The position numbers were made by a program, and so were the translations under genes. Below are positions 1 to 64,000 of a DNA stretch of 64,000 nucleotides, piece after piece. The stretch's first letter is position 1; every line of letters begins with the position of its first letter. The notes under the pieces are model-generated. The model was not told where the DNA came from and made no database searches. It saw nothing but the letters and a program-made list of their open reading frames with translations. The DNA comes from Terriglobia bacterium (GTDB lineage: Bacteria > Acidobacteriota > Terriglobia > 2-12-FULL-54-10), in contig CAXVYR010000003.1 in assembly GCA_963666975.2 (NCBI GenBank), positions 1,216,001-1,280,000 of the forward strand, read 5' to 3'.

Positions 1-1
1 G

Positions 2-1378
2 CAAGGCAGCTATCGGATTAAGAACCTGGCACCGGGAGAGTATCAAATCAAGGCGGTAACGAAGGGCTACCAAGGCGAGCGAGCCAAGAAGCTGACGTTG
101 AACGACGGCCAATCGTCATCCCTGGATTTCACGATGCAAGAGGGCCGTGTGCAATGGAGCGACCTGTCGATTTATCAGCATAAGAGCCTGTTGCCGGAAG
201 GCGAAGGGAAAAGCACAGCAATTGGAACCTGCCTGGCTTGCCATGGGGTGAGCACCCGCTATGGACGGCGGAGTGAGCAAGGTTGGTACTCGGTCGTTGG
301 GTACATGCGGAAAGCCTTCGGTTATTTCTTAGATGGGCGTATCTCGGATTCCCAGGCAGAGGATGCGGTGTCGTATCTCAATACTGTTTTCGGCGAAGAT
401 TCCGAATTGCCGCGCTATCCCAATGTTCGCCCCCGGGAGTTTAATGATGAGGCGATGAAGATTGTCTACGTGGATTATGAATTGCCGACGCCGAAAACCT
501 TTCCTTGGAGCGGGCAGCCGGATAAAGACGGAAATATCTGGATTGCGGAATACAACACCAATCAATTGGGAATGCTCGACCCGAAAACGGCTGAGTTCCA
601 AGAGTTCCGCGTGCCGGAGCTGGGGCGTGCCGATATCCATAGCGTGACACCCGCGCCGGACGGCACCGTGTGGATTGCGGAAAGCAGCGGTGTCCAAAAG
701 CTTGGCAAGTTCGATCCCCGCACCAAAAAGATTACGGAATACCAGAATCCTGCCACCGCGAGCACCAGGGGCACCATGGTGGGTAGAATACCTACGGTCC
801 GGGTTGACTCGAAAGGAAATGTTTGGACTGCAGGAAATCCGATAAGTCGCTTTGATCCCAAGACAGAAGAATTCACAATCTTCCCGGAGGCTAGGGCCTA
901 TGGGCTCGCCATTGACAAAGAAGACAACGCTTGGTTCACCGACCTCGGTGAGAGCATCCTCGGTAAAATCGATGGGAAAACGGGAAAGGTGACGAAGCGG
1001 GACCCGCCGACTCCGAAGGCTGCCACGAGACGGATAAAAATCGATGACCAGGGCATAATCTGGTTTGCCGAGTATAATGCAGGCAAGATCGGAAGATTCG
1101 ATCCACAGACGGAGACCTTCAAGGAATACCCCCTTCCAGGTCCGTCTCCAACTCCTTACGGGTTGGGGATCGATGGGAACAACCATATTTGGTATGCCTC
1201 CTACGAAACAGATGTGATTGGACGGTTGGACCCGCAGACCGGCGATGTTGTCGAATATCCCATGCCGTACGTAGATAACGCCATCAGGGAGTTGTTCCTG
1301 GATTCGGAAGGGCGGATGTGGTATGGCACGGCCGGCTTCAACAAAGTTGGCTACTTTACTGTCAGCGACGGGCGGTAA
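2..1378 (+). CDS. Vgb (virginiamycin B lyase)-like beta-propeller protein with N-terminal carboxypeptidase-regulatory-like domain and c-type heme motif; 5'-truncated by window edge
   Basis: Frame is open from position 2 (QGSYRIKNLAPGEYQIKAVTKGY...). CLACH = CxxCH motif. About 7 repeats of the type D..G.(I/V)W.A...N.(L/I)G..DP.T. Confidence 0.8.
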   Translation, partial: QGSYRIKNLAPGEYQIKAVTKGYQGERAKKLTLNDGQSSSLDFTMQEGRVQWSDLSIYQHKSLLPEGEGKSTAIGTCLACHGVSTRYGRRSEQGWYSVVGYMRKAFGYFLDGRISDSQAEDAVSYLNTVFGEDSELPRYPNVRPREFNDEAMKIVYVDYELPTPKTFPWSGQPDKDGNIWIAEYNTNQLGMLDPKTAEFQEFRVPELGRADIHSVTPAPDGTVWIAESSGVQKLGKFDPRTKKITEYQNPATASTRGTMVGRIPTVRVDSKGNVWTAGNPISRFDPKTEEFTIFPEARAYGLAIDKEDNAWFTDLGESILGKIDGKTGKVTKRDPPTPKAATRRIKIDDQGIIWFAEYNAGKIGRFDPQTETFKEYPLPGPSPTPYGLGIDGNNHIWYASYETDVIGRLDPQTGDVVEYPMPYVDNAIRELFLDSEGRMWYGTAGFNKVGYFTVSDGR

Positions 1379-1413
1379 GAGCTTCTCACGGGCTGCTCAT
1401 CATAATAGGTTCT

Positions 1414-1500
1414 TGGTGCTGGAGGGGGGAGTCGAACCCCCACGCCCCGAAGGGCGCCAGATTTTGAGTCTGGTGCGTCTGCCAATTCCGCCACTCCAGC
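1414..1500 (-). tRNA. tRNA-Leu (CAA)
   Basis: Reverse complement GCTGGAGTGGCGGAATTGGCAGACGCACCAGACTCAAAATCTGG...GGTTCGACTCCCCCCTCCAGCACCA: anticodon CAA, long variable arm, encoded CCA. Confidence 0.97.
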
Positions 1501-1532
1501 CAGCGTCGTCTTGGGCAGCAAAGCGATGGCGC

Positions 1533-1562
1533 ATTGTAGCAAAGTGCCGGAACAGGAACAAT
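1533..1562 (-). promoter_or_regulatory. Probable sigma70 promoter of tRNA-Leu
   Basis: Minus strand TTGTTC-17 nt-TACAAT with TG extension, about 30 nt upstream of the tRNA. Confidence 0.5.
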
Positions 1563-1643
1563 GCCAGGGTTGATGTCCACAAGAGAAAAAAACACGGAGA
1601 ACCAACAATCGAGTCTGGAAAAGGCGTGCTAGGAGATCGCGGA

Positions 1644-1880
1644 TCACCCCTTTCTTGCCTTATTGAGCAGTTGCTGAGCCTCGGACCGAGGCGGGTCATC
1701 GGGCGTCAAAGGCAAACTTAAATATTGCTCCAGGAGCTTGCGGGCCACATCCCAATTGCGGTTAGCGCGAACATACGTTTTTGCCCTCTCGAATTTGATT
1801 TTGGGACTGCCGGGGGCGAGATGTTCTGCCTGTTCGAAAGCCTCCTCGCTCTCCTCGTGCCTGCCCCAATTTACATCCCG
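1644..1880 (-). pseudogene. C-terminal remnant of a TPR-containing protein
   Basis: GRHEESEEAFEQAEHLAPGSPKIKFERAKTY...ARKLLEQYL is TPR-like. The upstream part of the ORF does not look protein-like. Confidence 0.5.
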
Positions 1881-2218
1881 GCATGTTACACACTCAAGCC
1901 CGTCTTCCGTCCCCTTGCAGCACAGCCCGGAAAGAGGGGGACATATCCGTTCTGCCCTAGCCAGCGGAAGCATACAGAAGCCAGGCACCCACCTGCCTGG
2001 TATCCACAGAATCTTTACTTTTTGGCCAAGGCGCATTAGGATGAGGGTGGGGATTTTCATTATACCGAATCCGAATTAGCCGGAGGACATTCCACACCGG
2101 AAACTGGGGTAAATCGGGAGCTTCCACAGGGACCGAAACGGACCCCCTGCCAAATCCCCGCGCTCCTAGGATACCCCCATAGTCTTTCACTACCCTTCGG
2201 GGGAGATCGGATATTTTT

Positions 2219-3520
2219 ATGGAAGCAACAACCACGGCAACCGCTTCGCTCAAAATTGGCGATAAGTCCGTTGAACTGCCGGTCATCACGGGAACGGAAA
2301 ACGAAAGCGCCATCGACATCTCTCAACTTCGCAAAGAAACTTCCCATGTCACCATCGACCACGGCTTCATGAACACGGGTTCCTGTACCAGCTCGATTAC
2401 CTTTCTCGACGGAGAAAAGGGCATCCTGCGGTATCGGGGGATCCCTATCGAACAGCTTGCCGAGAAACCCAATTTTATCGAGACGGCCTATTTATTGATT
2501 TACGGAAACCTTCCCACTCGGGATGAGATGGCAAAGTTCTCCACCCTGCTAAACCGCCACTCCATGATCCATGAGGACATGAAGCGGTTTTTTGACGGTT
2601 ACCCCAGCACAGCCCATCCCATGGCGATGCTCTCTGCCATGACCTGTTCTTTGTCCAGTTATTACCCGCAAGCGCTCGAGCCTCAAAACAAAGAGCAGAT
2701 GGACCTGATGATCGGACGGCTCCTGGCAAAAATGCCTACGATCGCGGCGTTTTCCTATAAGAAGTCTATAGGGCAACCCTTCATTTATCCCCTCAATTCC
2801 TTGAGCTACTGCGCCAACATTCACCAGATGATGTTCGCTGTGCCTGCCGAGGAATACCGTGCGGATGAGGATCTGGACCATGTGCTCAACCTCCTGCTGA
2901 TCCTGCACGCCGACCATGAGCAGAACTGCAGCACCTCCACGGTGCGGCTGGTTGGCAGCAGCCAGGCGAATCTGTTCGCCTCCATTTCGGCGGGCATCCT
3001 GGCGCTGTGGGGCCCCCTGCACGGCGGAGCGAACCAGGAAGTCATGAACATGCTGCAGACTATCCATGAGAACGGGGGAGACACCGACAAATACATCGCC
3101 ATGGCCAAGGACAAAAAATCTTCCTTCCGGCTCATGGGGTTTGGGCATCGGGTTTACAAAAACTTCGACCCGCGGGCGAAGATCATCAAGCGGGCCTGCG
3201 ACAAAGTGCTCAACAAGATGGGAATTCACGACCCCCTGCTGGACATCGCTAAGAAACTGGAAGAGCACGCTTTGAAGGATGAATTTTTCATCGAGCGCAA
3301 GCTCTACCCCAATGTCGATTTCTACAGCGGCATCATCTACAAAGCGCTCGGAATTCCCGTTAACATGTTTACGGTGATGTTCGCCTTGGGAAGGCTGCCT
3401 GGATGGATTGCTCACTGGAAGGAGATGCTGGAGTCGCCCAATACCAAGATCGGCCGGCCCCGCCAAATCTATACAGGGAAGACCGTCCATGACTACACGC
3501 CTATTGATAAACGCGGCTAA
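2219..3520 (+). CDS. gltA: Citrate synthase (type II-like)
   Basis: ILHADHEQNCST, WGPLHGGAN, GFGHRVYKNFDPRA and YPNVDFYSG motifs. Confidence 0.97.
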   Translation: MEATTTATASLKIGDKSVELPVITGTENESAIDISQLRKETSHVTIDHGFMNTGSCTSSITFLDGEKGILRYRGIPIEQLAEKPNFIETAYLLIYGNLPTRDEMAKFSTLLNRHSMIHEDMKRFFDGYPSTAHPMAMLSAMTCSLSSYYPQALEPQNKEQMDLMIGRLLAKMPTIAAFSYKKSIGQPFIYPLNSLSYCANIHQMMFAVPAEEYRADEDLDHVLNLLLILHADHEQNCSTSTVRLVGSSQANLFASISAGILALWGPLHGGANQEVMNMLQTIHENGGDTDKYIAMAKDKKSSFRLMGFGHRVYKNFDPRAKIIKRACDKVLNKMGIHDPLLDIAKKLEEHALKDEFFIERKLYPNVDFYSGIIYKALGIPVNMFTVMFALGRLPGWIAHWKEMLESPNTKIGRPRQIYTGKTVHDYTPIDKRG

Positions 3521-3752
3521 AGCCAATTCGGGGCCTCTGCCTTCGGTTGCGGACCATCATGAGGCCCCCCCACCTGTCCCACGGCACTGCGGCACTTGCT
3601 CATGTCTTTTACGGGTGTAAGTGCGTATCTGGTCATGGAAAACCTCCCCAGCTTCTCTCCCTTGCCACTGCCTCGTTAGGAATCGCCAGAAAACCAAGCC
3701 ATTGCGACGCCCGTGATACCATAAACACATACTGTGTGTGCCAGGATGCTCT

Positions 3753-6335
3753 ATGGCTCTTCCCTTATCTTTTTTCTGGAGTTTTATCGTCCGTCCCCTG
3801 TGGGGAACGGGACGGGCGGGGGACCGTCTGCGCACAACGCTCAGCATCCTGGCCGTGGCTTTGGGCGTGGGCGTCATTGTTGCCATCCAGCTTGCCAACC
3901 GCAGCTCTATCGACTCCTTTGAATCTTCGCTAACGGAGATTTCCGGACGGACCAACCTTTCCATCCTGGCCCCGAACGGAATTGATGAACAGCTTCTGCC
4001 GCAAGTGGCGGAGATGCTGGGAACGGAAACGAGGATTTCTCCGGTGATGGAATCCACTGCGGTGGTGGCTTCCACGCAGGAAGTTCTGCGGGTTTTGGGA
4101 ATTGACATCGTGCAAGACAGCCTCTTTCGCGACATCTCTCTTGCAGGAGCAAGCATCTCGCAGCGAGCTTTCCTATCGCTGCTCTCCGATCCTCACTCGC
4201 TGGTAGTAGGCCAAGATTTTGCACGGCGCTACGGGTTGAGTGCAGGCTCGACGATTCGCTTGCTGCTGAACGACCGTGCGGACTCCTATACGGTGCGCGG
4301 GATTCTCGCGCCCGAAGGCCCCGGCAAGACGCTCGCGGGCAGCATCGCGGTCATGGACATCGCTGCAGCTCAGCTTGCTTTCGGGCGCCTCGGCAAACTG
4401 GACCGCCTGGATTTAATTGTCCCGCCGGAACAACTGGCTGCCTACCAGAACAAACTCGCCGCCGAATTACCATCCGGTTGGAGAGTCGAAAGGCCGGAAG
4501 CCCGCGCAGAACAAGCCGGCAAGATGTTGCGCGCGTTCCGCTGGAATCTGACAGCCCTCAGCTACATTTCCCTTGTCGTCGGAGCATTCCTCATCTACAA
4601 CACGATTGCCATATCGGTCATTCGCCGCCGCGCAGAAATCGGCACCCTGCGGTCGCTCGGAGCCACGCGAGGCGAGGTGCTCCGCCTTTTCCTGGGCGAG
4701 GCGTTATTGCTGGGTTTTGCGGGAGGATTGGCGGGCATTGGACTGGGAAGAGCCCTTTCCGGGCTGGCTCTCCGAGCGGTTTCGGGAACCGTCAATACTT
4801 TGTACCTGGCGGCTCCTCCCTCCCCGATCCATTTAACCCCGGGGCTGGTGGCTGGAGCCCTGGCGATCGGGCTGCTGACGGCTTTTTTCTCCGCGCTGCT
4901 GCCCGCCATGGAAACCACAGGCATCCTGCCCGCTGAAGCCCTGCAACAGGGCGCCCATGAACAACATCGCCGACTTGCATTGCGGCGCTACGCCGTGATG
5001 GGAATAATAACTCTTGGTTGTGCTTTCCTCGCCGCACTGCTGCCGTCTGTGGGCGGTTTGCCGCTGTTCGGATACCTCGCAACGCTGCTCGTCATTGTAG
5101 CCTTTTCTTTTTTCATGCCGTTGTTGCTCGCGATCTTCACACGCGCAGTAGACCGGCCCGTACGCGCATTAGCCGGCGTGGAAGGCCAGTTGGCGGGGCG
5201 CGGGCTGGCCGCCTCGCCGATTCGGATCTCGATTCTTGCCATGTCCCTGGCCACTGCCGTTGCGATGATGTCCAGTGTTGCAATCCTGGTGGGCAGCTTT
5301 CGGCAAACGGTGACCGTTTGGGCCGACCAGACGTTGCGGGCCGATCTTTTCCTGAAACCTGCCGCGCAGCGCGGCAACAGCACCGACGCCACCATCCCAG
5401 CCGAGGCAATCGCCATGGTTCGCTCCAGCCCTGGCGTCGAAGCGGTGGACGCGTTCCGGGGCGTCGAAATCGTCTATCAAGGCAACGCGGCCCTGCTCGG
5501 TTCCGGCCAGTGGGAGACCCTGGTCCGTCACGGGAATCTCCTGTTCGTGGACGGACGCTCTCCGCAAGAGGTGCTCTCCGGCGATCCCGCCCGGCTGGCC
5601 ATCGTCTCGGAACCCTTTGCCCACCACAACAGTATTCGGCAAGGACAGGAGATTGCAATCGACACTCCCTCCGGCAGGACTTCGTTTCAAGTAGCAGGAA
5701 TCTACTACGACTACGCCAACGACCGGGGAACTGTAATCATCGATCGTGAAATCTACCGCCGGTTGTTTCACGATGACACGGCCACCGCGCTGGCCATCTA
5801 CCTGGAGCCGGGCGCCGACAGTGAACAAGTACGCGCAGGTTTATGGAATACATTAGGAGAGCAAGGATACCAATTTCTTATCACGCCAAATGCCGTTTTG
5901 CAGCAAGCCGTGCTCCGCGTCTTTGACCGGACGTTTTCCATCACATATGCCCTGGAAGCAATCGCAATCCTAGTAGCGGCTCTGGGCATCGCCAACGCCC
6001 TGCTGGCCTTGACCCTGGAACGACGCCGGGAGCTGGGGATCCTCCGAATGCTGGGCGCTACCGCCAGGCAATTGAAGAAAATAATCCTCACCGAGGCCGC
6101 GCTGGTCGGCTTGCTCGGCAACTTGACTGGCTGGCTGATGGGCCTGCTTTTATCACTGATCTTGATCTTCACGATCAACAAACAATCGTTTGGATGGACC
6201 ATCCAGTTCGTTTACCCGGCGGGTTTTCTGGCCCTCTCCGGGGCGGCGATATGGCTGGTGACGATTGCTTCCGGACTTTATCCGGCTCGCGTGGCCGCCC
6301 GCCTGATCCCTTCCGAGGTGGTTACTATCGAATGA
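3753..6335 (+). CDS. FtsX/MacB-like ABC transporter permease (duplicated architecture, AttF/AttG-like)
   Basis: Two FtsX-type units (RRRAEIGTLRSLGATR; ERRRELGILRMLGAT), many TM helices, C-terminal FGWTIQF. Confidence 0.88.
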   Translation: MALPLSFFWSFIVRPLWGTGRAGDRLRTTLSILAVALGVGVIVAIQLANRSSIDSFESSLTEISGRTNLSILAPNGIDEQLLPQVAEMLGTETRISPVMESTAVVASTQEVLRVLGIDIVQDSLFRDISLAGASISQRAFLSLLSDPHSLVVGQDFARRYGLSAGSTIRLLLNDRADSYTVRGILAPEGPGKTLAGSIAVMDIAAAQLAFGRLGKLDRLDLIVPPEQLAAYQNKLAAELPSGWRVERPEARAEQAGKMLRAFRWNLTALSYISLVVGAFLIYNTIAISVIRRRAEIGTLRSLGATRGEVLRLFLGEALLLGFAGGLAGIGLGRALSGLALRAVSGTVNTLYLAAPPSPIHLTPGLVAGALAIGLLTAFFSALLPAMETTGILPAEALQQGAHEQHRRLALRRYAVMGIITLGCAFLAALLPSVGGLPLFGYLATLLVIVAFSFFMPLLLAIFTRAVDRPVRALAGVEGQLAGRGLAASPIRISILAMSLATAVAMMSSVAILVGSFRQTVTVWADQTLRADLFLKPAAQRGNSTDATIPAEAIAMVRSSPGVEAVDAFRGVEIVYQGNAALLGSGQWETLVRHGNLLFVDGRSPQEVLSGDPARLAIVSEPFAHHNSIRQGQEIAIDTPSGRTSFQVAGIYYDYANDRGTVIIDREIYRRLFHDDTATALAIYLEPGADSEQVRAGLWNTLGEQGYQFLITPNAVLQQAVLRVFDRTFSITYALEAIAILVAALGIANALLALTLERRRELGILRMLGATARQLKKIILTEAALVGLLGNLTGWLMGLLLSLILIFTINKQSFGWTIQFVYPAGFLALSGAAIWLVTIASGLYPARVAARLIPSEVVTIE

Positions 6336-7510
6336 TAATGATGCGGCGAATGAAACTCCTCCAATGGACTCTCCTGGCCCTTCTCGCGACGGCAGCCACT
6401 CTGGTGAATCCTTTTGTTGGTCGAAGTGCAACTCCGGAAGAAGAGAAGACTCGCAGCGAGCAGAGCAGCCGCCGCTACTGCCGTGCACTTCCCGGATATC
6501 GCTTTGAATTTCCGCGCGACCACTTTTCCCATCCCTGTTACAAGGTGGAGTGGTGGTACTTCACCGGCAATCTGGCCGCAGAAAGCGGCCATCGCTTCGG
6601 CTACGAGCTAACCTTCTTTCGCGTGGGAGTGGACAATCCTTATCCCAACCCTTCCCGCTGGCGCGTGGACGATCTTTATCTGGCCCACTTTGCCATCAGC
6701 GATCTCGGAAATAAAAAATTTTTCTATACCCAAAGGCTCAACAGAAAGGGAATCGGGCTGGCCGGGGCCAGGCAAAACCAGAGACGGATTTGGAACGGAA
6801 ATTGGGTCGCCGAATTCACAGGACAAGGCTGGAAGTTGGAAGCAGCGGAAGGAAAAAACCGGATCGGTTTCGAGCTGCGGTCATTGAAGGCGCCGGTCAT
6901 TCAGGGAAAAAACGGTGTCAGTCAGAAAGCAGACGGAGAGGGCAATGCCTCCCACTACTATTCTCTGACACGCCTGGAAACATCGGGCCAATTGGAAATC
7001 GGAGGCGCGTCATATCCCGTAACAGGTTTGTCTTGGATGGACCATGAATTCGCCACCAACCAATTGCAACCCGATCAAGCGGGATGGGATTGGGCGAGCA
7101 TGCAGATGGAGGACGGCACGGAGTGGATGATCTACCAGTTGCGCCGAAGGGGAGGTGCTCGCGATCCGCATTCGGCGGGAAGCTTTGTGGCCCGCGACGG
7201 CCGAACCGTGCAACTGGAGGACGGAGATTACCAGATGGTTCCGCTCGAATATTGGAAAAGCCCTCATACAGGCGGCGTCTACCCCATCCGATGGCGTGTA
7301 CTTGTTCCTCGGTTGGGCCTCGACGTAGAACTTAGCACAGAGCTGCCCGACCAAGAACTGGTGACGCGGGAAAGCACTGGTTTGAACTACTGGGAGGGAA
7401 GCATTCTGGTCCAAGGCACAAGGAACGGGAAGCCCGTCCAAGGACGAGGGTATCTCGAAATGACCGGCTACGCGGGCCCGTTGCAACCGGAGCTTTATCC
7501 TTCCGAGTAG
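6332..7510 (+). CDS. AttH/CrtC-like secreted lipocalin-fold protein
   Basis: FPRDHFSHP..VEWWYFTGNL, ASHYYS, SWMDHEF, GWDW, YWEG and GYLEMTGY motifs. Signal peptide. ATGA overlap with the permease. Confidence 0.88.
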   Translation: MIMMRRMKLLQWTLLALLATAATLVNPFVGRSATPEEEKTRSEQSSRRYCRALPGYRFEFPRDHFSHPCYKVEWWYFTGNLAAESGHRFGYELTFFRVGVDNPYPNPSRWRVDDLYLAHFAISDLGNKKFFYTQRLNRKGIGLAGARQNQRRIWNGNWVAEFTGQGWKLEAAEGKNRIGFELRSLKAPVIQGKNGVSQKADGEGNASHYYSLTRLETSGQLEIGGASYPVTGLSWMDHEFATNQLQPDQAGWDWASMQMEDGTEWMIYQLRRRGGARDPHSAGSFVARDGRTVQLEDGDYQMVPLEYWKSPHTGGVYPIRWRVLVPRLGLDVELSTELPDQELVTRESTGLNYWEGSILVQGTRNGKPVQGRGYLEMTGYAGPLQPELYPSE

Positions 7511-7552
7511 AGCAGCTTTAGGGTTGGCGTGATGCGGATTGTTTGTGAATCC

Positions 7553-7644
7553 ATCCGAGCCGCGATAGGAATGGAGCGGTCAACCCAGCTTGGGTTGCTC
7601 ACATGGCGTTCGAGGGTCCGCTTGCTTGCGCGCGCGGCTCTGAT
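7553..7644. repeat. REP/MITE-like palindromic element between convergent genes
   Basis: ATCCGAGCCGCG..GAGCGG pairs with CCGCTT..CGCGGCTCTGAT. Internal hairpin CAACCCA-GCT-TGGGTTG. Confidence 0.6.
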
Positions 7645-7689
7645 TGGCTTGTTCCAGTAAACCTTGATCTACCACTATCACGAGACGCT

Positions 7690-10600
7690 CTAGTCCCCTC
7701 CCCCGGCAGGCAACGGCTCAGGCTCCTCGGTGCTGGCCACCTTGCGCTTCTCGGTACGGTCCTCGGCAATGGCGTAGAGGGTGGGTATGAAGAGAAGAGT
7801 AATCAGGGTAGAAGTCAGCAGCCCCCCGATCACCACGCGCGCCATCGGCGCCTGCACTTCGCCGCCTTCGCCGAAACCCAGCGCCATGGGAGTGAGCGCG
7901 AACACGGTCGTAAGGGTCGTCATCAAGATGGGCCGCAGGCGGCGGCGTCCGGCCAGCGTAACGGCTTCAAACACCGACAGACCGTCGCGACGCCGCATCA
8001 GGTTGGCGTAATCAACCAACAAGATGGCGTTGCTGACGACGATGCCGGCCAGCATGATGACCCCCAGAAAGGCCTGGATGCTGAACGTGGTCCCGGTGAG
8101 AAACAGCATCAGCGCCACACCGACGGCGGCCAGCGGGATGGAGAATAAAATAATAAAAGGGTCGCGCCAGGATTCGAACTGGGCGGCCATCACCATGTAG
8201 ACCAGAAGAACTGCCAGAATCAAGCCGAAGAGCAACTGCCGGAAGGATTCCTGCTGCTCTTCATACTCGCCTCCATAGAGAATGGCAAAATCCTGCGGGA
8301 GCTGGGAACGAAGCGGCTCCAGCCGCGTCTGGATGTCGCTCATCACCGAACCCAGGTCGCGCCCGTCGAAGTTGGCGGATACGGTTATGATCCGCTCCCG
8401 GTCCTGGCGTTGAATCGCTACGGGACCCTCCTGCCGTTGCATGGAGATCAGGCTCCCTACCGGCACCGTATTTCCGGCAGGCGTGGCGACCGGGATGTGG
8501 CCGACGTTATCGAGGCTCGACCGGTCGGCTTCCCGCAGCCGCACCAGGATGTTGTACTCATCTCCATCCTCCCGGTACATGCCTGCCTGCTGCCCTCCGA
8601 CTGCCGTCTCCAGCACTCCACCCAGCTCATTCACGTTCAGCCCGAGCATGGCAGCCTTGATGCGGTCCACCTGGATCAGCATCTCCGGCAAACCGTCTTC
8701 CCGGCTGATGCGGGCATCGGTGACGCCGGGAACCGCTTCCACCAAGTCCTTGACTTCATTGGCCAGCTCAGTGGCGTATTGCAGGTTGTAGCCCCGTATC
8801 TCAACCGAAGCTCGCTCTTGACCCTGGCCGCCTGATAACATTCTGGTAAAATGCATGCCGCCGGAAGCCCGCGTACGAACCTGCACTCCCGGCTCAAAGT
8901 TGCCGAGCCTGCGATTCAAGGTAGCCGCAATCTCCTGAGTGGAGCGGTCGCGGCTGGCGCGCTCGCCTAACCGAAGCGTAATTTGGCCTCTGTGTGCCCC
9001 AGAGTTGCCATAACCGCCGCCTCCACCTCCAGACCCCACCTGGACCATCACGTTCTCAATCTCAGGAACCTCCTCCTGTAAAACCGCTTCCACCCGCCGT
9101 GTGACCTCGTCGGTAGTTTCCAGGCGCGTGCCGGGCGGCAACTCCACGCTGACTCGCACCTCGCCTTCATCGGTCTGCGGCATCAGTTCTACCCCGATGA
9201 AAGGAACAAGCAGAAGGGTCATAGCAAAAGCAGCCAACCCGCCCGCCACAACCGTCTTGCGATGGAACAGCGCCCAGCCAACCGCTTTCTGGTACCGCAG
9301 ATCGATTCTGTCCAAAAAGCCGCCAATTCCCTGAGAAATACGCCGCAACTGAGGGTGCTGTTGTTCGGAAGGAAGCTCCACCCGCAGATATTTGAAGCAC
9401 AGCATGGGAATCAATGTCAGGGCTACCAGCAAGGAGCAGAACAAAGCAAACGCCACCGTCAGGGCCAGCTGACTGAACAGGACATTGGCTAAGCCGCTCA
9501 GAAACGCAACCGGAACGAAAACGACAATGGTGGTGAGGGTGGCGGCCACGATGGCATTACTGACCTCGCTGCTGCCCACGCGGGCCGCTTCTTCGCGCGA
9601 TTTGCCCGCCTCGCGATGCCGGAAGGTATTTTCCATCACGACGATGGCATCATCAACAAGACGGCCTACCCCCAGGGCCAGCCCTCCCAAGGTCATGACG
9701 TTCAGCGTAAAGCCGGAAAAATAAAGCAAAGCACAGGTCGCAATCAACGACACCGGGATGGCGAGAGAAACGATCAGTGTGCTGCGCAGATTGCGCAGAA
9801 AAAACAGCAAGATCAGCACCGCGAGCAAAGCGCCTTCCAGCGCGTGGTCGCGGACCGAGCGAATGGACCTCTCAATAAAAGTGGAAGTGTCCATCAGTGG
9901 CCAGACTTCTATTCTGGGGTAGTCCCGGTTGATTCGCTCGATTTCGGCGCGAACCCCCCGAGCTACCGCCGCCGTATTGGCCCCCGATTGTTTTTGAACG
10001 GTCATGCGGACCGCCTGCTGGTCATTGATGCGGATGATCTGCTGTTCGTCCTCCCAGGCGTCCTCAATATCCGCCACATCGCGCAAATAAACCGGGATTC
10101 CTCTCCGTGTGGTCAGCACCAGACCCTGAATCTGCGCGATGCTTTGGAACTCTCCCTGTGTCCGCAACAACAGTTCGTAACGCCCTTCCTGCACGGGCCC
10201 GCCCGGAAGATTTGTATTTTCCCTGCGGATTAGATTGACTACTTCATTAACGGAAAGGTTGAGCGACTGCAACTTCTCGAGCGCCAGATTCACATGGATT
10301 TCCCTCCGCAGCCCGCCCCGCACTTCCGCCTGCGCCACCCCGGGCACGCGCTCGATCCTGTACTGAATCTGGTCCTCGGTAAGCCGGCGCAGTTCACGAG
10401 GCCCCATATCGCCGGCAACGGCCAGGAACATGATCGGAAACTGGGACAGGTCAAACTTGAACATGATCGGGGGTTCGCTGCCCTCCGGCAATGACCTGCG
10501 AAGCCGGTCGAGCCGAGTGCGCAGCTCGTCGGACGCCTCGTCCAGGTCGGTCCCCCAATCGAAGGCGACCACAACACGGCTCTGCCCTTCCGTGGAAGAA

Positions 10601-10845
10601 GAGGTCACTTCCTCCACTCCGGGAGCGCCAGCGAGCGTTTCCTCGACACGGCGCGTGATGAGCGTTTCCATCTCGCCCGGGGCGACGCCTTCGTAACGGG
10701 TCATCACGGTGATGCGGGGAAACTCTATGTCGGGCATCAGGTCAATCGGCAGGCGCTCAAAGGAAATCACTCCCAACAGAACCACAATAGCGCAGGCGAT
10801 ATAAATTGTGACGGAACGCCGAATGGCAAAATCCGGTATGCTCAT
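7690..10845 (-). CDS. RND efflux transporter permease (AcrB/AcrD/AcrF family)
   Basis: 1051 aa. GRLVDDAIVVMEN and RLRPILMTTLTT motifs. Confidence 0.95.
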   Translation of the reverse strand: MSIPDFAIRRSVTIYIACAIVVLLGVISFERLPIDLMPDIEFPRITVMTRYEGVAPGEMETLITRRVEETLAGAPGVEEVTSSSTEGQSRVVVAFDWGTDLDEASDELRTRLDRLRRSLPEGSEPPIMFKFDLSQFPIMFLAVAGDMGPRELRRLTEDQIQYRIERVPGVAQAEVRGGLRREIHVNLALEKLQSLNLSVNEVVNLIRRENTNLPGGPVQEGRYELLLRTQGEFQSIAQIQGLVLTTRRGIPVYLRDVADIEDAWEDEQQIIRINDQQAVRMTVQKQSGANTAAVARGVRAEIERINRDYPRIEVWPLMDTSTFIERSIRSVRDHALEGALLAVLILLFFLRNLRSTLIVSLAIPVSLIATCALLYFSGFTLNVMTLGGLALGVGRLVDDAIVVMENTFRHREAGKSREEAARVGSSEVSNAIVAATLTTIVVFVPVAFLSGLANVLFSQLALTVAFALFCSLLVALTLIPMLCFKYLRVELPSEQQHPQLRRISQGIGGFLDRIDLRYQKAVGWALFHRKTVVAGGLAAFAMTLLLVPFIGVELMPQTDEGEVRVSVELPPGTRLETTDEVTRRVEAVLQEEVPEIENVMVQVGSGGGGGGYGNSGAHRGQITLRLGERASRDRSTQEIAATLNRRLGNFEPGVQVRTRASGGMHFTRMLSGGQGQERASVEIRGYNLQYATELANEVKDLVEAVPGVTDARISREDGLPEMLIQVDRIKAAMLGLNVNELGGVLETAVGGQQAGMYREDGDEYNILVRLREADRSSLDNVGHIPVATPAGNTVPVGSLISMQRQEGPVAIQRQDRERIITVSANFDGRDLGSVMSDIQTRLEPLRSQLPQDFAILYGGEYEEQQESFRQLLFGLILAVLLVYMVMAAQFESWRDPFIILFSIPLAAVGVALMLFLTGTTFSIQAFLGVIMLAGIVVSNAILLVDYANLMRRRDGLSVFEAVTLAGRRRLRPILMTTLTTVFALTPMALGFGEGGEVQAPMARVVIGGLLTSTLITLLFIPTLYAIAEDRTEKRKVASTEEPEPLPAGGGD

Positions 10846-12122
10846 GAGCGATCCTCCGGTGCTGGCACCGCCGAATGTCTGCCGGGAACGGTAACCAAAT
10901 CTCCATCTTTCAAGCCTTGCGAGCCGCGAGTGATCACCGTGGTTCCTGCGTCCACCCCCGCCAGCACCTCAATGCCCTGCTCCGTGTTCGCGCCGGTCTC
11001 GATGGGGCGAAACTGTACCCGGTCCGAGAGAAGAACGTTTACTCCAGTTTGCTGGCCTCGCAGGATCACCGCATCGCGAGGCACCAGCAGAGCCTGCCGG
11101 TCGGTTCCCAAGTCCATCTGGATGCGGGCAAACATCTCCGCCTTCAGTTGCCCGTCGGAATTGGAAATTTCAATCTCCACCGACCCGCTCCGCGTTGTCG
11201 GATCGAGCAGCGGCGAGATTCGCGCCACATGGCCCTCATAGCTTCGCCCCTCCAGGGCATCGACCACCACCGTAGCCTGATTCCCAACCTGCAACTTTGC
11301 AAAGTCCCTCTCCGGAACGCTTACCTGGGTCACCATCGTCGACAACTGCAGGACGTGGACCAACGGTGTGTTCGGATTCACCAATGCTCCGGGATGAACG
11401 TAACGCCGGGCGACCCACCCGTCGAGCGGAGATCGGATTTGAGTTTGCAGCATGCGGATTCGCAACTCCTCAAGCGCGGCTTTCGCCTGCCTCACTTGCG
11501 CCTCCGCCAGCACCAGTTGGGACTGGACGACACGGGCGCGGGTCTCGCTCGTCTGCTGCACTTGAACCGACATCAAACCCTGCGCGAACAGGTCGGCTGC
11601 CCGTTTCTCCTCCGCTTGGGCGTTTTCGAGTTCTGCCTGCCGCTGGGCTATGGTTGCCTCCGCCACGGCAAGCGCAGCGTCCGCCCGGAGAACTTGCTGT
11701 GCCAGTTCTTCCCCTTCCAATTCCGCAATCAGCTGGCCTTCTCTCACCGGGTCTCCTACATCCACAAAGATGCGCTCCAGCCGTCCGGTGATTTTTGGCG
11801 TCACCTCCACCTGCTGCTTAGGCTTGAGTGATCCCACCAGGGATATTCTCTCCCGTATGGTGCCCTGGTCAATGGTGGCTACTTCCACAAGTTGTGGCCG
11901 GCCCTGTCTTGCGCCAGGGCCACGGTTCCCGCCCCGCTGCGGACCTCCTTCGGCTCCGCCGGGCTGCCGGTTGGGACCAGGCCGCTGGCCCGCAAACCTG
12001 CCTGCCGGTCTGCCTTGATCTGCGCTCGACTGATAGAAACGAAAGGCTAACAGGCTGACTAAAGGCACCCCGATCAGGAGCAAAATCAAAATAGTCTTTC
12101 GCCGGTTACTCCGTTCTTCCAA
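10842..12122 (-). CDS. RND efflux periplasmic adaptor (MFP)
   Basis: N-terminal TM, lipoyl-like VDVGDPVREGQLIAEL, coiled-coil hairpin, IRSPLDG. Overlaps the RND gene by 4 nt. Confidence 0.93.
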   Translation of the reverse strand: MEERSNRRKTILILLLIGVPLVSLLAFRFYQSSADQGRPAGRFAGQRPGPNRQPGGAEGGPQRGGNRGPGARQGRPQLVEVATIDQGTIRERISLVGSLKPKQQVEVTPKITGRLERIFVDVGDPVREGQLIAELEGEELAQQVLRADAALAVAEATIAQRQAELENAQAEEKRAADLFAQGLMSVQVQQTSETRARVVQSQLVLAEAQVRQAKAALEELRIRMLQTQIRSPLDGWVARRYVHPGALVNPNTPLVHVLQLSTMVTQVSVPERDFAKLQVGNQATVVVDALEGRSYEGHVARISPLLDPTTRSGSVEIEISNSDGQLKAEMFARIQMDLGTDRQALLVPRDAVILRGQQTGVNVLLSDRVQFRPIETGANTEQGIEVLAGVDAGTTVITRGSQGLKDGDLVTVPGRHSAVPAPEDRS

Positions 12123-12411
12123 AAAGAGTGCCTCCGTTGCAAAAAAATCGTTGCATTAGTTTTGACCGTCCTGGACTGTGCTGGTCAAAAACAGGTCTAA
12201 TTCAGTTTAACCCAATTTTTTGCAAAATGTTGCGGCCAATACACTAAGCAAGGCTAGCTGGCATATTTTTATCAGCTTAGCCTAAAATATGAGATGGTGA
12301 AATTTGTAGTTGGTTGCCTGAAAAGTAGTTAGTGGTCAGAAAAGAGAATACTGCTGCCTCCCTGCCCGCAGGTGGGCAGCCATCCGGCAGTAAACCGATA
12401 CGACAACGCTC

Positions 12412-14679
12412 ATGCGAAACAAACACTGGAACAGACGATCAAAGGCTGAGACGAGACCGTCTCCCGGACGGATCCAATCCGTGGAAGGCAGGCTGGTTTC
12501 CCACCGCGACGGCTACGGGTTCGTGATACCTGAGCAGCCTCTACCCAAACTGCAGGGCGATATTTACATCGGGCCGCATTGGATGGGCAGCGCCATGCAT
12601 GGAGACCATGTGCTGGTGACCGACATCCACGTCCGGCAGGATGGCCGCGCCCAAGGCCGCATCCATCGCATTTTGAAGCGCGCTCATGACACGATTGTGG
12701 GGAGGTTCCACTTCGGAACCCCTTTCAACTACGTTGTCCCCTACGAAGAAAAAATCCTGCAACAAATTGTGATCCCCAAAGGACAGGAATTTCCAGTTGC
12801 AAAGCAGGACGGGAAGAAACCCACTTCTCTCACGCAGGAAGAGTTAGAAGGGTCGGTGGTCAACGTAGAGATTACCCGTTTCCCTGCGGCAACCCAAAAT
12901 GCCACTGGCCGCGTGCTGGAGCTGATTGGCCAGCCCGGCGATTTCGGCGTAGATGTCGAGATCCTCATCCGCAAGTACCACCTCCCATTCGAGTTCCCCC
13001 CGGAGGTTGAAGAAGAGGCCAGAGCAATTCCGCAGGCGGTCCCGGAAACGGAAACCGGGCGGCGGCGGGATTTCCGGCATTTGCCGGTTATCACGATTGA
13101 CGGAGAGACGGCCCGCGACTTTGACGACGCCGTTGCAGTTGCCCTGCTACCCAATGGGAATTTTGAGCTGCAGGTGCACATAGCCGATGTGGCCTACTAT
13201 GTTCGCCCCGGCACCGCCCTGGACCGCGAAGCCCGTCTCCGGGGCACCTCCGTCTACTTCCCTAACCGTGCCGTTCCCATGCTGCCTCCGGAGCTATCCA
13301 ATGGCATTTGTTCGCTGAATCCGGAGGAAGATCGTTTGGTGGTTTCTGTCCTGATGGAAATCGGCAGCCAGGGCGAGATTATCAACAGCACTTTTTGCGA
13401 AGGGATCATCCGAAACGCCCAGCGCATGACTTACACAGCGGTAAATCAGGCGCTCGAAAAGGACCCTGAAATACAAAAGCGCTATGCCGGGATGCTGCCT
13501 CACTTCGAACAAATGAGGAATTTGGCGCTCATTCTCTCTCAAAAACGCCGGCGGCGCGGCTCTATCGATTTCGATTTACCTGAGCCGGTGATTCAATTCG
13601 ACGAACTCGGAACTATGATGGCCATCACGCGGTCCGAGCGCAACACGGCGCACCGGCTGATCGAAGAATTCATGCTGGCAGCCAATGAAACGGTGGCTGC
13701 ATACCTGGAACACACTGGGATGGAAATGCTCCACCGAATTCACGAACAACCGGAGATCCGGAAGGTGATTGCGTTTGAACAAATCGCCGCCACGTTCGGC
13801 TACAGCCTGGGAGTCGGGAATCTGCCGGTGCAAAGGTTTCCCGTGGGAAGGCCGGGCAGCCGCAGGGAAGGCAGGCAAAAGCAGTCCATTGAATTACCGG
13901 CCGGCAAGCTGGATATCTCGCCCCGGAATTATCAGCAGTTGACGGAAAAGATTTCCGGAAAACCCGAGGAGCGTATTCTTTCCTACCTGATGCTGCGCTC
14001 GCTGAAGCAGGCATGCTACCGCGAACGGAACGAAGGACATTTCGCCTTGGCGACGCCACACTACACCCATTTCACCTCCCCCATTCGTCGCTACCCGGAT
14101 CTCGTGGTGCATCGGATTCTAAAATCTATCCTGCAAGGTGGAACGCCCGTGAAGTGGTCGCCGGCTGACAAAAAGCCGAAAATGCCCAAGAAGCCTCCTG
14201 CCACAACAAAGCAGTACAGGAAAGGCAACAAGCCGCAGAAATCGCCGGCAAATCAGAACTCCCGCATTCCTGAACCGGTTTCCCCCGGCCTGCCAGCCCC
14301 CTACACGACAACCAAGGCCGAGCTGGCAGCGATTGCCATCGAATCCTCCGAGGCCGAGCGGCGCGCAGCGGAAGCAGAACGGGAACTGCTCGAATGGAAG
14401 AAAGCGGCATTTATGCAGGAGAAATTAGGGGATGAATTTGATGCGCTCATTATCAGCGTCGCTCCATTCGGCTTCTTTGTAGAACTGCTGGACTTGTTTG
14501 TGGAGGGTTTGGTCCCGATCGAGACATTAACCGATCAGCGATATCTCTACCGGGAACAGCAACAACAACTGGTGGGCGAACGAACCCGGCACAGCTTCCG
14601 GATTGGAAACCGGCTCCGAGTACGCCTGGATCGCATTGGAGAACCGGCAGGTAAAATGAACTTTTCTGTCGTAGCCTAA
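12412..14679 (+). CDS. rnr: Ribonuclease R (RNB family)
   Basis: HRDGYGF CSD, TIDGETARDFDDA, YTHFTSPIRRYPDL, C-terminal S1 domain. Confidence 0.93.
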   Translation: MRNKHWNRRSKAETRPSPGRIQSVEGRLVSHRDGYGFVIPEQPLPKLQGDIYIGPHWMGSAMHGDHVLVTDIHVRQDGRAQGRIHRILKRAHDTIVGRFHFGTPFNYVVPYEEKILQQIVIPKGQEFPVAKQDGKKPTSLTQEELEGSVVNVEITRFPAATQNATGRVLELIGQPGDFGVDVEILIRKYHLPFEFPPEVEEEARAIPQAVPETETGRRRDFRHLPVITIDGETARDFDDAVAVALLPNGNFELQVHIADVAYYVRPGTALDREARLRGTSVYFPNRAVPMLPPELSNGICSLNPEEDRLVVSVLMEIGSQGEIINSTFCEGIIRNAQRMTYTAVNQALEKDPEIQKRYAGMLPHFEQMRNLALILSQKRRRRGSIDFDLPEPVIQFDELGTMMAITRSERNTAHRLIEEFMLAANETVAAYLEHTGMEMLHRIHEQPEIRKVIAFEQIAATFGYSLGVGNLPVQRFPVGRPGSRREGRQKQSIELPAGKLDISPRNYQQLTEKISGKPEERILSYLMLRSLKQACYRERNEGHFALATPHYTHFTSPIRRYPDLVVHRILKSILQGGTPVKWSPADKKPKMPKKPPATTKQYRKGNKPQKSPANQNSRIPEPVSPGLPAPYTTTKAELAAIAIESSEAERRAAEAERELLEWKKAAFMQEKLGDEFDALIISVAPFGFFVELLDLFVEGLVPIETLTDQRYLYREQQQQLVGERTRHSFRIGNRLRVRLDRIGEPAGKMNFSVVA

Positions 14680-15206
14680 ACCGACGCGCTCATCGCCATA
14701 GCGGCGGGGATCAGCTTGAGTTGCGCCTTAGCCAGAGCTTTGGTGAGCAAAGTTTCCGCCGTTTCCTCAGACGTGCTCTTGGCGACGGCCAACTCACTAA
14801 TCAGAAGGTAGCGGGCACGGTCCAGCATCTTTCTTTCGCGGAAGGAAAGTTCCTTGGTCCGGCTGATCACCAGCAAGCTTTTAAACACTTCGGCAACCTG
14901 CAATAGACAGCCGGTTCGCATCTTTTCCGAATTTTCCTTGAACCGGTACTTCCAATCTTTGTGGTTCTCGCATTCGCCGTGGGCCAGATAAGTGAGTATT
15001 TGGCTCGCTTCTCTGCTCTTCACGATATGCCGCAAACCTACGGTATTTACTTTGGCATAGGGAACCATCACCCGAAGGCTGTTGGAGTAGATTTTGAGCA
15101 GGTAAAATCGTTGCGGTGTGACGCCTACGTTCCAGTTGTTGATTTGTTCAATGATTCCAACGCCATGATTGGGATAAACAATCTTATCACCTACCTGAAA
15201 ACTCAT
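14676..15206 (-). CDS. carD: CarD family transcriptional regulator
   Basis: FQVGDKIVYPNHGVG N-terminus, LSFRERKMLDRA C-domain. Confidence 0.92.
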   Translation of the reverse strand: MSFQVGDKIVYPNHGVGIIEQINNWNVGVTPQRFYLLKIYSNSLRVMVPYAKVNTVGLRHIVKSREASQILTYLAHGECENHKDWKYRFKENSEKMRTGCLLQVAEVFKSLLVISRTKELSFRERKMLDRARYLLISELAVAKSTSEETAETLLTKALAKAQLKLIPAAMAMSASV

Positions 15207-15520
15207 TTTGGAGGGCCTCGATAGATATAAAAGTAAGCTTTCGGAAGCAACTGATCATACCAAGGGGCTGCCCTAAAGTCAATGTTGCGTTACCCTGTTT
15301 TTCCCCGGAATCACTGTATCTGGCGCGCCTGGAAGTAGTCCGTGATCCCGCAAACACTATATATTGGACTTCTAAGGTTTTCAAAAAAACTTGCAGGGAA
15401 GATTTAGTCCTGCTTTCTGCCGCGCAGCGTTATCATTTGGAAGAGAATTTTGCTCCATGCTATCTTTACTCACACGAATCGTATTCGTTCATGTCATCTT
15501 CACAAGCAGGAGGATCGGTA

Positions 15521-16213
15521 ATGTTACATAGAAAAAGTTCGCTGGTGATTTTGCTGGCATGCTTGGCCGTGTCGCTGGCTGGCGGCATCAAGATACATGC
15601 CCTGCAGCTGGGATCGCGCGAGGCCACCGAGTGGATCGATCTCCTGGAGCGGCCTGGAAGAATAGCCGGATTAAAAAGGGATGAAGTAGTCGCGCGCTTG
15701 AAACTCAGGCCGGGGAACATCGTCGCCGACATCGGCGCCGGGGCCGGCGCGTTTTCCCTGCAACTGGCCCGGGCCGTTGCTCCGTCGGGCAAACTGTTGG
15801 CTGTCGAGATCGAGCAAGGTCTTCTCGATCGCATCAACCAAGTGGCCCGGCAGGAAAACGTCAGCAACGTTCAAACGGTCCTCGGCGAATTCGACGATCC
15901 GAACCTGCCCACCCGGCAGGTGGACATGGCTTTTATCCATGACGTATTGCACCACATCGAGAACCGCGCGGCCTACCTGAAAACGCTCGCCTCCTATATG
16001 AAACCCAACGCACGCATTGCTATCATCGAGCTGGACAAAACTCGCCCGGATGTTCCGCACCGGGATCAGCCCGAAATGCAAGTCGGCAAGGAGCAGGTGA
16101 AACAATGGCTGGCGGCAGCCGGTTTTTACCCTGCGGAAGAATTCAACATGTTTGAGGACAAGTGGTTCATCGTATACGCGCGGGGCGGGTCAGCAACGTC
16201 GGGCGGCATGTAG
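15521..16213 (+). CDS. Secreted class I SAM-dependent methyltransferase
   Basis: VADIGAGAG SAM motif, signal-peptide-like N-terminus, GGAGG RBS before ATG 15521. Confidence 0.85.
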   Translation: MLHRKSSLVILLACLAVSLAGGIKIHALQLGSREATEWIDLLERPGRIAGLKRDEVVARLKLRPGNIVADIGAGAGAFSLQLARAVAPSGKLLAVEIEQGLLDRINQVARQENVSNVQTVLGEFDDPNLPTRQVDMAFIHDVLHHIENRAAYLKTLASYMKPNARIAIIELDKTRPDVPHRDQPEMQVGKEQVKQWLAAAGFYPAEEFNMFEDKWFIVYARGGSATSGGM

Positions 16214-16235
16214 CACTGTTTGTTAAGGGGGTTTG

Positions 16236-16766
16236 TTAACGCGGCAAGCGGTTCGTCTTGCCTGCAAGGCGGTCTGAGCTGATTCGGCGGACATGGGAGA
16301 AATCCTGCAGCTTCTGGAAAAGCTCTTCCACTGTCTCCCGCGAAACTGGAAAACGGAGCGACGGAGCGATCTCCCGCAGCGGCTCCATCACAAACCGCCT
16401 TTCGAGCATCCGGGGATGGGGCACGACCAGCATCTTGCTGTGCAGTGTCCGGTCACCGTAGAGCAAAATATCGAGGTCAATGCTGCGCGGGCCTTTGGGC
16501 TGCCGGCGCCGGCGACCCAGCTTGTGTTCGATCCCCTGCAACGTTTCCAGCAAAGCCAGCGGCGACAAAACCGTCTCTACCTCAACCACGCAGTTCAGAA
16601 ACCATCCCTGCCCGGCAAAATCCACCGGTTCGGTTTCGTAAATGGAAGAGCAGCTTTGCACTCGGATGGCGCCGGCTTCCAGCGCCTGCCAGGCGCGCCG
16701 AAGCTGCTCGCAGCGGTCTCCCAGATTGGAGCCGAGCGAAAGATATGCCGTCTCAGAAATTGCCAT
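16236..16766 (-). CDS. folK: 2-amino-4-hydroxy-6-hydroxymethyldihydropteridine diphosphokinase
   Basis: YLSLGSNLGDR, GPRSIDLDILLY and PHPRMLERRFV motifs. Confidence 0.96.
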   Translation of the reverse strand: MAISETAYLSLGSNLGDRCEQLRRAWQALEAGAIRVQSCSSIYETEPVDFAGQGWFLNCVVEVETVLSPLALLETLQGIEHKLGRRRRQPKGPRSIDLDILLYGDRTLHSKMLVVPHPRMLERRFVMEPLREIAPSLRFPVSRETVEELFQKLQDFSHVRRISSDRLAGKTNRLPR

Positions 16767-16797
16767 CGCGCGATTACCCGGTGTGAATTGTTAATTG

Positions 16798-17826
16798 TTA
16801 GAAGAGGGCGTTCTGTGCGCTGTTCGGCTTCAGGCCGAAATACTGGAAAGCCAGCGGGGTGGCCACGCGGCCTCGCGGAGTGCGGTGAAGAAAACCGATT
16901 TGGATCAGGAAGGGCTCGTAGATCTCTTCAATCGCATCGACTTCCTCGCTGAGTGAAGCGGCCAGGGTATTCACGCCGACAGGACCGCCTCCGTATTTCT
17001 CAATGATGGTCAGCAGCAGTTTACGGTCCACCTCGTCGAAACCGTAATGGTCCACCTCCAGCATTTCCAGCGCGGCTTGGGCCACCGAGAGAGTGATCCG
17101 GCCTTCGGCTTTTACTTCGGCATAATCGCGGACGCGGCGCAGCAGCCGGTTCGCAATACGAGGCGTCCCCCGGCTCCGCCGCGCAATCTCCTCCGCGCCT
17201 TCCTGGTCCACGGGAACTTGCAGGATATCCGCCGAGCGGCGCACGATAATTCCCAGCTCTTCGGCGGTGTAGAAGTCGATGCGATGGACGATTCCGAAAC
17301 GGCTTCGCAGCGGCGCGCTCAGCAATCCGGCCCGCGTTGTGGCCCCCACCAGGGTGAACGGCGCAACATTCAGTTGAACAGTCCTCGCCCCAGGCCCCTG
17401 CCCCACCACGTAGTCGATACGAAAATCCTCCAGGGCCGGATATAGCAACTCCTCCAGTTGGGTATTCAAGCGGTGGATTTCATCAATAAAAAAGATTTGA
17501 AATTTTTCCACGTTGCTCAGGATGGCCGCCAGGTCCTTCTTATCTTCGATCACCGGCCCGGAGGTCGCCTGGAAGGCGACGCCCATTTCGTTGGCAATGA
17601 TCGACGCCAGCGTCGTCTTGCCCAGCCCCGGCGGCCCGTAGAGTAAAACGTGGTCCAGCACTTCTCCGCGCGCGCGCGCCGCCTGGATGGAAATGCTTAA
17701 GTTATCCTTCACCTTCTGCTGCCCAATAAACTCCGCCAATCGTTTGGGTCGCAGGCTGTATTCATCCTGTTGTTCGTCCGGCAGCATGCTGCCTGAAACC
17801 ATCCGTTCTGAATCATTGAGTGCCAT
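16798..17826 (-). CDS. ruvB: Holliday junction DNA helicase RuvB (start could be 17859)
   Basis: [36 protein letters not shown] and [16 protein letters not shown] motifs. Confidence 0.97.
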
Positions 17827-17926
17827 ATGTTTTTTTCTGAGCGGCCCCTTACTTTCCAATCCGGATTAACCGGGAGGATGTCTGCTGCACATCCCGAAGC
17901 AACCTGCCTGAAATCGCGCCAGGATA

Positions 17927-18541
17927 TCAGGGGAAAAATTTCCTCGACAGCAATCGCAGCGACGCGCGGAGTAAATCCTCAAAATCCTTGTTCGGCCCCT
18001 GTGCGCGGACTTCCTGGAGGGCATTTTCAGCGGCGGGGCGTGCATAACCGACATTGATCAAAGCCGAGAGAACTGCGTCCTCCGCAGTTTCCGGCTTCGC
18101 CACCGGAGCCTGCTGGCGGCCTACCGACGCCGGAACGACATCCGCGAGTTTGTCCTTCAACTCCAGAACCAGTCTCTCCGCGGTTTTGCGTCCCACGCCG
18201 GGAACATGCACCAGCTTGGCGACTTCTCCGTTTCGGAGGGCTGGGATCAGCTCCTCGATCTCCAGCCCGGATAGGATCGTGACAGCCAGTTTTGGGCCGA
18301 CTCCGGAGACGCTGAGCAGCTTCTCAAATAAGTTTTTCTCCCGCTCCGTTCGGAATCCGTACAGCGAAAAGGACTCCTGCCTAACGTAGCTGTAAATCTG
18401 AAGGCTGACTTCCGTGGCCACGTCTCCCAACTCGTAAAAAGTGGAGACCGGGATAAAAACCTCGTAGCCTACGCCCGCGGCCTCAATGACGACTCGATTC
18501 GGTCGCTTTGAGAGGAGCTTCCCACGCAGATGGGCTATCAT
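17927..18541 (-). CDS. ruvA: Holliday junction branch migration protein RuvA
   Basis: MIAHLRG, GVGYEV, VSGVGPKLA and PGVGRKTAERL HhH motifs. Confidence 0.96.
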   Translation of the reverse strand: MIAHLRGKLLSKRPNRVVIEAAGVGYEVFIPVSTFYELGDVATEVSLQIYSYVRQESFSLYGFRTEREKNLFEKLLSVSGVGPKLAVTILSGLEIEELIPALRNGEVAKLVHVPGVGRKTAERLVLELKDKLADVVPASVGRQQAPVAKPETAEDAVLSALINVGYARPAAENALQEVRAQGPNKDFEDLLRASLRLLSRKFFP

Positions 18542-18650
18542 CAATTCCTTTTCTGATTCCTTTTCTCAACACCGGTTTGTCAGCCCGCGATTATCATACC
18601 CCTTCGCAGAGTTTTCAAGAAACAGCCGGGCAAATGAACAGGATCAATGC

Positions 18651-19781
18651 TCAACGGGCAAACATCAGGAAGCTTCCGGCAGCTACGAGCGTGCCGATCA
18701 CCCCGCCCACGTTCGGCCCCATGGCGTGCATCAAGAGGTGATTTGTGGGACTGGCCTGCAGGCCCACGGTCTGCGAGACTCTGGCGGCCATCGGGACGGC
18801 AGAGACCCCGGCGGAGCCGATCAGTGGGTTCATTTTTGCTTTGAGAAACAGATTCATAAATTTGGCCAGCAGCACCCCGGCGGCGGTGCTGAAAATAAAC
18901 GCGACCAAGCCTAAGCCGAAGATCAGCAGCGCCCTGGGCTGCAGAAAATTTTCCGCCGCCATCGTCGCTCCCACCGATATCCCCAGAAAGATCGTGGCCA
19001 GGTTCAGCAGCTCGTTTTGAGCGGCGTTGGTCAGCCGGTCCACCACCTTGGACTCGCGGAAAAGGTTGCCGAGCATGAACATCGAAACCAGCGGCGCTGC
19101 TTGCGGAACCAGCAACAGAATAATCATGGAGGACAGCAGCGGAAAAAGCAGCTTCTCTAAATTGGAGACCGGGCGCAACTGCTTCATGCGGATCTGCCGC
19201 TCCTTTTCGGTCGTCAGCGCGCGCATGATGGGAGGCTGGATAATCGGAACGAGCGACATATAAGAATACGCGGCCACTGCAATCGGCCCCAATAGGTGCG
19301 GGGCCAGCGCAGCCGTTACGAAAATGCTGGTCGGCCCATCCGCCCCCCCGATGATTCCGATGGAGCTGGCCTCCGGCACGCTGAACCCCAAGGCCAAGGC
19401 CCCAAAAAAGGCGATATAAACGCCGAACTGTGCAGCCGCGCCCAGCAGGATTGATTTTGGATTGGCGATCAGCGGCCCAAAATCCGTCAAGGCTCCCAGC
19501 CCTAGAAAGATGACGGGCGGAATCACATCCCACTCGATTCCATAATGGAAAAAGATATTCAGCAGGTTCCGGACCCCGTCGTGCTCCCCCATCAGCGGAG
19601 TCATGGGAAGATTCACCACCAGAACTCCGAAACCGATGGGCAGCAACAACAGCGGCTCATATTTTTTCTTGATGGCAAGGTAAATCAGCGTCAGGCCGAT
19701 TATCCACATGAGAACGTTGCCCACGCTCAGATGGGCAATTCCTGTTTGACTTATAAAAGTGTTTATAGAAAATTCATTCAT
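18651..19781 (-). CDS. Na+-translocating decarboxylase beta subunit (OadB/MmdB/GcdB family)
   Basis: [31 protein letters not shown] and SAVPMAARV motifs. Confidence 0.95.
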
Positions 19782-19907
19782 CCCTGGTTCTTGTTCCTCT
19801 TAGGTTCTTGCTCCTTTTATATCTCTTCGACGCCGCCGGATGGTTCTCGTGAATGAAATAAGAATCCTGGGCCGGTCTGGCCGGAAAGGAAATTCCACGA
19901 AGCGGCA

Positions 19908-20069
19908 CTAGCGTTTCTCTTCTGCTTTCTTCCGAGCCATTCGGGCGAGAACAGCCCCAACGGCATTGATCGACACCATCAGCAGCGTCAGAACCAAAAA
20001 GACACTGGTAAGTCCAGCAGCGGCCATCATGGAAGCACTGTACCAATCCACCCCATACAAATCCACCAT
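19908..20069 (-). CDS. OadG/MmdD-like membrane anchor subunit of Na+ decarboxylase
   Basis: 53 aa, single TM (GLTSVFLVLTLL), located between the carboxyltransferase and the beta subunit. Confidence 0.75.
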   Translation of the reverse strand: MVDLYGVDWYSASMMAAAGLTSVFLVLTLLMVSINAVGAVLARMARKKAEEKR

Positions 20070-20151
20070 TGTTCGATTTTCCCCCTGACACGGTTCGCGG
20101 GACAACAACACCTTTCCGCGCATCAAGCTCTGGCGAAGCTACTCTCCAGCC

Positions 20152-21705
20152 TCAAACCGGCGTGATTCCGTGTTTTCTGTACGGTCTGTCTTCTTTCTTG
20201 TTTCGGAAGATCTCCAGCGCCTGGATCAGACGGATCCGCGTCTGTTCCGGCTGAATGGCAGCCTGAGCGTACTGCTTGGCGACTGCCTCGAAGGGACCAC
20301 TGAACCTTTCGGAATATTCTTCGAGCTTCTGCTGCCGCATCTTCTCCGGGTCAGCCGCCTGCTCGATCTCCTGCCGGTAGAGAACATTTACGGCCCCGCC
20401 TCCTCCCATGACGGCCAGTTCCACCCCCGGCCAGACAAAAACCTGATCCGCTCCCATCTCCCGCGTGCACATGGCTTGCTTGGCTCCTCCGTATCCCTTT
20501 CGCAGGTAAAGCGTCAATTTAGGCACGGTAGCCTCCGCATAAGCGTACAGCATCTTGGCGCCGTGGCGGATGATTCCATTCTGCTCCTGCTTGGTTCCCG
20601 GCAGGTAGCCGGGCACGTCCACCAAGGTGATGATAGGAATCTGGAAGGCGTCACAAAAACGGATAAAGCGCGACGCCTTATCGGAACAATCGACATCCAG
20701 GCTGCCGCCGAGAAACATCGGCTGATTGGCGACAAAACCCACCGGCCGGCCATCCAGCCGTCCGAAGCCCACCACGATATTGCGGGCGAACCGCGCCTTG
20801 ATCTCAAAAAAATTGCCCCCGTCCACAATTCGCTGAATGACTTTCCGGATGTCGTAGATTTTTTTTGATTCCCACGGCACGATGGCATCCAGGTCGTCCA
20901 GCGTCCGGCCCGGATCGTCGTTGGGAGGCACGCGAGGAGGCGGCTCTCCGCAATTCAGCGGAAGAAAACCCACTAGCGTCCGAATCTGATTCAGGCAATC
21001 CTCATCGCCCGAGCAAACCACATCCGTCACGCCGGACTGTTCCGCATGGATTTTCCACCCGCCCAACTGCTCCATCGTCACATCTTCTCCCGTTACCTCT
21101 TTGATGACGGGAGGCCCGGTGATGAACATCTGGCTGGTGTCCTTTACCATGAAGATAAAATCCGTCAGAGCGGGACAGTAGGCAGCAACCCCGATGCAGG
21201 GGCCCATGATAGCCGAGATTTGCGGAACCACCCCGGAGGTGATGCTGTTCTGATAAAACATATTTCCGATCGCGCGGGTGACATCCAGCCCCTCCTGTAT
21301 TCTGGCGCCCACCGAGTCATATAAACCGATCAAAGGAACGCCCGTCTTGCGTGCGGTCTCCGTAACGTAAGCGATCTTCTCTCCGTGCGCGCTGCCCACG
21401 GCACCCGCCAGCACGGTCCGGTCCTGCGCAAAAATATAGACGTTTCTGCCGTCTATCTTGCCGTATCCGGTCACCACGCCGTCGGTGGGAGCTTTTTTCT
21501 TCGCCATCCCAAAATCTGTTTTCTGGGTCTCGGCCAGCAGGAACTCCTCCACGAACGAGCCGCGGTCGAGCAGCCCGGCGATGCGTTCTCTCGCGGTCCA
21601 TTTTCCCCCTTGATGCTGCTTTTCCACCGCCTTGGCATCACCCTGGAGAGCCTTGATCTCCATATCCAGCAATTTCTTTCGGACTTCATCGTAAGACTTC
21701 GGCAT
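20152..21705 (-). CDS. Acyl-CoA carboxyltransferase (methylmalonyl-CoA decarboxylase alpha / PccB-like)
   Basis: GKWTARERI, DSVGARIQEG, DVPGYLPG and RKHGITPV motifs. 517 aa. Confidence 0.9.
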   Translation of the reverse strand: MPKSYDEVRKKLLDMEIKALQGDAKAVEKQHQGGKWTARERIAGLLDRGSFVEEFLLAETQKTDFGMAKKKAPTDGVVTGYGKIDGRNVYIFAQDRTVLAGAVGSAHGEKIAYVTETARKTGVPLIGLYDSVGARIQEGLDVTRAIGNMFYQNSITSGVVPQISAIMGPCIGVAAYCPALTDFIFMVKDTSQMFITGPPVIKEVTGEDVTMEQLGGWKIHAEQSGVTDVVCSGDEDCLNQIRTLVGFLPLNCGEPPPRVPPNDDPGRTLDDLDAIVPWESKKIYDIRKVIQRIVDGGNFFEIKARFARNIVVGFGRLDGRPVGFVANQPMFLGGSLDVDCSDKASRFIRFCDAFQIPIITLVDVPGYLPGTKQEQNGIIRHGAKMLYAYAEATVPKLTLYLRKGYGGAKQAMCTREMGADQVFVWPGVELAVMGGGGAVNVLYRQEIEQAADPEKMRQQKLEEYSERFSGPFEAVAKQYAQAAIQPEQTRIRLIQALEIFRNKKEDRPYRKHGITPV

Positions 21706-22229
21706 AGAATGGCTCTTTCAAAAAAAACCTTGTGTTTTGCTCCCATTCCTCATCACGCAGGCAATCAGGAGGGCTTTGTCAACGGCGGCGGTAAGCGCGC
21801 TCATCCATTACGCGCCCTCATCACGTACGCGCCATCATCACGCTCCACCGCCGGTCGCTCATGCTGGGAATTGCAACGGGGATCTGAAAGGAAAAGGTTA
21901 CTATTCCCTTTCGCCGCTTCACAAATCGTAAGTCGAAAAGAACGAAAACGCAAGTTGCTCTCCGGCTGGATTCCCGTTCCGCACGAACTTCCCGCAATCA
22001 TTTAGACTGGATTCTCAAAATGTGGAGCGCGCAGTGCACCCAGAACAACAGGCCGGAAAGATGAGCAAAATGCCGGGGAAGGCGGCAGGGAACTGCGCAA
22101 AAACTTCCTGTTGATGATAGCTGGAAGACAGGTTACGGTTCCAAGCAACCATCCCGGCTGCCTGGAACCGCAAGGTTTAAGGTTGAGTAAACTTTCTTGT
22201 GCAGGCCGCTGCCGTGCAGCGATCGCGGC

Positions 22230-23560
22230 TCAATAACTTTCCAGGTATTTTTCAAGCTCCCAGGGCGTCACCTGCATACGATATTCATCCCACTCCTTGG
22301 ACTTCGCCTGCACGTACATTTCATAGGTATGCGGATCCAGGGCTGACTGGATTAGTTTGTCTGCCTTTAGTTCCTTCAAGGCCTGCGCCAGAGAATCGGG
22401 AAGCGTATCAATGTTGAGATCAGCCAGTCTTTCATCATCAAAGTGATAGACGTCCTCCTCTACCGGCTCCGGCGGTTTCAGGTTTCGCTTGACGCCGTCG
22501 AGGCCGGCCTTCAGCATCGACGCAAAGGCCAAATACAGATTGCAGCTTGGGTCCGGACACCGAAGCTCGGCTCGCGTGGACTGATGCTTGCCCGCCGAGT
22601 ACTGCGGAATACGGATCAAGGCGGAACGGTTAATTCTGGCCCATGCATATAGACAGGCGCCTCGAAGCCCGGGATGAAGCGTTTATAGGAGTTGACCGTC
22701 GGCGAGAGAATGGCGCACATCCCCTTCACGTGGTTGAGCTGTCCGGCGATGAAGCTGTAGGCCACCTTGGAGAGCCGGTATTTATCTTTGGCGACGTAGA
22801 AGGCGTTCTGTTTCGTTTTTCGATTGAACAGGCTCTGATGGACGTGCATGCCGGAGCCGTTAATCCCGGTGATTGGTTTCGGCATGAAGGTGGCATAGAG
22901 GTTGTGCTGCTCGGCCACCGCTTTCAGGACAAAGCGCAGCGTGGTGGCGTTGTCGGCGGCCTTGAGCGCGTTGGCGTAGCGGAAATCGATTTCGTGCTGG
23001 CCGACCGCCACCTCGTGATGCGAAGCCTCCACTTCAATGCCGAAGTGTTCCAGCGATTTGACCATGTCCCGCCGAACGTGATAGGCGCGATCCGTTGAAA
23101 AATCGAAATAGCCGCCCTTGTCATGAGGATTGGTGATCGAATTCCCGTTCTTACTGAACAAAAAGAATTCCAATTCCGGCCCGACGTTGTATTCGTAGTT
23201 GAGTTCTTCCGCTTCCCGAAGAGCCCGCTTCAAGATGTAGCGCGGGTCGCCCTCGAAGGGTGTTCCGTCGGGTTTGTAAATGTCGCAAACGAACCGGGCC
23301 GTCTGCCCTTCTTCCACTTTCTCCCAGGGGATAACGGCATATGTGTCAATATCCGGTTTGAGAAACATGTCGCTTTCCGAGATTCGTGCGAACCCTTCAA
23401 TCGAAGAGCCGTCAAACCAAGTCCCGTATTGCAGGCAATCGGGGAGGTGCTTCACGCGGATCGTGAGACTCTTCACAATGCCGTTGAGGTCCGTAAACTG
23501 CAATTGAATGAAGTGTATGTCGTCTTGTTTTACTCGTTTCAATATCTGTTGATTGTTCAT
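22230..23560 (-). pseudogene. glnA: Type I glutamine synthetase, split by a 1-nt deletion near 22648
   Basis: FDGSSIEGF, HHEVAVGQHE, GINGSGMHVHQS, ELRCPDPSCNLY. Restoring one base gives EAPVY-I-AWARINRSALIRIP. Confidence 0.88.
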
Positions 23561-23920
23561 TAAGTCTACCCCACCATAGCGAAGATTTGAGAGTTCCTGG
23601 GTAGGTTTGCAAGTGCAGTACCTCTACACTGATTCTTGCAATTGCATGGGAGCGTCTGTTTCTGAACAAGTTACAGCAAATTAGTCCGGGGATTTGAGCC
23701 TTTACTGGCATTTTACTGGGGGATATCGCCATTAAATGCGAGATTTCGCCCATGGCGAAAACAAAATACTTCTCTTAAAAACCAAAAACACGAGAGTAAT
23801 TTTCCTGGCTCACAAAATGCATGGAAACGGTTGCTGTCAAAATCCAGTGTCCCGCTAATGCAACTCCCGGCTCATGGCCAGGAGTTGCTTCTAGGGGATG
23901 CGTTACTTATCATACGGGTA

Positions 23921-24343
23921 ATGCCAAGACTAATCGCAAGTTGGGTTTGCTTCCAGCTAATGGTCGCCTTCTTCCAGGCGCCTTTCTTTCATATGCACGA
24001 GTACGCCGAAAGCGATCATGTACGTCACTGGCATCGCGCCTTTATCCAAACCCTTCATGCCCACTTCCCTCAGTTGGGGAACCAATCCACATCCGTTCCC
24101 GCCCCGGAAATCAGGGACATCAGCGATCAAAACCAGGCGAAGTTCCTGTCCTGGTTTCGGGCAAAACCCCAAGAAAACCTGGTGCTTCTCCCTTGTCTAA
24201 CAGAGCCGCCGATTTTCTTTGCTTTAATCCAGTTTACCGAATCCGCTCCGGACCCAATATACCGCACGCACGATCCTCACCTGCTTTCTCGTCACTCGCC
24301 CCGTTCCCCGCCCTTCGATTCTCGCCTTCTGCGCATCCTGTGA
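23921..24343 (+). CDS. His-rich membrane-anchored leader protein with C-terminal RSPP motif (DUF2946/CzcI-like architecture)
   Basis: N-terminal hydrophobic segment, HMH..DHVRHWH..LHAH, ends ...HSPRSPP+9 aa. Directly upstream of the czcC-like gene. Confidence 0.6.
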   Translation: MPRLIASWVCFQLMVAFFQAPFFHMHEYAESDHVRHWHRAFIQTLHAHFPQLGNQSTSVPAPEIRDISDQNQAKFLSWFRAKPQENLVLLPCLTEPPIFFALIQFTESAPDPIYRTHDPHLLSRHSPRSPPFDSRLLRIL

Positions 24344-24528
24344 TGAACTGGCAGCCCGCACGCCGCAAATCCTCACACCCAAGCCGGAGTATACCGGCGC
24401 GTAAATTATGGCTGCCACAAGAGAAAAGAACTCCACGCGGAAGAGTTGCCTAGTAGTCTCAGGATTCCCCCTATCAACAACGGCGAAACCTGAGTAACCA
24501 CCGTGCTGTGAATAACGAGAGGAGAACC

Positions 24529-25851
24529 ATGCCTCAGATGTTTCCTGCAAGCGCCTCTGCTGTTGTCTGCTTGTTTTTGTCTAGCATTTTATATCTTTCC
24601 TCCCTTCCCGCTCCGCTTTCCGGCGAAAACCCGGCGCTGCCTTCTCCACTCAGTTTGCGGGATGCCGTCCGGATTGCACTCGAAAGAAATCCCGCTGTTG
24701 GAGCGGCACAGAACACCATTGAGATGGCCGAAGCGCTGCAGCTCGATGCCGCGAAGCGGCTGAACCCTGCTTTTTCCTTTGCCTCGGAAAACTGGCGCGC
24801 TTTCAGCAGCAACCAAGGAGCTTTTTTTCAAACGCAGGAAATCACCGCCCGCTTTGATTACGAGATTGAGACCGCCGGCAAGCGCCGTCATCGCACCCGC
24901 GCCGCCAGCCTGGCAGTGGAAACAGCGCAGGCTTTCCATGAGGACCGCCGGCGCGTGCTGACCCTGGAGGTGGAGCGCGCCTATTTTCGCGCCGTCCAGG
25001 CGAAAGCGAATCTGGAGGTTGCTCAAATCATCCTGGAGGAAATTGACCGCATTATTGCGCTAAACCAGGTTCGCTACACGAGCGGTGAAATCTCTGGAGG
25101 GGAACTGAAGCGAAGTGAACTGGAACGGCTGCGGTTTCTCGATGATGTATTCGCCTCGCAACTGGAACGGCGCAACGCCAAAAGCGATCTGCTGGCCCTG
25201 CTCTATTTCCCCGATCTGGGCCAGGACTTCCAGTTAGCCGATACGTTGCCGGTCGATTTGGAGCAGCCCGCTTCTTTCCCAGGAATCTTCTACCCTTTTT
25301 CCCTCAAAGAATTGCAGGAGAAAGCCCTCCGGCAGCGGCCTGACCTGGCTGCGGCCCTGCACGAGGAACAACGGGCGGATACAGAAACCCTCCGTCAACG
25401 GGCCATCCGTTCGCCGAACGTTACGGTCGGCGGAGGCTACAAACGCGACGGGCCCTTTAATGCGCTGGCATTCGGCGTGACCGTTCCGCTGAAAATTTTT
25501 AACCGCAATGAAGGAGGACTGGCCCGGGCACAAGCGGAATTATCCCGCGCTCGCAACCGCGCCGCCTTGACCCGAACGGCCCTGCTGCTGGACGTCCAGA
25601 AAGCCTTCTATGCCGTAGAGGTCAACCAGGAACGAGTCCGCTACATCGAGCAGGAATATCTGGACAAGTCCGAACAGTCCCGCGAGATCATCCTGGCCTC
25701 CTACCGGCTGGGTGAAGCGAACTTGATTGATCTTCTCGATGCCCAGCGGGCATTTCGAGAGACCCGGCGGATCTATAACCAAGCACTTTTTGAATACCGC
25801 ATCAGCCTCTACGAATTGGGAGCGGCGGCGGGGGAGAAATTTCCATTATGA
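24529..25851 (+). CDS. czcC: TolC-family outer membrane efflux protein (CzcC-like)
   Basis: LSLRDAVRIALERNP, RQRPDL, PLKIFNRNEG and YRLGEANLIDLLDAQR motifs. GAGGAG RBS. Confidence 0.88.
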   Translation: MPQMFPASASAVVCLFLSSILYLSSLPAPLSGENPALPSPLSLRDAVRIALERNPAVGAAQNTIEMAEALQLDAAKRLNPAFSFASENWRAFSSNQGAFFQTQEITARFDYEIETAGKRRHRTRAASLAVETAQAFHEDRRRVLTLEVERAYFRAVQAKANLEVAQIILEEIDRIIALNQVRYTSGEISGGELKRSELERLRFLDDVFASQLERRNAKSDLLALLYFPDLGQDFQLADTLPVDLEQPASFPGIFYPFSLKELQEKALRQRPDLAAALHEEQRADTETLRQRAIRSPNVTVGGGYKRDGPFNALAFGVTVPLKIFNRNEGGLARAQAELSRARNRAALTRTALLLDVQKAFYAVEVNQERVRYIEQEYLDKSEQSREIILASYRLGEANLIDLLDAQRAFRETRRIYNQALFEYRISLYELGAAAGEKFPL

Positions 25852-27116
25852 GCGATGTAGCAAACTGGCAAAACCATGCGCACTGGAAGCGGCATTTGGT
25901 GGTGGGAGGAGGGCTTGGTCTGGTTGGCCTCCTTTTCGGGTTTTGGATTGGAACGCGATCCCAGCCTGTCACTCCTCCCCCACCAATTCAAGAGTCAGCC
26001 CAGGAAAAACTGATCGAACTCAGTCTGGAGACGCAACGAAGCGCCGATCTGAAAATCACCGAGGTGGTCGAGCGCCCACTCGAGCGAACACTGGTCGCTA
26101 CCGGGGTCCTCGCCCCGGACCAGAATCGACTGGCACACATTGGTCCTCTGGCGCGAGGGGTTGTCGAGCAAGTACTGGCCCAAATCGGCGACCGAGTTCG
26201 GGTGGATGACCCCTTATTGATTTACGACAACATCGAACTGGGGGTGCTAATTGGGGAGTACTTGGTTATCAAGGCAGAAATTAAACGAGAACAAGCCCAA
26301 GCGGAAGTTGCCAAGCGTTATCTGGCGCGGGCCGAGGCGTTGCTGATGGAAGAGGCAATTGCACGCAGGGAGTACGAACTTCGCGACGCTCAATATAAGT
26401 AAGCTGTAGCTGTGGTCGAGAGCAACCAAGCCAAATTAGCCCAGGTGGAAGAAAGGATTCACCGACTGGGGTTAGACGACGAAGACTTACGAAATCTTGG
26501 AAGCTCAGGACATGACAGCCACCGCACAGCCTCTCACAGCACCTTACGCGCTCCGTTTGCGGGTGTGATCACCATGCAGGATGTGGCTTCGGGAGAGATG
26601 CTAGAACCGGACCGCGAGGTCTTTGTGCTGGCGGATACTTCCGTGGTCTGGGTGCTGGCCGGCATTTACGAAAAAGACCTGGGACAGGTAGAGGTCGGGT
26701 GGCCCTGTCGGGTCAAAGTGCCTGCCTATCCAGAGGAGGTGTTCACGGGCAAGATTGCTTACCTCAGCGATGTCCTGGATCCGACTTCGCGGACCGGCAA
26801 GATGCGTTGTGTGCTCACCAACCCGGATGGGCGCTTGAAACTGGAAATGTTTGCGACCGTCGAAATCCCTCTGCCGTTAAAGCACCCTGCGGTGCTCCTG
26901 CCGGAGGCGGCCGTGCAGAGGGTGGACCAACAAACATTAGTCTTCGTCGCTCAAGATGATTCTCATTTTGAAGCCCGCGAAGTCGAGTTAGGCGAGCGGT
27001 TCGGTGACTCGTTCGAGGTTCGGCGCGGTCTTCGCGCCGGCGAGAAAGTTGTTACGCAAGGCGCTTTCTACGTCAAGTCCGAACTGCTGCGTGACCAGCT
27101 CGGTGGAGAGGAATAG
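25848..27116 (+). pseudogene. czcB: CzcB-like heavy-metal efflux MFP with in-frame TAA at 26400-26402
   Basis: ORFs 25848-26402 and 26412-27116 are in the same frame and together give a complete MFP (LRAPFAG, NPDGRLKLEMFA). Confidence 0.88.
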
Positions 27117-27119
27117 CTT

Positions 27120-30100
27120 ATGACCAGTTTGGTTGATTTGTGCCTACGGTATCGTTTCCTGGTTCTGGCGCTCACGGGAATCCTCATCGCTGGCGGACTA
27201 TTTTCCCTCAGCCGGCTCACGATTGACGCGGTGCCTGATATTACTCCTGTCCAGGTCCAAATCCTGTCCCGAAGTCCGACGTTAGGACCGGTTGAGGTTG
27301 AACAATACGTGACCTTTCCCATTGAAGCAGCGATGACCGGATTGCCCGGTGTGGAGGAAATTCGCTCCGTGTCCCGCTATGGTCTGTCGGCCGTAACCGT
27401 GATCTTTGAAGAGGGCATGAGCCTTTACTTGGCTCGCCAGTTGGTCTCAGAGCGACTAAGTGAGGCGGAAAAAAGTGTCCCGCCCGGTCTTGCCAACATC
27501 GAGTTGGGGCCGATGTCGACAGGTCTGAGTGAAGTCTACCACTTCACCGTAGAAGGAGAAGGCTACAGCCCTACAGAACTCAAGACGATTCTGGACTGGG
27601 ACATCGCGTTTCGCCTTCGTACTGTTCCAGGCCTTGTTGAGGTAAATTCTTGGGGCGGCCTGACCAAGCAGTATCACGCGGTCGTGGACCCGACGATGCT
27701 GATCGCCCACGGGATCACGCTCGGCGAGGTTTTTGAGGCCCTAGAACGCAATAATGCCAACACCGGCAGCGGCTACGTTGAGCACAACCAGGAGGCGTAC
27801 ATCATCCGGGGCGAAGCCCTGGCCACTTCTATTCCCGACCTGGAAAACATTGTGGTGGCCACCCGGAGTGACGGGACGCCGATCTTTGTCCGCAATCTAG
27901 GCGAAGTCCGCGAGGGAGCAATGGTTCGGATTGGGGCAGCCACAGAGAATGGGCAGGGCGAAGCCGTCATCGGCATGGTGCAGATGCTGGCGGGCGAAAA
28001 CGCCAATCAGGTGGTAGCCGATGTGAAGGAAAAGCTCGCCGAAATCCAAGGTTCCCTCCCTCCAGGAGTGCGAACCGTTCCGTTTTATGACCGGGCGAAT
28101 TTCGTGGACCGGATTCTGCGCACCGTCCGTACCAACCTCATGGAAGGAGGCTTGTTGGTCATTGCCGTCCTTCTCTTACTTCTCGGGAACTTGCGGGGCG
28201 GCCTCGTCGTGGCTTTAGCCATTCCGCTGTCCATGTTGATCGCTTTCACGGGCATGGTGCGCGCAGGTATCAGCGGCAACTTAATGAGCCTGGGAGCCAT
28301 TGACTTCGGCCTCATTGTGGACGGCGCCGTGGTGATGATTGAAAACATCTCCCGACACTTGGGCGAACGGGGTCGTGCCCCGGGAGTTTCCAAGATGGAG
28401 GTCATCCGGGAAGCGACCCGGGAAGTGATCCGTCCGGTGGTCTTCGCCGTGAGCATCATCATCTTGGTTTACGTCCCCATCCTTTCGCTCACCGGCATCG
28501 AGGGCAAGATGTTCCGTCCGATGGCCATGACGGTGATCTTCGCCCTGATCGGGGCATTGATTCTGACAGTGACGTTGATGCCCGTGTTGTCGTACTTCGT
28601 TCTGAAAGCCGAGACGGATAAAGAGCCCTGGTTGATGCGGAAGCTGCGAGCGATCTATGAACCTTCCCTCTCCTGGGCAATGCATAATTCCCGATGGGTG
28701 GTGCTGATAGCTTCCGTGGCTTTTCTGTCTAGCCTGCTCGTGTTTTCTCGTATGGGGACGGCGTTTGTGCCCCGGCTGGATGAGGGCGACATCGCCATCC
28801 AGGCTTGGCGATTGCCCAGCATTTCTTTGAGTGAATCGCTCGCTTCGACTACGAAAATCGAGAAAGTGCTCCGCCGCTTCCCGGAGATCACAACTGTAGT
28901 GTCCCGCACCGGAAGCCCCGACGTAGCCACCGACGTGATGGGGGATTGAAGTTTCCGACATTTTTGTGATCCTCAAGCCGCGATCCGAATGGACCACCGC
29001 AGAGACCAAGGAAGGTTTGATTGCCAAGATGGACGAGGCATTGAAGCGGGAGGTGCCGGGTTCCGGTTTTTCTTACACCCAACCCATCGAGATGCGTTTC
29101 AACGAATTGATTGCTGGAGCCCGTTCCGACATCGCAGTGAGTATTTACGGGCAAGACCTGGGTACGCTGCGGCGGTTGGGCGATCAGGTAGCCCAGGCGC
29201 TCCGGCAAGTCCCAGGCGCTGCCGATGTGCAGGTCGAACAGACCGCAGGCCTGCCGATGTATCGTGTGCGCATTGACCGGAACCGGCTAGCCCGCTACGG
29301 AATGAGCGCGGGCGACGTCCTCGACACCATCGAGGCGACCCGCGTGGGCAAAGTGGTTGGCACCATCTTTGAAGGGGAGCGCCGGTTCGACCTCGTGGTG
29401 CGACTGCCGGACTCGGTTACTCAAAGCGAGGCGGCGCTGGCCAATTTGTCTCTGGCCGATCACGGTCGGTTGATCCCGTTGTCGCAGGTCGCTGATGTGG
29501 AGGTATCTACCGGCCCGGCACAGGTCAGCCGCAAGGATGTCCGGCGGCGGCTCATCGTGCAGAACAATGTGCGAGGGCGTGACCTCGGAAGCTTTGTGGA
29601 AGACGCCCAGCAGAGAGTGGCCCAATCCGTTTCTTTGCCCACGGGTTACTTTCTGGAGTGGGGCGGGCAGTTCGAGCAGCTCCAAGAGGCCAGGCGGCGG
29701 CTGGCTTTCGTAGTCCCGATTACGTTCCTGATTATCTTTCTCATGCTCTACACCACTTTCGGAGCCGTTCGACCAGCCTTGCTGATTTTCCTCAACGTGC
29801 CGCTAGCGATCACCGGCGGAGTGTTCGCTCTAGCCATCCGGGGACTGCCGTTCAGCATCTCGGCGGCTGTTGGTTTTATCGCTCTTTTTGGCATCGCGAT
29901 GTTAAACGGAGTGGTATTGGTTACCTACATTCGACAATTGCGGGAGCGTGGACTGCCCGTGGAAGAAGCCGCCAGAGAGGGAGCCAAAATCCGCCTCCGG
30001 CCTGTTCTGATGACCGCTATGGTGGCCAGTTTCGGGTTCATTCCGATGGCTCTGAACACTGGTCTTGGGGCCGAAGTACAGCGCCCGCTGGCCACGGTGG

Positions 30101-30223
30101 TGATCGGGGGCCTGATCACATCCACGCTGCTCACTCTCCTCGTGCTCCCCAGCATCTATCATTAGATTTGAAGAAAAGCGTGCTGAAATCGAAATTGAAT
30201 TTTACCGAGGATCTTCACCATGA
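27120..30223 (+). pseudogene. czcA: CzcA-like heavy-metal RND permease, frameshifted in G-run 28940-28944 and again near 30163
   Basis: IDAVPDITPVQVQI, GAIDFGLIVDGAVVMIEN (HME motif), RLRPVLMTA, GAEVQRPLATVVIGG. Removing one G joins the two ORFs. Removing one T near 30163 extends the gene to a TGA overlapping the next ATG. Confidence 0.9.
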
Positions 30224-30551
30224 AGGAAATTAAAGCGATTGTGCAACCCTTCCGCGTTTCCAAGATTCTCGAGGCCTTGCAGCAAATTCCCCAACTGCCC
30301 GGTGTAACCGTCTCCGATGTCCGGGGCTTTGGGAGACAGCGGGCCGTGAATGCGCCGAATCTGGTCGTGGAAGGGATTATTTCTTATGCAAAAAAACCAA
30401 GCTGGAAATTGTGGTCGCCGATGAACTCGTGGAAGAGGTCATTCGGGACCATGCCCACACCGGCAATCTAGGCGACGGCAAGATTTTCGTGAGCACACTG
30501 GATGACATGTTTCGCATCCGCACGGGCGAACGCGGTGAACAAGCCATCTAG
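30220..30551 (+). pseudogene. P-II family protein (metal-efflux-associated group), frameshifted in A-run near 30390
   Basis: MKEIKAIVQPF..GVTVSDVRGFG. The shifted frame continues KTKLEIVV..AHTGNLGDGKIFVS..RIRTGERGEQAI*. Confidence 0.85.
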
Positions 30552-30728
30552 CGGAAGCCGCCGTCAATCTTCTTTTTGTAGGAAGAAATAATAGATGATT
30601 CCGAATTACGTTCCCGGTAGGTTTCCGAATCCAATAATATCGGCAACCGCCGCTTTTGCTGTCATCCTGAGCAACGCGAGAGCCTGCCCCGAGCCATGGA
30701 TATGGTCCACAAAAACTATAAAATCGCT

Positions 30729-31343
30729 CTAGTCCTTTGGTTTTTTCGGCGCCTTGAGAGGAATATTCATGCCTTCGGGTTCTTCCAGCACTACGATGGA
30801 ACCCCCGCGCCTCCCCAAACCAGCCACCCAGATAGAAAGTTCGGTTCCGACCAAATCTTCCACACGGGAAAAAGTTTCAAAAGGAGGGCCTTGCCGCTTC
30901 CACAACGAAGGCCGCCCTACCCGGAAACCCATCCGCCGCCCTCGCACCTCAATCCTCACCACATCTCCGCCGGAAAAACGGGTGCCCTCAACCCACTCAT
31001 CGAGAACTCCCGTCACGCGGGACAGGGGGGTAATCAGGCGGTCGCCCTTTCCATCCGGTCCGGAGTAGGCGATGCGTCCCCGTCGTTCGTCAATCTTGTA
31101 ACTGTTGCCTCCCGCGCGAAACTCCGTTAAGTTCTCTGAAACTCTGCCTCCCTCGATAGGAATAAATTTTTCCAGGCGCATCCATCCCCCGACGGAAGTC
31201 TCCGTGATCTCCAGCAAAATAGTCGTTCCAATCGTTTTCTTTTTCAGGCCCACCACCCCTTCATAGACCCTGCGATCCTGTGAGCGGGCCGGAAACGCCG
31301 CCAGTAGCAAGAAAAACAGCAGCCACAACGTTCGGAGTTTCAT
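30729..31343 (-). CDS. Hypothetical secreted protein
   Basis: Clear signal peptide MKLRTLWLLFFLLLAAFPARS, AGGAAGG RBS, 204 aa. Confidence 0.7.
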   Translation of the reverse strand: MKLRTLWLLFFLLLAAFPARSQDRRVYEGVVGLKKKTIGTTILLEITETSVGGWMRLEKFIPIEGGRVSENLTEFRAGGNSYKIDERRGRIAYSGPDGKGDRLITPLSRVTGVLDEWVEGTRFSGGDVVRIEVRGRRMGFRVGRPSLWKRQGPPFETFSRVEDLVGTELSIWVAGLGRRGGSIVVLEEPEGMNIPLKAPKKPKD

Positions 31344-31502
31344 GCCAGCCTTCCTTTCTTCCGAGCAACGCGAAATCGGCATCCTGGATACAAATCTGGA
31401 TACAAATATTGTAATCAACCCACCGCGCCGTGATCCAGCAGATATTAGGTTCCATAGTAACAGGCAGCCGCCGCGCTGCGCTCCTGGGCCGGCAGAATCG
31501 TC

Positions 31503-31531
31503 TTGACAGGCTAAAGGGGTAATGTTAGACC
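31503..31531 (+). promoter_or_regulatory. Sigma70-like promoter of the gntR-ubiX operon (possibly leaderless)
   Basis: TTGACA-17 nt-TAGACC with TG extension, ending 7 nt before the ATG. No SD sequence. Confidence 0.5.
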
Positions 31532-31538
31532 TTTAACC

Positions 31539-32309
31539 ATGCACCGCTTCCAAAGCCTCCAGACCGCCCGCGTTTCCGACGAAATTGCCCGCCAAATCCG
31601 GCAGGTCATTTTCTCCGGCAAGCTGAAACCGGGAGACAAGCTGCCCACCGAGCGGGAGTTGGTGGAACAATTTCACAGCAGCCGCGTCTCTGTGCGCGAA
31701 GCTGTGCGCTCCCTGGAGCACTTGGGTTTGATCAAAATCAAGCGGGGCGCCGGAGGCGGGACCTACATCAGCGAGGCAAACCACCGGCCCGTAGCCGAAT
31801 CGTTTCGGGTGCGGATGCAGTTGAACAAGGGCACGGTGGATCATTTGACTGAGGCGCGCATCTTGCTGGAGCCCGCGGTGTGCCGTCTCGCCGCCAAGCA
31901 CGCCGACGCCAAGGACCTCGATCGTCTCAAGAAAACCGTGGAGGAGCAGGAAATGCTGGTCCGGGAAGGCAGAGAGGTTGCCTCCTACGATTTGAAATTT
32001 CACCGTCTCCTTTTCGAGGCTGCGCACAACCCCGTTCTGGAGCTCACTACGGTCTCTATCATCGACCTGCTGACCAGCGCGTTAGAACAGGCGCATGTTG
32101 GCGGCAACCTGACCTCGCATGTGGTAAATTTTCACCGGGCGATTTACAATGCTCTTTCGGAGAGGAACGGAGACCGCGCCGCAGGGCTGATGAACGATCA
32201 TGTGGCCGACATTCAAAAGCGACTGCGCCCGGTTTTGATCAAGGGCCGGGGGGCAGCGGCTTTGGTTACCATCCCACCGCGCTTGCGGGAAACATCTTGG
32301 AATCAATAG
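31539..32309 (+). CDS. GntR/FadR family transcriptional regulator
   Basis: LKPGDKLPTEREL..SRVSVREA wHTH; FCD domain DLKFH..AAHN, FH..IY..MNDH. Confidence 0.93.
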   Translation: MHRFQSLQTARVSDEIARQIRQVIFSGKLKPGDKLPTERELVEQFHSSRVSVREAVRSLEHLGLIKIKRGAGGGTYISEANHRPVAESFRVRMQLNKGTVDHLTEARILLEPAVCRLAAKHADAKDLDRLKKTVEEQEMLVREGREVASYDLKFHRLLFEAAHNPVLELTTVSIIDLLTSALEQAHVGGNLTSHVVNFHRAIYNALSERNGDRAAGLMNDHVADIQKRLRPVLIKGRGAAALVTIPPRLRETSWNQ

Positions 32310-32316
32310 GTCACAA

Positions 32317-32943
32317 ATGACTGGGGAAAATTTGCAAGGGGACCCCGCAACACCGGCCCGCGAAAAGCAACCCAAAAGGCTCATTGTGGGGATATCCGGA
32401 GCCACCGGCGCGATTTACGGCATTCGTCTGTTGCAGATACTGAAGACGACACCGGAAGTGGAGACGCATCTGGTCATGTCCAAGGCTGCGGAACGAACTA
32501 TCGCCTTCGAAACTCCTCTGACCATCAAGGAAGTTCAGGCGCTGGCAGATGTAACTTACAACGTCCAAGACATCGGGGCCACCATCTCCAGCGGTTCCTT
32601 CCATGTGGGGGGAATGATTGTCGCTCCCTGCTCCATGAAGACACTGGCGGCAGTGGCCAACTCCTATACTACCGACCTGCTGAGCCGTTCTGCGGACGTC
32701 ACCTTAAAAGAAGGCCGCCGACTGGTCCTGATGGTCCGGGAGACTCCGCTGCACCTGGGCCATCTCAGACTGATGGTGCAGGCAGCCGAGATTGGGGCCA
32801 CCATTGTTCCGCCGGTTCCCGCTTTTTACAATTTTCCGAAGACGCTGGACGACATCATCAACCACACCGTAGGCCGCACTCTGGACCTGTTTCATCTGGA
32901 TGTAGAATTGGTCAAGCGATGGCGCGGGATGGCCCAAAAGTGA
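32317..32943 (+). CDS. ubiX: Flavin prenyltransferase
   Basis: VGISGATGAIYG, ISSGSF, APCSMKTL, ADVTLKEGR, RETPL and PPVPAFY motifs. Confidence 0.96.
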   Translation: MTGENLQGDPATPAREKQPKRLIVGISGATGAIYGIRLLQILKTTPEVETHLVMSKAAERTIAFETPLTIKEVQALADVTYNVQDIGATISSGSFHVGGMIVAPCSMKTLAAVANSYTTDLLSRSADVTLKEGRRLVLMVRETPLHLGHLRLMVQAAEIGATIVPPVPAFYNFPKTLDDIINHTVGRTLDLFHLDVELVKRWRGMAQK

Positions 32944-33030
32944 GTCGCGTCCTCCTGAAAACCGCCGCCAAGCGGCGGGAGCTTCTGCGAGACTTCTGGA
33001 CTGACCGTGCAGGAAGCTGCTTCCGGCAAC

Positions 33031-33426
33031 ATGAAGATTGAGGGTTGGCTGCAAAGCGGCATCGGCCGAGGAGCGCAGTTCCTTGCCCTGGAATGGGTGC
33101 AGAAGGATCTGCGCGAGAAACTAAACCTAATTCCCTTCCCAGGCACTCTCAACTTACAGGTGTCCCCGGAAGCTCGCAGTGCTTTATACGCTCAGCGGGA
33201 AGGTTTTCTCAAAATTGCCGATCCTTCCGCGCCGGAGTGCCCCGGTTATGTCACGCGAGTGATTCTTCAGCGCGGAGAACGTTCCTACCGATTCGCCTAC
33301 TTGATTCTTCCGGAGCTTACGATGTATAAGGACGTGCTGGAAATCATCGCCGAGGATAACTTGCGGGAGAAACTCAATTTGAAGGACGGGGACAAAGTGC
33401 AAGTGGAGGATATCCTCGAACGGTAA
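33031..33426 (+). CDS. Archaeal-type CTP-dependent riboflavin kinase (DUF120 family)
   Basis: G..QSGIGRGAQF, PFPGTLNL and LEIIAEDNLREKLNLKDGDKV match the CTP-dependent RFK signature. Confidence 0.82.
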   Translation: MKIEGWLQSGIGRGAQFLALEWVQKDLREKLNLIPFPGTLNLQVSPEARSALYAQREGFLKIADPSAPECPGYVTRVILQRGERSYRFAYLILPELTMYKDVLEIIAEDNLREKLNLKDGDKVQVEDILER

Positions 33427-33515
33427 GTCATCTCCCAAGCAACCCGATGAGCGTCCGCTTGCACGGAAAGCCGGGCACACGCTAAAGCTCCAACAACAAA
33501 GGCAGGTGAGACATC

Positions 33516-35126
33516 ATGGCTTCTGCATCTTCCTCTTCCGAAGTAACTCCCACGATCCAAGTTCCGGACCCGCTTAACATCGCCTCTTACTTTATAGACC
33601 GCAATCTGGAATTGGGGCGGGGCAATAACATTGCCATCTATGAAGAGAACCGTCAGCTCAACTATTCTCAGTTAGCGGAGATGGTCAACCGGACCGGAAA
33701 CGCCTTGCGCTCTTTGGGAATCGACGCTGAAAACCGGGTTCTGATGGCTGTGCCGGACTCTGCAGAGTTCGTGGCTACTTTCTTCGGGGCCGCCAAGACC
33801 GGTGCCGTGCCCATTCCTGTGAACACGGCCGCCCGCCCGGACGATTACCTCTATTTTCTGAATGACAGCGGGGCCCGTGCACTCGTTGTGCATGAAGATC
33901 TGTTGCCGCAACTGCAAGGGATTCTTCCCCAGGTTCCCTGCCTGCGCCAATTGATCCTTGTTGGGCCGTCTTCCAGCAAGCCGGGAGCGGCCTCCCCGGA
34001 GAATCCATCCGGGACAACCTATAGCTGCCACTCTTTTACAAAGCTGCTGGAGCAATCCTCTCCTGCCCTCGAGGCCGAACCTACCTCGAAGGACGATATC
34101 GCTTTCCTGCTCTACACTTCCGGAAGCACCGGCGGACCCAAAGGCGCCGTGCATTTGCAGCATGACATGCTGTTTTCCACCGAACTCTACGCCCGTTCAA
34201 TCCTGAAAATTGCGGAGCAAGACATTGCCTTTTCGGCGAGTAAACTGTTTTTTGCTTACGGGCTGGGAAACGGCATGTATTTCCCCTTTTCCGTGGGGGG
34301 CGCGGCCGTCTTGAATCCACACCGCCCCAAACCGGAGACCATCTTTGACTATATCGAAAAGTTCCGCCCGACTCTCTTCTTTGGGGTTCCGACGCTGTTC
34401 TCCTCCATGTTGCAGATACCCGAGAAGAAAGACTTGAGCAGCATCCGCTTTGCCGTCTCAGCGGGCGAGGCCCTGCCTGCCGAAATTTTCCAGCGTTTCC
34501 AGGAGCAATTCGGCGTGACGATCCTCGACGGCATCGGTTCCACCGAGATGCTGCACATCTTTATCTCCAACCGGCCCGGCGATGCCCGGCCCGGCAGCAC
34601 CGGAAAATTGGTTCCCGGCTACGAGGCAAAGATTGTGGATGACGACGACAGGGAGGTTCCGCAGGGGGAAATCGGAAACCTCTGGGTCAAGGGAGACAGC
34701 GCCGCCGCCTTCTACTGGAGAAAGCAGGAACTCACGAAGCGCACGATGATCGGCGAATGGCTGGTCACCGGTGACAAGTACACCGTCGATGAGAAAGGTT
34801 ACTTCTGCTATTGCGGCAGGGCTGATGACATGCTCAAGGTCGCCGGCCAGTGGGTCTCACCGGCGGAGGTGGAAAACGCCCTGCTCGGTTTCCCGGGAGT
34901 TCTGGAAACCGCTGTCATCGGCTTGGAAGACAACGACGGGTTGGTGAAGCCAAAAGCATTTCTCGTGATGAACCAGCAAGCTGAAGCCGGCACGGAGGAA
35001 TCGCTGCGGAAGTTTCTTAAGGGAAAATTGCGCGGCTACAAATGCCCGCACTGGTTTGAGTTTGTCCAGGAACTGCCCAAAACGCCTACCGGAAAGATTC
35101 AGCGTTTCAAACTTCGGGCTCGGTAA
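33516..35126 (+). CDS. Benzoate-CoA ligase family protein
   Basis: LYTSGSTGGPKG, KLFFAYGLGN, SAGEALP, ILDGIGSTEMLHIFISN, TGKIQRFKLR. Confidence 0.93.
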   Translation: MASASSSSEVTPTIQVPDPLNIASYFIDRNLELGRGNNIAIYEENRQLNYSQLAEMVNRTGNALRSLGIDAENRVLMAVPDSAEFVATFFGAAKTGAVPIPVNTAARPDDYLYFLNDSGARALVVHEDLLPQLQGILPQVPCLRQLILVGPSSSKPGAASPENPSGTTYSCHSFTKLLEQSSPALEAEPTSKDDIAFLLYTSGSTGGPKGAVHLQHDMLFSTELYARSILKIAEQDIAFSASKLFFAYGLGNGMYFPFSVGGAAVLNPHRPKPETIFDYIEKFRPTLFFGVPTLFSSMLQIPEKKDLSSIRFAVSAGEALPAEIFQRFQEQFGVTILDGIGSTEMLHIFISNRPGDARPGSTGKLVPGYEAKIVDDDDREVPQGEIGNLWVKGDSAAAFYWRKQELTKRTMIGEWLVTGDKYTVDEKGYFCYCGRADDMLKVAGQWVSPAEVENALLGFPGVLETAVIGLEDNDGLVKPKAFLVMNQQAEAGTEESLRKFLKGKLRGYKCPHWFEFVQELPKTPTGKIQRFKLRAR

Positions 35127-35234
35127 TTGGCTGATCGGAGGACCGGAGCAGCCTTTTGCGTTCTGCAAAGGCCCGCACGATAGAGGTCCGAAAAACGGCT
35201 GCCGTGGCGGTGATTGTGGTGAAAGGACCCGCGC

Positions 35235-35819
35235 TTACTGCTTCCTGCCCATATTCATGACGAGCCCGAAGCTCAGGCGCGCTCCTTCTGTCTTCGCCCC
35301 GGTTCCCAGGTCATCACCCCCTCTGAAGATGAGGTAGTCCACCTGAAGCAGCCGAATGGAGGCGGATTCATTGATCTTCAGGTCTATGCCTCCGCCAAAA
35401 AATCCGGTGAAACCCACAGTGCTTTCGGAAAAAGCTTGGGTCGAAACAGGGCCTTCCAGCGTCCCTTTGACCCTCAGGCGGGTGGCGCCGAGCAAAGCGT
35501 GGACGAAAACATTCCAGCGATCATTGATCCTCTCGCCTGCCCGCGGACCAACCACAAAAGAAAGCGTGCGGAAATCGACATCGGAGCTCAGGCCAAAAAC
35601 GCGCTCATTCGAAGAGCCGAAGTTACCGCTGAAGTCGGTCACAATCGCGAGGTTCCGGTTGATGTTGGTTCCCAGGGAAACATTGACCCCATGCAGGTTT
35701 GTTTTCTCCATGCGGAGAAGTGAATATCCAGTGAACAATTCTGCTTTCGGTATCTCTTGAGCTATTAAGGACAGCGGGAGCAGAACCAAAACCCCGGTTA
35801 TCAAGACCAACTTCCTCAT
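35235..35819 (-). CDS. Outer membrane beta-barrel protein
   Basis: Signal peptide, PKAELFTGYS, amphipathic strands, GGGIDL..IRLLQVDY. Confidence 0.8.
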   Translation of the reverse strand: MRKLVLITGVLVLLPLSLIAQEIPKAELFTGYSLLRMEKTNLHGVNVSLGTNINRNLAIVTDFSGNFGSSNERVFGLSSDVDFRTLSFVVGPRAGERINDRWNVFVHALLGATRLRVKGTLEGPVSTQAFSESTVGFTGFFGGGIDLKINESASIRLLQVDYLIFRGGDDLGTGAKTEGARLSFGLVMNMGRKQ

Positions 35820-36050
35820 ATAGAGGTGACCTCCTAATATTTTTGGCCTGGAAACCTGACTCTCGGGTTCTTAATACCAGGCGCCTTTCCCAACTACCCC
35901 AACTTTCACGGCCACGTCTAGGCCGCAGTTCATCGTAAGAGGGCTGCACGAAAACTGCAAGAATGTGCCCCGTCAGGGCTTGTTGGACAGGTAGAGGGTA
36001 ATAGTTAAGGTGATGTTTTTGGCTCATCGTAGAGACTGAAAGGAACGAAG

Positions 36051-36422
36051 ATGAGACAAAAACAAGACGACAGGGGGGCGGTCGAGAAGGCCGTCCGGGA
36101 GATCAAACGCAGGACGCGGCGCAGGTTCAGCCCGGAAGACAAAATCCGCATTGTATTGCAGGGACTTCGCGGCGAGGACAGCATCGCGGAGCTGTGCCGC
36201 CGCGAGGGGCTGCACCAGAACCAGTATTACCGCTGGAGCAAGGAGTTTCTGGAGGCTGGCCGCAAGCGGCTGGCGGGCGACATAGACCGTGAGGCAACCA
36301 GTGGCGAAGTCAAGACTCTGCGGGAGCAGGCCGTACAGCTGAAAGAGGCCCTGGCCGAGGCTATGCTGGAAAATCGCCTGCTAAAAAAAAGCGTGATCGG
36401 GGATGGGGAGGAACATACATGA
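36051..36422 (+). CDS. IS3 transposase OrfA
   Basis: HTH (SIAELCRREGL..YYRW). A8G slippery site at 36383-36391; the -1 frame is open into OrfB. Confidence 0.92.
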   Translation: MRQKQDDRGAVEKAVREIKRRTRRRFSPEDKIRIVLQGLRGEDSIAELCRREGLHQNQYYRWSKEFLEAGRKRLAGDIDREATSGEVKTLREQAVQLKEALAEAMLENRLLKKSVIGDGEEHT

Positions 36423-37414
36423 GATACCCTGCCTCGGAGAAGCTGGAGATCATCTGCACGGTGGAGCAATCTGCCCTGGGGGTGCGCCGGACGCTGCAGC
36501 AGGTTGGCATTCCCAGATCGACGTTTTACAACTGGTACGACCGCTATGTGTCGGAAGGCTTTGATGGGCTGGAAGACAAAAAACCCGATCCTGGCCCTGT
36601 CTGGAACAAGGTGCCGGAGGAGATAACTCAGCAGTTGGTGACGTTAGCCCTGGCCGAGCCCGATCTGTCGTCACGCGAGCTGGCGGTGCGTTTTACCGAG
36701 GAAAGGCGGTATTACCTTTCTGAATCGACGGTTTACCGCGTCCTGAAAAGCCATGACCTGATTACCGCGCCAGCCTTTATTGTCCTGAAAGCGGCGGAAC
36801 GGTTCGCCAACCCGACCACGGCGGTCAACCAGCTCTGGCAGACCGACTTCACCTACCTGAAAGTCATCGGTTGGGGCTGGTTCTACCTGTCCACGGTGCT
36901 GGACGACTTCTCGCGCTATATCATCGCCTGGCGGCTGTGCAAAACCATGAGCGCAAGTGACGTCTCGGCCACGTTGCGGGATGCTTTGCAAGCCACCGGC
37001 CTCGACCGCGTGGGCGCCCGGCACAGACCTCGCCTCCTGAGCGACAACGGGCCGTGCTACGTCTCTTCCGAACTGCAATCATGGCTGGCAGAAAACAGCG
37101 TGCCGCATACTCGCGGCAAGCCCTATCACCCCATGACGCAGGGCAAGATCGAACGCTGGCACCGAACTCTGAAAGACCGCATCCTGCTCAACAACTATTA
37201 CCTGCCAGAAGAGCTGGAGCGGCAGATCGATGCCTTCGTCAACCACTACAACACCAACCGATACCATGAAAGATACCATGAAAGCCTGAACAACCTGACA
37301 CCGTATGACGTTTTTACAGGCCAAGGCAGTGCCATCCTGCAAAAACGGGATCGCATCAAAGAGAAAACTATGATCTTAAGAAAACGGTTGCACTTCAAAA
37401 GAAGGGCAGCCTAA
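36419..37414 (+). CDS. IS3 transposase OrfB (DDE integrase core)
   Basis: WQTDFTY, LLSDNGPCY and QGKIERWH motifs. In-frame 12-bp duplication RYHERYHE. Confidence 0.93.
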   Translation: MRYPASEKLEIICTVEQSALGVRRTLQQVGIPRSTFYNWYDRYVSEGFDGLEDKKPDPGPVWNKVPEEITQQLVTLALAEPDLSSRELAVRFTEERRYYLSESTVYRVLKSHDLITAPAFIVLKAAERFANPTTAVNQLWQTDFTYLKVIGWGWFYLSTVLDDFSRYIIAWRLCKTMSASDVSATLRDALQATGLDRVGARHRPRLLSDNGPCYVSSELQSWLAENSVPHTRGKPYHPMTQGKIERWHRTLKDRILLNNYYLPEELERQIDAFVNHYNTNRYHERYHESLNNLTPYDVFTGQGSAILQKRDRIKEKTMILRKRLHFKRRAA

Positions 37415-37827
37415 CATCAACCCAGAGGAGCCTGAACGCCACCTTATCTTTTTATGCTCTGTGTCCAACATTATCTGACGACGTACAAACTTGCGATGTT
37501 TGCTCCCCCTTTCGCGTCTTCCCCATCCTATCATGAACTTACCCTCCTGCAGGTGTTATCAAGGCTTGAATAGGAAACGGAAGTTCTCTGCCAAATAGAG
37601 TCATCAGATTGCCGAAAACCGAGGGCTGTTTTTTTACAGAGCAGGTTTGCAGGAAGCCTGAAGGGAAACGTAAAAGAAAACGAGCTACAACAAAGCAGGA
37701 AAGTAAGGATCGGACGAATGAGATAGAGAAGCTAGAGCAAGTCAAATAGCATCCACGGGGCTTCTTGCAGCGTAATCCGGAGCGCCAATTGCCCCGAGGT
37801 CTCAGTGGAGCTTGAGCCTTAAATTGA

Positions 37828-38037
37828 TTACTGCACCGCCATGGTCACAATGGGACTGCTTTGCCCGGCAACAGTGAGGACCACCGGCACGTCGCTACCG
37901 GCCGTCACGCCGTCGGGAACAACTGCGTTGACTTGGTACAACCCGCTGAATCCAGGGGCCAGCCCGGAGAATTGTACCTGGGCCGAGATTTCTCCGATGG
38001 TCAGCGAAGTAGCATTCACAATCCTGGCAACAGGCAA
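37828..38037 (-). pseudogene. C-terminal remnant of a TIGR03437-type acidobacterial surface protein
   Basis: VQFSGLAPGFSGLYQVNAVVP..VPVVLTVAGQSS is the characteristic C-terminal end. There is no room for the rest of the gene. Confidence 0.7.
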
Positions 38038-38079
38038 ATAGGCTGCTAGCTCACCGTAGCCGGTTCGGCTGTTCCAAGC

Positions 38080-39603
38080 TTACTTTTTCTTCTTTCCCGA
38101 AGTTTTTGGGGATGGCGGAACCGCCAGAGGATTGGCGTTCTCCTCAAAATGGCGGATATCGGGAGGCGGTATCTTCAAACCGAACTCTTGCCAGCGGGAT
38201 AGGAGTTTCTCATAGACCTCGCGCCGCAGCCGGGAGCGCTTGGCAAACTGTTTCAGGTATTTATGCTCCTTGCAGGCATTGATCAGCGCCTTGGAGCCAT
38301 AAGGACGCTCCTCGGGAGGGTTTTTGGTGGGATCAAGGTAAGTGGACCATGTGTTGCGCAGTATATCAATATCCTTGGCGGGATCGGACCGGCTGGACAT
38401 GGCCCATAAAACCTGGTGAATGTCGGTGGGATCAACGTCCTCATCGACCACGATGATGTATTTGGTGTAATAGGCGCCGCCCGGAACCTGGGCAGCGAGG
38501 GCTGCGACCTGCGAGGAATGCCCCGCGTAGCGCTGCTCGACGGAAATCGCCGTGGCACCGAAGCCTCCGGCGGCTTCGGGAAACGAAAAGACACCCTGGA
38601 TGCCGGGAATGCCCAGCCTCTCCATGTCCGCCCAGATGCGTGCCGAGCGCACGACGCTGAACAGCAGGCTCTGCTCGCAGGCCGGATAGTCGGCCATGAG
38701 AGCGCATGTGAGGATAGGGTCCCGGCGATGGCGTATGCACTTCACGTCAATAATAGGGGTCGCAGCCTCCGGGCGGCCATAGTATCCGGAAAACTCCCCA
38801 AACGGGCCCTCCAAGCCTTCGTTTCCAGGGAGCATCTCTCCTTCCAGGATGATCTCGGCGTTGGTGGGAAGCAACAATCCCGTTACGGGGCTCTCAAAAA
38901 CTTCCACGGGTTGATTGATGAGTCCTCCTGCGTAATCATATTCCGACTCCGTCTTCGGCAGCGTCTGGGTGCTGACGGTAAACAACAACGGGTCAGGGCC
39001 GAAAACGGTGGCCACCGGGAAAGGCTTGCCGCGGCTCCAATACCGCTCCGCTTGCAAGCGTGCATCCTTGCCGGGAGACCAATAGACGAACAACTCTTGC
39101 GCGCTTTTGACCATCTGCCGGTAGGTTCCCAGATTCAGGTGCCCATCCTCCAGGTCCCGCGTGATCATCACATCCCACGTGCCGAGGTAACGGCCCCCGT
39201 CCAGGGGCCACATCTTGGGAGCCGGGAACATGGTGATATCCACCTGCTTCCCCTCGATCACATTTTCGTTCACCACGGCGCTGTCGCCGGAAACAACCGT
39301 TGGAGGAAGCTTGCGCCGGAAGTTGGTGCGCACCATATGGATCAGGTCTCTCAGAGGCGTGCCGAGAGGAAGTCCAAACGCCAGCGCGATGCGTTCCTTG
39401 CTGGTCCCGAACAGGTTGTGCAAGGTGCGGAAGCCGGGCGCGGCGTCCTTGAGCTTTTCAAACAGCAGCGCGGGAGCCCCTTCCTGCTGGGCGACCATGT
39501 AGTTCAAGGCCGAGGTCTCCTCATTCCAGTCGAGTTCCTGGGAGATGACCTGCAGCTCTCCCATCTGTTCTACTTGTTGCAGCCAGCTACGCAAGTCGCG
39601 CAT
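38080..39603 (-). CDS. UbiD-family prFMN-dependent (de)carboxylase
   Basis: DGGRY, NLGTYRQMV, EGPFGEFSGYY catalytic motif, IIVVDEDVDP. GGAGG RBS before 39603. Confidence 0.95.
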   Translation of the reverse strand: MRDLRSWLQQVEQMGELQVISQELDWNEETSALNYMVAQQEGAPALLFEKLKDAAPGFRTLHNLFGTSKERIALAFGLPLGTPLRDLIHMVRTNFRRKLPPTVVSGDSAVVNENVIEGKQVDITMFPAPKMWPLDGGRYLGTWDVMITRDLEDGHLNLGTYRQMVKSAQELFVYWSPGKDARLQAERYWSRGKPFPVATVFGPDPLLFTVSTQTLPKTESEYDYAGGLINQPVEVFESPVTGLLLPTNAEIILEGEMLPGNEGLEGPFGEFSGYYGRPEAATPIIDVKCIRHRRDPILTCALMADYPACEQSLLFSVVRSARIWADMERLGIPGIQGVFSFPEAAGGFGATAISVEQRYAGHSSQVAALAAQVPGGAYYTKYIIVVDEDVDPTDIHQVLWAMSSRSDPAKDIDILRNTWSTYLDPTKNPPEERPYGSKALINACKEHKYLKQFAKRSRLRREVYEKLLSRWQEFGLKIPPPDIRHFEENANPLAVPPSPKTSGKKKK

Positions 39604-39816
39604 GCTTCCTCCGTGTGCGGGTGGGTTATGGTTTCGGATCAGCGGCACCGGTGGGATGCTTCACAGGCAAACCCGAACTGATAATCATAATACAGAACGC
39701 CGGCGGGAATCGCGGGGAGGAAAAAGACTAGCGCGAAATTCTTCCTTATGACACCGTTTCCAGTGGTTCCGTGGAATTACTGTGTGGAGACGGCGGAGTT
39801 CTCCGCGAGGATTGCG

Positions 39817-41013
39817 TTATTCCCCATAGGTGATTCGATAAACAGCGTCGGCCCGGTCATCGGAGACATACAGCGCCCCATCCGGACCGCTGAGGACATC
39901 CACCGGGCGTCCCCAGGCCCTGCGCCCTCGCAGCCAGCCCGTGGCAAAGTCCTCCGTCCGGACGGGCTTGCCATCTTCCACAAGCACTCGCACCACCTTG
40001 TAGCCGTCCGGGATACTTCGATTCCAGGAACCGTGCAGCGCCAGGAAAACGTCTCCCTGGTATTCTGCCGGGAAATTGCCGCCCTGATAGAAATCCAGCC
40101 CCAAAGGGGCATTGTGAGCGGGCAGCTCTAACGCCGGCGAAATAGTCTCCCGGCAACGTTCCGCATCTCCATATTCCGGGTCGGGAACATTCTTTCCGTA
40201 ACAATACGGCCAGCCGTAATCGCCGGGCTCCCCAATCACGTTGATCTCCTCGGGCGGAAGATCGTCTCCCAGCCAGTCGCGGCCATTTTCCGTAACCCAC
40301 AGATTTCGGTCCTGCGGGTTCCAGCGCAATCCCACGGCGTTGCGAAGGCCGCTGGCATAGACCTCGCCTTCCCCTCCACCAGCAGGGAACCGCAGGACGG
40401 CCCCGCGCCGCTGGTCCTGCTCCTCACAAACGTTGCAACTGGAGCCGACAGAAACAAACAATTCTCCCTCGAACCCAAACGCGATGGTACGCGAGAAATG
40501 ATTTCCTCCTTGCGGCAGTTCTGGAACCACCACCACGGCCTCGCCCATCCCGAGGGAACGGCCCTGCCGCAAAGCCCCTTCGGCATCGGGAAAGCGCAAC
40601 ACCCGCCCTGTTTCGGCGACATAGAGATCACGGCCACGGAAAGCGAGCCCGTGCGGCGAGTCCACTCCCTCAAGCAGAGCGTACCGATGCGAAGCTCGGC
40701 CCGTTCGCTCGGGGTCGGCCAAAGCCATGACCCGGCCTTCCTCGGTGAGGCTTACCACGAGAACGCCCGACGGACTGAAGGCCATCAAGCGCGCCCCCGG
40801 CAGCTCAGACGCAAACAACGAGATGCGAAAGCCAGCGGGCAGGCGAACCCTGCTGAGATCAATCGGCCCTCCCACAGGGAGCGCGGGGCCGCAACCCGTG
40901 GCGGCAACAACAGCGGCAACAACAGCGACAGCGGCAGCCACACTGCCGGCCAGATGGCTCATCCATTTGGCATGGCGTCCAAAATATCTCGTTGTCTGCG
41001 AAACCATCCTCAT
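39817..41013 (-). CDS. Glucose/sorbosone dehydrogenase-like beta-propeller (probable lipoprotein)
   Basis: SVGSSCNVC, GLRNAVG, NGRDWLGDDLPPEE, YGWPYC and HGSWNRS motifs. AATG-C lipobox-like sequence. Confidence 0.88.
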   Translation of the reverse strand: MRMVSQTTRYFGRHAKWMSHLAGSVAAAVAVVAAVVAATGCGPALPVGGPIDLSRVRLPAGFRISLFASELPGARLMAFSPSGVLVVSLTEEGRVMALADPERTGRASHRYALLEGVDSPHGLAFRGRDLYVAETGRVLRFPDAEGALRQGRSLGMGEAVVVVPELPQGGNHFSRTIAFGFEGELFVSVGSSCNVCEEQDQRRGAVLRFPAGGGEGEVYASGLRNAVGLRWNPQDRNLWVTENGRDWLGDDLPPEEINVIGEPGDYGWPYCYGKNVPDPEYGDAERCRETISPALELPAHNAPLGLDFYQGGNFPAEYQGDVFLALHGSWNRSIPDGYKVVRVLVEDGKPVRTEDFATGWLRGRRAWGRPVDVLSGPDGALYVSDDRADAVYRITYGE

Positions 41014-41187
41014 CGGTGTCCCCGGAGCCTCCTAACGCCGCCGAGTTAACGCGAATCCATGCTCCGGTTTCGGGTTGGTTATTCGTTTTCGGTTGTCGCG
41101 TTTCCCGCTGCGTGCCGGAAATATTGCGACCTCGAATATATCGTAACCTAGGGAAGAAATTCTGCGGAAATCGAGCCGGTATGCAAC

Positions 41188-41961
41188 TCAGGGGACTTCT
41201 TTCGTGGATGGTCTATCAGTTTTATATGTGGGATAGTCTGCTTCCACCAGAGGTTCCGGCTTCGCCGCCGGAACTGCTTCCCCGGTCAGCAGAGCCGACC
41301 GCACAAAGGCGCCGATCTCGTCGGCAACCGCCTCGGCCGGAAGGGGTCCCTCCGGCGAGAACCACCCGGCAGTGGCGGTGCACATAGTCAAGATACAATT
41401 CCGCACCACGCTGGCATTTTTCACCTGGAAGACGCCTTTGCGGCGTCCCCGCTTCAAAATCGAGTCCAAAATCGAGTCGAAGAGGCGCTCGTACTCCTGA
41501 CGCAACTTCAAGATGACCCGAAAGTTTTTCTCTTCCAGCGAACGCAGTTCGCTGTGGCTGATAAACGCCTCCTCTTTCTTTTGCGTGTGGAACAGAACAT
41601 GCCAGCGGATGGCAGCGTCTAGTTGCTGCTCCGGCTCCTGGCCGGATTCGGAAATCTCCTGCAGGCCGCGCAGCAGCTCCGAAACCGTCCCCTGCATCAG
41701 ATCAAAGAGAATATCCTGCTTGCTGGGGAAATGGTAATAGAGGCTGGCTGCTTTGATGTCGAGCGTGGAGGCGATCTCCCTCATCGTCATGCCGGAGTAG
41801 CCGAAGTGGAACAGCAGGTGGCATCCCACCTTTCGGATCTGGTCCAGACGCGACGCGGAAGCAAGCGGTGGAGGAACAATCCCCCGTTTTCCCCGGCTCG
41901 GCGAGGCGGGCAGCAGTGTCCCCACTCCTCCCGCCACGTTCTGTCGTGAGGTCCTAGGCAT
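41188..41961 (-). CDS. TetR/AcrR family regulator (KstR2/PaaR-like C-terminal domain)
   Basis: GYSGMTMREIA..KAASLYYHFPSKQDIL HTH; W F.PEGPL C-terminus. Confidence 0.92.
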   Translation of the reverse strand: MPRTSRQNVAGGVGTLLPASPSRGKRGIVPPPLASASRLDQIRKVGCHLLFHFGYSGMTMREIASTLDIKAASLYYHFPSKQDILFDLMQGTVSELLRGLQEISESGQEPEQQLDAAIRWHVLFHTQKKEEAFISHSELRSLEEKNFRVILKLRQEYERLFDSILDSILKRGRRKGVFQVKNASVVRNCILTMCTATAGWFSPEGPLPAEAVADEIGAFVRSALLTGEAVPAAKPEPLVEADYPTYKTDRPSTKEVP

Positions 41962-41973
41962 AGGCGCTGGGTC

Positions 41974-42687
41974 CTACATAAACCTGCGGCCTTTTTCCGG
42001 GTCCGGCTCCTTCAAGCCAAACTGCTCAATCACCTTGAGGGCCTCCTCCCGGTACTGTTTGCGGCATTCAACGTTGGTGCGTTTCTTGATGCCCCACTCG
42101 TAGTACTTCTGGCTGCGCTTGGAATCCGAGCGGCCAAACATGTCCAGACAGCGGGGATACATGCGATCCAGGGATTTCTGCACCTCGGCCTTGCCTTCCT
42201 CCGTCTGGCAGAGGGTGTCCAGTATCCGCAGCCCGTGCGCAATGTGTTGCTGCTCTTCCTTCAAAATCTGCGGGATGATGCGCGACACCGGCAGGTAGCT
42301 GGACTCGCCAAAGTCTTCCAGGTGATACCCGCCCACGCGGTCGATGAAAACACCAAAGCAGCCCATGTCCGCCCAAGTGTTCAGCGGCTCGCGGAAAATC
42401 TCCAGGATGCGGTCCTTGGACCGGTTCTTCAACTGGTGGGAGACATCCACATTCAACTCAGCGAGAATCTTGACGAACTTGCGGTGGTGGTCGATTTCTT
42501 CCGCTGCGGTCTTGGCCAGCATCAGTTGGTCCTCGGCCGTGGGCGCCGCCAGAATCCATTTCTCAACATAGAGGTGCGGACCACCCAATTCGCTGTCGGC
42601 TTGGATCGTCAAGACCTTGAGCAGCAAGTCCTGATACTCTTTGTCCATCTTGGGGAATTCGGCTGCTTCAATTCGGTCGGTAAACAT
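41974..42687 (-). CDS. Compact BoxB/PaaA-like ferritin-fold di-iron aryl-CoA epoxidase subunit
   Basis: QADSE, EEIDH, FIDRVG and EEQQH di-iron ligands; SSYLP; LDMFG; WGIKKRTN. Confidence 0.82.
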   Translation of the reverse strand: MFTDRIEAAEFPKMDKEYQDLLLKVLTIQADSELGGPHLYVEKWILAAPTAEDQLMLAKTAAEEIDHHRKFVKILAELNVDVSHQLKNRSKDRILEIFREPLNTWADMGCFGVFIDRVGGYHLEDFGESSYLPVSRIIPQILKEEQQHIAHGLRILDTLCQTEEGKAEVQKSLDRMYPRCLDMFGRSDSKRSQKYYEWGIKKRTNVECRKQYREEALKVIEQFGLKEPDPEKGRRFM

Positions 42688-42708
42688 ACGTTCAACTCCT
42701 TATGGAGA

Positions 42709-43227
42709 TTATTTGGATTTCCTTTTTGCTTTCAAACCGGTGGGCACAACGCGCTTCCAGCTTTCGGAAAAGCGCACGCCCGAGTTCTTCAATAAATTAT
42801 GCACAGGGCAGCGTTCCACCAGCCGCTTGCGCCACAGAGCAAGCCTGCGAGGAGGCTCCTTTGTTGTAACCAGCGCTTGCACGCGCACCGAGGGGATCGG
42901 CTTGCGGACGCGGGCCAACCCGTACATGCCGCGCGGGTCCAGTTGGGCCGAGATGGTGAACTCCAAATTGCGGAGGTCGAAATCCATGGTTTTTGCCACA
43001 AAGTTGCCCACAACGCTCAGGGAGGCTGCATAGGCGCCCAGAATCGCCTCCAGAGGCATTAGCCCCCGGTTGGAACCGCTGAGCAACTCCGGCATGTCCA
43101 GCCGCAAAGCCTTGCCGCGCGCGCGAATCAATACGCGGCTGGAGGTCTCCATCCTGGCCTCTACGAGCACTCCTGTTTGGGGAATTTTCCGAAGCTTCAG
43201 CACAAGATTTTCCTCATCGGTCCTCAC
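42709..43227 (-). CDS. OsmC-family protein
   Basis: DMPELLSGSNRGLMPLEAILGA, LDPRG and ERCPVH motifs. The first conserved Cys is replaced by Ser. Confidence 0.85.
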   Translation of the reverse strand: MRTDEENLVLKLRKIPQTGVLVEARMETSSRVLIRARGKALRLDMPELLSGSNRGLMPLEAILGAYAASLSVVGNFVAKTMDFDLRNLEFTISAQLDPRGMYGLARVRKPIPSVRVQALVTTKEPPRRLALWRKRLVERCPVHNLLKNSGVRFSESWKRVVPTGLKAKRKSK

Positions 43228-43243
43228 CCTGACAAGTGTTAGG
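43228..43243. promoter_or_regulatory. Palindromic operator, probably bound by the co-transcribed TetR
   Basis: CCTGACA-AG-TGTTAGG lies between the promoter and the osmC start codon. Confidence 0.6.
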
Positions 43244-43250
43244 CAGAATT

Positions 43251-43279
43251 ATTATGAAGGTGTTATTCCTGCCTGTCAA
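43251..43279 (-). promoter_or_regulatory. Sigma70 promoter of osmC-epoxidase-tetR operon
   Basis: Minus strand TTGACA-GGCAGGAATAACACCTT(17)-CATAAT. Confidence 0.75.
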
Positions 43280-43633
43280 GATCGATACTGTGCAGATCGA
43301 AACTGTGCATGCTGGCTCACAGATAACAGCAAGGAAAGAAGGAAAAATGGCGTCGTCTCCTGGGCGGGGTCTTTGCCCTGAAAACAAAATATGGACACAA
43401 AATATCCTTGAGCCCCCCTCTGCCAGCCGTTGTAGTACAATAGGCGACGCAACGGGATGGGTCCGGAAGACCGCTCAAGACCGTTATCATTCGCATGGAA
43501 CCCGCAGCGCAAAGAAGCGCCTGACCCTGGCCTCGAACCAGGGCTGACCTGAACTCGAATGATGTTCCACTTCCGCCAGACCGCTTAGTTTTTCTGCCCA
43601 CCCCGCAAACCTCACAACTCAGGGAGGTGAATT

Positions 43634-44173
43634 ATGCGAACGCCCCTCATCCTCGGTTTATTGGGAGCGCTTTTCTTGCCTTTATTTTTGGCAGGCCAGG
43701 AAACAGAGCCGGTAAACCAGCAAGCTTGGAAAATTACTCCGGAGGAAGCTGCCAGGGAAAATCCGGTCCAGCCCGAAGAGGAGACTCTGCAAGAGGGAAA
43801 GGTGCTGTTTGATTCTCAGTGCGCCATGTGCCATGGAAAGAATGGCGATGGAAAAGGCGATCTGGCCGAGTCCTTGGGCGTAAAAGTTGCCGACCTGACC
43901 AACCCCGCCACTTTGCGGGGAATCACCGACGGGGCCCTGTTCGCCATGATGACCAAAGGAAAAGGGAAGATGCCGGGCCTGGAGAATCGCCTGCCCGACT
44001 TGTTCAAATGGAAGCTGGTAAATTACATCCGGACCCTTTCGGCTCCTTCCTCTTCCTCTGCCGGCAGCGGGAGCGCGACAAAGACTGCGGCCAAGCCGTC
44101 GCAGACTGCCTCCGGCTCATCGTCGGCAGGCTCCGAGGAGGCGCAGTCCGCAGCGCCATCCCCAGATATGTAA
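43634..44173 (+). CDS. Monoheme cytochrome c with Ser/Ala-rich tail
   Basis: Signal peptide, CAMCHG heme motif, distal KMP Met ligand, GGAGGTG RBS. Confidence 0.92.
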   Translation: MRTPLILGLLGALFLPLFLAGQETEPVNQQAWKITPEEAARENPVQPEEETLQEGKVLFDSQCAMCHGKNGDGKGDLAESLGVKVADLTNPATLRGITDGALFAMMTKGKGKMPGLENRLPDLFKWKLVNYIRTLSAPSSSSAGSGSATKTAAKPSQTASGSSSAGSEEAQSAAPSPDM

Positions 44174-44293
44174 TCGTCATGAATTGATCGTTATGAATTG
44201 ATGACAGGAACCGAGCGTGCTGGCTGGATTTTTTGCGCTTCGGCCCGGCAGGAAGCGAGAAAATCCCACGGCAAAGAAAGCCGTTTGCGGTGG

Positions 44294-45580
44294 CTACTCG
44301 CGGCCTGCCTCCAGACCATAGGCCTGGGCCAGCACGACGATGGGGTGGATCGCCTTTTTCCCCGCCCCCTGCTCGATCTGCACCGCGGAGAGCGGGCAAT
44401 CGGTGACGCAACGTGCTTCCTCGTCGGCTTTCATGAAGTTGAACAAGGGCTTGCCCACCTTCATGGATTCTTCAAAGTATTCTTTCTTTACGCTCCATGC
44501 GCCGTCGTGCCCGCTGCAGCATTGCAGGCGGTCCACCTCGGCTCCCGGAATCAGTTGCAGCAGTTCCTGCGCTTTGAAACCCATCTCTTGCGCCATCAGA
44601 TGGCAGGGCTGGTGGTAGCGGAGTTTTCCCACCTTCTGCGAAAAGTTCAGGTCCAGCTTTCCCTCCGCATGAAGCTTCACCAGGTATTCGGAAAGATCAT
44701 AGGTATTCTCGGCGACCAGTTTGGCGTCGTCGGTCGTCACATAGCTCGGGTAATCGTGTTTGAGCATATAGCTGCAACTGGCGCTGGGCGCCACAATTTT
44801 GTATCCTTGCCGGACAGCCTGGCTCAAGACGGCCACGTTCGACTTCATTTTCTTCACGGCTTGGTCCAGCATGCCGTTGTCGATGAACGGAAGTCCGCAG
44901 CACTGCTGGGGCGGAACAAAACACTCGATTCCGTTCTTCTCGAAAACCTCGACGGCCGCCTTGCCGATCACCGGCTCGTTAAAATTGACCGTGCAGGTGT
45001 AGAAGAGAACCACTTTGTCTTCGCCCTTCTTCTGGCCGGGAGCCGCGCGACGGGAGCGCCGCCGATGCCATTTTTCAAAGGTCTCGGAATAAAAGGTGGG
45101 CAGCAAGCGGTCTCGATGAACGCCCAAATACTCTTCCAGCACGCCGCGCAGCAGCGGGTTGCGGTTCGCCCAGTTGACGATCGGCGCCGCGTAGCTCGAC
45201 AGGCGGCCCACCAGATCGGTGTTTCCGAATATTTTATTGGCGAAGGGTACCCCTTCCTGCTTCTTCCGGACGAGGTTGTAGCGGATCAGCGTGCGGGGAA
45301 AGTCCAGGTCCAGCTCATGGGGAGGAGTATAAGGACAGATGGGATCGCAAATCTTGCACTGGTAGCACAGATCTGCGACTTCGTTAATCTGCTTTTCACC
45401 CAGCGATTCCACGTTTCCGAAAATGCCCGCCGCGTCGTCGGTCACCTCGAACAGTTTGACGAAAGAGGGACACAGTGTATAGCAAACCCTGCACCCGTGG
45501 CAGACGTCAAAGACCCGCACGACTTCCTTTCGCGTTGCTTCTGGATCCCAAAACTCGGTGGATTGAAGATCAAAGTTCAT
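44294..45580 (-). CDS. GlpC/HdrD-like Fe-S oxidoreductase
   Basis: CHGCRVCYTLC and CYQCKICDPIC ferredoxin motifs plus two CCG domains (QCCG; PCH..CCSG). Confidence 0.9.
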   Translation of the reverse strand: MNFDLQSTEFWDPEATRKEVVRVFDVCHGCRVCYTLCPSFVKLFEVTDDAAGIFGNVESLGEKQINEVADLCYQCKICDPICPYTPPHELDLDFPRTLIRYNLVRKKQEGVPFANKIFGNTDLVGRLSSYAAPIVNWANRNPLLRGVLEEYLGVHRDRLLPTFYSETFEKWHRRRSRRAAPGQKKGEDKVVLFYTCTVNFNEPVIGKAAVEVFEKNGIECFVPPQQCCGLPFIDNGMLDQAVKKMKSNVAVLSQAVRQGYKIVAPSASCSYMLKHDYPSYVTTDDAKLVAENTYDLSEYLVKLHAEGKLDLNFSQKVGKLRYHQPCHLMAQEMGFKAQELLQLIPGAEVDRLQCCSGHDGAWSVKKEYFEESMKVGKPLFNFMKADEEARCVTDCPLSAVQIEQGAGKKAIHPIVVLAQAYGLEAGRE

Positions 45581-45711
45581 GAACTGGAGTTCCTTCCTTT
45601 CCTTTCGCAACTGCAATAGCCGGGCTGGACATCCTGGCATTTCCCGCCCGCCAGAGCATGGGACGCTGGATACTGACCCAGGACATCTTTATCTATTTTA
45701 TCTATGTCCCG

Positions 45712-46029
45712 CTAGATTGAATTCCGGGGAAGCTTCAGGTAGTCCAGCAGCGAGACCCCAACCCGGTCAGAAAAACGCTGCGCAAGGGAGGGAATCTCTC
45801 CGCTGGGCTCGTCCTGCGCAATTCGCTCCAGACGGTGCATTGGATAGAAAACGGTGGAGAGTGTAACGATATCGGGTTCCGCCTCCAGGGTTCGCCGCAC
45901 CCAATCATCGAAGGCGTTCAAATCGATTCCTTGGATGGTCACCCCGGCCGCAGTCAGCGATAGCAGTCTTCCCCATATCTTTTCCTTGGGCTCGTGAAGG
46001 CTCACGACAACAATAGAATCTGGCTCCAT
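45712..46029 (-). CDS. Conserved hypothetical protein
   Basis: 105 aa, GGAG RBS, co-oriented in the operon, protein-like composition (PKEKIWG, FYPMHRLERI). Confidence 0.7.
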   Translation of the reverse strand: MEPDSIVVVSLHEPKEKIWGRLLSLTAAGVTIQGIDLNAFDDWVRRTLEAEPDIVTLSTVFYPMHRLERIAQDEPSGEIPSLAQRFSDRVGVSLLDYLKLPRNSI

Positions 46030-46098
46030 ATGCGTTCCACTCTCCTGGCAGGCACCTGTCAGAGGGAAGCGGCCCTTCGAGTTCCCTGATAGGATCCA

Positions 46099-46986
46099 TT
46101 ATTTGACGGGAGCTGCGGGATTCAGTTTTTTTCTCAACTCGTTGGCCCGCTCGAAGAGATGCTCTAATTCCCGCGTCTTCAAATTATCTCGCAAGTGCTC
46201 CAAAGCCTGCGCAAAGCTGGTGAGCGCCCGTCCCAGGTTTTCCGTGTTCGTCAAGCAGATGTCTCTCCACACGCGATAGGGGCTCTCGGCCAGCCGCGAG
46301 GCATCCCGCAGGCCGGCGGCGGAAAGCTCCAGGTCCTCGGGGTTCTGCAGATTGTCCATGACGGCAACCGCCAGCGCTGTGGTGGCGATCTGCGGCAGAT
46401 GGCTGGTCCAGGTGACGATTTCATCGTGGACCTCGGCGTCCAGGACCAACGACCGCGCCCCCAGACGTTTCAGCCAATCCGTAAAAGCGCGCACGACGGG
46501 AGCGTCCAGATGGTGGCGGCTATAGGGGGTCAGCGCATAGGGCGCGTCCCGAAACAAGTCCGGGTCGGCGTTTTCCACCCCGGTGATTTCCTTCCCGGCC
46601 ATGGGGTGCCCGCCCACGAACCATGGTTTCCCGGGAAAAAGTTCCGCCGCTTTCTCGCAGATGACGCCCTTGGTGCTGCCTGCGTCTGTCACCAAGCAAT
46701 CTTGCTTCACCAACGGCGGCAGCTTGGCCAGCAGCTCCAGAATATTCAGAATGGGAGTCGAGAGGTATATGACATCGGCGCCGGCGACAGCCTCCGGCAG
46801 GTTCGACGATCCCGAATCGATGGCCCCCCGCCGCTGAGCGCGCTCCAGGGTAGCCGGACGGCCGTGGCCCATGATTTGGCCGTCAAAACCGGCCTTTTTC
46901 AGAGCCAGCCCGAATGAGCCGCCGATTAGCCCGACGCCGCAAATGGTGACTTTCTCGATTTTTCCGAAACTGCCTTCACTGCTCAT
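46099..46986 (-). CDS. tyrA: Prephenate/arogenate dehydrogenase
   Basis: GVGLIGGS, TDAGSTK, GGHPMAGKE and HD..TSHLPQ motifs. Confidence 0.93.
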   Translation of the reverse strand: MSSEGSFGKIEKVTICGVGLIGGSFGLALKKAGFDGQIMGHGRPATLERAQRRGAIDSGSSNLPEAVAGADVIYLSTPILNILELLAKLPPLVKQDCLVTDAGSTKGVICEKAAELFPGKPWFVGGHPMAGKEITGVENADPDLFRDAPYALTPYSRHHLDAPVVRAFTDWLKRLGARSLVLDAEVHDEIVTWTSHLPQIATTALAVAVMDNLQNPEDLELSAAGLRDASRLAESPYRVWRDICLTNTENLGRALTSFAQALEHLRDNLKTRELEHLFERANELRKKLNPAAPVK

Positions 46987-47030
46987 TTTTCTGAGGTACT
47001 GGTCTGAGGTACTTGCCGGCGCTGAGCGCG

Positions 47031-47327
47031 TCAGGATTTGTTGTTTTCTTCCGAGTCTTGTGCGTTGAACAGGAGGCTTTGCAAACCACGCCCCTCATCT
47101 ACAATCCGCTCAAAGACCCGCTGCAGCGCATCGTTTTTCAGGGGGCCTTGGTTGGCATCGAAGACGTGCTGGAAAACTTCCTTCTCGCGGTGAGGCTCGC
47201 GAATAGGCAGGGCGTTTTGACGCTTGATCTTGCCGATCTCCACCGCGCAACGGGCCCGCTCGTTCAGCAACTGAACCAGCCGGCGGTCAATCTCGTCGAT
47301 TTTCTTGCGCCAGTCAGCAATGTCCAT
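47031..47327 (-). CDS. Chorismate mutase (AroQ type)
   Basis: WRKKIDEIDRRLVQLLNERA..IGKIK..RE. Confidence 0.9.
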   Translation of the reverse strand: MDIADWRKKIDEIDRRLVQLLNERARCAVEIGKIKRQNALPIREPHREKEVFQHVFDANQGPLKNDALQRVFERIVDEGRGLQSLLFNAQDSEENNKS

Positions 47328-47468
47328 ATCGCAGCCACAGGCAAGAAAAGCAGTCCATAATTCAGAAACCGCGCTTCCCCGCCCCAACATTATGCCACAA
47401 TCAAACGCCTCTCCCGGCACAACGGATTCGGGATGACGATCATGACGAGAAAAACAATGCCGTCTAAA

Positions 47469-48290
47469 CTATGATTTGTGAATCGGCTCGTGACGCTGCG
47501 TCTTAAACCCCTCGCGCAGCCAGCGGGCAAAATCGGCGACATGCGGGACAGGGTCCTGCTGATGTTCCTCCAGACAACGCACCAGCGCGCTGCCCACAAC
47601 AACCCCATCAGCCAGAGGAGCCAGCTCTGCCAGGTGCTCCGGGCGGGATATGCCGAAACCAACAGCCAGGGGAAGCGAGGTCGAGGCCCGCAACCGGCCG
47701 AGCAGAGGGGCGGCGGCAGCCGAAAGCTGCTCGCGCGCGCCGGTGACCCCGGCTCGGGCAATCGCATATACGAAGCCGGTGGAAAGCTCCGCCACGCGCT
47801 TCAGGCGCTGGCCGGTCGAGGTGGGCGCTGCCAGAAAGACGGTATCGAGCCCTTGCCGCCGCATCTCGGCGACATAGAGACCGGCCTCTTCTACGCTCAA
47901 GTCGGTAATCAAAGCCCCGTCGGCGCCGCTTGCGACGGCGTCGGCTGCAAAGCGCTCAAAGCCGTATCGCAGGACAGGGTTCAAGTAGCTGAACAGAAGC
48001 AGGGGAACTGGGGACTCCTGGCGGATATCCCGGATCATCTGGAGGATGCGCGGGAGATTTGCGCCGCTCCGCAGCGCCCTCTCCCCGGAACGCTGGATCA
48101 CGGGTCCGTCGGCAATCGGCTCGGAAAAGGGCACGCCTAGCTCAACGATATCGACCCCGGCCTGTGCCAACGCCACAACCATCCTTGCGGTGGTGGCAAT
48201 GTCCGGGTCACCCGCCATCAGAAAGGCGATGAGCGCCTTGTCGCCCCGGCCTCGCAGTTGTGCCCAGCGTTGTTGGATGCGCGTGCCCAC
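47469..48290 (-). CDS. trpA: Tryptophan synthase alpha chain (start uncertain, 48290-48314)
   Basis: AGDP, ELGVPFSEPIADGPVIQ, GVTG, VGFGIS and ADGVVVGSA motifs. Confidence 0.96.
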   Translation of the reverse strand: MGTRIQQRWAQLRGRGDKALIAFLMAGDPDIATTARMVVALAQAGVDIVELGVPFSEPIADGPVIQRSGERALRSGANLPRILQMIRDIRQESPVPLLLFSYLNPVLRYGFERFAADAVASGADGALITDLSVEEAGLYVAEMRRQGLDTVFLAAPTSTGQRLKRVAELSTGFVYAIARAGVTGAREQLSAAAAPLLGRLRASTSLPLAVGFGISRPEHLAELAPLADGVVVGSALVRCLEEHQQDPVPHVADFARWLREGFKTQRHEPIHKS

Positions 48291-48297
48291 CAGCTTG

Positions 48298-48366
48298 TTA
48301 ACCTTTGCTTTCAAGCATCTTGAGAATATATTTCGCCATGAAGTCCTTGATTTCCGAGTGGCGCGG
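48298..48366 (-). pseudogene. C-terminal remnant of a HicA-like toxin gene
   Basis: Manual translation gives PRHSEIKDFMAKYILKMLESKG*, resembling HicA-family C-termini. No N-terminal part is present. Confidence 0.5.
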
Positions 48367-48439
48367 AAAGGGTTAGTCTACCTTGGTAGCGGGGTTCTGA
48401 TCGGTTTGTGTCGTAATTGTTATCGCGTTTTTTCTTCAG

Positions 48440-48701
48440 CTAAGCCAGAGGATCAATCTTCCCCGGTGGCTGCAGGTTCTTTGCCCGTGTCCACGCTTCC
48501 CTCAACTCCTCCTGATGCAATGAGGCCCACTCCATGATCATGCCGAAAGCGCGGGGTGGCAACCTTCCTGCAATCACCGCCAGCGTATCGATGGCTAAAA
48601 GGACTTCCTGGGCTTCGTACTGCGCGTGAAAATGAGATGGCCAGTGATCATCAAAGTACATCTTAAATGACAATCCCGTAGAAGCGGCTGATCTCAGGCA
48701 T
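48440..48701 (-). pseudogene. DUF4160-family protein (putative TA toxin), frameshifted near 48665
   Basis: MPEISRFYGIVI* then KMYFDDHWPSHFHAQY..G.LPP..EWASLHQEEL..W..IDPL in the shifted frame (one extra T). Confidence 0.82.
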
Positions 48702-48978
48702 GTAGCTCGGTTGCCTTCAATTTCGGGAAAATCTCCCCTGGGGTCTTGCCGGTGATCTGGAGATAAAGCGCGTCGGGGCAAAGATCAATATGGTTCCCCC
48801 AGGCAAGCGCCCCACTGTCGTCGATCCTTACATCATCAAAAAAATGCCGATCATTCCACGCCTCAAAAACGCCCCGTCCGGCAAGATCGGACAGATCCAC
48901 CTCACCCTCGACACCATCCGCGTAACGCAACCAGAGGCGGTAACTGCGCAAGGCCTTGACTTGCACTAATTCGAACAT
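48694..48978 (-). CDS. DUF2442-family protein (putative TA antitoxin)
   Basis: VKALRSYRLWLRYADGVEGEVDL..GVF..F..V..GALAW..IDLCPDALY. Confidence 0.88.
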   Translation of the reverse strand: MFELVQVKALRSYRLWLRYADGVEGEVDLSDLAGRGVFEAWNDRHFFDDVRIDDSGALAWGNHIDLCPDALYLQITGKTPGEIFPKLKATELHA

Positions 48979-49096
48979 CGAACCTTCCTCCCCCTCATTC
49001 TCCAACAAACGAGAGATTGCTACAAGACTAGATAAGGTACGTTTCCGGCCAGCGCCTAAACGCTTGCGGTTCTTCAGACTAGCCAGGAAACTAGCG

Positions 49097-50329
49097 TTAC
49101 AATTTCAGTTCCCTTTCCAGTATTTCCATATCCTTGTCGCCCCTGCCCGAAAGGCACAACAAATAGACCTGCCCTTTGCCGGACGGGGCGCGCCGCACGG
49201 CCTCCGCCACCGCATGCGAGCTTTCGAGCGCCGGGATAATCCCCTCCAGTTGGCTCAGCGTGCGGCAGGCCTCCAGGGCTTCGCTATCGGTCGCAGTGGT
49301 ATATTCCACTCGTCCGCTGTCGAACAGCATGGAATGCTCCGGCCCGACGGCAGCGTAGTCCAGGCCGGCGGAGATGGAATGCGTGGTCGAGATTTGCCCC
49401 ATCTCGTCCTGCAACACATAGCTGAAGGTGCCATGCAAAACGCCGGGACTGCCGCCGTGGAAGCGGGCAGCATGCTGGCCCAACTGGGAGCCACGGCCTC
49501 CCGCTTCAACTCCCACCATTGGCACCTTCTCCGCTTCCTCCATCAGAAATTCATGGAAAAGCCCAATGGCATTGCTTCCGCCGCCCACGCAAGCCAGCAA
49601 CAAGTCCGGCAGCCGGCCTTCGGCTTCGAGAATTTGCCGGCGCGATTCCTCTCCGATCACCTTCTGAAAATCGCGCACCATCTGAGGATAGGGGTGAGGC
49701 CCAAATGCCGTACCCAGCAAATAATATGTGTTATCTAAATTCGCTACCCAGTCTCGCATTGTCTCGCTGATCGCTTCCTTCAGCGTCCGGCTGCCCGCGC
49801 TCACGGGCACCACCTCCGCGCCCAGCAGGCGCATGCGGAAGACGTTCAGCCGTTGCCGCGACATATCCTCTTCGCCCATGTAGACCACGCACTGAAAGCC
49901 GAGCAGCGCGGCCACCGTCGCCGTCGCCACGCCGTGCTGTCCAGCCCCGGTTTCGGCGATCAGACGGCCTTTCCCCATCCGCCGCGCCAGCAAGGCCTGC
50001 CCCAGGCAGTTATTGATTTTGTGCGCTCCGGTGTGGAGAAGGTCCTCTCGCTTCAGATAAATGCGCGCCCCGCCCAAGTGATCACTGAGGCGGCTGGCCA
50101 AGGTGAGCGGCGTGGGTCTGCCGGCATAGCTTCTCAGCAGGCCGTCCAACTCTTGCTGGAAGGCAGGGTCGGAGCAGGCTTTGAGGTAAGCCGCCTCCAG
50201 CTCCTCGAGGGGGTGCATCAAAGTTTCCGGAGCGTAGCGACCCCCGTAGGGTCCAAAGTGTCCCCCCTGGTCCGGCTGGGCCTGAAAACTGGAGCCCTTA
50301 ACTGCTTTACTCATATGCTGTTTTGCCAT
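49097..50329 (-). CDS. trpB: Tryptophan synthase beta chain
   Basis: [42 protein letters not shown] and LSGRGDKD motifs. Confidence 0.98.
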
Positions 50330-50365
50330 AATTATTGAAACGGCAGTTTACATTACAACGTTACT

Positions 50366-51076
50366 TTACGGGCGGCCCTTGGAGACTCCTCCCAGCGGCT
50401 CTGCCAAACTATTTGCAGGTGACTGAGTCGCAGACACTTGAGCCGAGAACAACTGTGCCTCGGCTGCACGGACTGCCTGAATAAATTCCCGAATCCGTTG
50501 CGGGTCCTTCTTCCCCGGCTCGGTTTCCACCCCGGAGCAGACATCCACTCCCCAGGGACAAACCTGGTGCACGGCCTCGCCTACGTTGGAAACCTTCAGC
50601 CCCCCTGCAAGAATAATCTTGCCAAAGGCTTTGGCTTTCTGCGCCTGCGACCAATCAAAGGTCTTCCCCGTTCCGCCATGCATCCCGGCCACGAAACCGT
50701 CCAGCAAGAAGGCGCTGGCGGAACGAAAACGGCTGATTTGTTCCGGCTGGAAATCGCTGCCTACCTTGACTGCTTTGATCTTCACAAAAGATTCCAGTTG
50801 CTCCAGATACTCCGGGCTCTCGCTGCCATGAAATTGCAGCACCGCGACTCCGGTCTCCGCAGCGATTTCGCGAACCCTCTCCGGAGTTTCATCCACGAAT
50901 ACCCCCACCGTCCAGATGTCGCTGGGAATGTTGGCAAGGATACGTGCGGCCTCGCGGGGAGAGATATAACGCGGCGTCCCTTTCCAGAAATTAAAGCCCA
51001 GGGCGCTGGCACCGGCCTTGACCGCCGCTTCGGCATCTTCCGCCCGGCGGATTCCGCAAATCTTCACGTGTACCAT
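50366..51076 (-). CDS. trpF: Phosphoribosylanthranilate isomerase
   Basis: VKICGI, QFHGSE, GGTGKTFDW, LAGGL and GVDVCSGVE motifs. Confidence 0.96.
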   Translation of the reverse strand: MVHVKICGIRRAEDAEAAVKAGASALGFNFWKGTPRYISPREAARILANIPSDIWTVGVFVDETPERVREIAAETGVAVLQFHGSESPEYLEQLESFVKIKAVKVGSDFQPEQISRFRSASAFLLDGFVAGMHGGTGKTFDWSQAQKAKAFGKIILAGGLKVSNVGEAVHQVCPWGVDVCSGVETEPGKKDPQRIREFIQAVRAAEAQLFSAQVSATQSPANSLAEPLGGVSKGRP

Positions 51077-51108
51077 CAGCCTGCCATCAACCTTTCATCC
51101 ACTGGCCA

Positions 51109-51963
51109 TCAGTTCATTGGCGCCCGCGCCGCTACATCCGAAAGCAGCCGCTGCAAGGCCGCCCCCGGGTCTTCCTGCCTCATGAAACTTTCCCCAATCA
51201 GGAAGGCGTCAAAGCCAGCCGAGCGAAGACGCTCCAGGTCCTCGGCGCTGCGCAGGCCGCTTTCACTGATTGCAACCGTCTCATCGGGTATGTCGCCGAT
51301 CAGAGCGAAAGACGTTTTGATGGAAACCTCAAAGGTGTGCAAGTTCCGGTTGTTGACCCCGATGATTTCACTCCCTGCCTCCAGCGCAACGGCGAGTTCC
51401 TCCGCCGTGTGGACCTCCACCAGGGCGTCCAGCCCCAGTGTGCGGCTCGTGCTCAGCAACCGGCGCAGCACTTGCGGCTGCAAGATGGCCACGATCAGCA
51501 GAACCGCGTCCGCTCCGGCGGCGGCGGCCTCGTAGAGGTGATACTCCTCCAAGGTGAAGTCTTTCCTCAACACGGGCAGTAAGCTGGCCGCTTTTGCCTG
51601 CTTCAAATCTTCCAGGGACCCTTGGAAAAACTCCCGGTCGGTCAGCACCGAAAGCGCCCGCGCCCCCGCCTCCCGGTAACTTCGGGCAATGCCGGAAGGA
51701 TCATAATTCTCGCGCAGCACGCCCGCCGAGGGAGACGCCTTTTTCAACTCCGCAATGATGGCGCAGCCGTGCTGCCCCTCGGAAGGAGACAGCAACGCCT
51801 GCAGGAAACGTCCAGGCGGGCGCGGCGTTACCCTCTTCTCCAACTCCTTCTGAGGCACCCTCAGTTTCGCGGACTCCAGTTCTGTTTGCTTGGCCCGGAC
51901 TATGCGTTCCAGGAACTGTGGGGGTTGCGCTCGGGCCGCCATCTTCTTGACTCCGTTATACAT
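51109..51963 (-). CDS. trpC: Indole-3-glycerol phosphate synthase
   Basis: IIAELKKASPS, LSVLTD, LRKDF, GVNNRNL and SESG motifs. Confidence 0.96.
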   Translation of the reverse strand: MYNGVKKMAARAQPPQFLERIVRAKQTELESAKLRVPQKELEKRVTPRPPGRFLQALLSPSEGQHGCAIIAELKKASPSAGVLRENYDPSGIARSYREAGARALSVLTDREFFQGSLEDLKQAKAASLLPVLRKDFTLEEYHLYEAAAAGADAVLLIVAILQPQVLRRLLSTSRTLGLDALVEVHTAEELAVALEAGSEIIGVNNRNLHTFEVSIKTSFALIGDIPDETVAISESGLRSAEDLERLRSAGFDAFLIGESFMRQEDPGAALQRLLSDVAARAPMN

Positions 51964-52141
51964 CCAGCAATTAGCGGAAAATTGGGGAAATTCGATGCTA
52001 GCGACAAGCAGCTTGGCAAGTCAAGCAAATAAGCCTCCTGTGGATGCAGCAACCCCTGTGGCGAAGAGGCAAGAAACTTCCGCGACTGTCCCGCCGGGAG
52101 TGTGAGGTATAATCAAATAAATTCTTCTTCAAAGAGGGCAG

Positions 52142-52288
52142 ATGGAAAATTTTACTTTAGTGCTTTTCGCGGGTTGGATTCTCTTGATGGGATGTTTTGC
52201 AGCCATGTATTTCATGGACAACGCCGTCAAGAAGGTGGATGCAGAGCGCGCCAGCGCGCCGGAACAAAACGCGCCGCGACGCCGCTAA
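52142..52288 (+). CDS. Small single-TM membrane protein (48 aa; below ORF-track cutoff)
   Basis: MENFTLVLFAGWILLMGCFAAMYFMDNAVKKVDAERASAPEQNAPRRR*. GAGG RBS; TATAAT at 52108-52113. Confidence 0.6.
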   Translation: MENFTLVLFAGWILLMGCFAAMYFMDNAVKKVDAERASAPEQNAPRRR

Positions 52289-52370
52289 GCCCGGAACTCC
52301 AAACACTCCGTCCCTGCCGCTTGAATTGCAGCAGGCGGATAATTTCTTTCTTCTTGATTCCTTGCCGAAA

Positions 52371-52709
52371 CTAAGCCCACAGCATCACGCCGGCCACTAC
52401 GGTGCCGGCAATGGCGGCTCCGTAACAGAGAACAGCTAAAAGCGTATTGATACTTTTCAGGCCCAGGTGAACCAGTATAAAGCGGAAGCGGTGCGCCCAG
52501 TGGAAAAGCGGAAGGGAGATCAGCATAAAGCAGTAGAGACGGACCAGCGGGTTGGCAAGCAGGGTTTGCACTTTGTCAAACTCCAGGGAAACAAGTCCCA
52601 GCGGCCAGGCAATTCCCATCAGGAAGATGTGCAGGGGAATCAGAAAAGCGGCGACGACTCCCCCCGCAGAGAATAAGGACCACCAAATCGGCTCGTTCGA
52701 TTTCGCCAT
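52371..52709 (-). CDS. frdD: Fumarate reductase membrane anchor D
   Basis: SNEPIWWSLFSAGG and LPLFHWAHRFR motifs. Confidence 0.92.
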   Translation of the reverse strand: MAKSNEPIWWSLFSAGGVVAAFLIPLHIFLMGIAWPLGLVSLEFDKVQTLLANPLVRLYCFMLISLPLFHWAHRFRFILVHLGLKSINTLLAVLCYGAAIAGTVVAGVMLWA

Positions 52710-52712
52710 TTT

Positions 52713-53096
52713 TCAACTCTTCAAAATCATCCAGGCAACAAAGGCGGAGATTGCAATCCAGGCCACGTAATGGGACCCCAAGATGAGCCCCGAGGGAACC
52801 CGATCCTCGCCGATATGCAGCATCATGGCTTTGGGGGTCAGGGAAAACCAACTCAGGGTGTGAATCAGCGCGAAGGCTAAAGCTACAATGTGAAATAAGA
52901 TCGCAAGCGAGGATTGCAGACTGTCCAGAAAAGTCTGATAGGCCTCCGGCCCTTGCGAAATGCGCTGGAGCATCACCATGAAAACCACCACGTAGGCGGC
53001 GACAAAGATGCTGCTGACCTCCCGGGCCATGAAGGACAGATACGGCAGCCGCTGGAGCCACCAATCGCGGGGCATCGGGCGAATGTAAGGCTTCAT
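52713..53096 (-). CDS. frdC: Fumarate reductase membrane anchor C
   Basis: [18 protein letters not shown] and [12 protein letters not shown] motifs. Confidence 0.92.
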
Positions 53097-53857
53097 TTCT
53101 TCCCTCCCCAAGGCCACAGGACTTCCTGGAACCAATCAATTGTGCTGGACAACTTGGCCTGCTGGATGGCCGCCGCCGGGTCCACGTGCTTGGGACAGAC
53201 GGCGGAGCACTCCCCGACGAAAGTGCACTGCCAGATCCCCTCGTGGCTGGCCACCTCTTCTTGCCGCTGCGACCGCCCTTGATCGCGGGAATCGAGATTA
53301 TAGCGCTGGGCCAGGGCGATGGCAGCAGGGCCCAGGAAATTCGTCTCCAGCCCGTAGACCGGGCAGGCGGAATAGCACAGCATGCAATTGATACACATGC
53401 TGAAGTCCTTGAACCGTGCATGCTCGGCGGGGCTTTGCAAATATTCCCCCTCCGATACGGGCTTCTCTCCGTCCTTTCGAATGATCCAGGGCTGAATACT
53501 TTTCAGCTTCCCAATGAAATCATCCAGCTGAATCACCAAGTCGCGGGTGACCGGAAAATTCGCCAGCGGCTCCACTCGGATTGTGTTCGGGTAGTAATCT
53601 CTGAGGAAGGCCGAGCAGCTGAGCTTCGGAATCCCATTGACCATCATCCCGCAACTGCCACAGACACCCATCCGGCAGGACCACCGGTAGGTGAGCGTCC
53701 CATCCAATTCATCCTTGATATAGTTGATGGCATCCAGCACAACCCAGTCTTCCCGAAAGGGGACTTCATAGGTTTGGAACTTCGGCTCCTCTCCTTTGTC
53801 GGGACTATACCGAAAGATCTCCAATCGGATGGTGCCGTTGGGTGCGTTATTTGCCAT
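53093..53857 (-). CDS. frdB: Fumarate reductase iron-sulfur subunit
   Basis: [24 protein letters not shown] and [22 protein letters not shown] motifs. Confidence 0.95.
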
Positions 53858-55586
53858 AAACTCGCTCTTTGGGTGGCCAGCGCGTGATAACCACGTCCTT
53901 GTATTCAATGCGGGGCTCTGCATCGGTTCGATACGCCATGGAGTGCTTCAGGAATTTCTGGTCATCCCGGGCGGTATGGTCCGTGCGCTGGTGGGAACCC
54001 CGTGATTCGGTGCGGCAGAGAGCGGAGTGAAGCAAGGATTGACCGATATCCAGCAGAAACTCCAACTCCAGGACCGAGATCAGTTCTGTATTATACGAAA
54101 GACTCCGGTCATCCAGCGCCACATTTCGAAAACGGTCTTTGAGAGCAGCCATTCCCGAGCAGGCCTTCTGCAGAGCGTCTCCGGAGCGGTAGATGCCCGC
54201 GCCAGCCTCCATAAGCCGGTTCATTTCCAGCCGCAGCGTGGCAACCCGCTCGGTGCCTCCCTGCTTTCGGATGAACTGCGAGGCGATCCGTTCCTGCTCA
54301 TCAGAGGCCTGTGCCTTCAGCTTCTCGCCGGCAAGGGCGGGGTGCTCGGCGGCAAACCGCGCAGCAGCGTGGGCTGCCCGCCTTCCAAAAACCAGCAGTT
54401 CCGTGAGGGAGTTCGAACCCAGGCGGTTAGCGCCGTTCAGGCTGATGCAAGCGCACTCCCCGGCGGCATACAGACCCGGAACCACCGTTGCCCCTTCGAT
54501 GTCTGTATCCACGCCGCCCATGATGTAGTGGATCACGGGACGGACCAGGATCGGCTTGTAAACCGGATCAATCCCGGCGTAATTTTTCGACAGCTCCCGA
54601 ACGAAGGGCAGCTTCTTGTTGATCTTGGCCTCGCCTAAGTGCCGCAGGTCCAGATGAACCGCGCTCCCGAAAGGAGTGGAGATCGTGCGGCCTTTCGCCT
54701 CTTCCTGCATAAATGCCTGGGAAAGGCGGTCTCGCGGACCCAACTCCATAGCTCGCTTCCGAAAGGGTTCCGGCGGCCCTAATCCGTAATCTTGCAGATA
54801 GCGGTAGCCGTCCTTATTCGTCAGGATTCCGCCTTCGCCGCGCGCAGCCTCCGTAATGAGGATGCCCGAGCCGGGAAGCCCGGTGGGGTGATACTGAACG
54901 AACTCCATGTCTTTGAGCGCCACGCCGGCCTGATATGCCAGGAACATGCCGTCGCCGGTTTTGATCGCCCCGTTGGTGGTAAACGGGAACAGGCGGCCCG
55001 CGCCGCCCGTGCACAAAATCACAGCCTTGCCGAGAATGGCATGGAGCTGGCCGGTGAGCAACTCAATTGCCGCCACCCCCTGGCATCGCCCGTCATCCAC
55101 CAAGAGCCTTGTCGCAAACCACTCGTCATACCACTGGAGAGACTGAAACTTGAGGGCGGTTTGATAGAGGGTGTGGAGCATGTGGAAGCCGGTCTTGTCC
55201 GCGGCGAACCATGTCCGCTCGATGAGCATCCCGCCGAAGGGGCGCACGGCGACCTGGCCGTTCGGCTCGCGACTCCACGGGCATCCCCAGTGTTCCATTC
55301 GGATCAGCTCGCTGGGCGCTTCATTTACAAAGGTTTCAATCACGTCCTGGTCTGCCAGCCAGTCCGAGCCGGAGACGGTGTCGTGGCAATGATCCTCCAG
55401 GCTGTCGTTGGATTTGATGACTGCGGCCGCGCCTCCCTCGGCAGCCACCGTATGGCTGCGCATCGGGTACACTTTAGAGACCACCGCAGTGCGGAGCTTC
55501 GGGAACGACTCGCCCAACTCAATCGCAGCCCGCAGGCCGGCTCCCCCGCCTCCGACGATCACTACGTCATACTCGTGACTTTCCAT
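53847..55586 (-). CDS. frdA: Fumarate reductase flavoprotein subunit
   Basis: [17 protein letters not shown] (covalent FAD His), [16 protein letters not shown] and [10 protein letters not shown] motifs. Confidence 0.96.
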
Positions 55587-55805
55587 CTAAGTAAGCCTCA
55601 AAACCGCGAAAACTACCATCTGTCGCAAGCTGGAATTCTCTCAAGCCTTGGCAGGAAACATCCCCGGAAAAGATCGCAAGAAAGAACCGGGCTTGCTGAA
55701 AAAGAGGTCATTTTGCTCCTATTCCATGATGCTGTCAAGGTCGCAGTGTGGCCATAGTGTGGAACGGGATAATACATTTACATCAATTTGCTTTTTCTTT
55801 ATTTT

Positions 55806-55841
55806 CGCAAATTTCAGCGCAAGTTTCAGCGCAAATTTCAA
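55806..55841. repeat. Three tandem copies of a 12-bp unit
   Basis: CGCAAATTTCAG-CGCAAGTTTCAG-CGCAAATTTCAA, upstream of frdA. Confidence 0.85.
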
Positions 55842-55879
55842 CGAAGCTTGGCTGTTGCCTGCTCAGTAGCTGGCCGCTG

Positions 55880-57307
55880 CTACAGCCCGCGAACAAACTT
55901 CTCCGTGCGCGACAGCACCTCACGAACGACTTCTTGTGATTCTGCTTCCACATAAACACGCAACAGCGGCTCGGTTCCGGAGGGGCGCACCAACAGCCAG
56001 GCTCCGTTATCCAGATATAGCTTGACCCCGTCCATATCCTCGCGCCGCAGGAGCCCATAGCCCACGAACTGACCGAGGCCCTCGCGGGAAACCTCCTCCA
56101 CGGCCCGGTCTTTTTGATCGGGCCGCAGTTCCAGGTCGACGCGGCCGTAGTGGTGCGGGCCGAACTCGCGGTGCAGTTCTGCCACCAACTCTCCCAGCGA
56201 TTTTCCGTAATACGTCATGGCGTCGGCCAGCAACACGGACATCAGGATTCCGTCCCGCTCCGGCCCTCCCAGCGAGGGAATGCCGATGCCTCCACTCTCC
56301 TCGCCGCCGATCAGGATATCGGTCGAGAGCATCCGGTCGCAAATATACTTGAAGCCGATCGGCGTTTCATAAAGCGGCAGGGAATACCGTGCAGCCAGCT
56401 TGTCCACCAGCTTGGTGGTCGAGAAAGTCTTGGTGACCCCGCCCTTCATTCCCCGGCCCTCCGCGAGGTACCTCAACAGGATGGAAAAAATTTGGTGGGA
56501 ATCAATAAACTGGCCCGTGCGGTCCACAGCGCCCACGCGGTCGGCGTCGCCGTCGGTGGCAAATCCCGCATCTGCCTTTGATTCGAGCACCGCCTCCCGC
56601 AAACCGCTGATGTGGGGCTCGATGGGCTCCGGATTCAGCCCGCCAAACATCGGGTCTGCCTCGCCGTGGATTTCCCGGCAGCAGATGCCATGTTTCTCCA
56701 GCAACCGAACCATGCAACCGCGCGCGGCACCGTACATCGGGTCGAATACAAAAGTAAAGCCGCGCTTGGCAATATTTTTGAGATCAACGGCCTGTTCGAT
56801 GTGGCGGAGGTAGGGCTCGACCAAATCCGCCGTCACCAGCTTGGCCCCGTCTGGCCGGGCTGCGGCAGCTTGGGAGGCGGCGGGAAGTTCCGCCTCGATT
56901 TTTTTTACAATCTCAGGAGCCGCCGAGCCTCCATAGCTGGCCTTGAACTTAATCCCGTTCCACTGCCAGGGATTGTGGCTCGCCGTCACCAGCAGGGCTC
57001 CGGCGGCGCCCTGCTGCCTCACGGCAAAGGCAACAGCGGGCGTCGATGTGTAACTCTCCGCCAGCCGCGCGGGAATGCCCGCCGCCGCAATTTCCTCCGC
57101 AGCAGCGCGGGCGAAATGGTCGCTCATAAAACGGCAGTCATAGCCGACCACCAAGCCACGGCTCGCATCCTCATGCGCGAGAACATACCGCCCCACAGCG
57201 CGGGCCACCAGGCGGACATTATCAAAGGTGAAATCGTCCGCAATGACGCCTCTCCATCCATCGGTTCCGAAACGAATGGAGGGCACAGACTTCTCGGCTT
57301 GTGTCAT
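55880..57307 (-). CDS. Phosphoglucomutase/phosphomannomutase
   Basis: FGTDGWRG, TASHNP, DGDADR, GGEESGG and RPSGTEP motifs. Confidence 0.95.
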   Translation of the reverse strand: MTQAEKSVPSIRFGTDGWRGVIADDFTFDNVRLVARAVGRYVLAHEDASRGLVVGYDCRFMSDHFARAAAEEIAAAGIPARLAESYTSTPAVAFAVRQQGAAGALLVTASHNPWQWNGIKFKASYGGSAAPEIVKKIEAELPAASQAAAARPDGAKLVTADLVEPYLRHIEQAVDLKNIAKRGFTFVFDPMYGAARGCMVRLLEKHGICCREIHGEADPMFGGLNPEPIEPHISGLREAVLESKADAGFATDGDADRVGAVDRTGQFIDSHQIFSILLRYLAEGRGMKGGVTKTFSTTKLVDKLAARYSLPLYETPIGFKYICDRMLSTDILIGGEESGGIGIPSLGGPERDGILMSVLLADAMTYYGKSLGELVAELHREFGPHHYGRVDLELRPDQKDRAVEEVSREGLGQFVGYGLLRREDMDGVKLYLDNGAWLLVRPSGTEPLLRVYVEAESQEVVREVLSRTEKFVRGL

Positions 57308-57339
57308 GATTATTTCCTAGAGCAAATCCTCTTTATTCC

Positions 57340-58452
57340 CTAGAGCAGTTCTTCCCGGCGGGCTTTCTCCAACCGGCTGACCACTTGGGAAATCTGCTGG
57401 GTTTGATCTCTTCGGACAATCAACAAAGCATCTGGGGTTTCCACCACGACCAGGTCTTCCAGGCCCACCGCCGCAACCAGTTTTCCTGGAACGTCCACCA
57501 GAATTCCGCTCGAATCAATCAGTAGTGTCTCGGAACACAGGGCGTTCCGCCGGTCATCGTGGGGCAACAAATCGTACACTGCGCTCCATGTTCCCAGATC
57601 ATTCCATCCGAAATCGCAGGGGATTCCAACCACCTGAGAAGCTTTTTCCAATACGGCGTAGTCCACGGAGATGTTTTCACAGGCCGGAAAAAGCTCGGCG
57701 AGCGCGCGCGGCAGGCGCTTCCGCTGGTCGCCGCCGGGACCGGACACCTTGGCGCGGATGGCCGCCAGTGTCGCAGCCGTCCGGGGAAGGTGGCGCTGGA
57801 GAGACTCGCGTATTACACTCGCCTTCCAAAAAAACATCCCGCTGTTCCAAAAAAACCTTTTGGTCTTGAGATATCTGCGCGCAACCGCGAGGCTGGGCTT
57901 TTCACGGAACCGTTCCACGGGAAGCGCCCGCAGCGGGGCCAGCGCCGGGCGGCGCGCAAATTCCACGTAACCGTAACCCGTCTCCGGCCACCGCGGCGAG
58001 ATGCCCAAAACCACAATTTTCCCCAGGCGCGCATGCTTCGCCGCCAGCCGCAGCACTCTGTGGAACGCCGCCGGTTTGCGAATCAAATGATCGGAAGGGA
58101 ACACGCCCAGAACCGCATCGGGGTCCCGTGCGGCTATCAGCTCCGCGGCCAGCCCAATGCAGGGAGCCGTATTGCGCTGCACGGGTTCGGCGATGATCTG
58201 CGCGCGCGGCACCTCAGGCAGTTGACGGCAAACTTCACGAACCAAATTCCGGTTGGTGAATATCCAGATATCCCGCGATGGAATCATTGGACGCAGACGG
58301 TCCACGGTTTGCCGCAGCAGGCTGGTGGGGCCCCAAAGCTTCATCAACTGCTTCGGATTGTTCCGGCGGCTGCGCGGCCAGAAGCGCGTGCCGCGTCCTC
58401 CCGCCAGGATCACGCCGTAAAGGCGGCCCGAAGGCTTGCGCTGTGCGCTCAT
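57340..58452 (-). CDS. manC: Mannose-1-phosphate guanylyltransferase
   Basis: ILAGGRGTRFWPRSR, EP..RNTAP, ETGYGY, WNSGMF, SVDYAVLEK and WNDLGTW motifs. Confidence 0.93.
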   Translation of the reverse strand: MSAQRKPSGRLYGVILAGGRGTRFWPRSRRNNPKQLMKLWGPTSLLRQTVDRLRPMIPSRDIWIFTNRNLVREVCRQLPEVPRAQIIAEPVQRNTAPCIGLAAELIAARDPDAVLGVFPSDHLIRKPAAFHRVLRLAAKHARLGKIVVLGISPRWPETGYGYVEFARRPALAPLRALPVERFREKPSLAVARRYLKTKRFFWNSGMFFWKASVIRESLQRHLPRTAATLAAIRAKVSGPGGDQRKRLPRALAELFPACENISVDYAVLEKASQVVGIPCDFGWNDLGTWSAVYDLLPHDDRRNALCSETLLIDSSGILVDVPGKLVAAVGLEDLVVVETPDALLIVRRDQTQQISQVVSRLEKARREELL

Positions 58453-59630
58453 GTCATCTCTCCGGAAAGGGCTGGCGGTTCGGGGAAGCACATCGCTTGC
58501 AACTGCTGCTCCGAGAAACCATGCGCGCGGAGCGGGACGCGAATGTCGGCCTCCAAATCCGGCTGGAAACTTCGCAGGAACACGCATCTGGACGCCGGTG
58601 CGACGAAAAAAGTTTGGGCGGCGGCAGGCATCACGATCACTTCCCCTTTCCCGCACTTCGCACGTTGTCCCCCCGCCTCAAACTCTGCTTCTCCTTCGAG
58701 ACCGATCCAAATTTCAAACCGGTCCCTGGTTGAATGGCGGCAAACCCCTTCCAGGACAAGCTTCTCAGTAGCAAAGTAGGGACAGGCCACCAGACAATAC
58801 GCCCGACCATGCGCCAGGCTATGCGCCAGGCCATGCATTGTGCCCTGCTTCCGATGGCACTCGAGCGGGCTGGTGCGGCCGCCTGGCGTCTTTATCTGCA
58901 AAACCTCCAAACCTTTTTCCACATGCAGCGTCCGGGGCCGTCCGTCATTGCCGGGGCGTTTGTAATCGTAGAGTCGGTAGGTGATATCAGAGTTCTGCTG
59001 AATTTCGCACAAGATCAATCCCGCGCCGATCGTATGGATGGTTCCGGCGGGCACATAGAACGTCTCGCCCTCGCCCACCTCCCGCCAGTAAAGCATGTCT
59101 TCAATGTCGCCGCTCTCGATAGCAGCCTGCAGAGTTTTCCGGTCGAGGCCCTGGTTTGCCAGCAACTCCTCCCGGAACCCCACGGCCAGCCGGGCGCCTG
59201 TTTCCGCCTGCAACACATGCCACATCTCCGTCTTGCCATCCGAGCTCTCCCGCTTGCGGGCATAGAGGTCCGGAGGATGGACCTGCACGCTCAGCTTCTC
59301 CGTAGTGAAAAGAAATTTCACCAGCAGCGGGAATGCCTGCGGGGATTGCGTACGGGAATTGTGTATCTGCCGCCCTAAAAGTTCCGGACCGCAGGAGCGG
59401 CAAAGCTCACCGAGGGTTGAGCCTTTCCACGCGCCGTTCTCAACACGGTTGCTATCGGCGGTTAACCAAACTTCCCCCACCGGGTGCGGCGACGCTGGAG
59501 GAGAGTCATACAGGTAGGAGAGGTCCTTCCGGCCCCAAACCCGTTCCTGGAAAAAAGGTTCCAGTTTTAGCGGATAGCTACAGGTGGCGGCAGGAATCTG
59601 TTCCGGAGTGCAGGACGGCAAGCGGCTCAA
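58449..59630 (-). CDS. manA: Mannose-6-phosphate isomerase, class I
   Basis: FPLLVKFL, LSVQVHP, GKTEMW, PAGTIH and EIQQNSDITYRLYDY motifs. Confidence 0.93.
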   Translation of the reverse strand: MSRLPSCTPEQIPAATCSYPLKLEPFFQERVWGRKDLSYLYDSPPASPHPVGEVWLTADSNRVENGAWKGSTLGELCRSCGPELLGRQIHNSRTQSPQAFPLLVKFLFTTEKLSVQVHPPDLYARKRESSDGKTEMWHVLQAETGARLAVGFREELLANQGLDRKTLQAAIESGDIEDMLYWREVGEGETFYVPAGTIHTIGAGLILCEIQQNSDITYRLYDYKRPGNDGRPRTLHVEKGLEVLQIKTPGGRTSPLECHRKQGTMHGLAHSLAHGRAYCLVACPYFATEKLVLEGVCRHSTRDRFEIWIGLEGEAEFEAGGQRAKCGKGEVIVMPAAAQTFFVAPASRCVFLRSFQPDLEADIRVPLRAHGFSEQQLQAMCFPEPPALSGEMT

Positions 59631-60865
59631 TCTCCCTGCTTGGCAAAGAAACTTTCCAGACGCTTCAGACCTTCTTCCAGGTTCGCCATCGACGTTGCGT
59701 AGGAGAGGCGGAAATGCTCCTTCGTGCCGAACGCTTCGCCGGACACCACCACGACACCGGCTTCCCGCAAGAGCTTCCCTCCCAACTCATTCACAGAAGC
59801 GGCCATGCTTGCTTTGCCGCCGGAGCCCTTGGGCGGATTGAGAAATGAGGAGACGTTGGGATACGCATAAAACGCGCCTTGCGGCAGGGTGCAGGAAACG
59901 CCCGGAATCTCGCTCAGTTTTTTTACCACAAACTCGCGGCGGCGACGGTACTCCTGCAACATTTGCTGCACGGAATCCTGCGGGCCGATGAGGGCCTCGA
60001 TCCCCGCCTGCTGCACGATGGAGGTGGGATTGGAAGTGCTGTGGCTCTGCAGCTTCAGCATCGCCGAGACCAAAGGCGCCGGAGCCATGGCAAAACCGAG
60101 ACGCCATCCCGTCATAGCGTAAGTTTTTGAAAGCGAACCGACCAGGATCAGATGGTCCTTGGCGCCCGGCAGCGAGCCAACGGAGAAAGGCGATTGTTCA
60201 TAAAGAAAGTAGCAGTAGCATTCATCGGAGAGGAGCATCGCGCCGTGGCTGGCGGTGACTTCCAAAATCCGCTCCATCTCCTTGGGCGGAATGACGGCTC
60301 CGCTCGGGTTGGACGGCGAATTCACAATCACCAGCCGCGTGCGGGGCGTGAGGGCCGCCTGGACCATCTCCGCCGTCAGAGCAAAGTTTTCCGTCTCGCG
60401 GGTCTCCAGCATCACCGGATGCCCGCCCGCATAGTTGATGCAATCGCAAAAAGTGACCCAGTAGGGCACCGGCAGGATCACATCGTCTCCAGGGTTCACC
60501 AGACTGCAAATCAGGTTGAAGATGGCCTGCTTGCCTCCGGCTGTGGCGATGACCTCGGCGGGAACATAAGAGGAACCGAAGTCAGCGGCGTGACGTTCGA
60601 CGATTGCTTGCCGCAGTTCAGCGGTGCCCGCCGCCGGGGTATATTTACTAAAGTTCTCCCGGATAGCGCGGATCGCCGCCTCTTTAATGTTGTCGGGGGT
60701 GAAAAAGTCGGGTTCCCCAGCTCCAAAATCCACCAGGCTCGCGCCCTGGGCGCGGAGTTTTGCCGCTTCCATAACCACGGCTTGGGTGGCGGAGACGGAG
60801 ATGCGCGAAACGCGTTGCGAAAGCGAGAAATTCGCTGCGGACAGGCTGGATTGCGGATTAGCCAT
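59627..60865 (-). CDS. Aspartate aminotransferase-like PLP enzyme (class I/II)
   Basis: GEPDF, NSPSNPSG, SDECY, SKTYAMTGWRLG and RLSYATS motifs. Confidence 0.93.
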   Translation of the reverse strand: MANPQSSLSAANFSLSQRVSRISVSATQAVVMEAAKLRAQGASLVDFGAGEPDFFTPDNIKEAAIRAIRENFSKYTPAAGTAELRQAIVERHAADFGSSYVPAEVIATAGGKQAIFNLICSLVNPGDDVILPVPYWVTFCDCINYAGGHPVMLETRETENFALTAEMVQAALTPRTRLVIVNSPSNPSGAVIPPKEMERILEVTASHGAMLLSDECYCYFLYEQSPFSVGSLPGAKDHLILVGSLSKTYAMTGWRLGFAMAPAPLVSAMLKLQSHSTSNPTSIVQQAGIEALIGPQDSVQQMLQEYRRRREFVVKKLSEIPGVSCTLPQGAFYAYPNVSSFLNPPKGSGGKASMAASVNELGGKLLREAGVVVVSGEAFGTKEHFRLSYATSMANLEEGLKRLESFFAKQGD

Positions 60866-60869
60866 TGTA

Positions 60870-61355
60870 TTATTCCACCTTGGCTCGGAGTCGCTCTTCC
60901 ACCACGGGCGGAACCAAACCCTTCACATCCCCGCCCAGTTGGCAGACTTCCTTCACCAACCGCGAGCTCAAATAGGTATAGGCCACGGCCGGCATCATAA
61001 AAACGGTTTCGATATTGGAGTCGAGCTTACGATTCATCAATGCCATCTGTAGCTCGTTTTCATAGTCGGAGACGGCTCGAATCCCCCGGAGGATCACACG
61101 CGCCTGGCAGCGGACGGCGAAATCCACCAGCAGCCCCCCAAAGGTGTCGACGGAAACATTCGAGCAATGCCGGGTAGCTTCTCGCAACATCTCCGCCCTT
61201 TCATCGACGCTGAACAGGGGATTCTTTTCGATGTTCCGAAGAACAGCCACGATGAGATTGTCAAAAATCTTGCTGCCCCGCTCGATGAGATCCAGATGAC
61301 CATTGGTGATTGGATCGAAGGTGCCCGGATAGATGGCCGTAAGGCGCTGAGTCAA
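60870..61355 (-). CDS. coaD: Pantetheine-phosphate adenylyltransferase
   Basis: YPGTFDPITNGHLD, RGIRAVSDYENE and LSSRLVKE motifs. Confidence 0.97.
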   Translation of the reverse strand: MTQRLTAIYPGTFDPITNGHLDLIERGSKIFDNLIVAVLRNIEKNPLFSVDERAEMLREATRHCSNVSVDTFGGLLVDFAVRCQARVILRGIRAVSDYENELQMALMNRKLDSNIETVFMMPAVAYTYLSSRLVKEVCQLGGDVKGLVPPVVEERLRAKVE

Positions 61356-61471
61356 CGCGAATCCTCACAGAAAAACTGAATCGTCGTGCGCTTGCCCCTC
61401 ATTATACTGACCGTCCAGATAGGCGTCAATGCTGGCGTGGAGAGACCTTTTGCGCGCCTCGCCAGTAAAGT

Positions 61472-62041
61472 TCAACCACTCCTGTAAAAACTCAACGCGC
61501 TCGATCCCCGCACGAGCAGCCGTTCACGCACCCATCCGCCCGCTTGCTCCTGCAACGATTCGCTCCGGCTATGCTCCAGGATCATCGCCGCGCCGCGCGC
61601 CATCAAGCGGCTGGCAGCCAGCCATTCCAGAGCGCGAACATACTCCTGGCGGACAGCGTAGGGAGGATCCAGGAAACAAAAATCCGCCCGCACGCCACGC
61701 TGCTCGAGCACTCGCAATCCTTTCCTCGCGGACGCGCGAATGGCTTCCGCCTTTTTACCAGCATCATTTTCACCTGCAATGAGCGCTGCAAGGTTTCCGA
61801 GCAAGATGCGGCTGGCAGCCGCATTCTGCTCAATCAGAAAAACCCGCCGGGCGCCGCGGCTCAACGCCTCCAGTCCAACCGCTCCGCTCCCTGCATAGCA
61901 ATCGATAAAAACGGAATCCTCCACGGCTGCCCCTAAAACGTCGAACAACGTCTCCCGCAGCCGGTCGCTCGTAGGACGCAACGACTGGCCCCGCATTGTC
62001 TTGAGAACCCGCCCTCGATAGTTACCCGCGATGATTCGCAT
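61472..62041 (-). CDS. rsmD: 16S rRNA (guanine966-N2)-methyltransferase
   Basis: MRIIAG, RPTSDRLRETLF, AGSGAVGLEALSRGA and DPPY motifs. Confidence 0.95.
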   Translation of the reverse strand: MRIIAGNYRGRVLKTMRGQSLRPTSDRLRETLFDVLGAAVEDSVFIDCYAGSGAVGLEALSRGARRVFLIEQNAAASRILLGNLAALIAGENDAGKKAEAIRASARKGLRVLEQRGVRADFCFLDPPYAVRQEYVRALEWLAASRLMARGAAMILEHSRSESLQEQAGGWVRERLLVRGSSALSFYRSG

Positions 62042-62074
62042 GGGTCAATATAAACTACCGCAGTGAAAAGTGAT

Positions 62075-62959
62075 TCACAGTCTGATGGGCACCAAACTGA
62101 AGCAGAAAAGAAAAACCAGGCCCAGCAGAAAACCTACGGCCTGTCGGTTAGAGCCCAAGGGCAGGCCGTCGTCAAAAGAACGCGGGTGCTGGATGCCGAA
62201 AATGAGCAGCAACACAAGAAGAGGCAGCCAAACGAAGGTTTGGTTTACAACACAATAAAGGGCAAGACCTCCAAACATGGCCTGCGCCACCAGCCGGCTC
62301 TTGGCTCCGAACAGCGCGTGGGTGATGTGCCCGCCGTCCAACTGGCCGATCGGCAGCAGATTCAGCGCCGTGACAAACATCCCGGCCCAGCCTGCAAATG
62401 CCAGCGGGTGCAGCAGGAGGGAAACATCATCTCCCATACTTCCGTGCGCCAGCCAGCCCATGGCTTGAAACAGCAGGGGTTCTCCCAAGGAAATGGTGTT
62501 GGAGGGCATGGAACCTTCGGGTATGACTTTGGAAAGAGTAATCCCCAGATAAGTCAGGGGGATTGCGAGAACCAAGCCAGCCAGAGGCCCCGCCGCCGCA
62601 ATATCAAACAGCGCTCGGCGGTGCGGAATGAGCGGTGACATCCGGATGAATGCCCCGAGCGTACCGAAAAGCGAAAGCGGGAAAGGGATGAAATAGGGAA
62701 GGGTGACAGGTACACGGTAGCTTTTGGCCGTAAAATAGTGGCCGAACTCATGGGCCAAAAGGATGGAGAGCAGCCCGGCAGAAAAGATCTCTCCCCCTAC
62801 CATCACCGTGCTGCCGATTGTCAGGACAAACAACAAGACGTGCAGCCACAAACGGGGACGGGGCATGGGACGCGGCACGGGGAAGAGGGGAGCTTGCTGG
62901 CTTCCGTAAACTTCCACCCCGTTTGAGAATGTGGGCTCCACCGGCCGCATAGTCGACAT
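62075..62959 (-). CDS. Site-2 protease (peptidase M50)
   Basis: HEFGH, AGPLAG and NLLPIGQLDGGH motifs. Confidence 0.93.
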   Translation of the reverse strand: MSTMRPVEPTFSNGVEVYGSQQAPLFPVPRPMPRPRLWLHVLLFVLTIGSTVMVGGEIFSAGLLSILLAHEFGHYFTAKSYRVPVTLPYFIPFPLSLFGTLGAFIRMSPLIPHRRALFDIAAAGPLAGLVLAIPLTYLGITLSKVIPEGSMPSNTISLGEPLLFQAMGWLAHGSMGDDVSLLLHPLAFAGWAGMFVTALNLLPIGQLDGGHITHALFGAKSRLVAQAMFGGLALYCVVNQTFVWLPLLVLLLIFGIQHPRSFDDGLPLGSNRQAVGFLLGLVFLFCFSLVPIRL

Positions 62960-63057
62960 CGTAACTAGTTTACACCATCCAGCTCGAAGCAGGCACCCAC
63001 TTCCGGCTGCCCGGACGGCAGCATCTTTCGCCTCCCATTCCTATGCGCTTGCAGCGT

Positions 63058-63088
63058 TTGACACCAGGCAGTTAAAGATGCTACAAAT
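63058..63088 (+). promoter_or_regulatory. Probable promoter of tRNA-Ala
   Basis: TTGACA, then TGcTACAAA about 18 nt downstream, about 20 nt before the tRNA. Confidence 0.5.
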
Positions 63089-63109
63089 TAAGGCGTCGAA
63101 CCGATTTAC

Positions 63110-63185
63110 GGGCCTGTGGCGCAGTTGGGAGCGCGCTTCAATGGCATTGAAGAGGTCACGGGTTCGAACCCCGTCAGGTCCACCA
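63110..63185 (+). tRNA. tRNA-Ala (GGC)
   Basis: GGGCCTGTGGCGCAGTTGGGAGCGCGCTTCAATGGCATTGAAG...GGTTCGAACCCCGTCAGGTCCACCA: anticodon GGC, G3:U70 pair, CCA end. Confidence 0.97.
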
Positions 63186-63266
63186 TTCCTCCCTTTTTGG
63201 CGTACTCATATCAGGATGAACGGCTCTTCAATTTTGCAGTCCGGCTTGTCCGGAAAGAAGCGGGTA

Positions 63267-64000
63267 ATGCAACGCTGGTCCCTCGACGTTGGTGACAATG
63301 ATGCTGGAAACAAAAAGGTGCGGAGTTGTTTCTCAACAGGAGTCCGCTATTCCCTGCGATGTTTTCTGCTCGGTCTCTTCACTCTTATTCTCGCGCCCAA
63401 CACCGCACAGGCGCAAGCGCCTTCGCTGGTAGTCGGTCCGAATGCAATGTTTTTCGGCGATGAGCTGCCGGTCACACAGGTGCTTACTGTGGCCGGCGAT
63501 GGCGGACCAGTAACTTTTTCGGCAACGGCCTCGGTGACGACACCGGCAGGCAGCAACTGGCTGTCGTTCAGTCCAACTAGCGGCGTAACCCCGCTCCAAC
63601 TCTTCGTAACTGTCAACCCGACCGGCCTCAATATAGGGACCTATTTCGGGTCAATCACAATTGTCGGAGATGCCGGTAATAGCCCGCTGACGGTGCCCGT
63701 AACTCTGGGGGTAGGATCATTCATGGGCGGCGACCCCCCGGCGAGGCTTGTGGTGAGTCCGGTGTTCCTGTCTTTTCTCATCAAATACCAGGAGAAACGA
63801 TAGCTGATCCCCAGCCGCCGGAGATTATCGCAATCGTAGTCGGCGGCAGCGATCCCTCTCACGTTTTCACCACCTCCATCATAACGCAGGACAGCGGGAG
63901 TTGGCTCAGCGTCAGCCCGGCTACCGGGAGCACCCCAGGCACGCTGACCGCATCGGTTGACCCAGCGGGATTAGTTTCGGGAACTTATATTGGAGCCATC
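63267..64000 (+). pseudogene. BACON-repeat secreted protein (acidobacterial surface protein type), apparent frameshift near 63775; runs off window
   Basis: Signal peptide ..TAQAQ. Repeat 1 NWLSFSPTSGVTP..VNPTGL.IGTY.G.I; repeat 2 SWLSVSPATGSTP..VDPAGL.SGTY.GAI lies in a different frame. Confidence 0.7.

Follow-up and report, generated by a model that had tools for sequence, protein, structure and literature searches.

A 64,000-nucleotide stretch of DNA from a soil-type acidobacterium of the Terriglobia (hereinafter, the window), drawn from a genome that is 98.9% complete in four contigs, encodes a UbiX, a UbiD, a benzoate-CoA ligase, and a PaaA/BoxB-like di-iron protein close to each other. 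This raises the question of whether they make up a single pathway in which an aromatic acid is decarboxylated, activated with CoA, and dearomatized, as an initial annotation had proposed, or whether they belong to separate systems. All of the genes listed in that annotation were confirmed in place by open reading frame calls and searches with Pfam and NCBIfam (Table 1).

Table 1. Features of the locus, with positions in the window
Feature	Position	Strand	Basis
GntR/FCD-family regulator	31539..32309	+	Pfam GntR + FCD domains
UbiX flavin prenyltransferase	32317..32943	+	NF004685, 275 bits vs cutoff 188
CTP-dependent riboflavin kinase family protein (archaeal RibK type)	33007..33426	+	PF01982, 84.6 bits
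Benzoate-CoA ligase family enzyme	33516..35126	+	TIGR02262, 597 bits vs cutoff 375
Small outer-membrane beta-barrel protein	35235..35819	-	Pfam OMP_b-brl, 28.9 vs cutoff 28.7
IS3-family insertion sequence	35964..37487	+	orfB NF033516, 175 bits vs cutoff 160
Gene remnant	37828..38079	-	Stop-to-stop frame, no start
UbiD-family prFMN (de)carboxylase (UbiD-W)	38080..39648	-	All three UbiD Pfam domains
Exported GSDH-like beta-propeller (PQQ sugar dehydrogenase type)	39817..41013	-	Pfam GSDH, 78 bits
TetR-family regulator (TetR_C_24)	41188..41961	-	Pfam
PaaA/BoxB-like ferritin-fold di-iron protein, stand-alone, 237 aa	41974..42687	-	PF05138, 107 bits
OsmC-like protein, single Cys	42709..43227	-	Pfam OsmC, 36.8 bits vs cutoff 27.5

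Gene order and the IS3 element

The initial annotation had placed an IS3 element and gene remnants between two gene groups on opposite strands. The element is present, with orfA at 36051-36422, orfB at 36419-37414, and TG...CA ends (TGTGCC...GTACA), whereas only one remnant was found, in addition to a small beta-barrel gene. The genome contains 31 copies of this element measuring at least 1,400 bp; the copy in this locus shows no clear target duplication, and contigs of a DNA run cross both of its junctions. The remnant, which abuts the ubiD stop codon, retains the final 83 codons of a C-terminal domain that recurs across the genome (>20 related domains by tblastn); the equivalent site in a related genome (G002) is occupied by an ~3-kb gene of the same family, 57% identical over the domain. 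In the same genome, a 92% ortholog of the beta-barrel gene adjoins the ligase; neither the G003 nor the G005 locus yielded this gene, and at this position it is seen only in genus g1. The two gene groups themselves meet in other genomes: they converge without the IS in two other genera (G003 and G005) and in four metagenome contigs (L141, L146, L147, and L148). Thus, the two groups were not brought together by chance through the IS, the explanation that would have undone the proposed pathway.

A shared ubiX and the accessory genes around it

The UbiX had been viewed as supplying prFMN specifically to the locus. This view is not supported, since a protein search recovered a single UbiX in the genome (the sole other Flavoprotein-family match lies within a 408-aa frame), which is shared by 11 UbiD paralogs, and ubiX keeps the same position in relatives without UbiD, ligase, and kinase. 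This position belongs to a conserved backbone with the order prephenate dehydrogenase (PDH), GlpC-like, cytochrome c, GSDH-like, and ubiX; in G004, UbiX, GSDH, CytC, and PDH follow the window's order, with GSDH between UbiX and CytC, and every accessory gene is missing. The GSDH-like gene is present in the G005 cluster and absent from the G003 cluster, and the N terminus of its product resembles a lipoprotein signal. Being the only prFMN synthase of the genome, UbiX must also serve a housekeeping menaquinone decarboxylase, i.e., the UbiD paralog that passes the MqnL equivalog model (627 bits against a cutoff of 496), and nine other UbiD paralogs; ubiX is not dedicated to the neighboring UbiD. 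Contigs from an RNA library cover ubiX (one is identical to the locus over 32349-32640) and the PaaA-like unit, not UbiD or the ligase at full identity, and possibly reflect DNA carry-over.

UbiD-W, for its part, is not the housekeeping quinone enzyme, as it falls below the cutoffs of both the UbiD (180 bits against 788) and MqnL (216 bits against 496) equivalogs, the latter being passed by the other paralog. Its best NCBIfam matches, PpcB (299 bits) and VdcC (273 bits), are likewise below cutoff, and alignment A1 shows no variation at its metal-binding and catalytic positions. The ligase is closest among solved structures to benzoate-CoA ligase (2V7B; 457 bits) and anthranilate-CoA ligase (4WV3; 451 bits) and is an accessory copy, the core paralog (47% identity) being located on contig C2. 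Orthologs of UbiD-W and the ligase track each other over the family, with both present in 8 of the 14 genomes and both absent from the other 6, a pattern that spans eight genera of related genomes and includes among the six one uninformative genome (G001, where the whole region is missing, backbone gene GlpC included) and several others that are 78 to 88% complete. Genus g8 retains both genes despite different contigs. Beyond the family, we sampled 55 non-acidobacterial loci of the UbiD-W subfamily and found UbiX in 9, a ligase match in 9 (at 41 to 48% identity in L085, L101, and L110), and GntR in 15, these GntR homologs being 30 to 38% identical and mostly encoded directly upstream of the UbiD-W-type gene. 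Two of these loci, both betaproteobacterial (L101 and L110), combine GntR, UbiD, UbiX, and a benzoate-type ligase. Synteny alone is no proof of function, because the housekeeping neighbors PDH and GlpC are likewise conserved within the family; however, the IS-free synteny, the matching presence and absence, and the betaproteobacterial recurrence together support the view that UbiD-W works with the gntR-ubiX-ribK-bcl operon.

The riboflavin kinase encoded next to ubiX belongs with the archaeal RibK proteins (PF01982), its PFPGTLN (PxPGTLN) and C-terminal motifs aligning with those of the Thermoplasma (PDB code 3CTA) and MJ0056 (PDB code 2P3M) kinases. It differs from them in that it is bacterial, extra to a normal RibF, which the genome also encodes, and always next to ubiX in the family; furthermore, it scores below the cutoff of the methanogen RibK equivalog (57.8 versus 168). 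The genome has one copy, 10 of the 14 family genomes hold the kinase, and it adjoins ubiX in all 10, whereas among 300 other genomes of the phylum its family occurs in just one, where it is HAD-fused and not beside UbiX. The kinase is a lineage-specific addition, and our literature search found no published description of a riboflavin kinase paired with ubiX.

We hold with moderate confidence that UbiD-W, the benzoate-type ligase, the extra kinase, and gntR constitute an accessory aromatic-acid module built around the sole ubiX of the genome. In this arrangement, gntR, the first gene of the plus-strand operon, precedes ubiX by 7 bp, the kinase and ligase lie behind ubiX, and the accessory UbiD converges on them. 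GntR may sense the acid or its CoA ester, and the kinase might boost FMN for the synthesis of prFMN, on which 11 enzymes of the cell depend. If GntR repressed the operon tightly, it would also repress the housekeeping ubiX, which is awkward for this explanation.

The osmC-like/paaA-like/tetR unit and the outlet for aryl-CoA

The dearomatizing step of the proposed pathway had been assigned to the PaaA-like protein. It resembles the PaaABCE phenylacetyl-CoA and BoxAB benzoyl-CoA epoxidases in its ferritin-like fold and in the conservation of all of the PaaA di-iron ligands: E33, E64, H67, D116, E145, and H148, invariant in 14 sequences, align with the ligands in the residue list of PMC4498308. 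It differs from them in size (237 aa, against ~310 aa for PaaA and 471 aa for BoxB), in falling far below both equivalog cutoffs (107 against 280 for PaaA and 34 against 499 for BoxB), and in coming from a genome without PaaB, BoxA, and BoxC; it is equally close to PaaA and to an uncharacterized protein of 235 aa (PDB code 4MUD). The unit begins with the osmC-like gene, whose product has its one cysteine in a CPV motif and found no match in a PDB sequence search, and a promoter-like sequence (TTGACA-17-CATAAT) precedes it at 43279-43251. The closest structures to the TetR are PfmR (3VPR; 62.5 bits) and then KstR2, and by this similarity it resembles acyl-CoA-sensing repressors.

The distribution of the unit does not bear out the assignment. 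Two genomes (G008 and G011) contain the unit without orthologs of UbiD-W and the ligase, and genus g8 carries it on a contig that holds neither of them. Across 50 distant metagenome loci, each 3 kb or longer, the PaaA-like gene has tetR adjacent in 18, UbiD nearby in 2, and a weak benzoate-type ligase match in 1; OsmC is beside it in none of the 50, and the further neighbors are heterogeneous (e.g., NamZ, globin, cupin, and Ddl-like), leaving tetR as its sole recurrent partner. From this contextual information, the unit seems to be autonomous, with its own promoter, and separate from UbiD and the ligase.

These observations also weigh against an integrated pathway, in which the acid would be decarboxylated and CoA activated and the resulting aryl-CoA would be dearomatized or hydroxylated by the PaaA-like protein without PaaBCE or BoxA/BoxC, under the control of an acyl-CoA-sensing TetR. 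The PaaA-like gene is, moreover, found in 0 of the 55 non-acidobacterial UbiD-W-type loci, and no reductase gene adjoins the unit. On the other side stand the invariance of all six ligand positions, the relationship of the TetR to PfmR, to which PMC7022988 ascribes the regulation of phenylacetate and fatty-acid metabolism, and the adjacency of the unit to ubiD in three genera; in addition, the genome encodes a PaaA-like paralog (35% identity) with an aryl-acid adenylating gene and a hydrolase gene behind it. The genome also has several routes to aryl-CoA, namely, the ligase of this locus, a phthaloyl-CoA-decarboxylase-like UbiD accompanied by two CoA-transferases, and a PpcA-like UbiD whose neighbor is an ADP-forming acyl-CoA synthetase, yet the boxA, boxC, paaB, and bcr/bam marker families are absent from both the window and the whole genome, and neither class I and class II benzoyl-CoA reductase markers nor Oah was found in the genome. 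Hence, the possibility that a box, paa, or bcr operon at another site accounts for the genes of the locus falls away. A previously unnoticed BoxB-like gene is present elsewhere in the genome. With no known benzoyl-CoA route in the genome, the module is without a visible outlet, which leaves room for di-iron proteins after all; we nevertheless regard the integrated pathway as unlikely.

Order of the reactions and functional coupling

For the accessory module, we propose that an aromatic acid, probably a dicarboxylate, would be imported, that UbiD-W would take a carboxyl off it as the free acid, and that the ligase would turn the resulting benzoate-like mono-acid into its CoA ester. Such an order is known from the furan-2,5-dicarboxylate pathway in Cupriavidus basilensis (HmfF/HmfG and HmfD), in which a UbiD enzyme with UbiX strips one carboxyl from an aromatic dicarboxylate and the mono-acid is then joined to CoA by an adenylate-forming ligase. 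The likeness extends to a distant locus of the UbiD-W subfamily (L085), in which the ligase and UbiD have a molybdenum hydroxylase next to them. However, UbiD-W is not an ortholog of HmfF (6H6V; 156 to 159 bits), the ligase of the window is of the benzoate type, and a CoA-ester hydroxylase is absent from the window. The closest solved UbiD, at 277 bits over residues 16 to 487, is PhdA (PDB code 7PDA; PMC10850782), the phenazine-1-carboxylate decarboxylase of Mycolicibacterium fortuitum, which is an aromatic decarboxylase acting on a free acid; the relationship is distant, the gene context differs, and no phenazine genes were seen. This score, against 57 bits for phthaloyl-CoA decarboxylase, and a sister paralog of UbiD-W (64% identical) followed directly by a DASS carboxylate symporter hint that the cell may take up a carboxylate substrate in free-acid form. 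The window's own cluster has no transporter gene, and import is predicted from relatives: uptake genes (TRAP, TTT, or ABC) occur in five of the seven non-acidobacterial UbiD-W-type loci scanned with Pfam.

The reverse order, with the benzoate-type ligase activating an aromatic dicarboxylate and UbiD-W decarboxylating the CoA ester, is an alternative about as unlikely as the integrated pathway. It has precedent in the anaerobic phthalate-isomer modules described in PMC9516798, where ligation precedes CoA-ester decarboxylation and a succinyl-CoA:phthalate CoA-transferase or isophthalate-CoA ligase is combined with a UbiD-type acyl-CoA decarboxylase and UbiX to yield a benzoyl-CoA-type thioester, and subfamily members lie next to CoA ligases in metagenome-assembled genomes (MAGs) titled Syntrophorhabdus, Desulfatiglandales, and Desulfotomaculum. 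However, UbiD-W is remote from the phthaloyl-CoA decarboxylase structures in comparison with the free-acid enzyme PhdA, and the ligase groups with the benzoate/anthranilate enzymes for mono-acids rather than with the phenylacetate-CoA-ligase type that PMC9516798 describes for isophthalate. Here, the genome also lacks a benzoyl-CoA reductase pathway, and it already has the phthaloyl-CoA-decarboxylase-like paralog with CoA-transferases at a separate site.

Least probable, by a small margin, is that the genes are neighbors by descent in one family, with the ligase, UbiD, and kinase on unrelated tasks and the osmC-like/paaA-like/tetR unit related to stress or iron, for although these loci also conserve the housekeeping genes PDH and GlpC, the parts are dispersed in genus g8, and stress roles are hinted at by the OsmC-like gene and by the globin and Usp near PaaA-like genes of distant loci, the match between UbiD-W and the ligase is perfect in the 14 genomes (even in the unlinked genus g8), the same four families recur in the two betaproteobacterial loci, and the kinase adjoins ubiX in 10 of 10 family genomes in spite of the near absence of its family from the phylum.

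The best explanation, to which as a whole we give about an even chance, is that three layers make up the locus: the conserved backbone, the accessory aromatic-acid module, and the autonomous osmC-like/paaA-like/tetR unit.

Two convergent gene groups and the insertion sequence between them

The list of open reading frames, together with scans against Pfam and NCBIfam models, confirmed every gene named in the initial annotation (see the table); the remainder of the window is mostly housekeeping (aromatic amino acid biosynthesis, RuvAB, citrate synthase, and an RND pump). The osmC-like and paaA-like genes are 21 bp apart and the paaA-like and tetR genes 12 bp apart, and we refer to these three as the PaaA-like unit and to the UbiD-family gene of the window as UbiD-W. 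An operator common to the targets of the GntR regulator was sought in the locus and none was found, the sole shared element being the 11-mer TCTTGACAGGC with a -35-like TTGACA, which lies upstream of gntR (31493-31503) and of the osmC-like gene (43272-43282). A terminator scan did not rise above shuffled sequence (15 found versus 15.7 expected).

Genes and elements of the two gene groups and of the interval between them
Feature	Coordinates	Strand	Basis or remark
GntR/FCD regulator	31539-32309	+	family scan
UbiX	32317-32943	+	7 bp 3' of gntR
CTP-type riboflavin kinase family protein	33007-33426	+	PF01982
Benzoate-CoA ligase family enzyme	33516-35126	+	TIGR02262
IS3-family element, 1524 bp	35964-37487		between the two gene groups
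Small outer-membrane beta-barrel gene			between the two gene groups
Gene remnant (final 83 codons of a repeated C-terminal domain)			adjoins the stop codon of ubiD
UbiD (UbiD-W)	39648-38080	-	three UbiD domains
Exported GSDH-like beta-propeller	41013-39817	-	family scan
TetR gene	41961-41188	-	family scan
PaaA-like gene, 237 aa	42687-41974	-	family scan
OsmC-like gene	43227-42709	-	Pfam OsmC

The window (G000:C3:1216001-1280000) belongs to a genome of 4.23 Mb (4 contigs, 98.9% completeness) that carries 31 copies of the insertion sequence with a length of 1400 bp or more, almost all of them about 99% identical. The element scores 175 against NF033516 (cut-off, 160) and 201 against the IS481 model (cut-off, 224), and its genomic copies have TG...CA ends in common, with no clear target duplication visible at the window copy. 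One DNA run, possibly from the sample of origin, contains contigs that cross both of its junctions. Comparison with a genome of the same genus (G002) revealed that homology ends exactly at the left boundary of the element and that the flanks beyond it differ, which indicates that the stretch separating the two operons underwent rearrangement within the genus. The idea that the element itself created the adjacency is ruled out by two genomes of other genera (G003 of genus g2 and G005 of genus g4), in which OsmC, PaaA-like, TetR, (GSDH), and UbiD converge on ligase, kinase, UbiX, and GntR without any IS, the UbiD and ligase ends being about 100 bp apart in G005, and by four metagenome contigs (L141, L146, L147, and L148) with the same arrangement. 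Hence, the adjacency of the two gene groups predates the insertion sequence.

The remnant behind ubiD is 57% identical over the domain to the gene at the corresponding place in G002, so that its origin by a simple deletion is only partly supported. UbiD-W of genus g1 has about 15 extra C-terminal residues (window positions 38080-38130; 522 aa versus 505 to 507 aa in the other genera), with a stop codon that falls in the reading frame of the remnant that follows. Upstream of the cluster, the RND efflux operon (25848-30165) looks degraded: its AcrB gene is split into two pieces in different frames (27120-28949 and 28966-30165, covering Pfam model positions 4 to 603 and 620 to 1017), and its membrane-fusion gene is likewise in two pieces (25848-26402 and 26412-27116). 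A glutamine synthetase frame (22616-23560) spans only positions 2 to 215 of the 344-position catalytic-domain model and may be truncated or frameshifted; together with the 31 near-identical IS copies, this partial frame suggests IS expansion and gene decay in the genome.

Short contigs from two metatranscriptome libraries match, with full identity, parts of ubiX (32349-32640) and of the PaaA-like/TetR (41939-42194) and OsmC/PaaA-like (42489-42733) junctions, with heavy coverage of the IS; these RNA-library contigs give no expression levels and may include DNA carry-over. None of the short contigs compared covers ubiD or the ligase gene at full identity. Contigs of a "sponge metagenome" run (X15) match the window without difference at 31547-31800 and 39965-40238, which is a weak hint about habitat.

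UbiD-W and the CoA ligase

UbiD-W contains the three domains PF20695 (59 bits), PF01977 (198 bits), and PF20696 (108 bits), and it exceeds the cut-off of the TIGR00148 subfamily model (275 versus 245). Its metal/prFMN and catalytic positions N172, R177, D195, E236, E280, and E285 are invariant in 15 aligned sequences, with a spacing that presumably corresponds to that of the N...R and E...E pairs of fungal Fdc1; D195 occupies a position that is His in many UbiDs. A housekeeping decarboxylase is ruled out, since UbiD-W falls below both equivalog models (180 versus 788 for NF008175 and 216 versus 496 for TIGR03701), whereas another paralog of the same genome (L120:5893-7353) passes the menaquinone-decarboxylase equivalog TIGR03701 (627 bits; cut-off, 496). 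Membership in the phthaloyl-CoA decarboxylase clade was likewise rejected, as the structures 8PMK and 8OZ5 are matched with only 57 to 58 bits as against 277 bits for PhdA (7PDA), the nearest of the solved structures compared. Among the NCBIfam models, UbiD-W matches PpcB (299 bits) and VdcC (273 bits) best, in each case under the cut-off. There is interest in UbiD/UbiX enzymes as (de)carboxylation catalysts; the subfamily of UbiD-W is large (2996 of the 8000 candidates scored had E <= 1e-50), extends across many phyla, and has no characterized member. Outside the family, proteins of 50 to 60% identity occur in metagenome-assembled genomes titled Desulfatiglandales, Syntrophorhabdales, Desulfotomaculum, Betaproteobacteria, Rhodospirillaceae, Chloroflexota, and Archaeoglobi.

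The ligase scores 597 bits against TIGR02262 (cut-off, 375), has both the AMP-binding and AMP-binding_C domains, and finds its nearest solved relatives in 2V7B and 4WV3. In a sample of 14 related family genomes from 8 genera, several of which are 69 to 88% complete, orthologs of UbiD-W (at least 76% identity) and of the ligase (at least 63% identity) occur in the same genomes (G000, which is that of the window, and G002, G003, G005, G009, G010, G012, and G013), and neither occurs in G001, G004, G006, G007, G008, or G011. G001 also lacks the backbone gene GlpC and is therefore uninformative, both for co-occurrence and as a natural deletion of the cluster. In genus g8 (G009, G012, and G013), UbiX, the kinase, and the ligase remain together, while the UbiD-W ortholog is found on a separate contig, where it forms a tandem with its 64% paralog; the pair is thus kept even when it is unlinked. 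Taken together, these sequence comparisons indicate that UbiD-W and the ligase belong together. The initial annotation had joined a self-supplied prFMN decarboxylase, a benzoate-CoA ligase, and a minimal di-iron epoxidase into one pathway; what survives is its core, an accessory, non-housekeeping UbiD predicted to work with the CoA ligase and UbiX. The prFMN supply, however, is not dedicated to UbiD-W, and the evidence does not extend to membership of the PaaA-like protein.

Outside the Acidobacteriota, 55 loci of the UbiD-W subfamily provided further contexts. A GntR homolog is present in 15 of them, mostly directly upstream, UbiX in 9, and a ligase match also in 9, three of these at 41 to 48% identity (L085, L101, and L110); L101 and L110 combine GntR, UbiD, UbiX, and ligase. 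TRAP, TTT, or ABC uptake systems were found in five of the seven loci scanned with Pfam, and a PaaA-like, OsmC, or TetR homolog in 0 of the 55. Within the genome of the window, the 64% sister paralog of UbiD-W is followed by a DASS carboxylate symporter, and further UbiD paralogs adjoin DASS, MFS, or ABC transporters, amidohydrolases, a LigB dioxygenase, two CoA-transferases, or an ADP-forming acyl-CoA synthetase. The most divergent of them (L127; G000:C3:596325-600586) is followed by two family-III CoA-transferase genes, which is a phthalate-type module. Elsewhere in the family, a gene with a Meth_synt_2 domain follows the ligase in G003 (L039:10858-11955), and the stretch in front of gntR encodes, on its strand, a further AMP-binding ligase together with a family-III CoA-transferase in G003 (L039:15575-18316) and G005 (L041:13902-16923); their orthologs in the window's genome (60% and 75% identical) lie scattered over contig C3.

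The affinity to PhdA, the NCBIfam matches, the invariant sites, and the carboxylate-uptake contexts favor a free aromatic acid as the substrate of UbiD-W, with the ligase acting on its product; both the substrate and the order of steps are inferred. The proposed order resembles that of the furan-dicarboxylate route, in which the free acid is decarboxylated first and the ligase then acts on the product. Known phthalate-isomer systems run in the opposite order (PMC9516798).

A single UbiX and its neighboring predicted CTP-type riboflavin kinase

UbiX itself is clearly assigned (275 versus a cut-off of 188 for NF004685; 229 versus 109 for TIGR00421), and it is the single UbiX in a genome with 11 UbiD-family genes. 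The only other Flavoprotein-family match lies in a 408-aa frame that we take to be of a putative CoaBC type. As the 11 UbiD genes include one of the housekeeping type, this ubiX must provide prFMN for the housekeeping enzyme as well as for every accessory one, and it cannot be regarded as a source dedicated to UbiD-W, as "self-supplied" had implied. In G004, the order UbiX, GSDH, cytochrome c, and prephenate dehydrogenase equals that of the window minus the accessory genes (kinase, ligase, UbiD, GntR, and the PaaA-like unit), and G006 is similar. The accessory genes therefore occupy gaps in a conserved backbone, having been either inserted there or lost from these smaller genomes.

The protein encoded directly downstream of ubiX matches PF01982 with 84.6 bits (cut-off, 25) and lies below the methanogen equivalog (57.8 versus 168). 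Its PFPGTLN motif aligns with the PYxGTLN of 3CTA and 2P3M, and a C-terminal motif also aligns with the solved archaeal kinases. PF01982 is an archaeal family, and the matching control genomes were all archaea; among 300 other genomes of the phylum, a true match was found in one, as a fusion with a HAD hydrolase that is not beside UbiX. In the family, the kinase is present in 10 of the 14 genomes and directly downstream of ubiX in all 10. That it might be the only riboflavin kinase of the cell is ruled out by the presence of RibF. A role in raising the supply of FMN for prFMN synthesis would fit this linkage, and our literature search found no paper mentioning UbiX together with a CTP-type riboflavin kinase. 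A ubiX-linked bacterial CTP-type riboflavin kinase, predicted from its sequence, is a new point; a riboflavin kinase wired to UbiX, if true, would offer a simple clue to the way in which cells rich in prFMN enzymes ensure their cofactor supply.

Di-iron oxygenase-like genes and the missing benzoyl-CoA outlet

In the PaaA-like protein, E33, E64, H67, D116, E145, and H148 align with Glu42, Glu72, His75, Asp126, Glu155, and His158 of PaaA, where we take Glu42 to be the sixth di-iron ligand. Five of these six PaaA residues are named in PMC4498308. Compared with the PaaABCE system, the di-iron ligand set is kept, but the protein has only 237 aa, lies below the PaaA equivalog TIGR02156 (107 versus 280), and has no PaaB in the genome. 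It is equally similar to the uncharacterized 235-aa protein 4MUD and to PaaA, and four PaaA_PaaC-family genes are scattered singly over the genome. The family is uniform in length, with named members found in Acidobacteria, Nitrospiraceae, Chloroflexota, and Binatia; 3 of the 300 other genomes of the phylum gave matches, weak and all in frames of true PaaA size.

Wherever the PaaA-like gene was found in the family, it forms a tight three-gene unit with OsmC and TetR. This unit is present in G008 and G011, both of which are without UbiD-W and ligase orthologs, and it lies on a contig of its own in genus g8. Among 50 distant loci from metagenomes, each 3 kb or longer, the neighbors of PaaA-like genes included TetR in 18, UbiD in 2, a weak ligase match in 1, and OsmC in 0, the further neighbors being mixed (NamZ, globin, cupin, Ddl-like, and Usp). 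The OsmC-like protein (36.8 bits in Pfam; cut-off, 27.5) has a single Cys, in a C-terminal CPV motif, whereas OsmC/Ohr peroxiredoxins have two conserved catalytic cysteines, which makes a peroxidase function doubtful. The nearest solved relatives of the TetR protein are PfmR and KstR2, both of which sense acyl-CoA. PfmR is described as regulating phenylacetate and fatty-acid metabolism (PMC7022988). A paralog of 239 aa, 35% identical to the PaaA-like protein (G000:C4:296885-299381; L129:4111-7381, minus strand), is followed on the same strand by a 2,3-dihydroxybenzoate-AMP-ligase-like gene (567 bits versus a cut-off of 724) and a PcaD-like alpha/beta hydrolase. The kinship of the TetR protein and this pairing with an aryl-acid adenylating gene keep alive the suggestion that the PaaA-like protein may take part in the pathway. 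Given its distribution, we treat the PaaA-like unit as autonomous, with a CoA ester as a possible substrate. The literature search yielded nothing relevant on stand-alone PaaA-like proteins with TetR.

The absence of the canonical downstream genes, noted earlier for the window, extends to the whole genome. BoxC reached at best 56 bits versus 712 and Oah 86 versus 464, and no match was obtained for BoxA, PaaB, HGD-D (the class I reductase core), or AOR/BamB (class II). G003, complete in a single contig, is likewise without HGD-D, and four other family members have it. A difference from modules of the phthaloyl-CoA decarboxylase type is that the downstream benzoyl-CoA degradation pathway was not found in the window's genome, in which no fewer than three UbiD modules are associated with CoA activation.

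A BoxB-like gene of 379 aa stands alone on contig C4 (G000:C4:66960-68099; L130:5960-7099, minus strand). Its product matches Azoarcus BoxB (3PER) with 194 bits, with the ligand motifs aligned, and with respect to the BoxAB system it is closer to BoxB than the PaaA-like protein is (197 versus 34 bits in TIGR03225), both being under the cut-off of 499 and without BoxA or BoxC. The gene is divergent from an extended gene with a shikimate kinase domain in five of six family loci, and the 10 of the 14 family genomes with strong matches to it are those that carry the PaaA-like gene. Stand-alone GlpC-like Fe-S/CCG paralogs, 69% identical, are encoded in the window (44294-45640), adjoining the PaaA-like unit and with no GlpA or GlpB adjacent, and on C4 (59079-60347), some 7 kb away from the BoxB-like gene (in G002, the distance is about 2 kb). 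A GlpC-like protein would be a candidate reductase partner of the di-iron proteins, as GlpC paralogs are near both di-iron genes in the family, but GlpC is next to PaaA-like genes in 0 of the 50 distant loci.

The BoxB-like gene and the distribution that it shares with the PaaA-like gene are the basis, as a lead rather than a result, for a stand-alone role of the two di-iron proteins. We consider improbable the full scheme, in which several UbiD-linked activation modules make aryl-CoA, stand-alone PaaA-like and BoxB-like oxygenases attack the ring without BoxA/BoxC or PaaBCE, and the CTP-type riboflavin kinase is dedicated to UbiX. A further new point, on sequence grounds, is that many modules predicted to form aryl-CoA are combined in one genome with di-iron oxygenase-like genes that are all orphans. 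Should the di-iron proteins not serve as the outlet, the locus would be an ordinary though uncharacterized catabolic module. Several predicted aryl-CoA modules without a known benzoyl-CoA outlet represent a real gap in the current picture of how soil and peat Acidobacteriota turn over aromatic carbon; stand-alone di-iron ring attack, if true, would be a new aerobic aryl-CoA route, and the UbiX-dedicated kinase would be a second new element.
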